Virus record (IMG/VR): IMGVR_UViG_3300045988_155859 | Strand: one strand, 5' to 3' | Source of the DNA: a virus | Taxonomy: Duplodnaviria > Heunggongvirae > Uroviricota > Caudoviricetes | Length of the DNA stretch: 48,404 nucleotides | In this document: positions 1 through 48,404 of the stretch, piece by piece | Position numbering within the stretch: the stretch's first letter is position 1 | Layout: the number at the start of each line of letters is the position of its first letter | The notes under the pieces: generated by a model | Told to the model about the DNA's origin: nothing | The model's database searches: none | Seen by the model: only the letters and a program-made list of their open reading frames with translations | Program-made: the position numbers and the translations under genes

Positions 1-55
1 AATCAATAAGTTATACCATAAACGTACGTTTTCGTTCCATTGGCCCTCAAACCCC
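1..55 (-). mobile_element. Tn3-family (gamma-delta/Tn1000-like) terminal inverted repeat, left copy: 35-bp IR at 21-55 plus 20 bp of element interior (1-20)
   Basis: 21-55 is the exact reverse complement of 48350-48384 (GGGGTTTGAGGGCCAATGGAACGAAAACGTACGTT). It carries the GGGG terminus and TGGAACGAAAAC...ACGTT core that I recall from Tn3-family IRs. GGGG end faces the phage DNA; the interior faces the window edge. Confidence 0.75.
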
Positions 56-1057
56 TAGCTTGAGCTGAGGATTCAGGTTTTCGTCAAAGCTGATAAGTGC
101 TCTGGCGTTTCTGAGCAGATCAAGAAGTAAGGCTGATATCACATTTTCCTGAGTCATTGCTGGCAGATTTAGCGCCGCTTTGGTTTTCCCTGTTGCCTTG
201 TCAAACGCCTTGATTAGTTCCTTCCTGTAGTTCGGTTCCGTTAATAGCCGATTATGCTCTGTTGCCGCGCGGATAATCGTTTTTTCCTGGTACAGTCGTT
301 TAGCCAGATCACGCTCGTACTGTGTTTTTAACACGCTGCTGATAGCGTTAAAGGCTTCAATGTAGGCCAGCTTGATATCTTTCACGCTTGGACCGTCGAT
401 GCTCTCCATGAGCAAGGTAAATCCGTCTTTTGTCATGCGATAGATTGTTATTTCGCGGTCGCTTCCTTCCAGCGGTCGTTGCTCTTTAAAGAAGTGACGC
501 GCCGCAGCCGTGCGAGGAATGCGTAGCGCATCGATGGCCATAACGATGGAATTGTTTGTGGTGCTGAATGCTTGGGCAACATCGGCTGAGGTTGTGAGTG
601 GCTCGTTGTTGCACACTTTAATGTAAAACATCGGTTTGGCGTTGAGCGTATCGACAACCTCACGAGCATTGTTTGGCGAGACGGTTACGGTCGCGGCCGT
701 TTGCGCGTTCTGGCTGAAATAGCAGTCTTCCAGCCGTTCGAATACATCCCACGCCTGATCGGTTTCGAGCATTTTGGCGTGACGTGCAGCCCCGCGTTCT
801 GTCCAGAGAATGAGGGAGCGGGCATTTTTACCAACTAACCCGATTGTTTCAGGTCTGTTCTTGAACTCGCGTAATTCGTTTTTTTCAATTTTAAAGTAAT
901 GCTTTCCGGCTATGAATCGCGTCGTGTTGTTCAGAAAGTTATCAGAAATGTTTTTGATTTTTGTTCCGTATAACTGCGCCAGAAGTTCAGTTGTAATAAC
1001 GGGGATCTGGTTATGCAAGATAGGCTGTAGGGTGTTAACGGTCGGAAGCGTTTTCAT
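47..1057 (-). CDS. Phage antirepressor (ORF6N-like N-terminal region, Ant/KilA-C-like C-terminal region); 3' end replaced by transposon IR sequence
   Basis: 336-aa ORF with RBS GGGAGGTG before the ATG and ATGA overlap with the upstream small ORF. The last two codons and TGA stop (47-55) lie inside the inverted repeat, so the native C-terminus is missing. Confidence 0.65.
   Translation of the reverse strand: MKTLPTVNTLQPILHNQIPVITTELLAQLYGTKIKNISDNFLNNTTRFIAGKHYFKIEKNELREFKNRPETIGLVGKNARSLILWTERGAARHAKMLETDQAWDVFERLEDCYFSQNAQTAATVTVSPNNAREVVDTLNAKPMFYIKVCNNEPLTTSADVAQAFSTTNNSIVMAIDALRIPRTAAARHFFKEQRPLEGSDREITIYRMTKDGFTLLMESIDGPSVKDIKLAYIEAFNAISSVLKTQYERDLAKRLYQEKTIIRAATEHNRLLTEPNYRKELIKAFDKATGKTKAALNLPAMTQENVISALLLDLLRNARALISFDENLNPQLKLGV
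56..60. repeat. 5-bp target-site duplication TAGCT (left copy); partner at 48345-48349
   Basis: TAGCT lies immediately outside both IR termini in direct orientation, the 5-bp duplication size expected for Tn3-family insertions. Confidence 0.7.
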
Positions 1058-1245
1058 TTTGCACCTCCCATAACTACTTTGGTTACGAGGGAGATTTTTG
1101 CGTCAGAAACAGCGTTATCGTTGCTGGCGATGCGCATAGCTTCGCGCTCGATGATTTCAGCTAGGCGGAATTTATCGGCGTATGAGGCTTTCTTGAGAAG
1201 GATCTTTACGAGGTTGACGTAATAGTCATGGGGTAAGTTTGTCAT
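1054..1245 (-). CDS. Hypothetical small protein, first gene of the antirepressor operon
   Basis: 63-aa ORF whose stop overlaps the antirepressor ATG (ATGA), suggesting translational coupling. Confidence 0.4.
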   Translation of the reverse strand: MTNLPHDYYVNLVKILLKKASYADKFRLAEIIEREAMRIASNDNAVSDAKISLVTKVVMGGAK

Positions 1246-1410
1246 GGTGATAGTTCCCTTAAAGGTTAAGGATACTCACCACCGTCTGGTTCCAATCATT
1301 GGGTGGTGAGACGTACAGGGTTGGAACTACCGGTCACCATGGAATCCGGCGAGTCTTACGACTCCCCCGCACGCCCCACCATAATTTGGGTGTAGCAGTG
1401 CTTTACGCAT

Positions 1411-1430
1411 AAAAAAACCGCTAACGCGGT
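1411..1430 (-). terminator. Candidate intrinsic terminator (minus strand)
   Basis: Minus-strand hairpin ACCGC-GTTA-GCGGT followed by TTTTTTT; short stem. Confidence 0.35.
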
Positions 1431-1577
1431 ATGCGCCATGATGATTATCGGGGTTCCAATCCCGACCGTAGATTTTGCTACGGCTCGGAAAGTGTCCACC
1501 AATGGCGCATTCATGTCAATACGGCGGGATTTTAACAGAGATAACCACATAGCGTGGGTTTATTGGTAGGCAGAAAC

Positions 1578-1602
1578 AAAAAAACCGCCCTATTGAGGAC
1601 GG
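1578..1602 (-). terminator. Candidate intrinsic terminator (minus strand)
   Basis: Minus-strand hairpin CCGTCC-TCAATA-GGGCGG followed by TTTTTTT. Confidence 0.45.
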
Positions 1603-2001
1603 TTCTTTCGTGCTGATCGGATTCGCGGTCCTTTCAGCATAACGTCGTTGTATAAACAACCACGCAAGCACAAGCAGCAAGTTAATTTTACCCAAAAGGT
1701 AATAATAGTCCACTATTATGCTTCAAAAAATTGTGGTTCTTGTTGTGCCTGCAAACTCACAGATTGTGGGTAGGTTACTGATTTTGTGAAAATAAACGAG
1801 TTTTTTCGTTTAATTTCTTTCCTATTACTAATCTTAAAATAATCGTAAAATACCTGTGGACCTTCCCGCCGATTCGCACCCGGGCACCGACTTTAGGGGA
1901 GGATTCTCCGTTGCCGTACATGCAAGCACAAGCAGCCGTGCTTGCTCTCGCGTTGTTTTCGTCGGTGGGGATGCCGTGAAACGGCCTGTAAGGGCCATAC
2001 A

Positions 2002-2124
2002 ATGAAAAAATACTGTATGTGTATTTTTATCGTTGTTACTGGGGCTTTGTTTACGCCACATGGGGAGGGTTGGAAGATTACTGATAACGCTCTGAATGTG
2101 ACGATAAACATTAGCAGCAAGTAG
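2002..2124 (+). CDS. Candidate small hydrophobic peptide (40 aa)
   Basis: MKKYCMCIFIVVTGALF... hydrophobic N-terminus, with a strong terminator immediately downstream; no recognisable family. Confidence 0.2.
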   Translation: MKKYCMCIFIVVTGALFTPHGEGWKITDNALNVTINISSK

Positions 2125-2129
2125 CGATT

Positions 2130-2153
2130 AGGCCCCTTCGGGGGCCTTTTTTA
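2130..2153 (+). terminator. Intrinsic terminator
   Basis: Perfect hairpin AGGCCCC-TTCG-GGGGCCT followed by TTTTTT. Confidence 0.7.
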
Positions 2154-2373
2154 TGGTTGAATTTAAACGCTGGAGCGCATTAAGCCTTTCAGAACTGCTT
2201 CACGTACCCATTCTGGCCTGGTGGATAGCAGGGCAAATAAGCGACCAGCTTTCAGCCGTTTGAGGTCGGTTAGACGAGTTTTCAGTAACCGTGTATATTG
2301 TTGCTCGGACATAACAAATACCCTTGTTGTGTCGCGACGGCCAACAGTTGGCGCTGGAGGCCGTCACCTTCTC

Positions 2374-2622
2374 TTACTTCTGGTTGTATTGAGCCTTGAG
2401 TAACTCAAAAGATTTTGTCAGCACTTCTTTCAATGACATATCCATTGAGCTGGCGAACGTTTTGTACTCGCGTTTAAATTCAGGGTCGACGTTAAACGCC
2501 ATTTGTGCCCCACCTGATTTGGTTCTGGTTGGCGTTTCAGTCGGGTCGAAAACCTGCGGTTGTTCGATCGATGGCGGTACGCCTTTGCTGTTCTTCTTTG
2601 GTGGTTTTGATGGTCCGGCCAT
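2374..2622 (-). CDS. parG: ParG-like ribbon-helix-helix centromere-binding partition protein
   Basis: 82 aa directly downstream of the ParA-like gene on the same strand. Basic, low-complexity N-terminal tail followed by AFNVDPEFKREYKTFASSMDMSLKEVLTKSFELL, which resembles the RHH region of TP228 ParG as I recall it. Confidence 0.65.
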   Translation of the reverse strand: MAGPSKPPKKNSKGVPPSIEQPQVFDPTETPTRTKSGGAQMAFNVDPEFKREYKTFASSMDMSLKEVLTKSFELLKAQYNQK

Positions 2623-2636
2623 GTGTATCCCCTCTT

Positions 2637-2665
2637 ATATAAATCTATAAAACTATAATTATATA
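2637..2665. repeat. AT-rich TATAAATCTATA-type motif cluster in the parF-parG intergenic region
   Basis: ATATAAATCTATAAAACTATAATTATATA; same motif family as 3341-3444, 7171-7200, 8388-8411, 13563-13600, 14708-14735 and 45995-46025. Confidence 0.6.
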
Positions 2666-3319
2666 TTACGCGGCAGTAGTCAGAGCCTCAAGCTGGTTGA
2701 TAATCCCCTGAATAACGTCGTCTGCCTTTTTGCGTGGCGCAACGTATGAGCATTCAATGAGGCTTAAGCCCTTATCCTGAGCTTTGCTCAGAGCTGGCTT
2801 GTGGGGAATGTACTTATCGACAACAAAGTATGGCGTATTAGCTAGGTACTCTTGGGCTTCAATGTAGTCGGCTTCGTTTTCAGCCGCGCCTGAGAACACC
2901 ATGCAAATTTTCTTGATTGGCACACCCTTTTTAACGATGCCGTGAGCTGTGTTAACGGTGGTTTCTAGGTCATCGGTAGAGAATCTGGTTGGCAAAATAA
3001 CCATATCCAGAAATTCAGAGAGCTTCGGTACTGATTCAGATGCGTAGGCACCGCCATCGACGATAACCAGGTCGTATACTTCTGATTCGATGATTTTCTG
3101 GACTTGTGATGGCGTGCCGCACGGCTGCGCCGCGATTGCAGGTTCGATATTGTTGGCCATTCTGCGTTGTACCCAACGCGTTACCGTTCCGTTAAGCACA
3201 TCCATATCGATCAGGCATACATTCCAGCCGGCCTTTGCATAAGCAACTGCTAAAGCACGGGCAATTGTTGATTTGGTTACGCCGCCTTTTCCGTTGAAAA
3301 TACCTACAGAGATAGTCAT
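2666..3319 (-). CDS. parF: ParF-like small ParA-family partition ATPase
   Basis: Deviant Walker A GKGGVTKST near the N-terminus and a length of about 217 aa. The second ATG (3319) has a GGAG RBS; the ORF track start at 3334 does not. Confidence 0.8.
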   Translation of the reverse strand: MTISVGIFNGKGGVTKSTIARALAVAYAKAGWNVCLIDMDVLNGTVTRWVQRRMANNIEPAIAAQPCGTPSQVQKIIESEVYDLVIVDGGAYASESVPKLSEFLDMVILPTRFSTDDLETTVNTAHGIVKKGVPIKKICMVFSGAAENEADYIEAQEYLANTPYFVVDKYIPHKPALSKAQDKGLSLIECSYVAPRKKADDVIQGIINQLEALTTAA

Positions 3320-3340
3320 TTGTCGAGACTCCATGTGTTT

Positions 3341-3444
3341 GGTTATATAATTCTATAAATCTATATTTATAGAACGAGGTAAGCATAACCAACTTTTTGG
3401 CGGATGAAAAGCGTTTTATATAATTATATAAATCTATAATCATG
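3341..3444. repeat. AT-rich iterated motif cluster upstream of parF (candidate centromere/operator)
   Basis: Two blocks, TATATAATTCTATAAATCTATATTTATAGA and TTTTATATAATTATATAAATCTATAATCA, immediately upstream of the parF start. Confidence 0.55.
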
Positions 3445-3469
3445 TAAGCGGGCGTTAGCCCGCTTTCAG

Positions 3470-3844
3470 TCAGAGGTCAGCTATCGTTGATATCAGTTGA
3501 TTTGCTAGCTGTCGCTGTTTACGTGAGAGGGTGAGAGCAGCTTCTGAGCGGTCGCTAAGAGGGGTGTTTTCATCAAGAATCATGAGGCATACAGAAATAA
3601 TAGCCCTGTTATATGCCATCAATGGCTGGCACAGCTTCGATATCGCTGGCACATCGTATTGTAAGGCCGTTTTGAGGCAGACTTTTTGTTCTGATGCCAG
3701 ATGAAGGATAGATTCTATCCAGTCGATATCTTTCTCATTATCAATGATTTGGCATAACATACACTCAATCGCTATGTTCAACGCTTGGATTTCGATTCCA
3801 GCAGTGATCAGAGTTTCGTTTTTATTGGCTGTATGTAATTCCAT
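3470..3844 (-). CDS. Hypothetical protein
   Basis: 124-aa ORF between the partition cassette and cI; operator-like palindrome in its upstream region. Confidence 0.45.
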   Translation of the reverse strand: MELHTANKNETLITAGIEIQALNIAIECMLCQIIDNEKDIDWIESILHLASEQKVCLKTALQYDVPAISKLCQPLMAYNRAIISVCLMILDENTPLSDRSEAALTLSRKQRQLANQLISTIADL

Positions 3845-3879
3845 GCGTAGCCTCTTTTATACTTTTACATGTTGTCAAA

Positions 3880-3894
3880 ACCACAAAATGTGGT
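3880..3894. promoter_or_regulatory. Operator-like palindrome ACCACAAAATGTGGT
   Basis: Perfect ACCACA-N3-TGTGGT dyad between the cI stop and the next minus-strand gene. Confidence 0.55.
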
Positions 3895-3936
3895 TTTTTT
3901 GAGCGTAGAAATGCACGGCTTTCGCCGTGCTGTGTA

Positions 3937-4593
3937 TCATAACCAGTTGACAACACTAACTACGCGGCCAAGAACTTTATAACGCTTAAATTCCTCGTTA
4001 TTCAGATGCTTAGTGTTCATTTCAGCATCCCTTTCGGTTGACAGCATAACAGCATTGTCACCCGGTATGACTCTACAGTGCCTCAAAACAACCAGGCCAT
4101 TTCTGTCTTCAAGGGCATAGATCCCCTCATGAATCTCTGTATCGTCTGTATTAATCAGGACTTGGGAGCCTGGGGATATTGTTGGTGACATTAACTCATC
4201 GTTGCTCTGGAGAACTGACAGAGACGATGGGTTGATGTTCTTGCTTCGTAGAATCTCCTGTTCTATCGCCAGCACTGGCTTTTCTCCGGCGTGCGATGCT
4301 ATGTCATTTTTTATAGCTACAAGCCCAGGAATAACAGGAGCGTTAGTATTCTGGGGTGGGAACGGGTTATCTGTTAAGCACGCGATATAAGGCGCTGATG
4401 CTTTCAGGGCGTGCGCGATTTTCTTGATGGCAGGTATAGATGGTTGTCTTAATCCGGCCTCATAGTTCTGCAAGGTGCTTAAGCCTATTCCAGTGACTTG
4501 CTGGAGATCTCCGGCAGTCATGCCGGATTGTTTCCGTAGAGTCTGAATGCGCAGACCTATTTCTTTCTTGATGTTCTCGTCGTTGCTTTTCAT
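3937..4593 (-). CDS. cI: CI-like repressor (N-terminal HTH, C-terminal LexA/S24-like domain)
   Basis: 218 aa: N-terminal HTH region (GMTAGDLQQVTGIGLSTLQNYEAG), linker, then a C-terminal domain with conserved Ser and Lys candidates. Divergent from the Cro-like gene across an operator-rich intergenic region. Confidence 0.8.
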   Translation of the reverse strand: MKSNDENIKKEIGLRIQTLRKQSGMTAGDLQQVTGIGLSTLQNYEAGLRQPSIPAIKKIAHALKASAPYIACLTDNPFPPQNTNAPVIPGLVAIKNDIASHAGEKPVLAIEQEILRSKNINPSSLSVLQSNDELMSPTISPGSQVLINTDDTEIHEGIYALEDRNGLVVLRHCRVIPGDNAVMLSTERDAEMNTKHLNNEEFKRYKVLGRVVSVVNWL

Positions 4594-4630
4594 GTCTCAT
4601 CAATCGTGAATGGTGGGTTATTTATACATT

Positions 4631-4645
4631 ACCACATTTAGTGGT
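4631..4645. promoter_or_regulatory. Operator ACCACATTTAGTGGT
   Basis: ACCAC-N5-GTGGT dyad in the cI-cro intergenic region. Confidence 0.6.
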
Positions 4646-4712
4646 TTTCACATGGTAAGACGAGAGGTGGACCACAAATAGAAGGTTATTTTTTGTTTCG
4701 CCCATTGAAAAA

Positions 4713-4727
4713 CTCACGATATGTGGT
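4713..4727. promoter_or_regulatory. Weaker operator-like site CTCACGATATGTGGT
   Basis: Right half-site TGTGGT conserved, left half degenerate. Confidence 0.4.
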
Positions 4728-4734
4728 TTTAATA

Positions 4735-4749
4735 CCACATATCGTGGTT
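4735..4749. promoter_or_regulatory. Operator ACCACATATCGTGGT
   Basis: ACCAC-N5-GTGGT dyad just upstream of the Cro-like gene RBS. Confidence 0.6.
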
Positions 4750-4767
4750 TTAACTGGAGTTCGTTAA

Positions 4768-5262
4768 ATGACCTTTCAGGAGTGGGTTGACGAAAATGGA
4801 GGCCAAATTGGTGTTGCCAGAAAGTTTGGCTTTACGTCATCACTGATTGGTGCCTGGTATCGCTTCGAGAGATTCCCTCGTGCGGATAACCTGACGCTGC
4901 TGGTGGCGTATTCGGAAGGCCGGATTAACGTCCAGCAATGGGCGGCAGATTTTGCCGAACGTCAGCGCCAGCGTAGCGATGGCACATCGGTTCGGCAGAA
5001 CAAGATCAAAGGGAATCTCCCTGTTAACTGCTTATCAAGGCTGAAAGCGGTTTTCTCTGAGCTGGGGATGCCTGCGGAGCGTTGCAATCTACGCGGTCCG
5101 CGATTCATTGCTCGCTGGAAACACTCACATGTAACCGTTTCAGAGGTTCGTGATGCGATTACCGTGCTGGAGCTTAAGAATAAAGATTCCAGCGATATCG
5201 AGCTGATTCATAAGGAGATTAGCAACGCCCGGCGTTCAGCACTTGGGAGGCTTGAGGAATGA
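4768..5262 (+). CDS. Cro-like or other early HTH regulator (164 aa)
   Basis: First rightward gene opposite cI, with GGAG RBS. N-terminal QIGVARKFGFTSSLIGAWYRFERFP resembles Cro/YdaS-type HTH; longer than a canonical Cro. Confidence 0.5.
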   Translation: MTFQEWVDENGGQIGVARKFGFTSSLIGAWYRFERFPRADNLTLLVAYSEGRINVQQWAADFAERQRQRSDGTSVRQNKIKGNLPVNCLSRLKAVFSELGMPAERCNLRGPRFIARWKHSHVTVSEVRDAITVLELKNKDSSDIELIHKEISNARRSALGRLEE

Positions 5263-5774
5263 TGATTCTGGCCTTCTTTGGTGATAATCACCAGATTCAA
5301 TCGCAGGTGGTGCACTACCTTGATCAAACGATTAAAGGATTTGTTATCGATCATATTGATAACGATAGCAAACGTCTATCTGTAGAGCAGAAAATTGGAG
5401 GTGTGCAGCGACTGGTTGCCAGCCGTAACAGACGTGACACCGTAACAGTCGTTACGGGGATTACGGAGGTCATGGAGTACCAGATGTTGCTGCATCGTGG
5501 AGCTGTTTTCTGCGTTCTTCCTGGTATTCTGCCAGCAATTCTTGCTCGTGGTTTTGTCCCTATTGATGAGTCGTTCTTATATGTAACCCCAAGCCGTTCC
5601 CTTCTGGATACGGAGGCGAAGCGTCGCATTTATATGATGCCGGACGAGGCATTTTCTGAATGTTACCGCCGTGAAATGAGGTTGGGTAAACGAGAAGTGT
5701 CTGTTGTTCGTGATGGCAGGTTTTTAAGAAGCCGCACGGTGAAAAGCACCAGAAATGACGGGGGCCATCAATGA
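5259..5774 (+). CDS. Hypothetical protein
   Basis: 171-aa ORF overlapping the neighbouring stop/start codons in the early-right operon. Confidence 0.4.
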   Translation: MMILAFFGDNHQIQSQVVHYLDQTIKGFVIDHIDNDSKRLSVEQKIGGVQRLVASRNRRDTVTVVTGITEVMEYQMLLHRGAVFCVLPGILPAILARGFVPIDESFLYVTPSRSLLDTEAKRRIYMMPDEAFSECYRREMRLGKREVSVVRDGRFLRSRTVKSTRNDGGHQ

Positions 5775-6004
5775 GTAGTTATGTTCGCGGTGCTGCGATG
5801 CATTGCCAGAATCCCCAATTCTGGCGCTTTCTGGTCAGTAAAACAGGGAAGAACGTTTCAAACAGTTCTGAGGCCTCTGTGATTCTGCGTGAGTTTTGCG
5901 GGATCTCATCCCGTAAAGAGCTGGCAAAGAACTACGCGGCCAGAAGCATGTATGTCCAGTTAATCAACGAGTTCAACCTCTTTATCAATGGTAAGGGGCG
6001 CTGA
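5771..6004 (+). CDS. Hypothetical protein
   Basis: 77-aa ORF, overlapping stop/start codons. Confidence 0.35.
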   Translation: MSSYVRGAAMHCQNPQFWRFLVSKTGKNVSNSSEASVILREFCGISSRKELAKNYAARSMYVQLINEFNLFINGKGR

Positions 6005-6408
6005 TGAACGGACGTACACCAACGAAGAAAGAGAAACTTTATATACAAGCGGTGCTCACTCACGTGGGTTGCATAGCTTGCATTATTGATGGCCGTGAAA
6101 TTGAGAATCCAGAGCTGTGGACGGAGCTACATCACGATCCTGATTACGGCAGCGTTGATGAGAATTGCCACTTCCATAGCTTTGGGTTGTGCGCACCACA
6201 TCATCGCGGTGTTGTGCCTGGTGGTGGGCGTGTGCCTCCGCATATTGCCGTTCGTCACCCTCCCCTGAGTAATTGTGCTCGCTTTGTTGAGCGTTATGGC
6301 ACAGATGAATTTTTGTGTGCGCAGACGTGGGAGCTGTTGCCGCAGTCAGTTAAAGACGAAATTGGGTTTGATCTTAGTCTTGGTGAAGTACCAGGGGATA
6401 CCAAATGA
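6004..6408 (+). CDS. Cys/His-rich protein, possibly a zinc-binding nuclease-like nin-region protein
   Basis: CIAC...CHFH...CAPHHRG pattern; family not confidently recognised. Confidence 0.3.
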   Translation: MNGRTPTKKEKLYIQAVLTHVGCIACIIDGREIENPELWTELHHDPDYGSVDENCHFHSFGLCAPHHRGVVPGGGRVPPHIAVRHPPLSNCARFVERYGTDEFLCAQTWELLPQSVKDEIGFDLSLGEVPGDTK

Positions 6409-6737
6409 GATATACCGGCTTTCGCAAACCAGCGACAAGGAAAAGCAAATACGGCAATAAAAAAACGGTTGTCGATGATATCGCTTTTGATAGCAAAAAA
6501 GAGGCTGATTACTACTGCGAACTGAAGCTACTGAGAAAAGCTGGCCGCGTTGTGACGTTTCTTATGCAGGTGCCTTTTCATCTGCCAGGTGGTGTCGTTT
6601 ATAAACTTGATTTCATGGTGTTTTATGACGATGGGACGATTGATTGTGTCGACACTAAAGGTGTGCGAACAGACGTCTACATCATGAAGAAAAAGCAGGT
6701 AGAGGCGCTTTATCCCGTCACGATACGGGAGATCTGA
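6405..6737 (+). CDS. DUF1064-like phage protein
   Basis: N-terminal KYGNKKTVVDDIAFDSKKEADYYCEL matches my recollection of the DUF1064 family. Confidence 0.45.
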   Translation: MRYTGFRKPATRKSKYGNKKTVVDDIAFDSKKEADYYCELKLLRKAGRVVTFLMQVPFHLPGGVVYKLDFMVFYDDGTIDCVDTKGVRTDVYIMKKKQVEALYPVTIREI

Positions 6738-6740
6738 ACA

Positions 6741-7118
6741 GTGAGACGCGATCTGGATAGCTTGTTTGAGCTATGGGCGCTGTGGGTGCGCAATGGCTGC
6801 AACGCCCGTAGCGGTTTCGCGTCGATGTTAGAAATGATGATGGTTACGCGCTGCCAGTTTACCGGAGGGGGCGGCGCACCAAATGACTCACTGGAAACCA
6901 GTATAGAGGGAGCGGTGACGGCCCTCACGGTAGTTGATGAGACTGCGGCGCTGGTTGTCCGAATTGAATACGGGGCGTGGGAGATTCGGGGCCTCGACAT
7001 AAATGCACCGCATATTGATAAAGCCCACGCCCTTTCTCTTAGCCTCAGACAGTATCGCCGGAAGCTGGCAAAAGCCAGGGCGTATGTTGTCGACTATTTG
7101 AAAAAGCGAAGAGAGTAA
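6741..7118 (+). CDS. Possible Q-like antiterminator or late-gene regulator
   Basis: GTG-start 125-aa ORF at the end of the early-right operon, immediately upstream of a repeated promoter/leader cassette (the syntenic position of Q in lambdoid phages); sequence similarity itself is weak. Confidence 0.3.
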   Translation: MRRDLDSLFELWALWVRNGCNARSGFASMLEMMMVTRCQFTGGGGAPNDSLETSIEGAVTALTVVDETAALVVRIEYGAWEIRGLDINAPHIDKAHALSLSLRQYRRKLAKARAYVVDYLKKRRE

Positions 7119-7170
7119 AAGTGTCATTTTGAGCTGTTTTGATGGTGTGTAGACATCGGGAACATCGAAA

Positions 7171-7287
7171 ATCTATAAATATATAATTATAGATTTATAT
7201 AAAAAGTGCTTTACAGGTGGGAAAAAATTTCCTAAGGTTATACCCGAAACCGAGCGATACCCGCCCTGGTTAAACCGGAGAAATCTG
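7171..7287 (+). promoter_or_regulatory. Repeated promoter/5'-leader cassette, copy A
   Basis: ATATAATTATAGATTTATATAAAAAG-GCTTTACAGGTGGGAAAAAATTTCCTAAGGTTATACCCGAAACCGAGCGATACCCGCCCTGGTTAAACCGGAG then ATG; near-identical to 14708-14818 and 45995-46110. Contains TTTACA (candidate -35) and GGAG RBS. Confidence 0.5.
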
Positions 7288-8355
7288 ATGAATAAACAAG
7301 TAATTATTTCTGACTGGATCAACAACCCTAACAGCCTGTTAAGCACTGATACTGGCTACCTATTACGCCATGTTAATGGTCGTATGGTCAAAAGCGATGA
7401 GCACGAAACCTTTTTCTTTGTTGAAGACGATGGGCGTATCTATGAGGATGGTTACTCTTATGAAGCCCAAACTGGTTGTATCCCTGCGGAGCTGGTGGAT
7501 GTAACAGAAGATCTGCGCAAAGCATGGCTTGAACAGCAGCAGCGCGGAGATGATTACGTAAACACCTATCAGGAACGCCAGAACGCGCGTCTTGCCCGAT
7601 ATATTGCTCGTGCAGAAAAAGCCAGAAAAGAAGGTGCGGTAGCGCATAAGCGAGCGCATGACCTGTTGGATGTGATCCCGTTAGGCCAGCCGATTTTAGT
7701 TGACCATTATAGCGCGAAAGGCCATCGCCGCCGTTTGTCTAAAGCTGATGCGTTATTCAGAAAAGCGTTTGTTGAATGCGAAAGTAAAGCATCACACTAC
7801 GAGAGCAAAGCCGCAGGTGTTGGTCGTAATGGAATTTCGTCTGATGATCCTGATGCGCTATTTAAGTTGCTTCGTAAGCTGCAAGGCTGCATGAAGTCAC
7901 ACGTCAAAATGAAGGCCGCAAATAAGGCCATTCGCAAATACAAAAAAGACCAAATACAGCAGCTTTCTGCATTAATCGATCTCAGGTTTACAGAAAGCGA
8001 AGCCAAAGAGTTACTGGCCGGAGATTTCTGTGGGCGCATCGGATTCCCTTCATACGCACTGAGCAACAATAACGCCGAAATCAAACGACTACAGAGCCGT
8101 ATTAAGGAGCTTGAATCGGTCAAGTCTGTAACAGGAGCACAGCGCGAAGAATACGACGGCTTTTCTATGGAGATAGATCCAGAGGATAACCGCATCCTGT
8201 TTTATTTCCCTGGCAAACCAGAGGCAAACATTCGTTCGCTGCTTAAATCACGCGCCTTTAAGTGGAGTCCAACCCGTAATGCATGGGTTCGCAAGATTAC
8301 TCCAAACGCCCTGGCTGATGCCCGATATCTGAAAGAATCGCTATTGAAAGCCTGA
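7288..8355 (+). CDS. DUF3560-like protein
   Basis: 355 aa with GQPILVDHYSAKGHRRR motif, which I associate with DUF3560; first gene downstream of cassette copy A. Confidence 0.45.
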   Translation: MNKQVIISDWINNPNSLLSTDTGYLLRHVNGRMVKSDEHETFFFVEDDGRIYEDGYSYEAQTGCIPAELVDVTEDLRKAWLEQQQRGDDYVNTYQERQNARLARYIARAEKARKEGAVAHKRAHDLLDVIPLGQPILVDHYSAKGHRRRLSKADALFRKAFVECESKASHYESKAAGVGRNGISSDDPDALFKLLRKLQGCMKSHVKMKAANKAIRKYKKDQIQQLSALIDLRFTESEAKELLAGDFCGRIGFPSYALSNNNAEIKRLQSRIKELESVKSVTGAQREEYDGFSMEIDPEDNRILFYFPGKPEANIRSLLKSRAFKWSPTRNAWVRKITPNALADARYLKESLLKA

Positions 8356-8387
8356 CAGTAAGCCTACGGCGGGATGTCTCCCGCCGT

Positions 8388-8411
8388 ATATAGAATTATA
8401 TATTTATATAA
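8388..8411. repeat. AT-rich motif cluster (ATAGAATTATATATTTATATAAATG)
   Basis: Same TATA-rich motif family, upstream of the 8412 ORF. Confidence 0.45.
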
Positions 8412-8714
8412 ATGTATAAGGACGCCTCGACAATGAAACGCAAAATTATTAACCCCCAAGATGTGATTAATTTCCTGACCGATCACCCATGTTCAAAAGT
8501 GGACGTAATCGCGGAGCACATTGGTGTGTCGCAGAACTCTATGCGTTGCAGACTGAGAAGCATGGTTGCCGAAGGACAGATAACAACCAGGAAAATAAAT
8601 GGTTGCCTGTACTACTCCGCTAAACCGGAATTGCCATTTGGCATGAATCCTAACTCCATGTTGTTTAACACCTTATTAGCCAAAGTTAAGCCGTTGAGAG
8701 GGGCTGTGGCATGA
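8412..8714 (+). CDS. Putative winged-helix DNA-binding protein
   Basis: 100-aa ORF with VDVIAEHIGVSQNSMRCRLRSMVAEGQI helix-turn-helix-like segment; true start may be the internal Met at 8433. Confidence 0.4.
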   Translation: MYKDASTMKRKIINPQDVINFLTDHPCSKVDVIAEHIGVSQNSMRCRLRSMVAEGQITTRKINGCLYYSAKPELPFGMNPNSMLFNTLLAKVKPLRGAVA

Positions 8715-9076
8715 GCATCAAAACACATACCGGAATAATCATTACCAATGATGGTGAGAAAAAAGTGAAGTTGCGCGAGACGCCGACAACCTGGTGTGTT
8801 GGTCCGAAAGAAACATATCGCAAGGAAGATGGCCGTCGTTGTGGGGCACCACTTTCCCGCCGTCGCCTCCTTTTGAGCACGATAAAACCTATCGGGCAGG
8901 TTGAGCAACCAACGACTCCGGTAACGAAGATTTCAGACAAGAGTCTGGCAAACCTGATCGCCGATGCGGACAAGGTGCTGGAGCGGAACACCCCAGTAGC
9001 CGATGAGGAATGGTGGCAGGATTTCCGAGCCGCAATGCTAGAGCTTCAGGAACGTCGTCGGGAGGAGTTGAAGTGA
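8711..9076 (+). CDS. Hypothetical protein
   Basis: 121-aa ORF with stop/start overlaps on both sides. Confidence 0.4.
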   Translation: MSIKTHTGIIITNDGEKKVKLRETPTTWCVGPKETYRKEDGRRCGAPLSRRRLLLSTIKPIGQVEQPTTPVTKISDKSLANLIADADKVLERNTPVADEEWWQDFRAAMLELQERRREELK

Positions 9077-9081
9077 GCAAG

Positions 9082-9702
9082 ATGAAAGAGCGCGGCATGA
9101 TTTTTAATGATGCGATGGTCAGGGCCATCCTCGAAGGCAGGAAGACGCAGACTCGTCGACCTGTAAAAAATGTCAGGGCCGATAACTGCCTGGTTATCCG
9201 TAAACCGACAAAGAAACGCAATGGTGTCTATACCCACGTTATGGATGCACCGGAACATGGTTTATGCCCGTTCGGTAACGTTGGTGATCGCATATGGGTC
9301 CGTGAAACATTCAACGCTTTTTGGCTGGATAACGATGTCATTCAGGAAATCAAAGATGGTGTCTCTCTGGCTTCTGAACTGTGTGATTACAAGGCTGATT
9401 ACTCAGATAGTAGCAAGCCAGCTGAGGGCTGGACCCCGTCGATTCACATGCCGCGCTGGGCTTCACGTATTTTGCTGGAAATTACCGACGTGCGTGTGGA
9501 ACGGCTGCATGACATGAGCGAGGCAGATGCTAAAGCGGAAGGCGCATCTCCGGCGACGTACAAGATTACACCGCCGGAAGCTGTTTATCGCGTTGGCTTT
9601 GGTGATATCTGGCGCGGTATTTACGGGCAAGAGAACTGGCTATCTAACCCGTGGGTATGGGTAATTGAGTTTAAACGTATTCAGGGGGCAACCAGTGAGT
9701 AA
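9082..9702 (+). CDS. ASCH/PUA-like domain protein (putative)
   Basis: MIFNDAMVRAILEGRKTQTRR N-terminal motif; start moved to the ATG at 9082, which has a GGAGGAG RBS. Confidence 0.4.
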   Translation: MKERGMIFNDAMVRAILEGRKTQTRRPVKNVRADNCLVIRKPTKKRNGVYTHVMDAPEHGLCPFGNVGDRIWVRETFNAFWLDNDVIQEIKDGVSLASELCDYKADYSDSSKPAEGWTPSIHMPRWASRILLEITDVRVERLHDMSEADAKAEGASPATYKITPPEAVYRVGFGDIWRGIYGQENWLSNPWVWVIEFKRIQGATSE

Positions 9703-9952
9703 TTCCGCACGGCTACAGCTTGGTTTTTCACCGCTATCAAAAACCATCGTGTTGGCCAAAATGCGCGATTTAGGTGACGGAACAAAACGCCGTGTAGGCA
9801 ATGATCGCGGTTGTGATGTAACCAACGAGGCCGCACAACTCGTTTGGCATCTTGTCATGGCAGAAGGCGGTGAAATCAATTGGGAGCTGGATGATGGTTC
9901 TCGCATGGTGTTAAGGGCAGAAAAGCAGGGGGCAAACGATGAAAAACCGTAA
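9695..9952 (+). CDS. Hypothetical protein
   Basis: In-frame GTG at 9695 with AGGGGG RBS and GTGA overlap of the upstream stop. Confidence 0.35.
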   Translation: MSNSARLQLGFSPLSKTIVLAKMRDLGDGTKRRVGNDRGCDVTNEAAQLVWHLVMAEGGEINWELDDGSRMVLRAEKQGANDEKP

Positions 9953-10130
9953 AGCAAAGATGCTTATTTCCCGTGTATACAGACTTTGCTACCCCAGCCA
10001 GTGGTTGAGAGTTAGCAATCGCCGTGTGGTGTTGTTTTCATTTTCTGGAATTGCCAGAGAGGGAGTCAAAGATAAGCGCAGCGCGGCGCAAAACCGCTGG
10101 AAAAACCACTTGCGTACTAAAGGAGAGTGA
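9939..10130 (+). CDS. Hypothetical small basic protein
   Basis: 63-aa ORF ending in the conserved junction GTGATATGG shared by downstream genes. Confidence 0.3.
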   Translation: MKNRKAKMLISRVYRLCYPSQWLRVSNRRVVLFSFSGIAREGVKDKRSAAQNRWKNHLRTKGE

Positions 10131-10131
10131 T

Positions 10132-10341
10132 ATGGCTGTTGCCGCAAGTTACACCATGCATCTCTACTGTGATTGTCGTCAGTGTACAAATGGTAAATAT
10201 CAGTCGCCAGACTTCGGTGAGTATATCGGTACGTCATGGGCAGGCTGTGCAAAAGAGGCGCGCAAGGATGGCTGGCGAATAAGCAAAGACAAAACGCGTG
10301 CTTTTGCGCCCGGGCATAAAGTTTTGAGGATTAATAAATGA
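10132..10341 (+). CDS. Hypothetical Cys-rich small protein
   Basis: Start at the internal Met with AAGGAGAG RBS; MAVAASYTMHLYCDCRQC... Confidence 0.4.
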   Translation: MAVAASYTMHLYCDCRQCTNGKYQSPDFGEYIGTSWAGCAKEARKDGWRISKDKTRAFAPGHKVLRINK

Positions 10342-10787
10342 CCACTATTACCAAAGAACGTGCGGAGATTAAATCATTCATCACAGGCTTCCTGAGCGAC
10401 CCGGCGCACGATAACCAATCTTCAAGCAGTCTGCTTGCCAATGTGTTTCGTATCGCACTGGCATCGTTGGAAGCAGAGCCAGTCGCGTGGCGATATCGCT
10501 ACGTGAAAAAAGGCGTTACGGACTCTCAGGGGGAGCCGTGGGTTGGTGACTGGAAATATGTACCGACAAAAGAGGATTGCAACGACAGGCCGAGCTATGA
10601 AATTCAGGCGTTATTCACTCCCCCGCCTGTGCCACTGATACCAGAAGGATTGATTAAAGCAGTGCGCTTCTATGAACAGGTTAAGCGTGAAAATCCGCCA
10701 GTCGAAACCGGAGCATGGAAAGACGCTGTTGACTGGGTTCTCGAAGAGGCTTGTCAGGCTGTAAACATTGGCATCAAAGGAGGGTGA
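10338..10787 (+). CDS. Hypothetical protein, member of the IALASLEAE paralogue family
   Basis: Contains FRIALASLEAEPVAW; related motifs in the 11080 and 11495 ORFs. Confidence 0.45.
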   Translation: MTTITKERAEIKSFITGFLSDPAHDNQSSSSLLANVFRIALASLEAEPVAWRYRYVKKGVTDSQGEPWVGDWKYVPTKEDCNDRPSYEIQALFTPPPVPLIPEGLIKAVRFYEQVKRENPPVETGAWKDAVDWVLEEACQAVNIGIKGG

Positions 10788-10788
10788 T

Positions 10789-11076
10789 ATGGCAACTTTG
10801 CAGGAATTAATCGACCTGACGCCAGAACAGGAAAAAGCGTGGAATCGCCTTGTAAAGGCTGTAAAGGATTTCAGGGCAGCCGGAGGAAAGTTTTATAGCG
10901 TCCTGGACACGCTGAGCGCATACAACGGCGAGCACGTTGCCAGCATTGATAACGATAAGGGCTACCACACTGCAAGCGTCTATATGCCTAGCATTGATGC
11001 GCCAGGGCTAACCAGTTGGGCTGATGATTGGCACGGCATCACGCTGAAAGATGGGGTTGAAGTGGATGAGGACTAA
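10789..11076 (+). CDS. Hypothetical protein
   Basis: Start at the Met following GGAGGGTGATATGG; 95 aa. Confidence 0.4.
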   Translation: MATLQELIDLTPEQEKAWNRLVKAVKDFRAAGGKFYSVLDTLSAYNGEHVASIDNDKGYHTASVYMPSIDAPGLTSWADDWHGITLKDGVEVDED

Positions 11077-11079
11077 CAC

Positions 11080-11493
11080 ATGACTACTTTTACCGACAAA
11101 GAACTGATTAAAGAAATCAAAGAGCGCATAGGCAGCCTGGACGTCCGAGACAATATTGAGCGTCGGGCTTATGAAATTGCTCTGGCATCGCTGGAAGCAG
11201 AGGCAGTTATGTTCTGTATATCAGGACAAAATGTAGATTCAGAAGAACATGTATCAACCAGCAAAGCGGTTGTTGATGCCTGGGTTGAAGAATGGAATCA
11301 GGTTGACGGAAGTCCTGGCGAACCACTGTACAAAACTATGCCACTCTACTATCACGCTGCCTTGCCAGCGCCGGTAGTGCCGGATGAAATGTATTGGCAG
11401 GATGCGCCAGTTGAAGGCAGCAGCAAAGCGGCTGCATACGCTACAGGCTGGAATGCCTGCCGCGCCGCCATGCTTCAGGGGAAAGGGAAGTGA
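11080..11493 (+). CDS. Hypothetical protein, IALASLEAE paralogue
   Basis: Contains AYEIALASLEAEAV. Confidence 0.45.
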   Translation: MTTFTDKELIKEIKERIGSLDVRDNIERRAYEIALASLEAEAVMFCISGQNVDSEEHVSTSKAVVDAWVEEWNQVDGSPGEPLYKTMPLYYHAALPAPVVPDEMYWQDAPVEGSSKAAAYATGWNACRAAMLQGKGK

Positions 11494-11494
11494 T

Positions 11495-11770
11495 ATGGCT
11501 ACTTTTACCAAAGAGCAATTGATTGCCCATATTCGTGAACGTAAGGAAGCGCGCCAGAGAATGTTGGATACGGTAACTATTAACCCCGGATTTCGTGAAT
11601 ATCTTGAAAGAGAGCTTGCTACAGATGAAATTGCACTGGCATCCCTGGCATCTGCACCTGTTGCATGGCTAGTTGGAGGGCGTTTGTTCACAACTGAGAT
11701 AGCTGCGGGGATGTACGCTAGTGAGGTGAGGAAAGCAGTTAAGCCGCTATTCTTTTCTGCACTACTGTGA
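11495..11770 (+). CDS. Hypothetical protein, IALASLEAE paralogue
   Basis: Start at MATFTKEQ after GGGAAGTGATATGG; contains EIALASLASAPVAW. Confidence 0.4.
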   Translation: MATFTKEQLIAHIRERKEARQRMLDTVTINPGFREYLERELATDEIALASLASAPVAWLVGGRLFTTEIAAGMYASEVRKAVKPLFFSALL

Positions 11771-11914
11771 GTATTGTTTTTTTATTGATCGATTAACCAC
11801 ATTTTGAAGGTTTTTTTATGGGGAAACCTTGTTTTAGGTGGTAACTGGGTGTAGTGTTTCATTTAACGTAGTAAAACTGCGTTAAGCGATTACCGCGTAA
11901 TTTGTTGCTTTATG

Positions 11915-11947
11915 AAGCCCTGCCTTTTTCGGCGGGGCTTTTTTTTT
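11915..11947 (+). terminator. Intrinsic terminator immediately upstream of the lysis cassette
   Basis: GAAGCCCTGCC-TTTTTC-GGCGGGGCTT hairpin followed by a run of 9 T; the holin ATG is 14 nt downstream. Confidence 0.7.
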
Positions 11948-11960
11948 AACGAGGATTTCA

Positions 11961-12356
11961 ATGTCAGCAGAACCAATTTCCGGTACGGCCGTTGCTGCTG
12001 GTGGCCTGATGGGTGCCAGCGTTTTTGGTATTGCAACTGGTATTGATTACGGCGTTGTATTCGGGGCATTTGCTGGCGCTGTTTTCTATGTTGCTACAGC
12101 GGTGAATATTAGCCGTCTCAAGCTGATTGGCTATTTCTTTACATCGTTCATTGTTGGAGTGATTGGAGCGCCGTTAGTTGGCTCATTTCTTGCCAAATGG
12201 ACCAGCTACAACGATCGACCTCTTGATGCGCTTGGTGCGGTTATTGTGGCTGCATTGACAATTAAAATCCTCACGTTCGTAAACAGCCAGGATCTCGGTA
12301 GCATCTTTGGAATACTTTCCCGCTTACGTGGAGGGGGTTCAAATGGTAAGCAGTGA
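11961..12356 (+). CDS. Holin-like membrane protein
   Basis: 131 aa with several hydrophobic segments; first gene of a cassette that continues with the endolysin and spanins. Confidence 0.5.
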   Translation: MSAEPISGTAVAAGGLMGASVFGIATGIDYGVVFGAFAGAVFYVATAVNISRLKLIGYFFTSFIVGVIGAPLVGSFLAKWTSYNDRPLDALGAVIVAALTIKILTFVNSQDLGSIFGILSRLRGGGSNGKQ

Positions 12357-12639
12357 CCCGTCAGCACTGATTAATGCGGTGCTTTGCACAGTAATAGTAA
12401 TGGCGCTGATGCTTTATCGACGGAAAGACTCCAGGCATCGTCCATTTGTTTCCTTTCTGGCTTATATCTACGTCATTGTATACGCCAATGTTCCCTTCCG
12501 TTATGTGTTCGGTCTTTATCAAGAATCCCACTGGCTGGTGGTTATTGGAAATCTGATTATCTGCATCGTTGTTCTGTATTTCAGGGGCAATCTGGCGCGG
12601 ATAGTTGACGCATTAGGATTTAATCATGACCAAAGATGA
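12343..12639 (+). CDS. Second small membrane protein (holin or antiholin-like)
   Basis: Start at the internal Met with GGAGGGGG RBS; hydrophobic segments; sits between the holin and the endolysin. Confidence 0.45.
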   Translation: MVSSDPSALINAVLCTVIVMALMLYRRKDSRHRPFVSFLAYIYVIVYANVPFRYVFGLYQESHWLVVIGNLIICIVVLYFRGNLARIVDALGFNHDQR

Positions 12640-13168
12640 GATTTTTAACAGCATTCTTGGAAAAGAGGGCGGCTATGTGGATCACCCTGACGACAAGGGA
12701 GGCCCAACAAAGTGGGGCATTACTCAGAACACTGCCCGTGCTCATGGATACCGTGGCGATATGCGCGATTTAACCCGCGAACAGGCACTAGAAATCCTTG
12801 AGGCTGATTACTGGTACGGACCACGCTTTGATCAGGTGGCCGCATTATCCTCTGATATTGCCGCAGAGCTGTGTGATACCGGTGTGAATATGGGGCCAAC
12901 AGTGGCGTCCAAAATGCTTCAACGCTGGCTGAATGTGTTCAATCTGCGTGGGAAGCTGTATCCCGATTTGGATGCAGATGGACGAATCGGTCCACGTACC
13001 ATTAATGCGCTGCGTGCTTATCTTGGGAATCGGGGAAAAGACGGCGAACGGGTGATGCTGACGTCGCTGAACTGTACGCAGGGCGAACGCTATCTGGAGT
13101 TGGCGGAGAAGCGCGAGGCGAATGAGTCGTTTGTCTACGGCTGGATGAAAGAGCGAGTGGTGGTATGA
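12626..13168 (+). CDS. Endolysin, GH108-type muramidase with peptidoglycan-binding domain
   Basis: N-terminal EGGYVDHPDDKGGPTKWGIT motif characteristic of GH108 lysozymes. Confidence 0.8.
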   Translation: MTKDEIFNSILGKEGGYVDHPDDKGGPTKWGITQNTARAHGYRGDMRDLTREQALEILEADYWYGPRFDQVAALSSDIAAELCDTGVNMGPTVASKMLQRWLNVFNLRGKLYPDLDADGRIGPRTINALRAYLGNRGKDGERVMLTSLNCTQGERYLELAEKREANESFVYGWMKERVVV

Positions 13169-13443
13169 CTGGTTTGAAGGCCGTTTTGTCATTTATTGGC
13201 ACAATTATATTGGTTGCATTCGGCGCGTTTGGTTTTGGTCGTATGAAGGGGCGAGAAAAGGCCGAAGATGAAGCTGAAAAGCAGCGCATTAATGAGAATG
13301 CAGCCGCCGTAAAAGCCACTGCGGAGCGGCGTATAGAAGTGACAAAAGAGGCGGGGAATGTACAGCAGAGTGTTAACCATATGGCTGATGACGATGTTGA
13401 TCGCGAGCTGCGGGAGTCGTGGAAGCGTCCCGGTGGTGGTTGA
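13165..13443 (+). CDS. Rz-like inner-membrane spanin
   Basis: 92 aa with an N-terminal transmembrane segment then a charged, coiled-coil-like region; directly after the endolysin. Confidence 0.6.
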   Translation: MTGLKAVLSFIGTIILVAFGAFGFGRMKGREKAEDEAEKQRINENAAAVKATAERRIEVTKEAGNVQQSVNHMADDDVDRELRESWKRPGGG

Positions 13444-13567
13444 TACCGCCTGTGATTGGGTAAAGCCCATCTACCTGACTGATCACGACATCGATGTTAT
13501 GGACCGCCAGACAAAGAAAGATATTCTGGCTCATAACAGGGCATGGGAAATCAACTGCCGAAAGTAA
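13358..13567 (+). CDS. Rz1-like outer-membrane lipoprotein spanin, overlapping Rz in another frame
   Basis: Lipoprotein-type signal with lipobox-like LIASC; starts inside the Rz gene and extends beyond it. Confidence 0.55.
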   Translation: MYSRVLTIWLMTMLIASCGSRGSVPVVVDTACDWVKPIYLTDHDIDVMDRQTKKDILAHNRAWEINCRK

Positions 13568-13600
13568 TATATATTTCTATAATTATATAAATATATAGTT
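13563..13600. repeat. AT-rich motif cluster (TATATATTTCTATAATTATATAAATATATAG)
   Basis: Same TATA-rich motif family, downstream of the lysis cassette. Confidence 0.45.
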
Positions 13601-13736
13601 ACAACATTCTATGCGCTTTTCTCATGGGCGCACGCATCAACCATGTTTGTCTGATATGCCGCCGCGCCCAAAAATCCTGAATTTATTGGCTGGGATTTTC
13701 GTGCGCGGCGCCACACCAGACAAACAAATCAAATAT

Positions 13737-13812
13737 GGCCCCTTAGCTTAGTGGTTAGAGCAGGCGACTCATAATCGCACGGTCATCGGTTCAAATCCGG
13801 TAGGGGCCACCA
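13737..13812 (+). tRNA. tRNA with anticodon CAU (Met, or Ile if lysidine-modified)
   Basis: 76 nt folding by hand into a cloverleaf: 7-bp acceptor stem (GGCCCCT/AGGGGCC), D-arm GCTT...GAGC, anticodon loop CTCATAA, T-loop TTCAAAT, encoded CCA end. Confidence 0.8.
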
Positions 13813-14119
13813 ATTCACCCTCACACATAAAGATAAGCGCGGTGGAGTTACTTCTTCGTGCTCATCTTTATGCGTGCCTGGTGCGCATTTCGGGCGAACG
13901 TGGGGCTAAGTTACAGGCAGGGCCTGTTATCCGCAAAGGGGTAAAAGCTGGAGCGGCACGGAACTGTAGCCGTGTTACCAAAACAGCGCTGTCGGGCGAT
14001 ATCCGGCACACAACAGGCAAGGGCATTAATCAGTCTGGTTAGTGCCCTTTTCGTTGTGTCTGCTGTAGAGCTGGTCAGCGTTATGACTGCCGGAGATAAG
14101 CGCCGGAGGCACAACTAAC

Positions 14120-14707
14120 ATGGAGGCAATTGCATTGTTTAATCTGATTTATGCAGATCCCCCCTGGGAATACAAAGATAAGTGTAAGGATGGGAATCGT
14201 GGAGCTGGTTTTAAGTATCCAACGATGAAAGCTGAGGATATTGCTCGTATTCCTGTCTGGCAGCTTGCTAATCCTGAATCGTGTTTGTTGGCCATGTGGT
14301 GGGTTCCGACTCAGCCAGAAGAAGCGTTGCTGGTGGTGAAAGCATGGGGATTCAGGCTTATGACCATGAAGGGCTTCACATGGAACAAATGTGGTAGCCG
14401 ACAACCAGATAAGCTGGTGATGGGGATGGGGCATATGACTCGTGCAAACAGTGAAGATTGCTTGTTTGCGGTAAAAGGCAAATTGCCGACCCGCCTTGAT
14501 GCGGGGATCATTCAGTCGTTTACATCGCCTCGTCTGGAGCATTCTCGGAAGCCTGATGTGGTTCGTGACAAGCTGGTAAGGCTGTTAGGTGATGTTCCTC
14601 GTATTGAGCTGTTTGCTCGCGGTGATTTACCTGATGGTTGGCATGGCTGGGGCAACCAGTGCAATGGAGGTATCCAGTTGCATGATGCTCTCTGGCAAGT
14701 GGCATAG
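14120..14707 (+). CDS. MT-A70-family DNA N6-adenine methyltransferase
   Basis: IYADPPWEY (DPPW catalytic motif) near the N-terminus; 195 aa. Confidence 0.8.
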   Translation: MEAIALFNLIYADPPWEYKDKCKDGNRGAGFKYPTMKAEDIARIPVWQLANPESCLLAMWWVPTQPEEALLVVKAWGFRLMTMKGFTWNKCGSRQPDKLVMGMGHMTRANSEDCLFAVKGKLPTRLDAGIIQSFTSPRLEHSRKPDVVRDKLVRLLGDVPRIELFARGDLPDGWHGWGNQCNGGIQLHDALWQVA

Positions 14708-14818
14708 AATTATATAATTATAGATTTATATAAAAAGCGCTTTACAGGTGGGAAAAAATTTCCTAAGGTTATACCCGAAACCGAGCGATACCCGCCCTGG
14801 TTAAACCGGAGAAATCTG
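14708..14818 (+). promoter_or_regulatory. Repeated promoter/5'-leader cassette, copy B
   Basis: Near-identical to copies A and C; begins directly after the methyltransferase stop and ends at the 14819 ATG. Confidence 0.5.
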
Positions 14819-15088
14819 ATGAAAGTACAAGACCGTGAAGTAGTAAAAAACCTCCTGCAATACCTGACCTCAAAAAACCTGACGGGCAGCGTTGAGTTCC
14901 GTGAAGCGTTAAAACATTTCAACGTCACTACGGTTTATCGTTGGGAAAACAAACATTCTGAAAGACCGTATGTGGTGGATGTTTTTGCGCCTGATATTGA
15001 GTGCGGTTTTGAGCGTCATTCGTTCAAGGAGAAACATTCTGCTGATTTTTTTTGTGAGGTTGTATGTGCGGCAGGAGATGATGAGTGA
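14819..15088 (+). CDS. Hypothetical protein
   Basis: 89-aa ORF directly downstream of cassette copy B. Confidence 0.4.
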   Translation: MKVQDREVVKNLLQYLTSKNLTGSVEFREALKHFNVTTVYRWENKHSERPYVVDVFAPDIECGFERHSFKEKHSADFFCEVVCAAGDDE

Positions 15089-15285
15089 TGCGTATTTCCT
15101 TCAAACGTGCGACTGAGCAGCAACGCAAAGAGTTCCTGGCTGATGATGTAGCGGCCGTTTATGACCTCATGAAAGAGGTTGTGGAATCAGGGAACTACAC
15201 GGCGGCAAAGATGCTTAAACTGCAATTCTTGCTGGGCGACCTGAAATACAAATCCGAAGTTGTCGCCGGACGACGCGAGCATTAA
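15085..15285 (+). CDS. Hypothetical protein
   Basis: 66-aa ORF overlapping the upstream stop codon. Confidence 0.35.
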   Translation: MMRISFKRATEQQRKEFLADDVAAVYDLMKEVVESGNYTAAKMLKLQFLLGDLKYKSEVVAGRREH

Positions 15286-15308
15286 ACCGTAACGATAACG
15301 AACAACGA

Positions 15309-15334
15309 GCCTCGGCAATTGCCGGGGCTTTTTT
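15309..15334 (+). terminator. Intrinsic terminator
   Basis: GCCTCGGC-AATT-GCCGGGGC hairpin followed by TTTTTT. Confidence 0.6.
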
Positions 15335-15359
15335 ACATCCAGACAAAGGAGAACATGGG

Positions 15360-15659
15360 ATGCCTTCGACAAGCACCAAAAAAGAAATGGCGGTTAGTGA
15401 TGTGCTTTACGCGCTTTCGACTATATGTGACGGAGCAATGATGAGGATGAAAGTCCTCCGTGAAGCATACGGAAAAAGTCACGATGAGGCAGCTAAAGAA
15501 TGCCTGAATGAGATTGTGGACTTCATTGATAACCATCGTTCAGTTATATCGCGTCAACCGACAGAGTCGTCCATCACGATTAGCGCACCGGTTATCAATA
15601 TATCAGTAACTGCGGCGTGTAAATCAGCAGCGGAAGATGATCGTGCTTATGCCGAGTGA
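15360..15659 (+). CDS. Hypothetical protein
   Basis: 99-aa ORF. Confidence 0.4.
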   Translation: MPSTSTKKEMAVSDVLYALSTICDGAMMRMKVLREAYGKSHDEAAKECLNEIVDFIDNHRSVISRQPTESSITISAPVINISVTAACKSAAEDDRAYAE

Positions 15660-15849
15660 TTTGTTCTGGTTTCCGCTTCCAATAAGAGATTTGTTGGTAT
15701 TTCTGGCTGGCGCTTACGTCTGGAGAAAAGCGAAAGATACCTCGTTATCTTTGAGGTTTGTCTTAGCTATATCGGTAGGAACCGCGCTGGGTACGGCGTA
15801 TCTCTTGATATTACTGGAGGTATTCATTGAAAAATGGATAGTTTCATGA
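15637..15849 (+). CDS. Small membrane protein
   Basis: 70 aa with two hydrophobic segments. Confidence 0.35.
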   Translation: MIVLMPSDLFWFPLPIRDLLVFLAGAYVWRKAKDTSLSLRFVLAISVGTALGTAYLLILLEVFIEKWIVS

Positions 15850-15998
15850 ATGGTCTTGGCATTTTTCTGATGGTTGTGGCTGTGTGTTTTTGTATCTCGC
15901 TGGTGGTTATTGCTGGTGTCCTGTGGCGCATCTTAGTGGCGCAGAGAGCTTTTCGGCTTAAGCGGGAGCAAATGCGCCTTGATTTCTATCGAAAGTAA
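15846..15998 (+). CDS. Candidate small membrane protein (50 aa)
   Basis: MNGLGIFLMVVAVCFCISLVVIAGVLW..., overlapping the upstream stop and followed by a terminator; below the ORF-track length cut-off. Confidence 0.25.
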   Translation: MNGLGIFLMVVAVCFCISLVVIAGVLWRILVAQRAFRLKREQMRLDFYRK

Positions 15999-16005
15999 CT
16001 CTTAC

Positions 16006-16034
16006 AGCCTCGCGTGTCGCGGGGCTTTTATTTT
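16006..16034 (+). terminator. Intrinsic terminator
   Basis: AGCCTCGCG-TGT-CGCGGGGCT hairpin followed by TTTTATTTT. Confidence 0.5.
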
Positions 16035-16045
16035 CAGGTGATGTT

Positions 16046-16456
16046 ATGGAAAAGAAAGAAGATAAACCGATTGCCATTGGTGCAGAGTCTGTTCCGTTTA
16101 AGTTTGAATTATCCCAACTGGTAACAATGCGTATCAGTGAAGAGTGGGGAGAAGTTCAAGCCCGTGCTCAGTATGCAAATGGCGAAAACCAGTATTTGAT
16201 TCACTATCAGGCGGCTGATGGTCGTGCTACCACAGAGTGGTTCGGTGAATCGATGTTGATTGCGATGGAAGATGATCGTTATCCAGGCTGCCCTGTTTTT
16301 GCCTGTGTTGATTTGCCAGAAGGCGCGGTACTTGAAGACGACAAAGAAGAATGCTCGTCTGATGGCGAACTTGTCATTACTGGAATCGTTGATGGTAAGC
16401 CGGAATACTCTCGTATTGAGGTAAATAACGGCCGCATCCGTTTGATCCCTGCGTAA
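16046..16456 (+). CDS. Hypothetical protein
   Basis: 136-aa ORF. Confidence 0.45.
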   Translation: MEKKEDKPIAIGAESVPFKFELSQLVTMRISEEWGEVQARAQYANGENQYLIHYQAADGRATTEWFGESMLIAMEDDRYPGCPVFACVDLPEGAVLEDDKEECSSDGELVITGIVDGKPEYSRIEVNNGRIRLIPA

Positions 16457-16690
16457 CGCATTACAGCAGCTCTTGTGCTTACCAGGGGCTGCGATAATGC
16501 GCAAACCAAAGCTGCCTCATTAACTCCAGCTCGCTGTGGAGTTAATGCTGGTGGCTTTTTTATTACTGGAAGGTGGGCGACCGCCGTCAGTTGCGACCTG
16601 ACGACAGTCATTCATACCCACAGGGTGCCGTGGATACAAACCGAGGCCCACTTGCTTGCACAAGCGAGGGGATTTTAGCGGATAAACGGC

Positions 16691-17314
16691 ATGACAAAAC
16701 ATCTTAATGTGGTTTCTTTACCACTTTCTGTGTTGATTGGTTATGAAAAGAACGCTCGCACACACTCCGTGGAGCAGGTAGATCAGATTGTTGCCAGCAT
16801 ACAGGAGTACGGATGGACTAATCCGATCCTGATAGACGAGAACAACGTTGTAATTGCTGGTCATGGTCGAATTGCTGCGGCCACTCAGTTGGGGATGGAT
16901 GATGTTCCCTGCATTGTTCTGGCTGGGCTAACGGAGAATCAGAAGAAGGCATATCGTCTGGCCGACAACCGTATTCCGCTGAATGCTGGTTGGGATGAAG
17001 AGTTGTTAAGCGCGGAGCTTGCAGATCTTGCGGCCGATGATTTTGCTCTGGACTCAATTGGTTTTACTCAGCGCGAACTGGATAACTTATTGAGTGCGGC
17101 GGTCTACGATGACACAGAGGGTATGGATATCCCATTTGAGAAGGATGAGGCCAAATCAGGCGTAAAAGTTCAGTACCTGTCATTTGGAGGTCATAAAATC
17201 CCGGCAACGGATGAGGAAGCGGATCGTTTTGACTGCGCGGTGTCTCGTTATGTTGATGATAATGGTAGCTATATCGGATTTGTATCCGCATTGCTGGCTG
17301 GGGAGGTGTGCTGA
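16691..17314 (+). CDS. ParB/Srx-fold (ParB N-terminal domain) protein, paralogue 1
   Basis: ...NPILIDENNVVIAGHGRIAAA...QKKAYRLADN..., clearly paralogous to the 19981 ORF; no obvious partition-type HTH region. Confidence 0.65.
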   Translation: MTKHLNVVSLPLSVLIGYEKNARTHSVEQVDQIVASIQEYGWTNPILIDENNVVIAGHGRIAAATQLGMDDVPCIVLAGLTENQKKAYRLADNRIPLNAGWDEELLSAELADLAADDFALDSIGFTQRELDNLLSAAVYDDTEGMDIPFEKDEAKSGVKVQYLSFGGHKIPATDEEADRFDCAVSRYVDDNGSYIGFVSALLAGEVC

Positions 17315-18687
17315 TGCTTCACCTGAATTACGACATAACGCACCTACGCGGCGCGGAATATAACCCGCGTTTTATCGGTGAGGATGATCTTGCGAGGCTG
17401 GCGGAAAGCGTCAGGGAGCTGGGGCTTGTGAAGCCATTGATAGTGCGCGGCGATTTGCTGGTGGCGGGACACCAAAGGACGAAGGCGCTACGTAAGTTGG
17501 GAATAACGCGTGCTGCGGTGTATGTGTTGCCCTGTGAAACGACGGTATACGACGAAGTACGGTTTAACCAACTGCATAACGGAACGGATTTTGATAGCGG
17601 AGATGAGCGTTGCAGGGTGTCCGGTCTGGAAGATAAGCATGGTTTTGTTCAGGTATCGGCAAGCCAGATCTCAGGCAATATGCGCGCGAAAATGGCATAT
17701 GTTCGAAAGAACATAGCGGAACTGGTTATCAAGTATGGTCCGTGGGGTGGTTGTGTTGCTACTCAGTCTGGTGAGGTTATTCACTGTGCTCAGTATGCAT
17801 TAGCAGCGAAAATGACGCGCACACCGCTAACGGTGTTTGTGATCCCTGATGTTGAGAAGGAAAAATACCAAAGTTATCTGAATAAAACTTATGGTGTATT
17901 TGAGTATTCTCATCTGGAGAAAACAACATACATCCAGACGTATGCGCAGCTTATGCGGTTGCGTAATGGTGGCAGCCTGAAATCAAACCTGTATGAGTCG
18001 TTGATCCTCCCGATCATTGCCAAGACGCCAAGAGGAATTGATTTTGGTTCGGGGCAGGGAGACTACGCGCGAATGCTCAGGGCAAAGGGATATAACCTGC
18101 ATGATCTCGAGCTTTTCCGCCGTAAGGGCGCTGGAAACACTCTGGATAGGACCGCAACAAACCGGATGATTGATACGCTGGTGGACGACTTAAAAACGCG
18201 AGGGCGTTACGACTACGTGATTTGCGATAGCGTTTTGAACTCGGTCGATAGTGTCGAGGCTGAATGGTCTGTTCTGACGGTTCTGAAAGGCCTGTGTAAA
18301 GCTGGTGGGTCAATATTCTTTTCTGGTCGTAGCCGTGGAGAGCTGGAAACAGTCCTGAAGCAAACACAAGCGGCGAGTTCCAAAAGCCGGCTTTATTTTA
18401 TTGATCATAACGGTTTTACCGCGTTGTACCGGAAGGGGCACTGGTTTTACCAGAAGTTTCACTCTGATGATGAAGTGAAGCAGTTGTGTCGTGTACATGG
18501 TTTCAGGATTAAGCGGTCAATATTCAACTGTAAGAGCTGGTATTTGCACGTTATTAACGATGATTCTCTTCGCTGGGAGAGTCTGGAGAAAGCTGTTCGT
18601 TTTGAGTTTGAGTTGCCGTTGCCTGGTGGTTCAACAATCGGACGATCTGATGATGTGCTGGCGGCTTTCCGGCCGTTGATTAAGTAG
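17308..18687 (+). CDS. ParB/Srx-like N-terminal domain fused to a class I SAM-dependent methyltransferase domain
   Basis: N-terminal ...LIVRGDLLVAGHQRTKALRKLG...; C-terminal GIDFGSGQGDYARML (motif I) and YDYVICDSVLNSV; no DPPY/NPPY motif seen. Confidence 0.6.
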   Translation: MLMLHLNYDITHLRGAEYNPRFIGEDDLARLAESVRELGLVKPLIVRGDLLVAGHQRTKALRKLGITRAAVYVLPCETTVYDEVRFNQLHNGTDFDSGDERCRVSGLEDKHGFVQVSASQISGNMRAKMAYVRKNIAELVIKYGPWGGCVATQSGEVIHCAQYALAAKMTRTPLTVFVIPDVEKEKYQSYLNKTYGVFEYSHLEKTTYIQTYAQLMRLRNGGSLKSNLYESLILPIIAKTPRGIDFGSGQGDYARMLRAKGYNLHDLELFRRKGAGNTLDRTATNRMIDTLVDDLKTRGRYDYVICDSVLNSVDSVEAEWSVLTVLKGLCKAGGSIFFSGRSRGELETVLKQTQAASSKSRLYFIDHNGFTALYRKGHWFYQKFHSDDEVKQLCRVHGFRIKRSIFNCKSWYLHVINDDSLRWESLEKAVRFEFELPLPGGSTIGRSDDVLAAFRPLIK

Positions 18688-18703
18688 TGTGTAGGAGGCG
18701 CTG

Positions 18704-19423
18704 GTGGCTGACAGAATTGAGATAAAGATGGATTTTTCTTCTCAGGATATTCAACGACAACTCCAGCGCCTTGAAGAACGTGAATTGCCATTCGCAATGG
18801 CGCTTGCGGCAACCAGAACGGCAAAGGCTTCTCAGGCTGCGATTAAGAATGAAATTAATCGGGTATTTGACAGGCCCACGCCGTGGATTCAGAACTCTAC
18901 TTACGTTTTGGCCGCAAAGAAGAGTGATCCTACAGCCATTGTGTATGCTCGTGAATGGGGAGGAACGCCAGCCCCTGTAACGTTGACTCCGCAAATCGAA
19001 GGTGGCCAACGACAGTACAAACGCTCAGAAGGGGCGCTAAGGGCTGGTGGATATTTGCCTAACGGCTGGCAGCTTGCTCCTGGTCCCGGCGCAAAGCTGG
19101 ACAAATACGGGAATATTTCGCGGGGGCAATTACAGCAGGTCTTATCTGGCCTAAGAGTTCAGCGAGATGCGCATCAAAATCGCCGTCAGGGCAAGCCTAC
19201 GGAGTTTTTTGTTGTTCGACCTGGTACAAGTAACCCGCTTCAACCAGGCGTCTGGCAGCGCGTTGGGCGGCGTCCTACGTTGATCCTTACGTTTATCCAG
19301 CAACCTAACTATTCGCAGCGTCTTGATTGGCATGGCGTGGCGCTACGTGCTGGTGAGGATGCGTTTGCTGATGAAGTCACAAAGGCTATTGATGACATTC
19401 TTTCTAAGACGTTCTCTCGTTAA
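18704..19423 (+). CDS. Hypothetical protein
   Basis: GTG start with GTAGGAGG RBS; 239 aa. Confidence 0.45.
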   Translation: MADRIEIKMDFSSQDIQRQLQRLEERELPFAMALAATRTAKASQAAIKNEINRVFDRPTPWIQNSTYVLAAKKSDPTAIVYAREWGGTPAPVTLTPQIEGGQRQYKRSEGALRAGGYLPNGWQLAPGPGAKLDKYGNISRGQLQQVLSGLRVQRDAHQNRRQGKPTEFFVVRPGTSNPLQPGVWQRVGRRPTLILTFIQQPNYSQRLDWHGVALRAGEDAFADEVTKAIDDILSKTFSR

Positions 19424-19614
19424 TCATCGTGTGGTTGATGGTGTTGTTATGCAGGGTGTATTCACTGTGTTCTGTAGCGTCGCTCGCTGGCTGTCTGTGG
19501 GTGAGCACGAGCATCGTTTCATCGTCCGGCAGAATTGGGTCCTTCTGGCCAAAAGCGTTGGATGCGGGTCATTCGAACCCCGATGTTCGGCTAGCTAAAC
19601 GTGAAAAAAGTTAG

Positions 19615-19980
19615 GTTAAAAGTTGCGGTAAAAGAAATTTACTCATCTCATTGAAAAATATCGGGAAAACGTGATTTTTTGCTGTATTTGTGCTGGTAAA
19701 AAGAAAGTAGAAAATTTTCTTTTAGATCATCAAGATACGCGCAGATCTTTAACCAATGTGATGTTGTTCTGATAAAAATCGTTATAAATCATGCAAATAC
19801 ATCCAATCTTTTAACCAAAACACCATCGCAAGATCCTTTTTACTTATAAAAACTTAATAAAATCAGATAATTATGCTGGTTTGTGTGATTTTTTATGAGT
19901 AAAAAGATCGTCATTTTTCTCTTTTAGTATCAATAAGTTAAACAGTTTTCTTTAACCTGTTGTGTTATGGTGGTTAAAAA
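19615..19980. promoter_or_regulatory. AT-rich non-coding region with iterated AGATC and GTGATTTTTT motifs (candidate late promoter and/or packaging-site region)
   Basis: 366 bp without a convincing ORF; four GATC sites within 185 bp (19725, 19744, 19832, 19906), each as AGATC; GTGATTTTTT occurs twice; CTTTAACC three times. Confidence 0.4.
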
Positions 19981-20571
19981 ATGACTCTAAAAATCGAATA
20001 TTTACCAGTCGGTAAGCTGCTCAGATATGCCAAAAATTCACGGACTCATTCAGATGAGCAAGTTGAACAGTTGGTGAACAGTATCCGTGAGTTCGGTTTC
20101 ACTAATCCTGTGCTGATCGATGAAAAGAATGAACTGATTGCGGGGCATGGTCGGCTTGCAGCAGCCGAAATTCTGGAAATGGATAAAGTTCCGGCGATTC
20201 GGTTGAGTAACCTTTCTGAAAAACAGAAGAAGGCTTACAGGATTGCAGATAACAAGCTGGCCTTAAATGCTGGCTGGGATATGCAGCTTCTGGCCGAAGA
20301 AGTCAAAGAGTTAATGGATGATGATTTTGATATTGATCTGCTTGGGTTTAATGATGCAGAGCTTGACGAAATGTTAAGCGATGAACAGCCGCAGGAAGAA
20401 GACGATAATTCTTCCCCTGTTGTTCAAATTAAGTACCTGGCTATTGATAAAGAACGTATTCCCGCGACGGATATGGAAATTGCATTGTTGCTGGATGTTT
20501 ATCGTCAGTACCACGACGCGCATGAAACGCATGAGGGATTTGTTCAGTATCTTGCTAATGGTTGCAAGTAA
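19981..20571 (+). CDS. ParB/Srx-fold protein, paralogue 2, immediately upstream of the terminase genes
   Basis: ...NPVLIDEKNELIAGHGRLAAA...QKKAYRIADN..., paralogous to 16691-17314. Confidence 0.65.
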   Translation: MTLKIEYLPVGKLLRYAKNSRTHSDEQVEQLVNSIREFGFTNPVLIDEKNELIAGHGRLAAAEILEMDKVPAIRLSNLSEKQKKAYRIADNKLALNAGWDMQLLAEEVKELMDDDFDIDLLGFNDAELDEMLSDEQPQEEDDNSSPVVQIKYLAIDKERIPATDMEIALLLDVYRQYHDAHETHEGFVQYLANGCK

Positions 20572-21122
20572 TGGCCATCGTCAGTAAGTCAGAGTTTGCC
20601 CGCCGGAAAGGTATTTCTCCGGCAATGGTTACGAAGCTCTGTCGTTCCGGTCGCATTCCAGTGCTGAAAAGCGGCAAGCTGGATTTTGATAAAGCCAGTG
20701 CGGCTTATGAAGCGAGCCGACAGGTTGGTCGTGAGGTATCTGCTGAAAATGGAAAAAGAGGGCATGGGATATCTTCGGAACAACCAGAGTTACCCGCTGA
20801 TGATGCCGGATTAGCTGGTGGTACTTCCGGTGTTGCGGTGCAATTCAACAAGGCTAAGACCGCAGAAAAAATTTATCAGGCAAAGCTGAAACGCCTTGAA
20901 TTTGAAGAAAAGGAAGGCTCTCTCATCGCTAAAGATGCGGTCAGGGATGATGCATTTCTGGCAGCTAATGAATTGCGTAGCCGCTTATTTAGTATTGCTC
21001 CAAGAGCAGCTCCCCGTTGTGAAGGCAAAACAGCCAGGGAGATCGAGCGCATTATTGAAGACGAGATTAATTTTGCGCTTCAGGCGCTCCAGGAATCCCG
21101 ATTTATTAAGCAGGAAGAATAA
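20571..21122 (+). CDS. Terminase small subunit (lambda Nu1-like)
   Basis: N-terminal HTH-like SKSEFARRKGISPAMVTKLCRSGRIPV; directly upstream of the large subunit; ATG at 20571 preferred over the upstream TTG. Confidence 0.7.
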   Translation: MAIVSKSEFARRKGISPAMVTKLCRSGRIPVLKSGKLDFDKASAAYEASRQVGREVSAENGKRGHGISSEQPELPADDAGLAGGTSGVAVQFNKAKTAEKIYQAKLKRLEFEEKEGSLIAKDAVRDDAFLAANELRSRLFSIAPRAAPRCEGKTAREIERIIEDEINFALQALQESRFIKQEE

Positions 21123-21127
21123 ACCTC

Positions 21128-22984
21128 ATGGGCGAAACAGTATGGAGCACCGCTTTTTTCCGTGCGCTTCGCCCTAAATCACGGCTAACTGTTTCCGAAT
21201 GGGCTGATAAGTATCGTCATGTAGCGCCGGGAACGTCTCCAGAGCCAGGGCCGTGGCGTACAAGCCGAGTGCCATATTTGCGTGAACCAATGGATGTTAT
21301 TGGTGACGCTGATACAGAAACAGTAGTGATGCAATGTAGCTCGCAAATTGGTAAATCCGAATTACAGCTAAATGTTATGGGTTACTTTGCAGATCAGGAG
21401 CCATCTCCTCAGTTGATGATTTATCCAACGGTAGAGGCGGCTGAGGCTTTTTCAAAAGAGCGTATTGATCCGACGTTCAAATATTCCCCTGGTTTGAAAC
21501 ACAAGCTGCATGAAGGGAAAGAGGGGCGCGGTGCAGCCAAAAAGTCCAGCACGACTATACGTATGAAGCATTACGCTGGTGGATATATAGCACTTGTTGG
21601 TGCTAATTCCCCAGCAGGTCTTGCATCCAGGCCAATTCGAATACTGTTAGCTGATGAGATTGATCGTTACGGTGTGACGCAGGAGGGCGACCCACTAAAA
21701 CTAGGTATTCAGCGTACTACCAACTTTCATAATCGTAAGAAAGTTTTTGTTTCTACTCCTGTTTTGGAGGAAACAAGCAAAATCCACAAGTGGTTTAAGC
21801 TCTCCGATCAGCGTTACTACCATGTTCCTTGCCCATGTTGTGGCACCATGCAGGTGATGAAATGGTCGCAAGTCAGATGGGATAAGAGCGATTCAGGTGA
21901 GGCGTTACCGGAAACGGCCAGATATGAGTGCTGTGAGTGCGGCGGGATTATGCGCGGATCTGGTAAACCAGACGTTGATTGGTTGGCGAAGGGGGTATGG
22001 ATAGCTGAACATACTGGAGTTAAAGGTATTGTTGGTTTTCATATTAACAGTCTTTACTCCCCGTGGGTTGCATTGTCAGAGCTGGTTGAAGAATTTACGG
22101 AAGCAACCAGAAACCGCGATAAAAATGGATTAATGGAGTTTATTAACCTTAAGCTGGGTGAGCCATGGAAAGAGGATGCTAAAGACGATATCGATCCTGA
22201 ATACTTGTTGCAACGCAGAATAAGGTTTGAAGAGTTTTTACCAGATGATGTTTTATTGTTAAGTGCTGGTGTTGACGTACAGGACACGTATTTAGTTTGT
22301 GAATTGGTCGGTTGGGGAAAAGGTAAGGAGTCATGGGGGATAGAATATAAAATATTCCCAGGTGATCCCGCACAAGATGTTGTCTGGAAACAACTTGATG
22401 AATACTTACTCCGTAGCTGGTCATTCCGTGACGGTCGAAAATTACAGATTTCTTCCGTTTGTATTGACTCTGGTGGGCATTTTACGACAGAGGTATATCG
22501 CTTTACTAAGCCGAGAGAATCAAGGCGAATATACTCTATCAGGGGGCGTGGTGGGGTAGGTTTACCATTTATAGGAAAGCCAAGTAATAATAACCGTGTG
22601 GGTGCTATGTTGTTTAATTTGGGGGTTGATGATGGTAAAGGGACCATCATGGCAAGAATTAAACTACATGATCCTGGTCCTGGTTATATGCATTTCCCAT
22701 TAGATTCTGACAGAGGATATGATACCGAATACTTTAAAGGATTATTATCAGAGAAAAAAATATTTGAATATAAAAATGGGCAGACAAAAGAAAAGTGGGT
22801 GAAAGTCTACGAGCGTAACGAGCCTCTTGATTGCCGTAACTATGCAACTGCCGCGATGGAAATTCTGAACCCTAATTTTAACTGGCTTGCCGAACAGGAA
22901 ATGCGAGGTAATGTGTATGTGCAGAACTCGTCAGGTATACGTAGAAGACGCCGTAGAGTTATAAGTAAAGGCGTAACCATATAG
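21128..22984 (+). CDS. Terminase large subunit (lambda gpA-like)
   Basis: 618 aa; N-terminal VSEWADKYRHV...PGPWRTSRVPYLREPMD pattern as in gpA-type terminases; ATPase and nuclease-length regions. Confidence 0.85.
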   Translation: MGETVWSTAFFRALRPKSRLTVSEWADKYRHVAPGTSPEPGPWRTSRVPYLREPMDVIGDADTETVVMQCSSQIGKSELQLNVMGYFADQEPSPQLMIYPTVEAAEAFSKERIDPTFKYSPGLKHKLHEGKEGRGAAKKSSTTIRMKHYAGGYIALVGANSPAGLASRPIRILLADEIDRYGVTQEGDPLKLGIQRTTNFHNRKKVFVSTPVLEETSKIHKWFKLSDQRYYHVPCPCCGTMQVMKWSQVRWDKSDSGEALPETARYECCECGGIMRGSGKPDVDWLAKGVWIAEHTGVKGIVGFHINSLYSPWVALSELVEEFTEATRNRDKNGLMEFINLKLGEPWKEDAKDDIDPEYLLQRRIRFEEFLPDDVLLLSAGVDVQDTYLVCELVGWGKGKESWGIEYKIFPGDPAQDVVWKQLDEYLLRSWSFRDGRKLQISSVCIDSGGHFTTEVYRFTKPRESRRIYSIRGRGGVGLPFIGKPSNNNRVGAMLFNLGVDDGKGTIMARIKLHDPGPGYMHFPLDSDRGYDTEYFKGLLSEKKIFEYKNGQTKEKWVKVYERNEPLDCRNYATAAMEILNPNFNWLAEQEMRGNVYVQNSSGIRRRRRRVISKGVTI

Positions 22985-22995
22985 AGGAAATATAA

Positions 22996-23235
22996 ATGAA
23001 CAATGAAGCATTTTCTCTGACTGAAGCCAGAGAGATGTTATCTGTCTGGCGGGAAGCATATCGCGCTATTGCTATTGGCGGTCAGTCATATAAATTTGGT
23101 ACGCGGCAGTTAACTCGTGCGGATTTATCAGAAGTCAGAAAAGAGATGGATTACTGGCGTAATGAAGTAGAAAGATTATCAGCAGGTGTACGCCGAGGCC
23201 CACGAATTAAACGAGTGGTGATAAGAGATTTATGA
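22996..23235 (+). CDS. Head-tail joining protein (lambda gpW-like)
   Basis: 79-aa ORF between TerL and portal, the position and size of gpW. Confidence 0.5.
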   Translation: MNNEAFSLTEAREMLSVWREAYRAIAIGGQSYKFGTRQLTRADLSEVRKEMDYWRNEVERLSAGVRRGPRIKRVVIRDL

Positions 23236-24806
23236 ATATTCTTGATCGAGTTATTGCGCCGTTTTCACCTCAGAGGGCATTAAATCGAGCTTTGGCAAGA
23301 AAACGGTTAGAAGCACTTGAAGGTATTAATAACCTTGGATATTCACGTCATGGTGCAAGCACTCATAAAAAATCATTAAGGGGTTGGTTTAGTAAAGCTG
23401 GTTCTCCTGATGATGATATTGTTAAAAATATAGATAAATTGCGTGAGCGTTCTCGTGATCTCTTCATGGGAAACCCGCTATCTGTTGGCGCAATAAAAAC
23501 TATCAGGACAAACGTTGTTGGTTCCGGTTTAAAACTAAATGCGAACATTGATGCCGATTTCTTGGGGATGACGCAGGAAGAAGCGCGAGCATGGGAAAAG
23601 CATGTTGAGCGTGAGTTTAGATTATGGGCTGATTCTCCAAATTGTGATGCATCAAGAATGTGTACTTTTGGACAATTGCAATCATTGGTCCAAATATCTG
23701 CGTTAACATCTGGCGATATATTTGCTGCGCTACCAGTTATTAAGCGTAAGGGTGTTATATATGATTTGTGCGTCTATTTAATTGAAGGTGATCGTGTTTG
23801 CAATCCAGAGGATCGTTTTATACCAAATCTTTACGGTGGCGTAGAGGTTGGTGAATTTAGCGAGCCTGTGGCGTACTGGGTTGCAAAACATCACCCAGCC
23901 GGGACTTCTGGTTTTGTAACCCGCAAGTGGGAACGTATTCCCGCATATGGGAGTAAAACAGGAAGAAGAAATATTCTGCATGTCATGCAGGATTTTGAAA
24001 GGCCTGGGCAACGCCGTGGCGTTCCTGTCCTTGCTCCTGTAATTGAAGCATTGAAGCAGTTAGGACGATACACCGATGCTGAATTGGTTGCTGCGGTTGT
24101 GTCAGGGATGTTTACTGTCTTTATTAAAACAGACGCTCCTGATGGGCCAGTCGGTGAATCGGGTGTCCCTCAGTACGAGCAGATCGATAACCATGATAAT
24201 AACACCCAAGAAATGGGGAATGGCTCCATAGTAAGTTTGGGTGAAGGTGAGTCGATAGATACAGCAAATCCCGGGCGACCAAATACGGCATTTGATGGTT
24301 TTGTTGTCGCCATATGCCGTCAAATTGGGGCTGCTTTAGAACTCCCTTACGAACTCTTGGTAAAGCATTTTACAGCAAGTTATAGCGCAAGCAGGGCCGC
24401 ATTACTTGAAGCCTGGAAAATGTTCCGTATGCGACGTGACTGGATGGTTCAGTCATTTTGCCAACCGATCTATGAGGAATGGTTGGCCGAAGCCGTTGCT
24501 AAAGGTCGTGTTATTGCCCCTGGTTTTTTTTATGGGCCTGAATATCGCGCTGCATGGAGTGGCGCTCAATGGTATGGCCCATCACAAGGCCAATTAGATC
24601 CCCTTAAAGAAGTCAAAGCTGCAAAACTGCGTGTTGAGGAAACATTCTCTACCCGTGAAAAAGAAGCGGCTGAAATGTCAGGTCTTAACTGGGAAGAAAC
24701 CGCACAAATCTGTGGCAGAGAAGAGAATGCTCGCCGTGAGTTGGGGCTTATTACACCTCCTGTTTCTGAGGTAAATGAACAAAATATGGAGACTGATGAT
24801 GCCTAA
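23232..24806 (+). CDS. Portal protein (lambda gpB-like)
   Basis: 524 aa, in the position between gpW-like and protease. Confidence 0.85.
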   Translation: MNILDRVIAPFSPQRALNRALARKRLEALEGINNLGYSRHGASTHKKSLRGWFSKAGSPDDDIVKNIDKLRERSRDLFMGNPLSVGAIKTIRTNVVGSGLKLNANIDADFLGMTQEEARAWEKHVEREFRLWADSPNCDASRMCTFGQLQSLVQISALTSGDIFAALPVIKRKGVIYDLCVYLIEGDRVCNPEDRFIPNLYGGVEVGEFSEPVAYWVAKHHPAGTSGFVTRKWERIPAYGSKTGRRNILHVMQDFERPGQRRGVPVLAPVIEALKQLGRYTDAELVAAVVSGMFTVFIKTDAPDGPVGESGVPQYEQIDNHDNNTQEMGNGSIVSLGEGESIDTANPGRPNTAFDGFVVAICRQIGAALELPYELLVKHFTASYSASRAALLEAWKMFRMRRDWMVQSFCQPIYEEWLAEAVAKGRVIAPGFFYGPEYRAAWSGAQWYGPSQGQLDPLKEVKAAKLRVEETFSTREKEAAEMSGLNWEETAQICGREENARRELGLITPPVSEVNEQNMETDDA

Positions 24807-25863
24807 TTGGTGGGAAATAAAAAATAGCACGGGTGAAGATGACTCTCCGGCTGAACTTTTAATTTACGGGTATATTGGTGAATTTGATGAGGTTTCTTCT
24901 TCTGACATAGTTAATAAATTAAAGGATATTTCATCAAATACTATCAACGTAAAAATTAATAGTTATGGTGGTTCTGTTTTTACTGCTCAAGCTATTCTTT
25001 CATCATTAAAGCGTCATAAGGCGAATATTACGGTTTATATCGACGGGATTGCTGCATCGGCTGCAACTATTATTGCAATGGCGGGTGATAAAATTATTAT
25101 CCCATCTAATGCTATGATGATGATCCATAATCCGTGGATATTTGCTGCTGGCGATGCGGATGAATTGCGTGATATTGCTGAGATGATGGATAAGATACGC
25201 AATAGTATTTTATCTGCATATAAGGAGAAAACAGGGCTTTCTGAGGATAAATTAATTGAACTAATGGATCAGGAAACATGGCTAAATGCAGAAGAGGCTG
25301 TAGAGCTTGGATTTGCTGACGAAGTTGAAAAACCAATACGCTTATCCGCTTCTATAAAGGAAGGGATGCTTTCGCTTAATGGAATAACTTTTGAAGCATC
25401 AAGGTTTTCAAAATTACCTGATTCACTCGCAAAGTTGCCGCAAAATAAAAATGAGTTATCTACTGAATCAAATGAACAAAATGAGGACGATATTGTGACT
25501 CTTGATGAATTAAAAAATAAATATCCAGAATTATACAATCAGGTTTTTAATGCTGGTAAAGACGAGGGCGTTAAATCAGAACGCGAGCGCATTGAAACAA
25601 TCGAGAATAGCGTGATTCCTGGTCATGACGACCTGGTTAAGAATGCAAAATTCAAAACAGGAGTTTCTGCGGCTGAACTTGCTTTGGAAATTATGAATGC
25701 AGAGCGAGCGCGTAACAAAAACTTTCTTAATCAACGGCAAGAAGACGCAAGTGAGGTGAATGATTCAGTTGATGTTAATCAACCAGAAAACAACGGCAAC
25801 AAACAGGCTGAAGCAGTAAAAAATGTTATTGGGTCAGTATTTAAAAACCGCGATAAAAATTAA
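24775..25863 (+). CDS. Prohead protease (ClpP/S49-like) with C-terminal scaffold-like region
   Basis: YGYIGEF...INSYGGSVFTAQAI...GIAASAATIIAMAGDK serine-protease-type core, followed by a charged low-complexity C-terminus; true start may be the ATG pair near 24796. Confidence 0.75.
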   Translation: MNKIWRLMMPNWWEIKNSTGEDDSPAELLIYGYIGEFDEVSSSDIVNKLKDISSNTINVKINSYGGSVFTAQAILSSLKRHKANITVYIDGIAASAATIIAMAGDKIIIPSNAMMMIHNPWIFAAGDADELRDIAEMMDKIRNSILSAYKEKTGLSEDKLIELMDQETWLNAEEAVELGFADEVEKPIRLSASIKEGMLSLNGITFEASRFSKLPDSLAKLPQNKNELSTESNEQNEDDIVTLDELKNKYPELYNQVFNAGKDEGVKSERERIETIENSVIPGHDDLVKNAKFKTGVSAAELALEIMNAERARNKNFLNQRQEDASEVNDSVDVNQPENNGNKQAEAVKNVIGSVFKNRDKN

Positions 25864-25872
25864 GGTGAGTTT

Positions 25873-26256
25873 ATGCGAGAGTCTTTTTCATTTGAACCAG
25901 ATAATCTGATTATTTCTGGTGGTATGCCAGCAATTCCGACAAGTATTAAACTTGCCAGCGGTAAAGTAAAACGGGGTGAGTTACTTGCTTTTGTCAGTAT
26001 TGATCAGACAACAAATGTTGTCACTGTGGCGCCAATAAATCTCTCTGGTGAAGGGGAGGCAAAAGAACCGTATTGTATCGCTCAACACAATATTGATGCG
26101 ACTGATTCAGCGCAAGTCGGAACAGCATGGCTGACCGGAATGTTCAATGCACATGCGGTTATCCTTCCTGAATCAGCAAAAGTTGCCGATGTATATCTGG
26201 CTTGCCGGAAGGTTGGAATATTCCTTAATACCGCACAACAAAATCCATCTGCATAA
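25873..26256 (+). CDS. Head decoration protein (gpD-like)
   Basis: 127-aa ORF immediately upstream of the major capsid gene. Confidence 0.5.
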   Translation: MRESFSFEPDNLIISGGMPAIPTSIKLASGKVKRGELLAFVSIDQTTNVVTVAPINLSGEGEAKEPYCIAQHNIDATDSAQVGTAWLTGMFNAHAVILPESAKVADVYLACRKVGIFLNTAQQNPSA

Positions 26257-26276
26257 TATAAAGAGGTCGTATTTTT

Positions 26277-27320
26277 ATGCCGAATATTGATATTTTTGAA
26301 CGACGTACGATGCTTGAGCCTGTTATTCAGAATTTCAAGGCTCGTCGTTTTCTTCTTCGTACCTTTTTTCCTGGTGTTCAGACCTTTAATACAAAGAAAG
26401 TTGATCTGGATTTTGTTCGCGGTGGCCGTACTATGGCTCCGTTTGTTGGTAAAGGTTTTGGCTCAAAAACCGTTGAGCGACGCGGCTTTGTAACGAGAAC
26501 TCTGGAGCCACCACTTGTTGCACCTGATTTGGTAACAACAGCCGAGCTGCTTTTAAACAGGCTTCCGGGTGAGAATATTTACAACGCAAAATCGCCAGCA
26601 GAACGAGCCGCCGAGCAATTAGGTAAAGATTTGCTTGAGCTTGATGAAATGGTTAACCGCCGTGAAGAATGGATGTGTGCACAAGTCTTGTTTACGGGGC
26701 AGGTTGATATTGTTGGTGAAGGAGTGGATGACACAGTTTATTTTTGGCCTGAAGAGGAAGGAGATAAACCATATCTTGAACTGACAGGTGATGATTTATG
26801 GAGTGCAGCAAAATCAGATCCGTTAGTCAATGTTCGCAACTGGAAACGTCGGGTATCACTAACTTCAGGTTTTACACCTCGTGTTGCCGTAATGGGCGCA
26901 AAAGTTGTTGATGCCTTCGTTAAAAATGAAGCAGTAACTAAATATCTTGATAATCGCCGAAAAGAGCTTGGGTATATTGAGCCTAAAGAGTTAGAAGAAG
27001 GCGTAACTCATTATGGCAATCTTGAAGGTGTCGATTTTTATGGTTACGACGAACTTATTCGCAATGATAAAACAGGAAAACCTGAACCATTAGTACCGGA
27101 AGATAAGATCCTCTTTGGCTCTCCTGGTCGAGGAACGATGCTGTATGGTGCTGTAGAGCTTGTAGATGACGCCGAAAAGACTCTAACGATTGTTGAGTCA
27201 CCACGAGTTCCAGACACTTGGGTAACTCGTAAGCCGGCTGGCCGTTATGTTGCCATGAAGTCATCTCCACTGCCTAATCCTGGTGTGGCTGATGCCTATC
27301 TGGTGGCTAAGGTGGTTTAA
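26277..27320 (+). CDS. Major capsid protein (lambda gpE-like)
   Basis: 347 aa, lambda E-like N-terminal pattern (...FLLRTFFPG...TKKVDLDF...), positioned after protease and decoration genes. Confidence 0.8.
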   Translation: MPNIDIFERRTMLEPVIQNFKARRFLLRTFFPGVQTFNTKKVDLDFVRGGRTMAPFVGKGFGSKTVERRGFVTRTLEPPLVAPDLVTTAELLLNRLPGENIYNAKSPAERAAEQLGKDLLELDEMVNRREEWMCAQVLFTGQVDIVGEGVDDTVYFWPEEEGDKPYLELTGDDLWSAAKSDPLVNVRNWKRRVSLTSGFTPRVAVMGAKVVDAFVKNEAVTKYLDNRRKELGYIEPKELEEGVTHYGNLEGVDFYGYDELIRNDKTGKPEPLVPEDKILFGSPGRGTMLYGAVELVDDAEKTLTIVESPRVPDTWVTRKPAGRYVAMKSSPLPNPGVADAYLVAKVV

Positions 27321-27713
27321 ATGGCCAGACTGATTAAAAACATTGATACGATAAGCCACGGCTCGCTAAAAGCGGGCCGTTTGCTTAATGGGCTAATGGA
27401 TAACTCCAGAATTGCCGAACTGATTGCGTCAGGACATGCTATTGCCACCGAAGAGGATGGTGATTTGGCATCGGCTGGGGGCTATGATGCTGCTAAGTTA
27501 GCTTTTGAGCATGGATACGCATCTGCTGTTAATGATGCTGTGGACGCGGGGTTGATTACGCGAACGGAGGCGGGTAGCTGTGTATTCGAGGTTGAGTTTG
27601 AGGATGATGGCGGCAATGAGGAAATGGTTGCTGATGATTCATCTGAATCTGTAGCTACTTCTGATACCAGTAATGCGAAAAAATCAACGCAAAAAAAAGG
27701 TAATAAGAAGTAA
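27321..27713 (+). CDS. Hypothetical head-associated protein
   Basis: 130 aa with an acidic, low-complexity C-terminus. Confidence 0.35.
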   Translation: MARLIKNIDTISHGSLKAGRLLNGLMDNSRIAELIASGHAIATEEDGDLASAGGYDAAKLAFEHGYASAVNDAVDAGLITRTEAGSCVFEVEFEDDGGNEEMVADDSSESVATSDTSNAKKSTQKKGNKK

Positions 27714-28057
27714 TGAACTCCTTCAAAGAGGTTATAGCGCAAGATATTTCTGCAATATTCCTCAATGAAAAAGAGTTTGCCGATACATATAACATAGACG
27801 GCAAGGATATCCTTGCCGTTATTGATACAGACCTTATTCATGAGCGGAATAAACGCTCATATGCTGAGTTTGCAGAGGGAATAAATCAGGGGCAAATAAT
27901 ATTATTTGTTTCAAGAAAAGATTTTCCTGTTCTCCCTGTCAAAGACCAGTCAATGAAAATCAACGGTAAAAATTATATTGTTGATGAAGTATCAGATAAT
28001 GTTGGTGTATTGGAAATAACTCTCACTGTTAATACTAACAGAGGAATGCCGATTTGA
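27713..28057 (+). CDS. Putative head completion / head-tail joining protein
   Basis: 114-aa ORF in the connector region; assignment by position only. Confidence 0.3.
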   Translation: MNSFKEVIAQDISAIFLNEKEFADTYNIDGKDILAVIDTDLIHERNKRSYAEFAEGINQGQIILFVSRKDFPVLPVKDQSMKINGKNYIVDEVSDNVGVLEITLTVNTNRGMPI

Positions 28058-28539
28058 TTAATCTTTTGATAGATGCAATAAAAAATCGGTTGGAACATGA
28101 GGTTTTCCATGATTTATTAGTGCAGGGGCCTCCTTATGATGAAACAGACAGCGATATTAAATTGTTTGTTCCAACAATATTTAAAGGGTACTTGCCTCCT
28201 AAATCACAACCATCTCCAGATAAACCGCCAGAATTTCCTCATGTGATTATCAGGCCCACGGAAGGAGGAATGCAGCCTGAAACGGATGAAGTTAAGGTTA
28301 AGTTTCTTCTAGGTGGTTTTTGTGAGGACCATACTGGATATGAATGGGTAATGGCTCTTCTTGAAAGGATGATGTTTCATTTTCAGGAGAAGCCTTTACT
28401 TGAAGAGAAATTTCTCTTTCAGGGTGATATCAGATGGCGAATGTTTGATGATCAACCATATCCATATTGGATAACGGAAGCAACTGGAACGTGGCTAGTA
28501 TTAAAGCCTCAGAATATTCAGTCTCAGGAGTTTATCTAA
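28054..28539 (+). CDS. Putative neck or tail completion protein
   Basis: TTG start overlapping the upstream stop; 161 aa; assignment by position. Confidence 0.3.
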   Translation: MINLLIDAIKNRLEHEVFHDLLVQGPPYDETDSDIKLFVPTIFKGYLPPKSQPSPDKPPEFPHVIIRPTEGGMQPETDEVKVKFLLGGFCEDHTGYEWVMALLERMMFHFQEKPLLEEKFLFQGDIRWRMFDDQPYPYWITEATGTWLVLKPQNIQSQEFI

Positions 28540-28830
28540 ATGGCTAATAAGAAAAGTAGTAAAGAAGATATAGAAAAGAAGGAAGATGTTGCTCAAACAT
28601 TTGTATATATAGGGCCAACAATCCCTCAACTCTCAATTTTGAAGCATAAACTATTTAAGAATGGCTTATCTCCAGAGTGTGAAAAATTAATATCACATAT
28701 TCCTGGTGCAAAGTGTTTGTTTGTGGCAACCAGTGATTTTTCAGATGCAGAAAAAAGACTTTCTGATAAAACCAGTGTCGAGTATGTAATGTACTCTAGA
28801 GTTTCTTCTTCTATCATGGAGATTAAATAA
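28540..28830 (+). CDS. Hypothetical protein
   Basis: 96-aa ORF immediately upstream of the sheath gene. Confidence 0.35.
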   Translation: MANKKSSKEDIEKKEDVAQTFVYIGPTIPQLSILKHKLFKNGLSPECEKLISHIPGAKCLFVATSDFSDAEKRLSDKTSVEYVMYSRVSSSIMEIK

Positions 28831-30293
28831 TGGGATATCGCCACGGTATTTATATATCTGAGCTGGCTACATCTATAACTCCTCCAGTACAAGTTAGTGC
28901 TGGGTTGATTGTCGCATTTGGTACAACTCCTGTTAATCAGTTAGAAGATCCAGCCTCAGCGGTAAATAAACCTATCATTGCTTATACATACGCAGAGGCC
29001 GTATCTAAAATAGGATATAGCACAAACTTCGAGAAATATACTTTAAGCGAAGTAATTAAAGTCGCATTTGGAATATATGGTGTTGCGCCAGTTGTATTTA
29101 TCAATGTGCTTGATCCAGCAAAGCATAAGAAAGACGTAACTGATGAGGTAGTAAAACTTTCTGGCGGGAAAGGTACGCTCTCTAACGATGGTGTCTTATA
29201 TAAATCTGTTGTTGTGAAAAAAGCAGATGGTGATTCTCCAGGGTTAACGGTTGATACAGATTATGTACTGGCGCTGGATGATAATGGCTATACGGTCATT
29301 ACCGCTATTAGCGGAGGAAAAATTACTGAAAAAGACGCCACTCTTAAGGTTAGTTATACGCATCTTGATCCCGGGGCTGTAACTAAAAACGATATTATTG
29401 GTGGTGTGGATTCCAACACTAAAGCGAATACGGGGCTTGAGTTACTGTCGGATGTTTATCCCCGCTTCAAACTAGTTCCAGGACAAGTGATTGCGCCTGG
29501 ATTTAGTTCTGATAGTGAAGTTGGCCAGCTAATGGCGGCTAAAGCTGCGCTGATTAGTGAATTGTTCAAAGCAGAAGCTATCACCGATGCGCCGACTGAT
29601 AAATCTACTATCAGTGATTATTCTGCTGTTCCTGAATGGAAGCAGAACAATAATCATATGGCAGCTAACCAGACAGTGTGCTGGCCGATGGTGAAACTTG
29701 GTGACAATATTTACCATCACTCAACCCATTTAGCGGCAGCAACATGCTTGCTGGATAGTCAGTATGGTGATATTCCATCACGTTCTCCGTCAAATATAAA
29801 ACTACAGATGGACGGTGCTGTACGTAAAGATGGCAGTGAGGTATGGCTTAACATTAGCCAGGCAAACTACTTAAATGGACAGGGGATTGTAACAAGCCTT
29901 AATTTTGATGGTTGGAAATCATGGGGAAACCGTAATGCTATTTATCCAACATCTACAGACCCCAAAGACGCATTTCGTGTTTGCCGACGTATGTTTAACT
30001 GGGTGGGTAATACGTTAATTCTTTCGCATTGGTCAAAAATAGACAATCCTGCAAACCGTCGATTAATTGAATCGATTGTTACTAGTGCGAATATTTGGCT
30101 TAACGGCCTCACTGGTAATCAGGATATTGCAGGTGGTGTTGTTACCTTTGATCAGTCTGAAAACACGATTACGTCATTGATGGACGGGATTGTTAAATTC
30201 CATGTGAAAATGACACCATTCTCACCTGCCAGAGATATAGAGTTCGTCATGGAATATAATCCTGATTATCTGCTGAACTTGTTTTCTGAATAA
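28830..30293 (+). CDS. Contractile tail sheath protein (P2 FI-like)
   Basis: 487 aa; N-terminal GYRHGIYISE and C-terminal GWKSWGNR... resemble the P2 FI sheath pattern; followed by tube and chaperone genes. Confidence 0.8.
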   Translation: MGYRHGIYISELATSITPPVQVSAGLIVAFGTTPVNQLEDPASAVNKPIIAYTYAEAVSKIGYSTNFEKYTLSEVIKVAFGIYGVAPVVFINVLDPAKHKKDVTDEVVKLSGGKGTLSNDGVLYKSVVVKKADGDSPGLTVDTDYVLALDDNGYTVITAISGGKITEKDATLKVSYTHLDPGAVTKNDIIGGVDSNTKANTGLELLSDVYPRFKLVPGQVIAPGFSSDSEVGQLMAAKAALISELFKAEAITDAPTDKSTISDYSAVPEWKQNNNHMAANQTVCWPMVKLGDNIYHHSTHLAAATCLLDSQYGDIPSRSPSNIKLQMDGAVRKDGSEVWLNISQANYLNGQGIVTSLNFDGWKSWGNRNAIYPTSTDPKDAFRVCRRMFNWVGNTLILSHWSKIDNPANRRLIESIVTSANIWLNGLTGNQDIAGGVVTFDQSENTITSLMDGIVKFHVKMTPFSPARDIEFVMEYNPDYLLNLFSE

Positions 30294-30309
30294 ATAATAG
30301 GAGGTTGCT

Positions 30310-30831
30310 TTGAGCAATCAAATTCCTGAGAGACTTATTAACTTTACAGTATACGGTGAAGGAAACCGTATTATCGGTGTTGCTGACGCAAAGCTGCCAT
30401 CAATTGAGATGATGACAGAAACTGTTAGTGGTGCAGGTATCGCTGGAGAGCTTGAGAGCGGAACGCTGGGGCATTTCAAACCAATGACTGTCTCTCTTAA
30501 ATGGCGAACTCTGACCTCTGCTGGTACAAAATTATTTCTATCCTCATCGCATCAGGTAGATTTTCGCGGTAGCCAGCAGGTTTATGATGCAGGAACAGGA
30601 AAATATAAAACGGTTCCTATTCGGGCTTCAATGAAGCTAAACCCTAAAAAACTGGATTTAGGTTCGCTACAGGTGGCAAAGGCTACTGATTCAGAGAATG
30701 AATTTGAAGTTCTCTATATCAAATTATTTATTGATGGAAAAGAAGTCCTGGAAATTGATAAGTTGAACTTTATTTGTATCTTTGATGGTGAAGATATATT
30801 AAAAAGCGTTCGTGATGATTTAGGTTTATAA
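30310..30831 (+). CDS. Tail tube protein (P2 FII-like)
   Basis: TTG start with TAGGAGG RBS; 173 aa; sits between sheath and chaperone. Confidence 0.75.
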   Translation: MSNQIPERLINFTVYGEGNRIIGVADAKLPSIEMMTETVSGAGIAGELESGTLGHFKPMTVSLKWRTLTSAGTKLFLSSSHQVDFRGSQQVYDAGTGKYKTVPIRASMKLNPKKLDLGSLQVAKATDSENEFEVLYIKLFIDGKEVLEIDKLNFICIFDGEDILKSVRDDLGL

Positions 30832-30840
30832 GGTGACAAA

Positions 30841-31122
30841 ATGGAAACCGTTAAATTAAGTAAAGAATATCGTTTTGAAGACTTTGAGCCGGTGACTGAA
30901 CTCAACCTTGATTTAGACAACCTAAAAGGCAGTGATATTTTAGAGGTATCTGACTTACTGCAATCTCAAGGGCATGTTTCAGTTCAAACATCACTTGATA
31001 ATAAAGTCCATGCAGCCTTGGCTGCTCGCTGTATTGGTCGTCCAATAGAGTATCTGAATGGATTACCAGCGAAAGACTTTGTTAAAGTTTGTCAAAAGGT
31101 ACAGAATTTTTTGCTCTCGTAG
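30841..31122 (+). CDS. Tail assembly chaperone (P2 gpE-like)
   Basis: 93-aa ORF ending just after a T-TTT-TTG slippery heptamer. Confidence 0.6.
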   Translation: METVKLSKEYRFEDFEPVTELNLDLDNLKGSDILEVSDLLQSQGHVSVQTSLDNKVHAALAARCIGRPIEYLNGLPAKDFVKVCQKVQNFLLS

Positions 31123-31271
31123 GTTTTGATGAGCAAAAACCTATTGATAAGCAAATAATGAGGGCCGCGAGTTCTCTATCTCAATCATCTCAATCAACAC
31201 CTATATCCTACTGGCTTTCGCTTCGGTTGAGGCGAATCGTCGCATGGATTGACGTGTTTAATGAGGATTAA
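30841..31271 (+). CDS. Tail assembly chaperone, -1 frameshift extension product (E+E'-like)
   Basis: A -1 shift at TTTTTTG (31107-31113) continues into the 31089-31271 frame (FFALVGFDEQK...), ending 6 nt before the tape measure start. Confidence 0.5.
31107..31113 (+). other. Programmed -1 ribosomal frameshift heptamer T-TTT-TTG
   Basis: Slippery sequence 3 codons before the zero-frame stop of the chaperone gene. Confidence 0.55.
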
Positions 31272-31276
31272 TACTA

Positions 31277-34069
31277 ATGGCCAGCAATAAGAACTTTAAG
31301 CTGGCTTTTGAAATTGGCGGCAAAGTTGCCGCCTCTCTCCCCAAAAGTTTTACTACAGCTAATCAGGCTGTTGCTAAATTAAATGCAGAGCTTGCTGGAT
31401 TAACGAAAGAACATGGGGAAATTCAAAAGCTACAATCTGTAAAAGTAAAGGTTGGACAGACTGCCCTCGAATATCATAAAGCTGCCGCTCGCGTTGAAGA
31501 GTTACAGAAGCAAATAAAAAACACGGCCAATCCAACCAGAGCGATGCTTCGTGACTTTGAGAAGGCAAAAACACATTCATCAAATTTACGAGCATCACTA
31601 CGTTCTCAGCGTGAAGAACTGGCCGCTTTAAAGTCTGCCTATCAGGGAGCTGATACATCTGCCAGAGCTTTGGCCTCAAGAGAGAAAGAGCTTAAAGCCA
31701 GCATTGATCGTAATCGTGAGGCTCAGGCCCGTAGCGTTGAGCAGGTTAACCGCTACAGAACGGCTTTGGCTTTAGCCAGAGCAAATGTTCAGCAAGTGAA
31801 AAAACAGCAGGAGGAACTTAACCGGGCATTAGAAAAACAACGTATTGATAAAATTAACAGCTATAAAAATGCGTTGGCTGAAGCACGGAAAAATGTTCTT
31901 GCAGTAAAACGTGCTCAGGAGGAGTTAAACCGCGCGTTGGAAAGGCAGCGTGAATTGAAGCGAGAGCATCTTGGTGAGGCAAAGAGTCAACTTGTAAGGT
32001 CAGGATTACAAACTGGTGCTGTAGCGGCTGGTGCATTTGCTGCTGCTAACAATGCAGCAAATTTCAATCGTGAAAACAAAATGATTGGTCTTACGGCAGA
32101 TATGAAGCCGGAAGAAGTTCAGGCGATGGGGCAGGCGATGCTTGTTACCGGAACGGCTACCAACCAGTTTGCATCTGATATTCAGGCCGCTCAGGGTTTT
32201 CTCGTCGCTGCTGGGCAGGATTATAAAGAGGCTCAGGCGAATCTACTAACTATTGGGCGAACAGCTACAGCTACTGGCTCTGATATCCTCGATGTCTCGA
32301 AAGCATCATTTACATTAAGTGACTCATTGAAGATTGATCCATCTCAAATGAAGTCTGCAATGGGGATTCTGGTTCAGGCAGGGAAAGAGGGGAACTTTGA
32401 ATTTAAAGATATGGCCAAAAATCTTCCTGTGCTTGGTGCTCAGTTCCAGGCATTAAAAATGGGAGGTAAAGAAGCAGCCGCGACGATGGGTGCAGCTTTG
32501 CAGATAGCTCGCAAGGGGGCTGCAACTTCGGATGAGGCTGCTAATAATATGAACAACTTTTTGGCAAAAATACTTTCCCCTGAAACACTAAAAAAAGCAA
32601 AGAAAAATTTCGGTGTAGATTTATATAAAATTGTTACAACAGCGCAGAAAAAAGGGAAGAATCCATTCGAAGCTGCAATGCATTCTGTCATGAAAATGAC
32701 TAAGAACGGAGATCAGAAGTTACTTGGTGAACTATTTGGCGATATGCAGGTTCAGAACTTTGTTCGTCCGATGATTCAAAACTGGAAGGAATACCAGAGA
32801 ATCAAAGCAACATCTCTTGGAGCTGGAAGTGCTGTTATTGACCGCGATTTTGCCAACATAACGAAAGATAATGCGGAGCGATTGAAACAATTACGTATTC
32901 AGGCTAGCAATGCATCATTAAGTTTTGGTCAGGCCTTGCAACCTGCTTTGAATGCCGCGCTTAGTGTTTTGGTTCCGCTGATTACAAAAATTAGTGAATT
33001 TGTAGCTAACAACCCCAATTTTGTGTCTCAGATAGTGATGGCGGCAGGTGCGTTTCTAACCATGAAAAGTGTGGTTATAGCGTGTAGGGTAGCTATGCTG
33101 GCTTTATCTGTAGCGACAAAGCTAACACCCTTCGGGTGGATTCAGATGGCTATATCTGCGCTGGTTGCCGCAGGAATATTGCTCTATCAGAATTGGGATA
33201 AGATCAGAGATTATGCTGTCAGAGTTTGGCCTTCTGTTAAGGAATATACAGTTAAATCATTTGAGGCTATAAAAAACTTTATCTTAAACTTTGACCTCAA
33301 TGGATGGATTATATCTATGTTTGGTAAAGCATGGGATTATCTTTCCAACATAAACTGGAGTTCGGCAGGAGTAAGAATTTACAGTACATTAATTAGTGCT
33401 TTTAAATGGATGTCTCCGCTTCCGTTCTTAATTAAAGCATTTAAAATTACAACAAATTACCTTTCTGGCATTAACTGGAGCGAAACAGGAAAGAAAATCA
33501 TAGATACACTGGTATCTGTTTTTATGCGTTTTTCACCAGTTGGACTCTTTATAAGAGCATTCCAATCTGTAACGACTTATTTATCTGGAATAAACTGGAG
33601 TGAGTCAGGCGCAAAAATAATTGAGACGTTAATCACTGGGATAAAATCAAAAGCAAATGCTTTAATTAATGAAGTGAAAGGCGTTTTTTCTTCTGTACGT
33701 GAGTATTTACCGTTCTCTGACGCGAAAAAAGGTCCATTCTCACAGCTAACAAAGTCAGGTGGTGCAATAATGACTACTCTGGCATCAGGTGTTAGCAGGA
33801 ATAACAGCTTACAGAATGCAATAGCAAGCAAGTTCGGGCAATCAAATTTATCACCTCACGGGATATCTGCCGCTGGGACTTCTGGACCTCGCCAGAACGT
33901 TAACGCTGTGACTGGTGGAATAACCTATTCACCTGTAATCAATCTTCCGGCTGGTTCACCAAAGGAAACTGAGGCGGCAGCTAAAAGAGCATTAGATGCG
34001 GGATATTCTGATTTTGAGAAGAAATTGAGTGCTCATATGTTCCAACAACGGAGATTAAGTTTTGGATGA
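31277..34069 (+). CDS. Tail tape measure protein
   Basis: 930 aa; coiled-coil-rich N-terminal third with repeated QEELNRALE segments, central hydrophobic stretch, position after the chaperone pair. Confidence 0.85.
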   Translation: MASNKNFKLAFEIGGKVAASLPKSFTTANQAVAKLNAELAGLTKEHGEIQKLQSVKVKVGQTALEYHKAAARVEELQKQIKNTANPTRAMLRDFEKAKTHSSNLRASLRSQREELAALKSAYQGADTSARALASREKELKASIDRNREAQARSVEQVNRYRTALALARANVQQVKKQQEELNRALEKQRIDKINSYKNALAEARKNVLAVKRAQEELNRALERQRELKREHLGEAKSQLVRSGLQTGAVAAGAFAAANNAANFNRENKMIGLTADMKPEEVQAMGQAMLVTGTATNQFASDIQAAQGFLVAAGQDYKEAQANLLTIGRTATATGSDILDVSKASFTLSDSLKIDPSQMKSAMGILVQAGKEGNFEFKDMAKNLPVLGAQFQALKMGGKEAAATMGAALQIARKGAATSDEAANNMNNFLAKILSPETLKKAKKNFGVDLYKIVTTAQKKGKNPFEAAMHSVMKMTKNGDQKLLGELFGDMQVQNFVRPMIQNWKEYQRIKATSLGAGSAVIDRDFANITKDNAERLKQLRIQASNASLSFGQALQPALNAALSVLVPLITKISEFVANNPNFVSQIVMAAGAFLTMKSVVIACRVAMLALSVATKLTPFGWIQMAISALVAAGILLYQNWDKIRDYAVRVWPSVKEYTVKSFEAIKNFILNFDLNGWIISMFGKAWDYLSNINWSSAGVRIYSTLISAFKWMSPLPFLIKAFKITTNYLSGINWSETGKKIIDTLVSVFMRFSPVGLFIRAFQSVTTYLSGINWSESGAKIIETLITGIKSKANALINEVKGVFSSVREYLPFSDAKKGPFSQLTKSGGAIMTTLASGVSRNNSLQNAIASKFGQSNLSPHGISAAGTSGPRQNVNAVTGGITYSPVINLPAGSPKETEAAAKRALDAGYSDFEKKLSAHMFQQRRLSFG

Positions 34070-34280
34070 TTATAGAACGGTTCAAGGGGACTCATGGGAT
34101 AGTATCGCTTTAAAGTTGTATGGTAATGAGTACCTGTCTTATCTTCTTATTGATGCTAATACTGAGCACCGCTTTACGGTGCTTTTTTCTGCGGGAATTA
34201 TTCTTAAAGTTCCTGATGCTCCGGTTATGCCAATATCAGTAAACAATTTTCCTCCGTGGAGACGCAATAGTGTTACGTAA
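34062..34280 (+). CDS. Tail protein X-like (LysM-like small protein)
   Basis: YRTVQGDSWDSIALKLYGNE pattern typical of P2 gpX-family proteins. Confidence 0.6.
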   Translation: MDDYRTVQGDSWDSIALKLYGNEYLSYLLIDANTEHRFTVLFSAGIILKVPDAPVMPISVNNFPPWRRNSVT

Positions 34281-35271
34281 AACGCTTTTTGATGTTATAT
34301 ATCAGAATGTAAATATTACCGCTCATATGTCACCTGATGTTTTGTCAATGTCTTATACAGATAATGAAGATGGTCAGGTCGATGATATTTCTATTATATT
34401 AAAAAATGATGATGGGAAATGGTCTGGAGACTGGACACCTAAAAAGGGTGATTTTATTGATTTGAGCTTTAAGCCTATAAATCAAATCGTCCTTGAGTGC
34501 GGGAAATTCCAGGTAGATGGCATAACTTGCTCTGGACCACCTTCTGTGGTTGAGGTAACTGCTGTTTCTGTTCCTGTTTCATCAGGCATTAGACGTGATT
34601 TAAAAAGTAATGCATGGGAAAAAACAACTCTTAAAGATATAGCAACTTCTATAGCTAAATTAGCTAACCTTGAACTGTTGTTTCTTATTGATGGTGATAG
34701 TAATCCATATTATGCGCGTGAAGATCAAATGGAGGAAAGCGATTTAAAATTTCTCCATCGACTTTGCCAGGATGAAGGGTTGTCGTTAAAGGTCACTGAT
34801 AGCCAATTAATAATATTTGCTCAAGAGATGTTTGAGCAAAAAGATCCTATCGCTACGCTTACGTTAGGTATTGATGAGATAATCAGATATAGCTTTAGCA
34901 CACAATCTACAGATTTGTATAAAAGTTGCACGTGCAAATATCGCGTACCTAAAAAAAGAAAGTCGCTTTCGTATACTTGGGTAGATCCATCCGTAGAAGA
35001 AGGGTCGAATCTTAAGATAAGAAAACTGGTAGCTAATTTAGATGAAGCAAAACGTAAGGCAAAGGCTGCTTTGCGGCTTAAAAATAGATATCAAAATACC
35101 GGATCTTTAGTATTGGTTGGAGACACCAGATTGGTAGCTGGTGTAACTATAAATCTGGAGGGATTCGGTTCATTTTCTGGAAAATATCTTATATCGAAAG
35201 CTGTGCATTCAATTGGGACTAGTGGTTATACCACCTCGATTGATGTCCGAAGAGTAATTAATGGGTATTAA
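34270..35271 (+). CDS. Tail/baseplate hub protein (P2 gpD-like)
   Basis: GTG start; 333 aa; position between X and the spike gene. Confidence 0.5.
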   Translation: MLRKTLFDVIYQNVNITAHMSPDVLSMSYTDNEDGQVDDISIILKNDDGKWSGDWTPKKGDFIDLSFKPINQIVLECGKFQVDGITCSGPPSVVEVTAVSVPVSSGIRRDLKSNAWEKTTLKDIATSIAKLANLELLFLIDGDSNPYYAREDQMEESDLKFLHRLCQDEGLSLKVTDSQLIIFAQEMFEQKDPIATLTLGIDEIIRYSFSTQSTDLYKSCTCKYRVPKKRKSLSYTWVDPSVEEGSNLKIRKLVANLDEAKRKAKAALRLKNRYQNTGSLVLVGDTRLVAGVTINLEGFGSFSGKYLISKAVHSIGTSGYTTSIDVRRVINGY

Positions 35272-35273
35272 TT

Positions 35274-35894
35274 ATGAATGATTTAGAAACATTATTACGT
35301 CAGACTATAAGAGTTGGCGTTGTTTCTGATATTGATGATGGTGATGTTACAGCAAGAGTTACTTTCGATGATCAGGATAACGTCACTTCGGCAAAGTTAT
35401 CAGTTATTGTGAAAAATACAGATAAGAATGCTGATTACTGGATGCCAGATATTGGTGAGCAAGTTTTGTGTATCTTTCATCCCGCGGGGCCGCAACAAGG
35501 TTTTATTCTTGGTAGTTTTTATGATGAAACACAGAAGCCGCCATCTAATACTGTTAATAAACGCGTCATTAGATTTAATAACGGAACTCGTATTGAGATA
35601 GACAGAGAATCTAATTTACTCCTTGTTGATGCTGTCGGAGATGTAACCATTAAGGCTACAGGAACCGTAACTATTGATGCTCCAGAAACCATCATTACCG
35701 GAAATGCTACAGTTGAAGGATTACTAACCTTCAAAGGTGGAATGAAAGGATCTTCTGCTGGAGGTGTTGCAGCTACAATTTCTGGGAATGTTAAGGTTGT
35801 TGGTGGTGATATAGATGTTGATGGGATTAAATCTAAAGGCCACCATCACACAGCTCAGGGGGAATACGCTCCGACAACGGAGGCTCAGGCATGA
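35274..35894 (+). CDS. Baseplate central spike protein (gpV-like)
   Basis: 206 aa with an N-terminal OB-fold-like region, a repetitive beta-rich middle (VDAVGDVTIKATGTVTIDAPE...) and C-terminal GHHHTAQG. Confidence 0.65.
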   Translation: MNDLETLLRQTIRVGVVSDIDDGDVTARVTFDDQDNVTSAKLSVIVKNTDKNADYWMPDIGEQVLCIFHPAGPQQGFILGSFYDETQKPPSNTVNKRVIRFNNGTRIEIDRESNLLLVDAVGDVTIKATGTVTIDAPETIITGNATVEGLLTFKGGMKGSSAGGVAATISGNVKVVGGDIDVDGIKSKGHHHTAQGEYAPTTEAQA

Positions 35895-36358
35895 TTGTGG
35901 GTATGCTTGGTACAATGCCTTTTGTTGCCTCATCAATAGTGGTGAATACGTTCAACAATTTTAAAAGGACGTCAAAGCGTCGTGTAGCGCGCCATGATGT
36001 TATTGGGCTTAAACCTGTTCTGGAGGATATAGGTCCAGATCTGGATGAAGTTAGTTTTAATATGCGGTTGGATACAACACTTGGCATTGTTCCATTGGCT
36101 GCGCTTTCATTACTTAGGACAATGCAATCAATTCAGGAAGTAAATCCTGTTGTAATTGGTATTCAGTATTTTGGTAATTTTATAATTACAGATATAGAGG
36201 AATCATGGACTTATTTCGGTCCAACTGGGAATCCACGAGTGATTATCGTCGGCATTAAATTACAGGAAGTCGGACAGACCTCTCTGAAAGAAGCATTAGT
36301 TGATATTGCTGGCAATATAGAGTCAAAAACTAGAAGTGCGTTAGGTAAATTATTATGA
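35891..36358 (+). CDS. Putative baseplate/tail component
   Basis: 155-aa ORF between the spike and gpW-like genes; no confident family. Confidence 0.35.
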   Translation: MIVGMLGTMPFVASSIVVNTFNNFKRTSKRRVARHDVIGLKPVLEDIGPDLDEVSFNMRLDTTLGIVPLAALSLLRTMQSIQEVNPVVIGIQYFGNFIITDIEESWTYFGPTGNPRVIIVGIKLQEVGQTSLKEALVDIAGNIESKTRSALGKLL

Positions 36359-36675
36359 ATAATACGTTTACCATATCATCACCTTCTTACTCGATTGATT
36401 GGTCGCCCAAAACAGTTGTAGAAGAAGTTTTGCAAAATGTCTCTACTATTATTAATACTCAAATTGGCACTGTACCATATGCCAGAAAATTAGGAATTAA
36501 TTCAAGTCTTGTTGATAGCCCTAGTCCAATTTTTATTGCTACAGCAACACGAGAAATAATTCAAAAAATTAGTGAGTTTGAGCCTAGAGCGATTATCCAT
36601 TCTGTTACTTTTGAAAGAACGGACGTTTCTGATGGTTTTATTATGCCAAAACTTGTGATAGGAGTTAGAGAATGA
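36355..36675 (+). CDS. Baseplate wedge protein (gpW / gp25-like)
   Basis: 106 aa; size, position before gpJ, and ...GTVPYARKLGINSSLVDSP... pattern. Confidence 0.65.
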   Translation: MNNTFTISSPSYSIDWSPKTVVEEVLQNVSTIINTQIGTVPYARKLGINSSLVDSPSPIFIATATREIIQKISEFEPRAIIHSVTFERTDVSDGFIMPKLVIGVRE

Positions 36676-37796
36676 CGTTGCCGCGTGGTGGTTTGCCAGA
36701 TATTACTTTCGCAGATTCTAACCCGACTGATATAACAACTCGTTCAATCAGGGCTTTTGAGAGTATAACAGGTGAAACATTAGCACCTGCTGATCCACGT
36801 AGATTATTCATCTTATCATTGTGTGAGATTATTATACAGCAAAGAAAAGCTATCGATTTTTCTGCAAAACAAAACCTTCTTACATATGGTGAAGGTGAAT
36901 ATCTCGACCATATAGGCTATCTGACGGATACGCCTAGGCTGGAAGCTCAATCTGCCTTGACTACATTTGAGTTTAATCTGTCAACAAAATTATCGGGGAT
37001 ATATACAATACCTGCTGGCACTCAAGTTTCAACTGGAAATGGTGTTATTTTCCAAACAGATATTTTGTTGGAAATACCTGCTGGGAAAACAGTTGGTACA
37101 GTCTCAGGATATGCTGTTATACCTGGTTTATCTGGGAATGGCTTTTTACCAGGGCAAATAAATGAGTTGGTGACTCCGTTGCCGTATGTTTCCAGAGTAA
37201 GGAATGTAACAACATCTAATTCTGGTGCTGATACGGAGTCAGATGATAATTATGCTGAAAGAATAAAACTGTCGCCGGAAAAACTGTCTACAGCAGGGCC
37301 GGAGGATTCTTATAAATATTGGACAAGAACAGCCAATCAGAATATAAAAGATGTGAATGTATATACACCATCGCCCGGAATTGTAGAAATCCGTTCTTTG
37401 TTAGAGAACGGAGATATACCTTCTGATGAACTATTAGAGCAGATAAATAGCGTTCTCTCTGCAACTAATATTCGACCATTCACAGATAAAGTTCTTGTTA
37501 AGAAACCAGAGAGCATTGAATACGATATAATAATTAAATACTGGATTAACTCATCGGACAAAAACAGAACAACTTTAATTCAAAGTGAGGTTGAGAAAGC
37601 TATTGATGAGTATAAACAATGGCAACGTTCGGTTATGGGAAGAGATATAAATCCAGATGAAATTATTCAACGTTTAAAAAATGCTGGGGCTAAAAGATTA
37701 GAAATATCAAGTCCTGTTTTTAATGTGGTTGGAGAGACACAGGTCGCCAGAGAGAGAAATATAAATTGCCAGTATGCGGGGTTAGAGGATGGCTGA
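36672..37796 (+). CDS. Baseplate protein J-like
   Basis: 374 aa following the gpW-like gene with overlapping stop/start. Confidence 0.75.
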   Translation: MTLPRGGLPDITFADSNPTDITTRSIRAFESITGETLAPADPRRLFILSLCEIIIQQRKAIDFSAKQNLLTYGEGEYLDHIGYLTDTPRLEAQSALTTFEFNLSTKLSGIYTIPAGTQVSTGNGVIFQTDILLEIPAGKTVGTVSGYAVIPGLSGNGFLPGQINELVTPLPYVSRVRNVTTSNSGADTESDDNYAERIKLSPEKLSTAGPEDSYKYWTRTANQNIKDVNVYTPSPGIVEIRSLLENGDIPSDELLEQINSVLSATNIRPFTDKVLVKKPESIEYDIIIKYWINSSDKNRTTLIQSEVEKAIDEYKQWQRSVMGRDINPDEIIQRLKNAGAKRLEISSPVFNVVGETQVARERNINCQYAGLEDG

Positions 37797-38370
37797 TATC
37801 TTTAATGTTAGCTTGTTGGATGTTTTACCTCCTAACTTAGCTAGCGATCCCAACGTGATAGCTATGTCGAAAGCTATTGATGATGAACTACAAGCAATTA
37901 ACAATTTAATATATAAGACAGAAATATATAGCGTTGTTGATAACCTGGACTCAGTTGTTCTCGATCATTTAGCTTGGCAATGGAATGCTGATACATGGAG
38001 GGATAGTTGGCCTGTATCGTTAAAGCGTTCTGTTTTTAAATCAATAATACGAACAAAGCGAATAAAGGGTACAAGGGCAGCGGTTGAAGATGTAGTAAAT
38101 AGCTTGGGTGGAGAGGTAAACATAACAGAATGGTTTGAAACATCACCACCTGGCGAACCATATACAGCCTCAATTGTTGCTTCGATTAACTCTTTTGATG
38201 GTGCTGTTCCTTCGAAAGAGATGTTGGAGGATACGTTAAGAAGTATCAAGAGTGCAAAGTCGGCAAGAACACTATTTACATTTTCGCAAGCAACCAATGT
38301 TTCAGGTGGTGTTGGTATTGTCGGTGCTTTCCAGCCTGTGTCTTATGTACGATTAATTGGTGAGTGCTAA
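37789..38370 (+). CDS. Tail protein I-like
   Basis: 193 aa between J and the tail fibre. Confidence 0.6.
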   Translation: MADIFNVSLLDVLPPNLASDPNVIAMSKAIDDELQAINNLIYKTEIYSVVDNLDSVVLDHLAWQWNADTWRDSWPVSLKRSVFKSIIRTKRIKGTRAAVEDVVNSLGGEVNITEWFETSPPGEPYTASIVASINSFDGAVPSKEMLEDTLRSIKSAKSARTLFTFSQATNVSGGVGIVGAFQPVSYVRLIGEC

Positions 38371-38400
38371 TTTGCGATTTGTTAATCCAAGGAATTAAGC

Positions 38401-41247
38401 GTGAGTAAATTATTATTTACGATGACTGACGCCGGGCGTAAGGCGCTGGTTAATGCCAACAAGACTGGAACAAATAAAGTTGAGATCGTTTCTGTTGGTT
38501 TAGGTAGTAGATATTATGCCACATCAACCACACAAACAAAAATAACAGATGAAATAAAGCGACTTACCACAATAGGAGGCAAAGTCGTTTCTCCTGATAC
38601 CATTCATGTAACTGCGAAGGATGATAGTAAAGATGAGTATGTTGTCCATACAATAGGTTTGTATACAAATAAAGGAACATTGTTTGCTGTATACTCGCAA
38701 GAACAAGTAATAATAAATAAAGCATCTTCTACAATTGCTTTAATATCAAGTGATATAGCAATTAAAAATCTTGATACTAAAAACATTACATTTGGTGATG
38801 TTGAGTTTATTAACCCTCCCGCAACCGAAACTGTTGTTGGAGTAGCAAGATTTGCTAATGAACAAGAAATTGATGCAGGTACAGATGATTCCCTGGCTGT
38901 TTCAGCAAAGCGGCTTAAGCAAGCTATTGTAAAACATGAGCAATCACGTAATCATCCTGATGCAACTTTAACATCAAAAGGCATTGTTCAACTCAGTAAT
39001 GCCACCAATAGCACGTCTGAAAAGCTCGCAGCGACGCCTAAGGCTGTTAAGGCTGCATATGACCTGGCTAACGCTAAATACACCGCACAGGACGCTACCA
39101 CGGCGCGAAAAGGGATTGTTCAGCTCAGTAGTGCCACTAACAGTACGTCTGAAACGCAGGCGGCAACGCCAAAAGCGGTCAAGGCAGCAAATGACAACGC
39201 AAATTCACGTCTGGCGAAAAATCAGAACGGTGCAGATATCCAGGATAAATCAGCTTTTCTGGACAATGTTGGCGTTACCAGCCTGACGTTTATGAAAAAC
39301 AATGGCGAAATGCCGCTTGATGCTGATCTGAATACGTTTGGTCCTGTTAAGGCTTATTCAGGTATCTGGTCTAAAGCAACATCCACCAACGCAACACTGG
39401 AGAAAAATTTCCCGGAAGATAATGCTGTCGGTGTGCTTGAGGTTTTTGCTGCCGGCAATTTTGCAGGTACGCAACGCTTTACCACGAGAGACGGCAATGT
39501 ATACATGCGTAAACTCGCCAATAAGTGGAATGGCACTGATGGTCCGTGGGGCGTATGGCGTCACACTCAATCTGCTACCCGCCCTTTGAGTACGACTATA
39601 GACCTGAATACGCTTGGAGCCGCCGAGCATCTTGGTTTATGGCGTAACAGTAGCTCAGCTATAGCTTCATATGAACGCAATTATCCAGAGGAAGGCGGCT
39701 TTGCTCAGGGGATGCTTGAGATCCTCGAAGGCGGAAATTATGGAAGAACGCAACGTTATACCACTCGCCGTGGAAATATGTATGTCCGCTGTCTTGCGGC
39801 AAGCTGGGATGCATCAAATCCGCAGTGGGAACCGTGGTTAAGAGTCGGTCATCAGTCAGAGAGTCGTTATTACGACGGTGATTTGAATGATGTAACCTCA
39901 CCAGGTATTTACAGCGTTACAGGTAAAGCGACCAACGGTCCAATACTGGACGGAAACGGCGTGACAGTCCTCGGTATTCTGGAGGTGTTGAGGCGCTTTG
40001 ATGGTGTTAATGTATGGCAGCGTTATACAACTGCCGGAACAGGTACAACCCTTAAAGGCCGCACCTTTGAGCGCGTCTTTACCGGCAGCTCATGGAGCGA
40101 ATGGCGGGAAGTCTACACCTCGTATTCACTTCCCCTGAATCTGGGTATCGGCGGTGCTGTGGCAAAGCTCACCAGCCTGGACTGGCAGACCTACGATTTT
40201 GTGCCGGGCAGTCTGATAACCGTTCGGCTTGATAACATGACCAATATTCCCGACGGTATGGACTGGGGCGTCATTGATGGCAACCTGATAAACATCTCAG
40301 TCGGTCCGAGTGATGATTCTGGTTCGGGACGCTCAATGCATGTATGGCGCAGCACTGTAAGTAAAGCCAACTACCGCTTTTTTATGGTTCGCATTTCAGG
40401 AAATCCGGGAAGCCGCACGATCACGACAAGACGTGTGCCAATTATCGACGAAGCTCAGACATGGATGGCGAAACAGACATTCAGCGGTGGTCTTTCAGGC
40501 GAACTATCCGGCAATGCTGCTACAGCAACAAAGCTGAAAACGGCAAGGACAATTAACGGCGTAAAATTTGACGGCTCGGCAAATATTGAAGCGTTTCCGC
40601 CAGGTGTTCCGCTGCCGTGGCCATCAGATACGCCACCTGCAGGTTATGCAATCATGCTGGGGCAGACGTTTGATAAGGCAGCATATCCGAAACTGGCTAT
40701 TGCCTATCCTTCTGGTGTTATTCCAGATATGCGCGGCTGGACAATCAAGGGCAAACCCGCCAGTGGTCGGGCCGTATTGTCTCAGGAACAGGATGGCATT
40801 AAATCGCACACCCACAGTGCCAGCGCATCCAATACGGATTTGGGTACGAAAACCACATCGTCGTTTGATTACGGTACTAAATCAACGAATAACACAGGTG
40901 CACATACCCATAATGTATCTGGTACTGCAAATAGTGCTGGCGCACATACTCATACCGTTCCATTAAGGAGACCAAACAGTGGCGGTATGAATTTCGACTG
41001 GCTGGATGGTTCATCAAGTGGCACGGTGGTGGGGAATGGAACTGTGCCTTCTTCTGGCGCACATACCCACTCAGTATCAGGTACCGCTACAAGTGCTGGG
41101 GCACATGCACACACTGTTGGTATTGGCGCTCATACGCACTCTGTTGCGATTGGTTCACATGGACACACCATCACCGTTAACGCTGCTGGTAACGCGGAAA
41201 ACACCGTTAAAAACATCGCATTTAATTATATTGTGAGGCTTGCATAA
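38401..41247 (+). CDS. Tail fibre protein
   Basis: GTG start; 948 aa; tandem KGIVQLS(N/S)ATNSTSE...[10 protein letters not shown] repeats; C-terminal His-rich GAHTHxV repeats; followed by the assembly chaperone. Confidence 0.8.
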
Positions 41248-41864
41248 TGGCATTCAGAATGAGTGAACAATCACGTACCGTAAAAATTTATAACCTGCTG
41301 GCCGGAACTAATGAGTTTATTGGTGAAGGTGACGCATATATTCCACCTCATACAGGGCTGCCAGCTAATTCTACAGATATCGCCCCACCGGAAATTCCTG
41401 CTGGCTTTGTGGCAGTTTTTAACAGTGAAAATGAATCGTGGAATATTGTTGAAGACCATCGTGGTAAAACGGTCTATGACGTGGCGTCGGGGGACGCATT
41501 GTTTATTTCTGAACTCGGACCGCTACCAGAGAATGTCACCTGGTTGTCGCCAGCAGGGGAGTATCAGAAGTGGGACGGCGTATCCTGGGTGAATGATGAG
41601 GAAGCAGAAAAACTGTTTCGGATACGGGAAGCGGAAGAGAAAAAGGCAAGGTTGATCCAGGAAGCAACAGATAACATCGCAATTCTGCAGGATGCAGTTA
41701 ATCTTGAAATAGCAACAAACGAGGAAAATTCACAACTGGATTCCTGGAGAAAATACAGAGTATTAGTGAGTAGAATTGACACCAGTACAGCTCCGGATAT
41801 CGTATGGCCAGAGCTGATGAATCAGGGTTATGTTCGGGAGGACGAGCAGATAACTTCAGACTGA
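41247..41864 (+). CDS. Tail fibre assembly chaperone (Tfa-like)
   Basis: 205 aa with the C-terminal ...[24 protein letters not shown] motif typical of Tfa proteins. Confidence 0.7.
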
Positions 41865-42391
41865 AATTTAGTGATGAATGTTGAATCATCAGGAATATCA
41901 TGCAATACCAATGCATGAGCACCTATTGTGACATTGTTTCCTATACGCACTTTGCCACCAAGAATGGTGGCATTACAACCAATGGTCACATTATGCCCTA
42001 TAACAATATCCATATCATTAAATTCCCCGCGAAGTCCAATAGTTACTCCGGGCTTAATTGAACAATTTTCACCGATTGTTACTTTGTGACCGATAACAAC
42101 ACTGTTGAGATAAGAAATATCAAAGCCTTTCCCTATATTTACAGTTAAAGGGACTGTTACATTATATTTATCAAGAATGAAACGTTCTATTTTTCCCGCA
42201 ATCTTCCGACAGTATCCGCCTTTATCAAAAAGGTATTTGGCTATGCGCCACCAAAATAAATAACGAACCCTTCTATGTTTTATTGCGCGAACAATTGCCT
42301 TTTGCCAGGAGAAAGGACGCTCGCTACCGATTACTTCATAGTGAATACAGTCTTTAAGTTCATTAATATTCATATCTTTATTATTCAGCAT
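41828..42391 (-). CDS. Hexapeptide-repeat acyltransferase (left-handed beta-helix family), candidate lysogenic-conversion gene
   Basis: Repeated [LIV]-G-x-x-x-x hexads ([23 protein letters not shown]...[34 protein letters not shown]); convergent with Tfa and overlapping its 3' end by 37 bp. Confidence 0.7.
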
Positions 42392-42806
42392 AAGATAATC
42401 ATGTGACCAATTATTGTAATAATTTTAATGGTATGTTTCTACTGGCTATCCAGCGTGTCTGATATCCAGTAACAAATCGTCAACACGGGTGCAATCAAAT
42501 AGTGAGTGTTAAGACTGACCACTTATTACCAGGTATGAGTGGCCAGCATTAAATCAGAACAGCCCTTTAACTGAACTGGCCGCGCTGTTAAGGGATGATG
42601 TCACCTTATCTTTGAAGCCGGACAGCATATTGCTGAACGATGAGTTTACCGCAGGTTTCTGGCTGGGAATCATTGACTGGAGTTAGGCCAGTAGTATGAT
42701 GCTCGCAAAACGAGATCCAATTTAGATCCTTTTACTGGTGGATTATCGTTCGATCAGTGAGAGACTTCGTGCATGACCGAAAGTGTTGTGGTAGAGTTCT
42801 CTTAAA

Positions 42807-42821
42807 ACCACGTAACGTGGT
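42807..42821. promoter_or_regulatory. Operator-like palindrome ACCACGTAACGTGGT upstream of repA
   Basis: Same ACCAC-N5-GTGGT dyad as the sites in the cI-cro region. Confidence 0.45.
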
Positions 42822-42861
42822 TATGATTGTGGGTGTCTGGTTGGAAAGTGACCAGATATGG

Positions 42862-42975
42862 AAACAAAAAGCCCGCAGATAAATCTGCGGGCTTCTTGCG
42901 ACATCCACGGAAAACCAACAACAACAATCCATGGGCGCCTCGACAACTCCCATTATACGTTGGTTTTCCGTGGAC
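42862..42975 (-). ncRNA. Candidate CopA-like antisense RNA over the repA leader
   Basis: Minus-strand terminator hairpin (11-bp stem AGCCCGCAGAT/ATCTGCGGGCT, 42870-42893) followed on the minus strand by a T-run; a 13-bp long-range inverted repeat (42904-42916 with 42962-42974) in the leader. Boundaries approximate; no promoter identified. Confidence 0.35.
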
Positions 42976-42989
42976 GCAAGAGCGAACAT

Positions 42990-43838
42990 ATGGATAGACC
43001 AATGCCGTCTCTACGTTCAGCTTACGTTTGTAATTTGTCGCCGGAGTTCCAGCCTCCAAAGCACCATACGCACAAGCTGCCGCTGGTGTTATCTGATGCT
43101 TTACAGCGCATTAATGGGCGTGATCTTACGTGTGAGGTTGCGTTCTACGTTAATCAACCGTCAGAGCGGAAGCGCCGGATAAACGAGCATCGTCGTCGGG
43201 CGATTAATGCTGTGATCGCTGCGATTTTGCACCATGTAAACATCATTTCTAAGCGGGTTCTGGCTAGTGCTGAGGCGTTGGCTGATTTTTGCGGCCTGTC
43301 TACCGTATCCGAAGCTGGGAACAAGTCTATAACGCGCTGTACAAGGGCGTTGTCGCAACTGAAAGCGTTAGGTTTTATTGATTATGAACGTCGCTGGGAT
43401 CGGGTGAATAAACAGTATTGGCCAGCGAAAATAGAGATTCGTGATCAACTGCTGGAAACCGTTGGTATTACTGAACAAGCATGGAGACGTGCGGTTAGCC
43501 AGAAACTTAATTACTTCAATGCGAAGAATAGCGAACGGCTTAAAAAAGCGATAACGGAGGCTGATTATAAGCGTATTGTTATTCAGGAGCAGATGGAGAA
43601 TGTATGGCGTCAGAGGAAGACGGCCAGAGAGATAAAGGCAAAACAGAAAGCAGCGGAGAGAGCTGCGCGTCTTGTTCGGGAAAAGGGAGAGGCCGAACTT
43701 CGTCATCAAATCACCAGAGAGGTTAGTCAGGAATTTGCTGATGGCATGTATCCTGGTGCTGACCTTGCATATTTACGATCCCTCGTTGAGCAGCGTTATA
43801 ACAGGTTAAGAAAGACCTGGAAATCACTCCAACATTAA
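42990..43838 (+). CDS. repA: Replication initiator RepA (IncFII RepA1-like)
   Basis: ...RRAINAVIAAILHHVNI...CGLSTVSEAGNKSITRCTRALSQLKALGFIDYE... parallels R100 RepA1 as I recall it. Start set at the Met where the similarity begins; the frame is open upstream to 42858. Confidence 0.75.
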   Translation: MDRPMPSLRSAYVCNLSPEFQPPKHHTHKLPLVLSDALQRINGRDLTCEVAFYVNQPSERKRRINEHRRRAINAVIAAILHHVNIISKRVLASAEALADFCGLSTVSEAGNKSITRCTRALSQLKALGFIDYERRWDRVNKQYWPAKIEIRDQLLETVGITEQAWRRAVSQKLNYFNAKNSERLKKAITEADYKRIVIQEQMENVWRQRKTAREIKAKQKAAERAARLVREKGEAELRHQITREVSQEFADGMYPGADLAYLRSLVEQRYNRLRKTWKSLQH

Positions 43839-43979
43839 CCCACCTGAATGATGAATCCGGTTTTACCGGAGGATTATCTACGTCGCAATAAAATATCTGT
43901 TCAAAAAACAATCTAAATTAATTTTCTCTAAACCTGAACACAGCAAAAATATCGCCTTTACAGGCATCGGCTAATAAAG

Positions 43980-43988
43980 TTATCCACA
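43980..43988 (+). promoter_or_regulatory. DnaA box TTATCCACA in the candidate origin region
   Basis: Perfect consensus 9-mer about 140 bp downstream of repA, in AT-rich DNA. Confidence 0.55.
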
Positions 43989-44481
43989 GTTCTGATATAT
44001 ATATGCAAATGGTTTTTTATAATAGATGCACTAAACAAATAAATGCAAAATCACTTTCTTTTATTAAGACTTTCTTTATTTAACTTACGCAGGCTTTGCC
44101 TGTGAATATGTTCGCCCTTGCAGCGAGCTAAAGCTCGCGCCGGTTCGAGTCGCTACGCTCAAATATACCTCCTCCGGCACTTGCCGGAGGCATGGAGCAG
44201 CCTGATCATCCTTTTCGAAACGGCACGTTTCGAACTATACAAAATCAATTTATATAAGGCCGAAATAAGGCCTACGGCCGGGCTTTGCAGGAGGAAGGGG
44301 CGAGCCTTATCAATAAACGTCGATAAATACGCACACAGTAGCCATCAGAACGCGATAAAATGTAAGAAACATCATTTCCTATTAGACATAGAAAACTTGT
44401 CTTATACGCAATGTAGTAAATTTCTATTGCCACATAGGAAAAGATTTCCTACCATCGTAGATATAATAAATGGAGATGGTT

Positions 44482-44769
44482 ATGGATAAAGATACTGTTT
44501 TAAAAATGTTGAATCCGGCTTGTTTAAAAAAAGCGGATGAATGGGAATCTCCTACATGTGGAGAAGTTCGGGCAGTCATTGGCCTGACCGGAATGAGCGG
44601 CTCGCAGTTAGCCAAAAAACTAGGCTTAAAAGATAGTCGCAATGTTCGCAACTGGCAGATGTTAAAGGAGTCCACATCCAGATCCAGCATTCCGTATGCA
44701 GCCTGGGCGCTGCTGTGTTACTTCGCTGGGTTAGGGTTAATCTTCATTGATAACAAAACAGATGTTTGA
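44482..44769 (+). CDS. Putative HTH DNA-binding protein with a hydrophobic C-terminus
   Basis: ...VRAVIGLTGMSGSQLAKKLGLKDSRNVRNWQ...; start at the third ATG, which has a GGAG RBS. Confidence 0.4.
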   Translation: MDKDTVLKMLNPACLKKADEWESPTCGEVRAVIGLTGMSGSQLAKKLGLKDSRNVRNWQMLKESTSRSSIPYAAWALLCYFAGLGLIFIDNKTDV

Positions 44770-44792
44770 AACATGCAAATATGAGGTTTGTT

Positions 44793-45056
44793 ATGGAACT
44801 TGTACGCAAAACACGCAAAGAGTTCTTGGACCTGTATCGCATGGGAGCTTTCACTTGTGTTGTGGCTACCCAGGACGAAGTGACAAAAAGCTGGCGGCTT
44901 TTTGCTCTCAATAAAAAAGGGATTGCCGTTTTCATTGAAAAAGCCCGTGGTGGTATCCGCGAATGGGCGGGATTGAATTATGTGGCTGATTTTTGCGCAG
45001 CTATGGGGATTCGTCGCTGGGAAGTCCATATGCCAGGAGTAAAGTCACAAAAATAG
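44793..45056 (+). CDS. Hypothetical protein
   Basis: ATG with GAGG RBS; 87 aa. Confidence 0.35.
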   Translation: MELVRKTRKEFLDLYRMGAFTCVVATQDEVTKSWRLFALNKKGIAVFIEKARGGIREWAGLNYVADFCAAMGIRRWEVHMPGVKSQK

Positions 45057-45300
45057 GGCTTTCGCGTCGAAAATGAGGCGAAACTGAAAACGAGATTTCA
45101 TTAACAAATAAGCAACATAAAAAACGGTGGAAAACGCCCAGGAAAACATGATCTTTTGAGCGGATTTTTTAGATCCGACAATGAACGGTGATCCGGTGGT
45201 GCCGATAACGTCCATTATGTTAAATAGCCCCGTTTTTCTTGAAATTATAACTCACAGGTTATATAGTTAGTGATATAAACTACAGGTTATAGGATTGAGC

Positions 45301-45648
45301 ATGTGGACGGTACTTTTTAGCCAGCGATTTGACGACTGGCTAAATGAGCAAGAAGACGCTCTTCAGGAAAAGGTTTTGGCTGATTTGAAAAAGCTACAGG
45401 TTTACGGACCTGAGTTACCCAGGCCATATGCCGATACCGTAAAAGGTTCTCGGTACAAAAATATGAAAGAGCTTCGCGTTCAGTTTTCTGGCCGTCCGAT
45501 AAGAGCCTTTTATGCGTTCGATCCGATTCGCCGGGCCATCGTTCTTTGTGCAGGAGACAAAAGTAACGATAAGCGGTTTTATGAAAAACTGGTGCGTATA
45601 GCTGAGGATGAGTTTGCAGCACATCTGAACACACTGGAGAGCAAGTAA
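45301..45648 (+). CDS. RelE/ParE-superfamily toxin (HigB-like)
   Basis: ...DTVKGSRYKNMKELRVQFSGRPIRAFYAFDPIRRAIVLCAGDKSNDKRFYE... typical of this toxin family; stop overlaps the antitoxin start. Confidence 0.75.
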   Translation: MWTVLFSQRFDDWLNEQEDALQEKVLADLKKLQVYGPELPRPYADTVKGSRYKNMKELRVQFSGRPIRAFYAFDPIRRAIVLCAGDKSNDKRFYEKLVRIAEDEFAAHLNTLESK

Positions 45649-45947
45649 TGAGAACATTAGATGAGGCGATTGCCAGCCGTTCACCTGAAAGCCAGGCGCG
45701 AATTAAAGAAATGGCAGATGAGATGATTCTTGAGGTCGGCTTGCAGATGATGCGTGAAGAACTCCAGTTATCACAAAAACAGGTTGCTGAGGCGATGGGT
45801 ATAAGCCAGCCAGCAGTAACAAAGCTGGAGCAGCGCGGAAATGATTTAAAGCTGGCGACATTAAAGCGTTACGTTGAAGCTATGGGAGGCAAATTAAGCC
45901 TGGATGTTGAGCTTCCCACAGGAAAACGAATAGCGTTTAACATCTGA
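45648..45947 (+). CDS. HTH (XRE-type) antitoxin, HigA-like
   Basis: ...LQLSQKQVAEAMGISQPAVTKLEQ... HTH; ATGA overlap with the toxin gene. Confidence 0.75.
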   Translation: MRTLDEAIASRSPESQARIKEMADEMILEVGLQMMREELQLSQKQVAEAMGISQPAVTKLEQRGNDLKLATLKRYVEAMGGKLSLDVELPTGKRIAFNI

Positions 45948-45962
45948 TCAGAACGAATGATA

Positions 45963-45988
45963 AGCCCCTGTTGCAAAGGGGCTTTTTT
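45963..45988 (+). terminator. Intrinsic terminator
   Basis: AGCCCCT-GTTGCAA-AGGGGCT hairpin followed by TTTTTT. Confidence 0.7.
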
Positions 45989-45994
45989 GCGCTC

Positions 45995-46110
45995 ATAGAA
46001 TTATATAATTATAGATTTATATAAAAAGTGCTTTACAGGTGGGAAAAAATTTCCTAAGGTTATACCCGAAACCGAGCGATACCCGCCCTGGTTAAACCGG
46101 AGATAACCCG
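45995..46110 (+). promoter_or_regulatory. Repeated promoter/5'-leader cassette, copy C
   Basis: Near-identical to copies A and B over about 100 bp; differs only in the last 10 nt before the ATG. Confidence 0.5.
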
Positions 46111-46491
46111 ATGAGCATGATTAAAATCCGCAAAAACGCTTTCCTTAAAATTCAAACTATCCTGGCTGGTTCTGTTGGCGTGATTTGCCGTTCTTCTTCA
46201 AGCCGCATCGATGACGGCTACGATGATGAGTATCGTTTGTCCTCGTGCGATGAGGCTTTAACCTGGCTGAAGGAGAATCAGGAACGTGCCCAGGTATATC
46301 TGGAAACAGAGAACGGCAATCAGATGCTCCGTATTAGCGGTCGTTATGGATTTGAAACCACATTCATGGCCTATTTTAATCAGGCTTACTTTGACAAGGA
46401 GTTGGCCTGGTACACTGATCGCATGAGCAAAAGCGAGCCAGCCCCGATTACACCGCCGAACGATAAACCATTTTTATTCCTCGTTAAGTAA
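46111..46491 (+). CDS. Hypothetical protein
   Basis: 126-aa ORF directly downstream of cassette copy C. Confidence 0.45.
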   Translation: MSMIKIRKNAFLKIQTILAGSVGVICRSSSSRIDDGYDDEYRLSSCDEALTWLKENQERAQVYLETENGNQMLRISGRYGFETTFMAYFNQAYFDKELAWYTDRMSKSEPAPITPPNDKPFLFLVK

Positions 46492-46594
46492 ACACAATGC
46501 GCAAAGTGTCAAAATGACACTTTGCGAGTGTTAATATAGGGGGCGTTTGAAGATAGATAACTTATTGTGGGGCAAGCCGATAACTTACATTGGG

Positions 46595-47020
46595 TTAGCT
46601 TGAATAGGTAGTTGGTATTTTGAGCATATGGCCAATCTCTTCGAGATGCTTAGATGGATTCTCCCCAGTCTTACCTTCATGTATTGACGCTATATAGTTC
46701 AAATTTTGAGCTGCCCCAAGAATCTCGGTGGCTGATGGAACAAGACGAAAGCCGATATGTAACTTTTTGATATAGAAAGGTAAAGTGGAATATTTCGCCA
46801 TTAACTGTGCTGCGGAATCTTTTAGATCATGAATGATTTCTGGCTTTAAGTTCGAGCCAGGATTCACTATTTTTGCTTGGTTACACAATAACAGATTGGA
46901 TATTTTCCCTAGCTGTTCCCTGAATGAAATGTAAGGCTCAATAGCTCCTTTGACGATGAGTTGGCCTAGAACAAAAACACTTACACCAGTGACCACGGTG
47001 ACAAAAGCAGATGAACTCAT
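46595..47020 (-). CDS. Hypothetical membrane-anchored protein
   Basis: 141 aa with an N-terminal hydrophobic segment (AFVTVVTGVSVFVLGQLIV); lone minus-strand gene. Confidence 0.45.
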   Translation of the reverse strand: MSSSAFVTVVTGVSVFVLGQLIVKGAIEPYISFREQLGKISNLLLCNQAKIVNPGSNLKPEIIHDLKDSAAQLMAKYSTLPFYIKKLHIGFRLVPSATEILGAAQNLNYIASIHEGKTGENPSKHLEEIGHMLKIPTTYSS

Positions 47021-47121
47021 TTTTTACCTAAAGCCTAAAGATTGGATTGTTAATACATCTTATTTTGTCGTGAGTGGCTATGTCTAATTTATTGAATATC
47101 TAGGGAAAGGTAGAGGATGTA

Positions 47122-47382
47122 ATGACGGGTTACGAATTGAAATTATGGCGTCGTGGGATGAACTGGACGCAGGAGCGAGCCGCCGAAGAGTTTGGGATAT
47201 CGTTGGCTACATATAAGCGATATGAGAAGGGTGAGCCGCCGAGGGTCATTGAGATGGCCATTCGCGTTCTGTCGTTTGACGATATGGTTAAGGATCTTTC
47301 ACACCTTGATAAAGATGTGATTCTGTTAAGGCTGCAAACCCTTGTATGGGAAAAGGTTAAAGTGTCGTCAGAATTGGAATAA
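47122..47382 (+). CDS. HTH (XRE-type) DNA-binding protein
   Basis: ...WTQERAAEEFGISLATYKRYEKG...; divergent from the 46595-47020 gene. Confidence 0.5.
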   Translation: MTGYELKLWRRGMNWTQERAAEEFGISLATYKRYEKGEPPRVIEMAIRVLSFDDMVKDLSHLDKDVILLRLQTLVWEKVKVSSELE

Positions 47383-47442
47383 GGGATCAAATGATCCTTT
47401 ACGGATCGTTTTATGGTGGTGTAATGTAAGCGCCAGAAAGAC

Positions 47443-47467
47443 AAAAACCGCCTTGCCGGGCGGTTTT
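47443..47467. terminator. Candidate bidirectional intrinsic terminator
   Basis: AAAACCGCC-TTGCCG-GGCGGTTTT: GC stem flanked by A-run and T-run. Confidence 0.5.
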
Positions 47468-48004
47468 CAGTCTGAAATTTAAATCTTGCTTGGTAGGCTG
47501 GATTTAAAAAGACACCTCTTGATTGGGGCGGCTTTCTTGCGTCTAAAGATAATCAAATCTTTTTGCGCCTGCAACCCCTTTTTTACTGGTGCCCATTTCA
47601 GACTCACGCTCGCGTCGTTGTCTTTGCCACTTCGTTGGGTTCGGTGTTTTTGGGCGAAGTGGCGCGCGGGTATGCGTACAAGGGGAAAGTGTGCTGACGC
47701 AAGCCAGGAACAGCGATCTAAACTAAGTCGAGTCTGAGAAAGGCAGGAGTGCGACAACTCGCCTGTGCTCTATGAGCAGAAGAAGGTATATCAGACGACC
47801 AATGGCATGATTGTGGGCCACAGGGCGCACACGGCGGCGAAGCATTGGAAACAATGTGGAGCTATCTGGTGGCATGAGTTCCGGTACTCGATCTCGAGCT
47901 TTTTTTGATGCTTTTGAGAAGGGGCCGGAACTCCGGTAAAGGGCACCCTGTATGGGGGGAGGGGGGGGTGTGTCTGAAGGGTGGTTATCGGTTATGGTGG
48001 AATT

Positions 48005-48193
48005 ATGATGCGTAGAAAAGCGAGTTTGCTGCAAGCTATTGGGTCCATTATTTCTTTGTTTCCGGCAGTTGATCATTTTCGTCATATGGCGACGCGTTCC
48101 AGTATGGGCTTGGCGCGTGATGCTGACGCTATTCGAAAGGATTTTCAGAAAGTCTCTGGCGTTGATAAGAGAGAAAAGAGTAAGGGGCCGTAG
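48005..48193 (+). CDS. Candidate small ORF
   Basis: 62-aa ORF from the ATG at 48005, convergent with the displaced antirepressor 3' end and sharing the hairpin at 48183-48201; weak support. Confidence 0.2.
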   Translation: MMRRKASLLQAIGSIISLFPAVDHFRHMATRSSMGLARDADAIRKDFQKVSGVDKREKSKGP

Positions 48194-48203
48194 CCCCTTG
48201 TAG

Positions 48204-48349
48204 TTATGGTCTGCTTTTCTGTGCCAGCTTATCAGCACATGTTTTTATCAGATCCTGTAGTGTCTTGGCTGGCAGGTTTGCATCCAGTACGCTGAGTATG
48301 CTGTTGTGATCAGCTTGGTCGACTACTTTGCCTGTCGGTGGTAGTAGCT
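48204..48349 (-). pseudogene. Displaced 3' fragment of the antirepressor gene (about 46 codons)
   Basis: Deleting the element and one TAGCT copy joins 48349 to 61 and extends the antirepressor frame by ...LPPTGKVVDQADHNSILSVLDANLPAKTLQDLIKTCADKLAQKSRP to a TAA at 48204-48206, followed by a hairpin at 48183-48201. Confidence 0.6.
48345..48349. repeat. 5-bp target-site duplication TAGCT (right copy)
   Basis: Identical pentamer to 56-60, abutting the GGGG terminus of the right IR. Confidence 0.7.
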
Positions 48350-48404
48350 GGGGTTTGAGGGCCAATGGAACGAAAACGTACGTTAAGGAGATAATTCGTT
48401 GTTT
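48350..48404 (+). mobile_element. Tn3-family (gamma-delta/Tn1000-like) terminal inverted repeat, right copy: 35-bp IR at 48350-48384 plus 20 bp of element interior
   Basis: GGGGTTTGAGGGCCAATGGAACGAAAACGTACGTT followed by AAGG, close to the Tn3 IR as I recall it (GGGGTCTGACGCTCAGTGGAACGAAAACTCACGTTAAG). Perfect inverted copy of 21-55. Confidence 0.75.

Follow-up and report, generated by a model that had tools for sequence, protein, structure and literature searches.

Introduction

Phage-plasmids have to reconcile two replication regimes, and to our knowledge detailed descriptions of how this is done exist for few models (P1, N15). In phage P1, the C1 repressor acts at many dispersed operators, some of them concerned with replication-related functions; the plasmid replicon (repA/oriR) is autoregulated, while C1 controls a separate lytic replicon and ban. 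The replication protein of N15, RepA, is large and multifunctional. In N15 and phiKO2, two operators that overlap the repA promoter are bound by the repressor CB, with the result that repA is repressed and copy number reduced (PMC4997575). Among IncFII plasmids, R1 has two promoters for repA, of which the upstream one is constitutive and the downstream one, PrepA, is stronger and kept about 90% shut by the repressor CopB; the antisense RNA CopA limits translation (PMC5717011).

Here we consider a repressor operator-like dyad upstream of the repA gene of a further phage-plasmid. The window, by which we mean the whole 48.4-kb stretch of DNA analysed, was the subject of an initial annotation that suggested action of the phage repressor, CI, at the replicon. 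Comparative analysis of the sequence supports this idea: the site matches a model of the switch operators, is conserved, co-varies with those operators and adjoins a conserved promoter-like element, and the computational tests capable of overturning the operator idea all came out in its favour. It is very probable that CI restrains plasmid replication as well.

A link between the prophage repressor and repA, as proposed here for the window CI, is shared with N15, phiKO2 and PY54. However, the RepA of N15 is unrelated to the IncFII RepA of the window and, whereas N15 has an operator pair, OL1/OL2, between cB and repA and within the immunity region, the window has a single operator some 10 kb from cI, in a portable IncFII-type module with predicted antisense-RNA control. 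The window also differs from the telomere phage-plasmids N15, phiKO2 and PY54 in being a circular plasmid and in its contractile-tail virion type. The combination of an IncFII RepA with an operator about 10 kb from cI thus suggests N15-like logic outside the N15 family. The repressor–repA link as such is known from N15 and phiKO2; what appears to be new is its presence at an R1/IncFII-type replicon with a predicted antisense RNA. Phage P1 resembles the window in having one immunity repressor with operators scattered across a plasmid-prophage genome, the difference being that in the window the plasmid initiator itself appears to be a target. We found no paper on the window's phage-plasmid family or on its repressor–repA link; those found on phage-plasmids together with IncFII deal with P1-like and SSU5-like elements.

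Results and Discussion

The phage-plasmid and its repressor

The window is a circular phage-plasmid, complete or nearly so. Its genes include those for head, contractile-tail and lysis proteins, ParA partition, a toxin–antitoxin pair and an anti-repressor (47-1057), as well as a CI-like repressor, a divergent early operon from 4768 and an IncFII-family repA. The replication region is 99-100% identical to that of around 60 plasmids of 46-52 kb in PLSDB, whose hosts are E. coli, E. albertii, E. fergusonii and K. aerogenes; the 48.5-kb plasmid of the quality-control strain E. coli ATCC 25922 is among the close matches. The Yersinia phages vB_YpM_39/41/44, isolated as infectious virions, share the repA module at 98.5-99.3% identity, and further family members occur in Salmonella, Citrobacter, Klebsiella and Yokenella. 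The family is common: its repA control region is present in 71 of 5,426 complete E. coli genomes, on a plasmid every time.

The cI gene (3937-4593, minus strand) encodes a protein of 218 residues in which Pfam recognises an HTH_3 domain and a degenerate S24-like C-terminal domain (E = 0.002 for the latter), and which matches 'transcriptional repressor' and 'CI-like repressor' in PHROGs. It is the presumed ligand of the ACCAC-N5-GTGGT dyads discussed below. Its structural relatives are generic XRE-type HTH domains only, so that solved structures say nothing about its specificity. At the place of the catalytic serine CI has D-E-L-M, and relatives too have no Ser there (Ala or Leu nearby). The apparent lack of the self-cleavage serine and the presence of an anti-repressor gene are both points of resemblance to N15; like CB, CI is probably incapable of self-cleavage and, by analogy, induction probably runs via the anti-repressor.

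Annotation of the window revealed no replicative helicase or initiator besides RepA, so RepA may drive lytic replication too. The sole hint of another phage-encoded replication function is a secondary match of a DUF3560 protein in the early operon (7288-8355) to a PHROG labelled 'primase' (E = 3e-37, residues 173-351). Upstream of parA, at 3335-3460, repeated TATAAATCTATA and TATATAATT motifs flank two promoter-like sites; the arrangement resembles that of a partition site or par operator.

Copies of the operator motif in the window

The dyad upstream of repA lies at 42807-42821 (ACCACGTAACGTGGT) and reads ACCAC-GTAAC-GTGGT. The initial annotation placed it about 170 bp before repA, and its end is indeed 168 nt upstream of the ATG at 42990. 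That we take this ATG as the real start matters to the figure, since RefSeq (PGAP) begins repA at 42858 to give a product of 326 residues; the 44 additional codons cross a terminator and stem-loop (see below), and their frame is broken by indels in other lineages. The ATG at 42990 is conserved in position across lineages and corresponds to position 2 of the Pfam profile. The gene (42990-43838, plus strand) accordingly encodes 282 residues of the IncFII RepA family (PF02387, E = 8e-44, residues 9-275).

An exact scan for ACCAC-N5-GTGGT finds five copies in the window, at 3880, 4631, 4734, 34536 and 42807. Dinucleotide shuffling gives an expectation of 0.01, none of 100 shuffles reaching five, and uniform base composition one of about 0.05 per window; both values are lower than the 0.1 or so chance copies estimated originally. 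The previously noted dyad downstream of cI, at 3880-3894, is confirmed by the scan; it lies between the cI terminator and the genes for a 124-residue ORF and parA, and is kept in all lineages. Three dyads had been ascribed to the cI–cro gap (4594-4767). Two of these are exact, namely 4631-4645 on the cI-proximal side and 4734-4748, but in place of a third there is a copy with two mismatches at 4713-4727 (CTCAC-N5-GTGGT), and at 4671 a half-site stands alone. The copies at 4713-4727 and 4734-4748 form a pair adjoining cro (4713-4748), with centres 21 bp apart.

As well as recovering the known sites, the scan adds a fifth that the initial annotation had missed. This copy, at 34536-34550, is inside a tail/late gene, has poor flanks and a poor spacer and is absent from Salmonella and from every other lineage; it is probably a chance or lineage-specific occurrence. 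It is also the only coding copy, where many such copies had been named as grounds for doubting the operator idea. Equally, 34536 shows that an exact match of the arms by itself proves no function, and it speaks for the explanation that the repA-proximal dyad, too, is a chance match or a decaying, functionless relic.

To go beyond the arms, a weight matrix of 23 nt was built exclusively from immunity-region sites of six elements from five lineages, with the repA sites excluded. In a scan of the window the highest scores are those of 3880 (30.7 bits), 4734 (30.0), 42807 (28.4), 4713 (25.2), 4631 (23.6) and 1544 (21.3), after which the next score falls to 12.3. The best score per shuffled window averaged 10.1 and did not exceed 20.7 in 200 shuffles. 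The repA-proximal dyad thus ranks third among all window positions, while 34536 is outside the top 20. As its extended form AAACCAC..GTGGTTA illustrates, the repA site has the A-rich and T-rich flanks of the switch operators as well as their spacer preferences.

When one mismatch is allowed, four further sites are found, among which only that at 1544-1558 (ACCACATAGCGTGGG) resembles the extended motif. Its score is just above the highest of the shuffle maxima, counterparts are present in relatives, and it is a probable further CI operator. The dyad comes directly after a terminator and beside a TTGACA, about 300 nt upstream of genes for a 63-residue ORF and the anti-repressor, and the minus strand around it (1260-1620) is rich in hairpins and terminators. 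This looks like a second, CI-controlled immunity region governing the anti-repressor. The operator at 3880 likewise abuts a TTGACA (minus strand, 3873-3894), upstream of the 124-residue ORF and parA. It is centred about 10-12 nt upstream of this -35 element, a geometry more suggestive of activation than of repression, and no convincing -10 was found for the TTGACA.

Conservation of the repA-proximal site

Of the exact copies, that at 42807 alone is both outside the immunity region and kept in all lineages. Across five diverged lineages, in which CI is 60-66% identical, both arms are invariant and the spacer varies. Three Salmonella plasmids, for example, are 69% identical to the window in the cI region and 77-78% in the control region, and each contains exactly three exact dyads: one upstream of repA, one downstream of cI and one in the cI–cro gap, where there are also two one-mismatch copies in each plasmid. 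The same pattern of dyads is seen in elements from Citrobacter amalonaticus, Klebsiella aerogenes and Yokenella regensburgei, with CI 61-63% and RepA 81-83% identical. Spacers at the repA site read GTAAC, GTTGT, GATGT or GATGC between constant arms. Polymorphisms within E. coli and within E. albertii also spare the dyad.

In six aligned control regions from lineages A-C, all 10 arm columns are invariant, compared with one of the five spacer columns and 52 of the 134 leader columns (39%). Ten invariant columns would be expected by chance with a probability of about 8e-5 if columns were independent, given that 61% of the neighbouring columns vary. The site was found in every family member examined, the phages isolated as virions included. 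These conservation data, along with the expectation of only 0.01-0.05 copies per window, effectively exclude chance or decay as the origin of the 42807 dyad despite the precedent of 34536, and we regard that explanation as scarcely credible.

Conserved arms could also be explained if the palindrome were a hairpin in the leader RNA or a site for another protein, such as RepA or a host factor, its likeness to CI operators being coincidental. Any DNA dyad is, after all, a potential hairpin. Yet the minimum-energy fold of the leader transcribed from promoter P1 (see below) does not contain the dyad as a hairpin of its own, and the fit to the operator model extends beyond the stem to the flanks and to the spacer, which would form the loop. 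As for RepA, exact and one-mismatch scans find no copy of the motif downstream of repA, where the IncFII origin and RepA sites are expected. The most divergent relatives provide a further test of this explanation.

Co-variation in a divergent lineage

Lineage D shares the gene order of the window but its RepA is only about 60% and its CI 30% identical. No relatives of this kind were found in PLSDB or among species-representative genomes; IMG/VR yielded them, and the sources used were a Citrobacter freundii contig, several Logan/SRA assemblies and IMG/VR contigs. Sites in the lineage D switch region are placed equivalently to those of the window, most of them with GTAGT/ACTAC arms and a minority with GTGGT. 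Examples are AACAC-ATTTT-GTAGT, ACTAC-AAAAA-GTCGT, ATCTC-GAATT-GTAGT and TTCTC-AATAT-GTAGT. Neither ACTAC nor GTAGT appears as an arm among the operator sites gathered for lineages A-C.

The lineage D site homologous to 42807 reads ACTAC-AAAAC-GTAGC. It has changed symmetrically in both arms, towards the variant typical of the lineage D switch operators. Since both arm types are found in lineage D, the co-variation represents a shift of preference, not a clean swap. With a matrix made for lineage D, the repA site is the top non-immunity match in most of the lineage D loci scanned, scoring 16.1 against 12.2, 10.2 or 8.0 for the runner-up; this matrix was derived from 15-mers pre-selected for a GT[AG]GT arm and is therefore partly circular. 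An exception is locus L030, where a pair of non-immunity sites at 1452 and 1492 scores 22.3 and 15.8, equal to or above the repA site; these are probably a further operator pair.

The comparison thus supports the view that, where the specificity of the repressor has shifted, the repA site has changed in step with the operators. The replacement of C-G by T-A in lineage D would also be compensatory in an RNA stem, but it produces exactly the arm variant of the lineage D switch operators, a match that a hairpin or the site of another protein would leave to coincidence. Taken with the observations above, this makes that explanation improbable, if somewhat less so than chance.

A promoter-like element adjoining the candidate operator

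Two promoter-like elements precede the dyad. The upstream one, P1 (42673-42700, plus strand), is a sigma-70-like promoter, TTGACT-16-TATGAT, with 10 of 12 consensus matches. Its -10 is conserved in lineages A-C and its equivalent in lineage D is TTGACG-16-TAGAAT. The second, P2 (42769-42797, plus strand), is the predicted regulated promoter of repA and consists of a -35-like GTGCAT at 42769-42774, TG at 42789-42790 and a -10, TAGAGT, at 42792-42797. The general form of the block is GTGCAY-N14-TGnTAGAGT with a 17-nt spacer, and the dyad follows after 10 nt. TGnTAGAGTT is invariant in nine aligned control regions from lineages A-D, with TGCTAAAGT (TAAAGT) in its place in sub-lineage L035, and GTGCAY is conserved 17 nt upstream of it in the same four lineages. 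Within lineages A-C, 22 of the 31 columns of the block are invariant.

P2 resembles a promoter of the extended -10 type whose -35 is weak. We treat it as a prediction only, since a generic consensus promoter scan gave no call, and the conservation of the block could have another cause. Its predicted start, at about 42804, puts the operator at approximately +2 to +18. TATGAT immediately after the dyad (42822-42827) was considered as the regulated -10 but reads TAAGTA or TAAGAA in the Yokenella, Citrobacter amalonaticus and Klebsiella lineages; TGnTAGAGT is preferred for that reason.

Given these observations, we think it likely that the 42807 dyad is a genuine CI operator and that P2, at whose start it lies, is a second promoter of repA, under regulation. 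From the sequence comparisons we infer CI binding, P2 activity, repression as the direction of control and an effect on copy number. Against this reading, repA has just one such operator, and cooperative pairs are the rule in classical switches.

It could also be that 42807 is a real site for a switch protein but one with a different main job, as a Cro target, as an anchor for looping to the immunity region 10 kb away or in activation. The evidence shows only that the operator motif is shared and tracked, which would be compatible with such roles. Lambda-type Cro proteins share operators with CI, and the operator at 3880, just upstream of its TTGACA, has the activation-like geometry described above, so that CI may not be a pure repressor. 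On the other hand, the 42807 dyad is directly downstream of the sole promoter-like element conserved in all lineages, a position typical of repression. Activation would call for a promoter some 40 nt downstream of the dyad centre, but none is conserved there, the region 42825-42861 being poorly conserved overall (10 of 37 columns invariant). In the case of Cro, the phiKO2 protein does not bind the repA operators (PMC4997575). We therefore judge a different main role to be unlikely, though less so than a hairpin or the site of another protein.

Two GATC (Dam) sites are located just after P1, at 42714-42728. Two or three such sites are kept after P1 in all lineages despite the drift of their surroundings (equivalents are present in loci L003, L012, L017, L019 and L024), and the cluster may tie repA transcription to methylation, or to hemimethylation after replication. 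Control of this region by LexA was also considered, but dropped as the window scan shows no LexA box near repA; the single CTGT-N8-ACAG of the window is at 28026.

The predicted antisense RNA and the comparison with R1

Between the promoters and repA, the minus strand from 42978 to 42860 looks like the gene of a replication-control antisense RNA, complementary to the repA leader and made up of a stem-loop and an intrinsic terminator. The stem-loop with terminator, 115 nt in length, has a predicted folding energy of -68 kcal/mol (z = -7.65), and the stem of the terminator shows two-sided changes between lineages. The RNA's own promoter, identified by eye, has 8 of 12 consensus matches. An Rfam scan of the control region gave only sub-threshold, terminator-driven matches (Thr leader, CsrC); with neither CopA nor any other antisense family recognised, structure is the sole ground for calling the RNA. 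No tap-like leader peptide could be established in the repA leader. An ATG at 42931, considered as the start of a leader peptide or of repA itself, shares the repA frame in lineages B and C but not in E. coli.

The layout is reminiscent of the IncFII plasmids R1 and R100. RepA belongs to the same Pfam family, there are apparent tandem promoters with a putative repressor site at the downstream one, and a stem-loop and terminator antisense RNA gene, predicted in the window, lies between the promoters and repA. The differences are that the window has no copB, that the gap between P1 and P2 is only about 100 nt, that the repressor site matches the CI operators and that the antisense RNA has no match to the Rfam CopA family. 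The absence of a copB-like ORF applies to the whole interval from P1 to repA. With a probable CI operator at the downstream promoter of an R1-like layout, CI repression of P2 is the mechanism that we propose.

A possible circuit

The preferred reading, CI acting as a repressor at P2, would work as follows. repA would be read from the tandem promoters P1 and P2, of which P1 is strong and presumably constitutive. A CI dimer at 42807-42821 would cover about +2 to +18 and so block either initiation at P2 or escape from it; bound CI might also be a partial roadblock for transcripts from P1. The predicted antisense RNA would limit translation of RepA from any mRNA made. In the plasmid-prophage state CI would shut P2, leaving the supply of RepA to P1 under antisense control and copy number low. 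P2 would open in the absence or upon inactivation of CI, as when the element enters a naive cell, when copy number has dropped or when the anti-repressor brings about induction; RepA would then rise, aiding establishment or lytic amplification. CI would then fill the role that CopB has in an R1-type circuit, with an outcome paralleling that of CB at the OL/repA region of N15.

More tentatively, CI may have replaced CopB altogether as governor of an R1-type replicon, with one RepA/oriR serving both plasmid maintenance and replication bursts. We regard this extension as possible, though doubtful. Maintenance would correspond to CI being on and the antisense RNA limiting, bursts to CI being off and P2 open, so that a single molecule, acting on a portable module, would be the switch between lysis and lysogeny as well as the switch in copy number.

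If CI does gate a repA promoter, this would explain how a phage came to domesticate an IncFII replicon lacking a CopB of its own. Immunity, incompatibility and copy number would be predicted to be linked, and the system would be a simple one to test, with one operator, one repressor and one mini-replicon. The N15-style coupling of immunity to replication would also have arisen independently a second time, which would point to a design rule for phage-plasmids in general.

Mosaicism and relatives of the replicon

Conservation of the replicon module sets in at about 42645. On the left of the module the window has an acetyltransferase gene, but elsewhere the place is taken by a hin/pin invertase (ATCC 25922 and the Yersinia phages), an acyltransferase, a glycosyltransferase or Mig-14. 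The replicon module and its operator behave as a portable cassette. The 96 nt preceding 42645 match the 3' end of P88-like phage tail genes, marking a mosaic junction at 42549-42645.

Some lineage D loci differ in the initiator region itself. In L016, L017 and L021 (9516-10834) two tandem RepA-like ORFs follow the control region, the first of 162 residues with a weak IncFII_repA match and the second of 277, and in L029 and L030 the only RepA-like stretch beside the control region is about 30% identical to either RepA. The Citrobacter freundii locus, L017, additionally has a perfect LexA-box-like CTGT-N8-ACAG (CTGTACAAAAAAACAG) at around 9088-9103, some 60 nt upstream of the P1 -35.

Finally, a conjugative plasmid of the VirB type (L018, 8968-9745) encodes a RepA that is 63% identical to that of the window and has no such dyad. 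Two paralogous genes for XRE-type HTH proteins are located immediately before repA instead; these may encode dedicated transcriptional regulators, at a place for which the phage-plasmids have nothing but a CI operator.

Follow-up and report, generated by a model that had tools for sequence, protein, structure and literature searches.

Inverted ends of an Escherichia coli phage-plasmid contig correspond to the two termini of Tn1000, very probably inserted in an anti-repressor-like gene and cut off at an assembly boundary

Tn3-family transposons move by replicative transposition, in which a cointegrate is formed and then resolved, and this established pathway is the basis of the steps proposed below. 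Cointegrates of gamma-delta (Tn1000) are resolved efficiently by resolvase, and the classical consequence of F carrying gamma-delta is the conduction of non-mobilizable plasmids. Plasmid F (NC_002483.1) holds at 4191-10171 an element of 5,981 bp with genes for a Tn3-family transposase, a recombinase-family protein (resolvase) and a 698-aa ORF; the element is annotated as 'Tn3-like element ISEc63 family', and we take it to be Tn1000/gamma-delta. Its largest passenger, the 698-aa ORF, is annotated as hypothetical and gives only a faint ORC/CDC6-like match in Pfam. A much smaller relative, IS101, is 209 bp long and is mobilised by the Tn1000 transposase (PMC4133298).

The window analysed here (the whole 48,404-nt stretch of IMG/VR record IMGVR_UViG_3300045988_155859) carries near its two ends the copies of a perfect 35-bp inverted repeat (IR; 0 mismatches). 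The left copy reads AACGTACGTTTTCGTTCCATTGGCCCTCAAACCCC and is followed by TAGCT, the right copy reads GGGGTTTGAGGGCCAATGGAACGAAAACGTACGTT and is directly preceded by TAGCT, and the GGGG tips of both copies are oriented toward the phage-plasmid DNA (Table 1). Exact occurrences of the 35-mer in the window number two, one per strand, against an expectation of 0.00 from 100 dinucleotide-preserving shuffles. Imperfect complementarity detected by a repeat finder reaches both window edges (arms 1-55 and 48350-48404, 85%), and the element sequence held by the window amounts to exactly 55 nt per end. Beyond the 35 bp the two window ends differ from one another.

Each terminal 55-mer was queried separately against 72,556 plasmids. 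The right end and the reverse complement of the left end each match the element of plasmid F at 100% identity (55/55), the former at the end that carries the transposase gene (tnpA) and the latter at the end that carries the 698-aa ORF. The bases internal to the 35-bp IR differ between the two ends of Tn1000, and each window end matches its proper one; the orientation of the window ends is that expected with the transposon body lying between positions 48404 and 1. At the right end, the minus strand of positions 48383-48403 is the very end of tnpA, six codons and a TAA stop (in F, tnpA ends at 10138). On these matches the window ends are the two natural, distinct termini of Tn1000, a known transposon, and the element itself is not new.

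Table 1. Coordinates of the features discussed in the text (window positions unless another record is named).
Feature	Coordinates	Strand	Remark
Outermost 55 nt of Tn1000, 698-aa-ORF end (not tnpA end)	1..55	-	= F 4191-4245
IR, left copy	21..55	-	GGGG tip at 55
Truncated anti-repressor-like gene (ORF6N + Phage_pRha), 336 aa	47..1057	-	intact homologue 380 aa, minus strand
Target-site duplication TAGCT, copy 1	56..60	.	single in pMB9698_3 empty site
Complete, circularly permuted E. coli phage-plasmid genome, ~48.3 kb	56..48349	.	colinear with pMB9698_3
Detached 3' part of the anti-repressor-like gene (final 46 codons and stop)	48204..48349	-	cut off by insertion
Target-site duplication TAGCT, copy 2	48345..48349	.	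single in pMB9698_3 empty site
IR, right copy	48350..48384	+	GGGG tip at 48350
Outermost 55 nt of Tn1000, tnpA end	48350..48404	+	= F 10171-10117, under annotated Tn3-family transposase
Tn1000 698-aa ORF	L001 204-2300 (F NC_002483.1 4303-6399); L005 2392-4488	-	
Depth into Tn1000, this window	55 and 55 nt		
Depth into Tn1000, L004 and L006 (contigs named k127)	127 nt		
Depth into Tn1000, L007 and L009 (Logan contigs)	30 nt		
L005 join: phage-plasmid / full Tn1000 / disulfide-oxidoreductase fragment / DUF1380 leading region	L005 2280-9438		
215-bp Tn1000 remnant	L003 3001-3215 = NZ_CP196681.1 7506-7720; also NZ_JBRNHC010000003.1 7505-7719		two ~88-kb E. coli plasmids

To obtain the uninterrupted target, the element and one TAGCT were removed, the flanks were joined and the resulting 1,400-bp rebuilt site was used as a query. 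The rebuilt site is present without a break in 56 circular non-mobilizable Escherichia plasmids (~46-51 kb, 95-99.9% identity) and likewise in three Yersinia phages (vB_YpM_39/41/44). The closest uninterrupted relative, pMB9698_3 (NZ_CP103471.1; circular, 47,715 bp), reads ...GGTGGTAG TAGCT TGAGCTGAGG... at this point, with one TAGCT only. In a whole-window comparison, window 56-26384 corresponds to pMB9698_3 21961-47715 and window 26385-48349 to pMB9698_3 1-21965, wrapping the plasmid origin; the two sequences are colinear, with 99.2-99.97% identity over most of the length, and the sole plasmid bases covered by both window ends are 21961-21965, the TAGCT itself. Because the empty site of the relatives has a single TAGCT that is covered by both window ends, the pentamer match is no coincidence and represents a genuine 5-bp target-site duplication. 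Since the window wraps once around pMB9698_3 and its ends share only this pentamer, it is one complete phage-plasmid genome, circularly permuted and opened exactly at the insertion.

The original prediction had described the 35-bp IR with GGGG tips facing phage DNA and TAGCT on both sides, had read TAGCT as a 5-bp duplication, and had assigned the repeat to the Tn3 family, possibly to gamma-delta/Tn1000, with the interior of the element lying across the window boundary. The repeat is confirmed to the base, and the duplication is borne out by the search of related phage-plasmids, which found the uninterrupted target site with its single TAGCT. The family assignment holds as well: alignment of the termini to the reference element matched both distinct ends of Tn1000 over their full 55 nt and in the right relative orientation, and the interior does fall across the boundary.

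The annotation of pMB9698_3 lists RepA, ParA, a RelE/ParE toxin, terminase and portal proteins, a contractile tail of the tail sheath type, baseplate proteins and holins/lysis genes. Through this colinear annotation, replication/partition and structural/lysis genes are found on one replicon, as is characteristic of a phage-plasmid, and the Yersinia phages among the related records are isolated phages. We dropped an assignment of the backbone to the pSLy3 phage-plasmid group, since published grouping puts pSLy3 in the SSU5 supercommunity, and the backbone is left unclassified here.

Several further features of the backbone were recorded. The sole block poorly shared with pMB9698_3 lies at ~9082-11773 and consists of patchy 94-97% matches, gaps and small ORFs; within it, a 149-aa ORF (10338-10787) turns up again on 21 contigs from metagenomes or assemblies. 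A full-length match to the ryfA sRNA is found at 1856-2152(+) (141.8 bits against an Rfam gathering score of 80), and the phage-plasmid carries a tRNA-Met (CAT) gene at 13737-13812(+). A cassette of ~115 nt is present in three direct copies (7174-7300, 14705-14831 and 45996-46122) and in partial inverted copies (2622-2667, 3343-3452, 8388-8419 and 13568-13609). Each cassette opens with an AT-rich near-palindrome, ATAGAATTATATAATTATAGATTTATATAAAAAG, and closes with the ribosome-binding site and ATG of a different gene, the genes that follow encoding a 355-aa DUF3560 protein, an 89-aa ORF and a 126-aa ORF. The predicted fold of the cassette leader is unremarkable (z = -0.95). The cassette looks like a shared promoter/operator with leader that would place three operons under one control.

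The gene hit by the insertion matches PHROG anti-repressor families and contains the Pfam domains ORF6N (residues 12-96) and Phage_pRha (155-239), both of which are kept after insertion. Its shortened product of 336 aa retains 334 native residues, to which the transposon IR adds GV and a stop codon. Upstream on the same strand, Rfam matches that exceed their gathering scores mark a C4 antisense RNA (1299-1386(-)) and isrK (1411-1484(-)), and a 63-aa ORF at 1054-1245(-) shares 4 nt with the beginning of the ORF6N/Rha gene. By analogy of layout, Tn1000 would thus sit in the putative anti-repressor of an immunity region that resembles P1 immI.

The lengths of Tn1000 sequence reached by contigs that share this insertion (Table 1) bear on how the window ends arose. 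Logan contigs are assembled with k=31, adjacent graph edges overlapping by k-1 = 30 nt, and the two Logan contigs stop at that depth. A related scaffold (L008) enters Tn1000 for 53 nt, so the k-mer rule is inexact across pipelines. For the present window a value of k = 55 may be inferred, and the symmetric 55/55 overhang would then arise because a k=55 graph edge ends at the last k-mer shared with the repeat. We consider it very likely that a de Bruijn-graph assembler was stopped on both sides by a multi-copy Tn1000, with the contig reaching one k-mer into it. A boundary of this kind implies a second copy of Tn1000 in the sample. Under this explanation base 48404 does not join base 1, and ~5.87 kb of transposon is missing between them.

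The truncated 336-aa protein is specific to the insertion and was used as an exact search key. In human-gut metagenomes it was located on 11 contigs, which come from at least four samples (ERR2227917, ERR2227918, COST17-1 and KORP18-1). The comparison of their flanks with the window covered ~2.3 kb of phage-plasmid sequence and showed 100% identity, and the left junction comes from independent assemblies of several samples made with three assemblers. Past window base 1 (...CTTATTGATT), L004, L005 and L006 continue with ATAATACAGTATACAAAGG..., which is the Tn1000 interior as in F. Scaffold L005 contains the whole transposon at 2280-8260, exactly 5,981 bp, with the 698-aa ORF, a 183-aa Resolvase and a 1,002-aa DDE_Tnp_Tn3 transposase at the F coordinates (L001 numbering) plus 2188; a transposase and a resolvase between the IRs are therefore seen in a scaffold with the same junction and an identical flank, the interior itself lying outside the window. 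From the other side, the 39-mer of the right backbone/IR junction had no match in IMG/VR, GTDB genomes or JGI metagenomes, a BLAST comparison of window 48150-48404 with complete E. coli genomes gave nothing that spans the junction, and two versions of the orphan C-terminal fragment had no match in an exact-protein look-up. The exact insertion was likewise found in none of the complete E. coli genomes or PLSDB plasmids, which hold no finished assembly of the 54.3-kb product. The insertion site is new to the finished genomes searched, yet recurrent in metagenomes.

Taken by itself, the window is also compatible with a reading that the original prediction had offered for a closed circle, in which 48404 joins 1 directly and the two IRs enclose a 40-bp core to form a 110-bp, transposase-less derivative of Tn1000. 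Such an insert would be a MITE of the TIME/IS101 kind, mobilised in trans. Short gamma-delta-related elements such as IS101 do exist (PMC4133298), and a 215-bp internally deleted remnant of Tn1000 was found on two plasmids. The direct join would read ...GTTGTTT followed immediately by AATCAATAAG..., and this join, sought as the 32-mer across it or as the 110-mer, is absent from 5,426 complete E. coli genomes, GTDB genome contigs, JGI metagenome contigs and IMG/VR; the only places in complete E. coli genomes that cover the whole 110-mer are the 215-bp deletion remnant, not the direct join. The sister contigs, with identical flanks and junction, go on into the Tn1000 interior and not into the other IR. 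A circle opened at random would be cut at the exact 55/55 midpoint about once in 48,404 cases, whereas a k=55 repeat boundary predicts 55/55, and the window ends lack the direct k-mer overlap that assemblers leave on circular contigs. The 5-bp duplication, common to Tn1000 and to the TIME/IS101 class, does not discriminate between them. With the join absent from four collections and the interior present in sister contigs, the miniature element was not borne out, and we regard it as highly improbable. The alternative that the original prediction had set beside it, a full transposon just outside the window, fits the evidence, L005 holding the whole element; the cargo genes it had allowed for are not seen in that copy, which is a plain Tn1000 (698-aa ORF, resolvase and transposase).

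Some other non-autonomous or internally deleted derivative of Tn1000 could occupy the site, with full copies elsewhere in the sample sharing its ends and still breaking the contig; identical contig ends would arise from any element whose two tips each match another copy in the sample over 55 nt or more, and deletion derivatives are represented by the 215-bp remnant. That possibility is a slim one: the sole assembly that traverses the element from this junction shows the full 5,981 bp with three intact genes, and the k127 contigs carry at least 127 nt of the canonical non-tnpA end, of which the remnant has only 62 nt. A pure artefact, in which a chimeric or hairpin read or a misassembly had produced the repeat on a phage-plasmid with no transposon insertion, has in its favour that hairpin artefacts can yield inverted sequence at both contig ends. 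Here the window ends diverge beyond 35 bp and each corresponds to its own natural terminus of Tn1000, the junctions fall precisely at the IR tips next to a 5-bp duplication of a sequence that relatives have only once, and three assemblers recovered the left junction independently from several samples, so that the chance of an artefact is close to negligible. The remnant is of some interest in its own right: it joins 153 nt of the tnpA end to 62 nt of the other end, keeps both IRs intact and lacks a flanking 5-bp duplication. It is potentially a trans-mobilisable mini-gamma-delta, or only a deletion scar.

The far end of the transposon in L005 has a different neighbour. At the tnpA end the IR tip, where the sequence breaks exactly, adjoins GGTATCTGCC... 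and not the phage-plasmid. The first ~70 nt of this flank belong to the F-plasmid gene for a protein disulfide oxidoreductase, known on roughly 750 E. coli plasmids, and beyond them lies a DUF1380 leading region that is 100% identical to many conjugative plasmids. This far junction between Tn1000 and F-like DNA is present in no PLSDB plasmid. The tnpA end thus has at least two neighbours in the community, the phage-plasmid and an F-like plasmid, which explains the assembly break and suggests the donor: because the far junction adjoins F-like DNA, an F-like conjugative plasmid is the likely source of Tn1000.

With F-like DNA at the far end of its Tn1000, L005 on its own falls short of showing a simple insertion. 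Its order (phage-plasmid, AGCTA, full Tn1000, F-like DNA) is that of a cointegrate junction, as expected if fusion had placed the phage-plasmid inside an F-like conjugative plasmid, with a direct copy of Tn1000 on either side, whether as an unresolved intermediate of replicative transposition or through homologous recombination between two Tn1000 copies. The resolved and fused states share the same four junctions, and short-read contigs, the window included, do not separate them. The Tn1000 of L005, however, encodes an intact 183-aa resolvase; a 6-kb repeat exceeds the reach of short-insert pairs, so that the path taken by L005, a gapped scaffold with a run of N, may be a wrong choice among equal graph paths; and no finished plasmid with this fusion is present among complete E. 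coli genomes or in PLSDB. Since the resolvase is intact and the gapped scaffold's path through the 6-kb repeat is a guess, we favour the resolved state and judge the fusion unlikely. Read literally, L005 would depict a non-mobilizable phage-plasmid fused to an F-like conjugative plasmid via two Tn1000 copies, with the window as the phage-plasmid segment, an equally doubtful reading. If it were true, a temperate phage genome would have been caught being 'conducted' by conjugation through a gamma-delta cointegrate in gut communities; a literature search on gamma-delta 'conduction' returned nothing specific.

We therefore return to the simple insertion, and hold with high confidence that Tn1000 inserted into the 3' part of the anti-repressor-like gene of a ~48.3-kb phage-plasmid and that the contig was broken at the repeat. 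To judge from the sister contigs, the copy in the window's own molecule is most likely full length, 5,981 bp with tnpA, tnpR/res and the 698-aa ORF. The sample would have held at least one further copy of Tn1000, most likely on an F-like conjugative plasmid. From such a co-resident replicon, Tn1000 would have attacked the phage-plasmid with staggered 5-bp cuts at TAGCT and replicated through a cointegrate, which TnpR would have resolved at res, so that a single copy with TAGCT on both sides stayed behind in the anti-repressor-like gene. We infer, on this model, that the transposon came from the co-resident F-like plasmid by replicative transposition.

The true replicon would then measure ~54.3 kb (48.3 kb plus 5.98 kb), compared with 46.1-51.3 kb among the relatives listed, and users of the record should treat it as a replicon of that size with an interrupted anti-repressor-like gene. 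Loss of the C-terminus of the putative anti-repressor together with the larger genome might interfere with induction or packaging. The symmetric inverted ends are what a contig shows when it halts one k-mer into a multi-copy transposon; they mark no new miniature element and give no evidence of closure at that point. The presence of Tn1000 on a phage-plasmid, with an identical junction in several gut metagenomes, points to traffic between conjugative plasmids and phage-plasmids.

In comparison with known systems, the order of C4 RNA, small ORF and putative anti-repressor in the window is similar to that of the P1 immI cassette (c4, icd, ant). The backbone shares the rebuilt target site at 95-99.9% identity with pMB9698_3, the 48,488-bp plasmid of ATCC 25922 (NZ_CP009073.1) and the Yersinia phages, in all of which, unlike the window, the anti-repressor-like gene is intact and the site is without Tn1000; a variable block at ~9.1-11.8 kb is shared only in part with pMB9698_3. 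TIMEs and IS101-type elements (Szuplewska et al. 2014, PMC4133298) have the same Tn3-family IRs and 5-bp duplication, but they are contiguous units of ~200-260 bp, and this contiguity, by which they are defined, is not seen for the IRs of the window. The window ends do behave as contig ends at collapsed repeats in de Bruijn graphs, where the unique segment stops one k-mer into the repeat on both sides. The element is the Tn1000 known from F. Its interior is absent from the window apart from the six codons that end tnpA; the 55-nt termini match those of F at 100% identity, also in the bases past the 35-bp IR where the two ends differ, the target duplication is of 5 bp, and sister scaffold L005 has the length (5,981 bp) and the gene layout of the F copy. 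The transposon otherwise differs from that of F in location only, lying on a phage-plasmid in the 3' end of an anti-repressor-like gene, and the locus combines a known transposon with an assembly boundary, an ordinary event of a kind already known.
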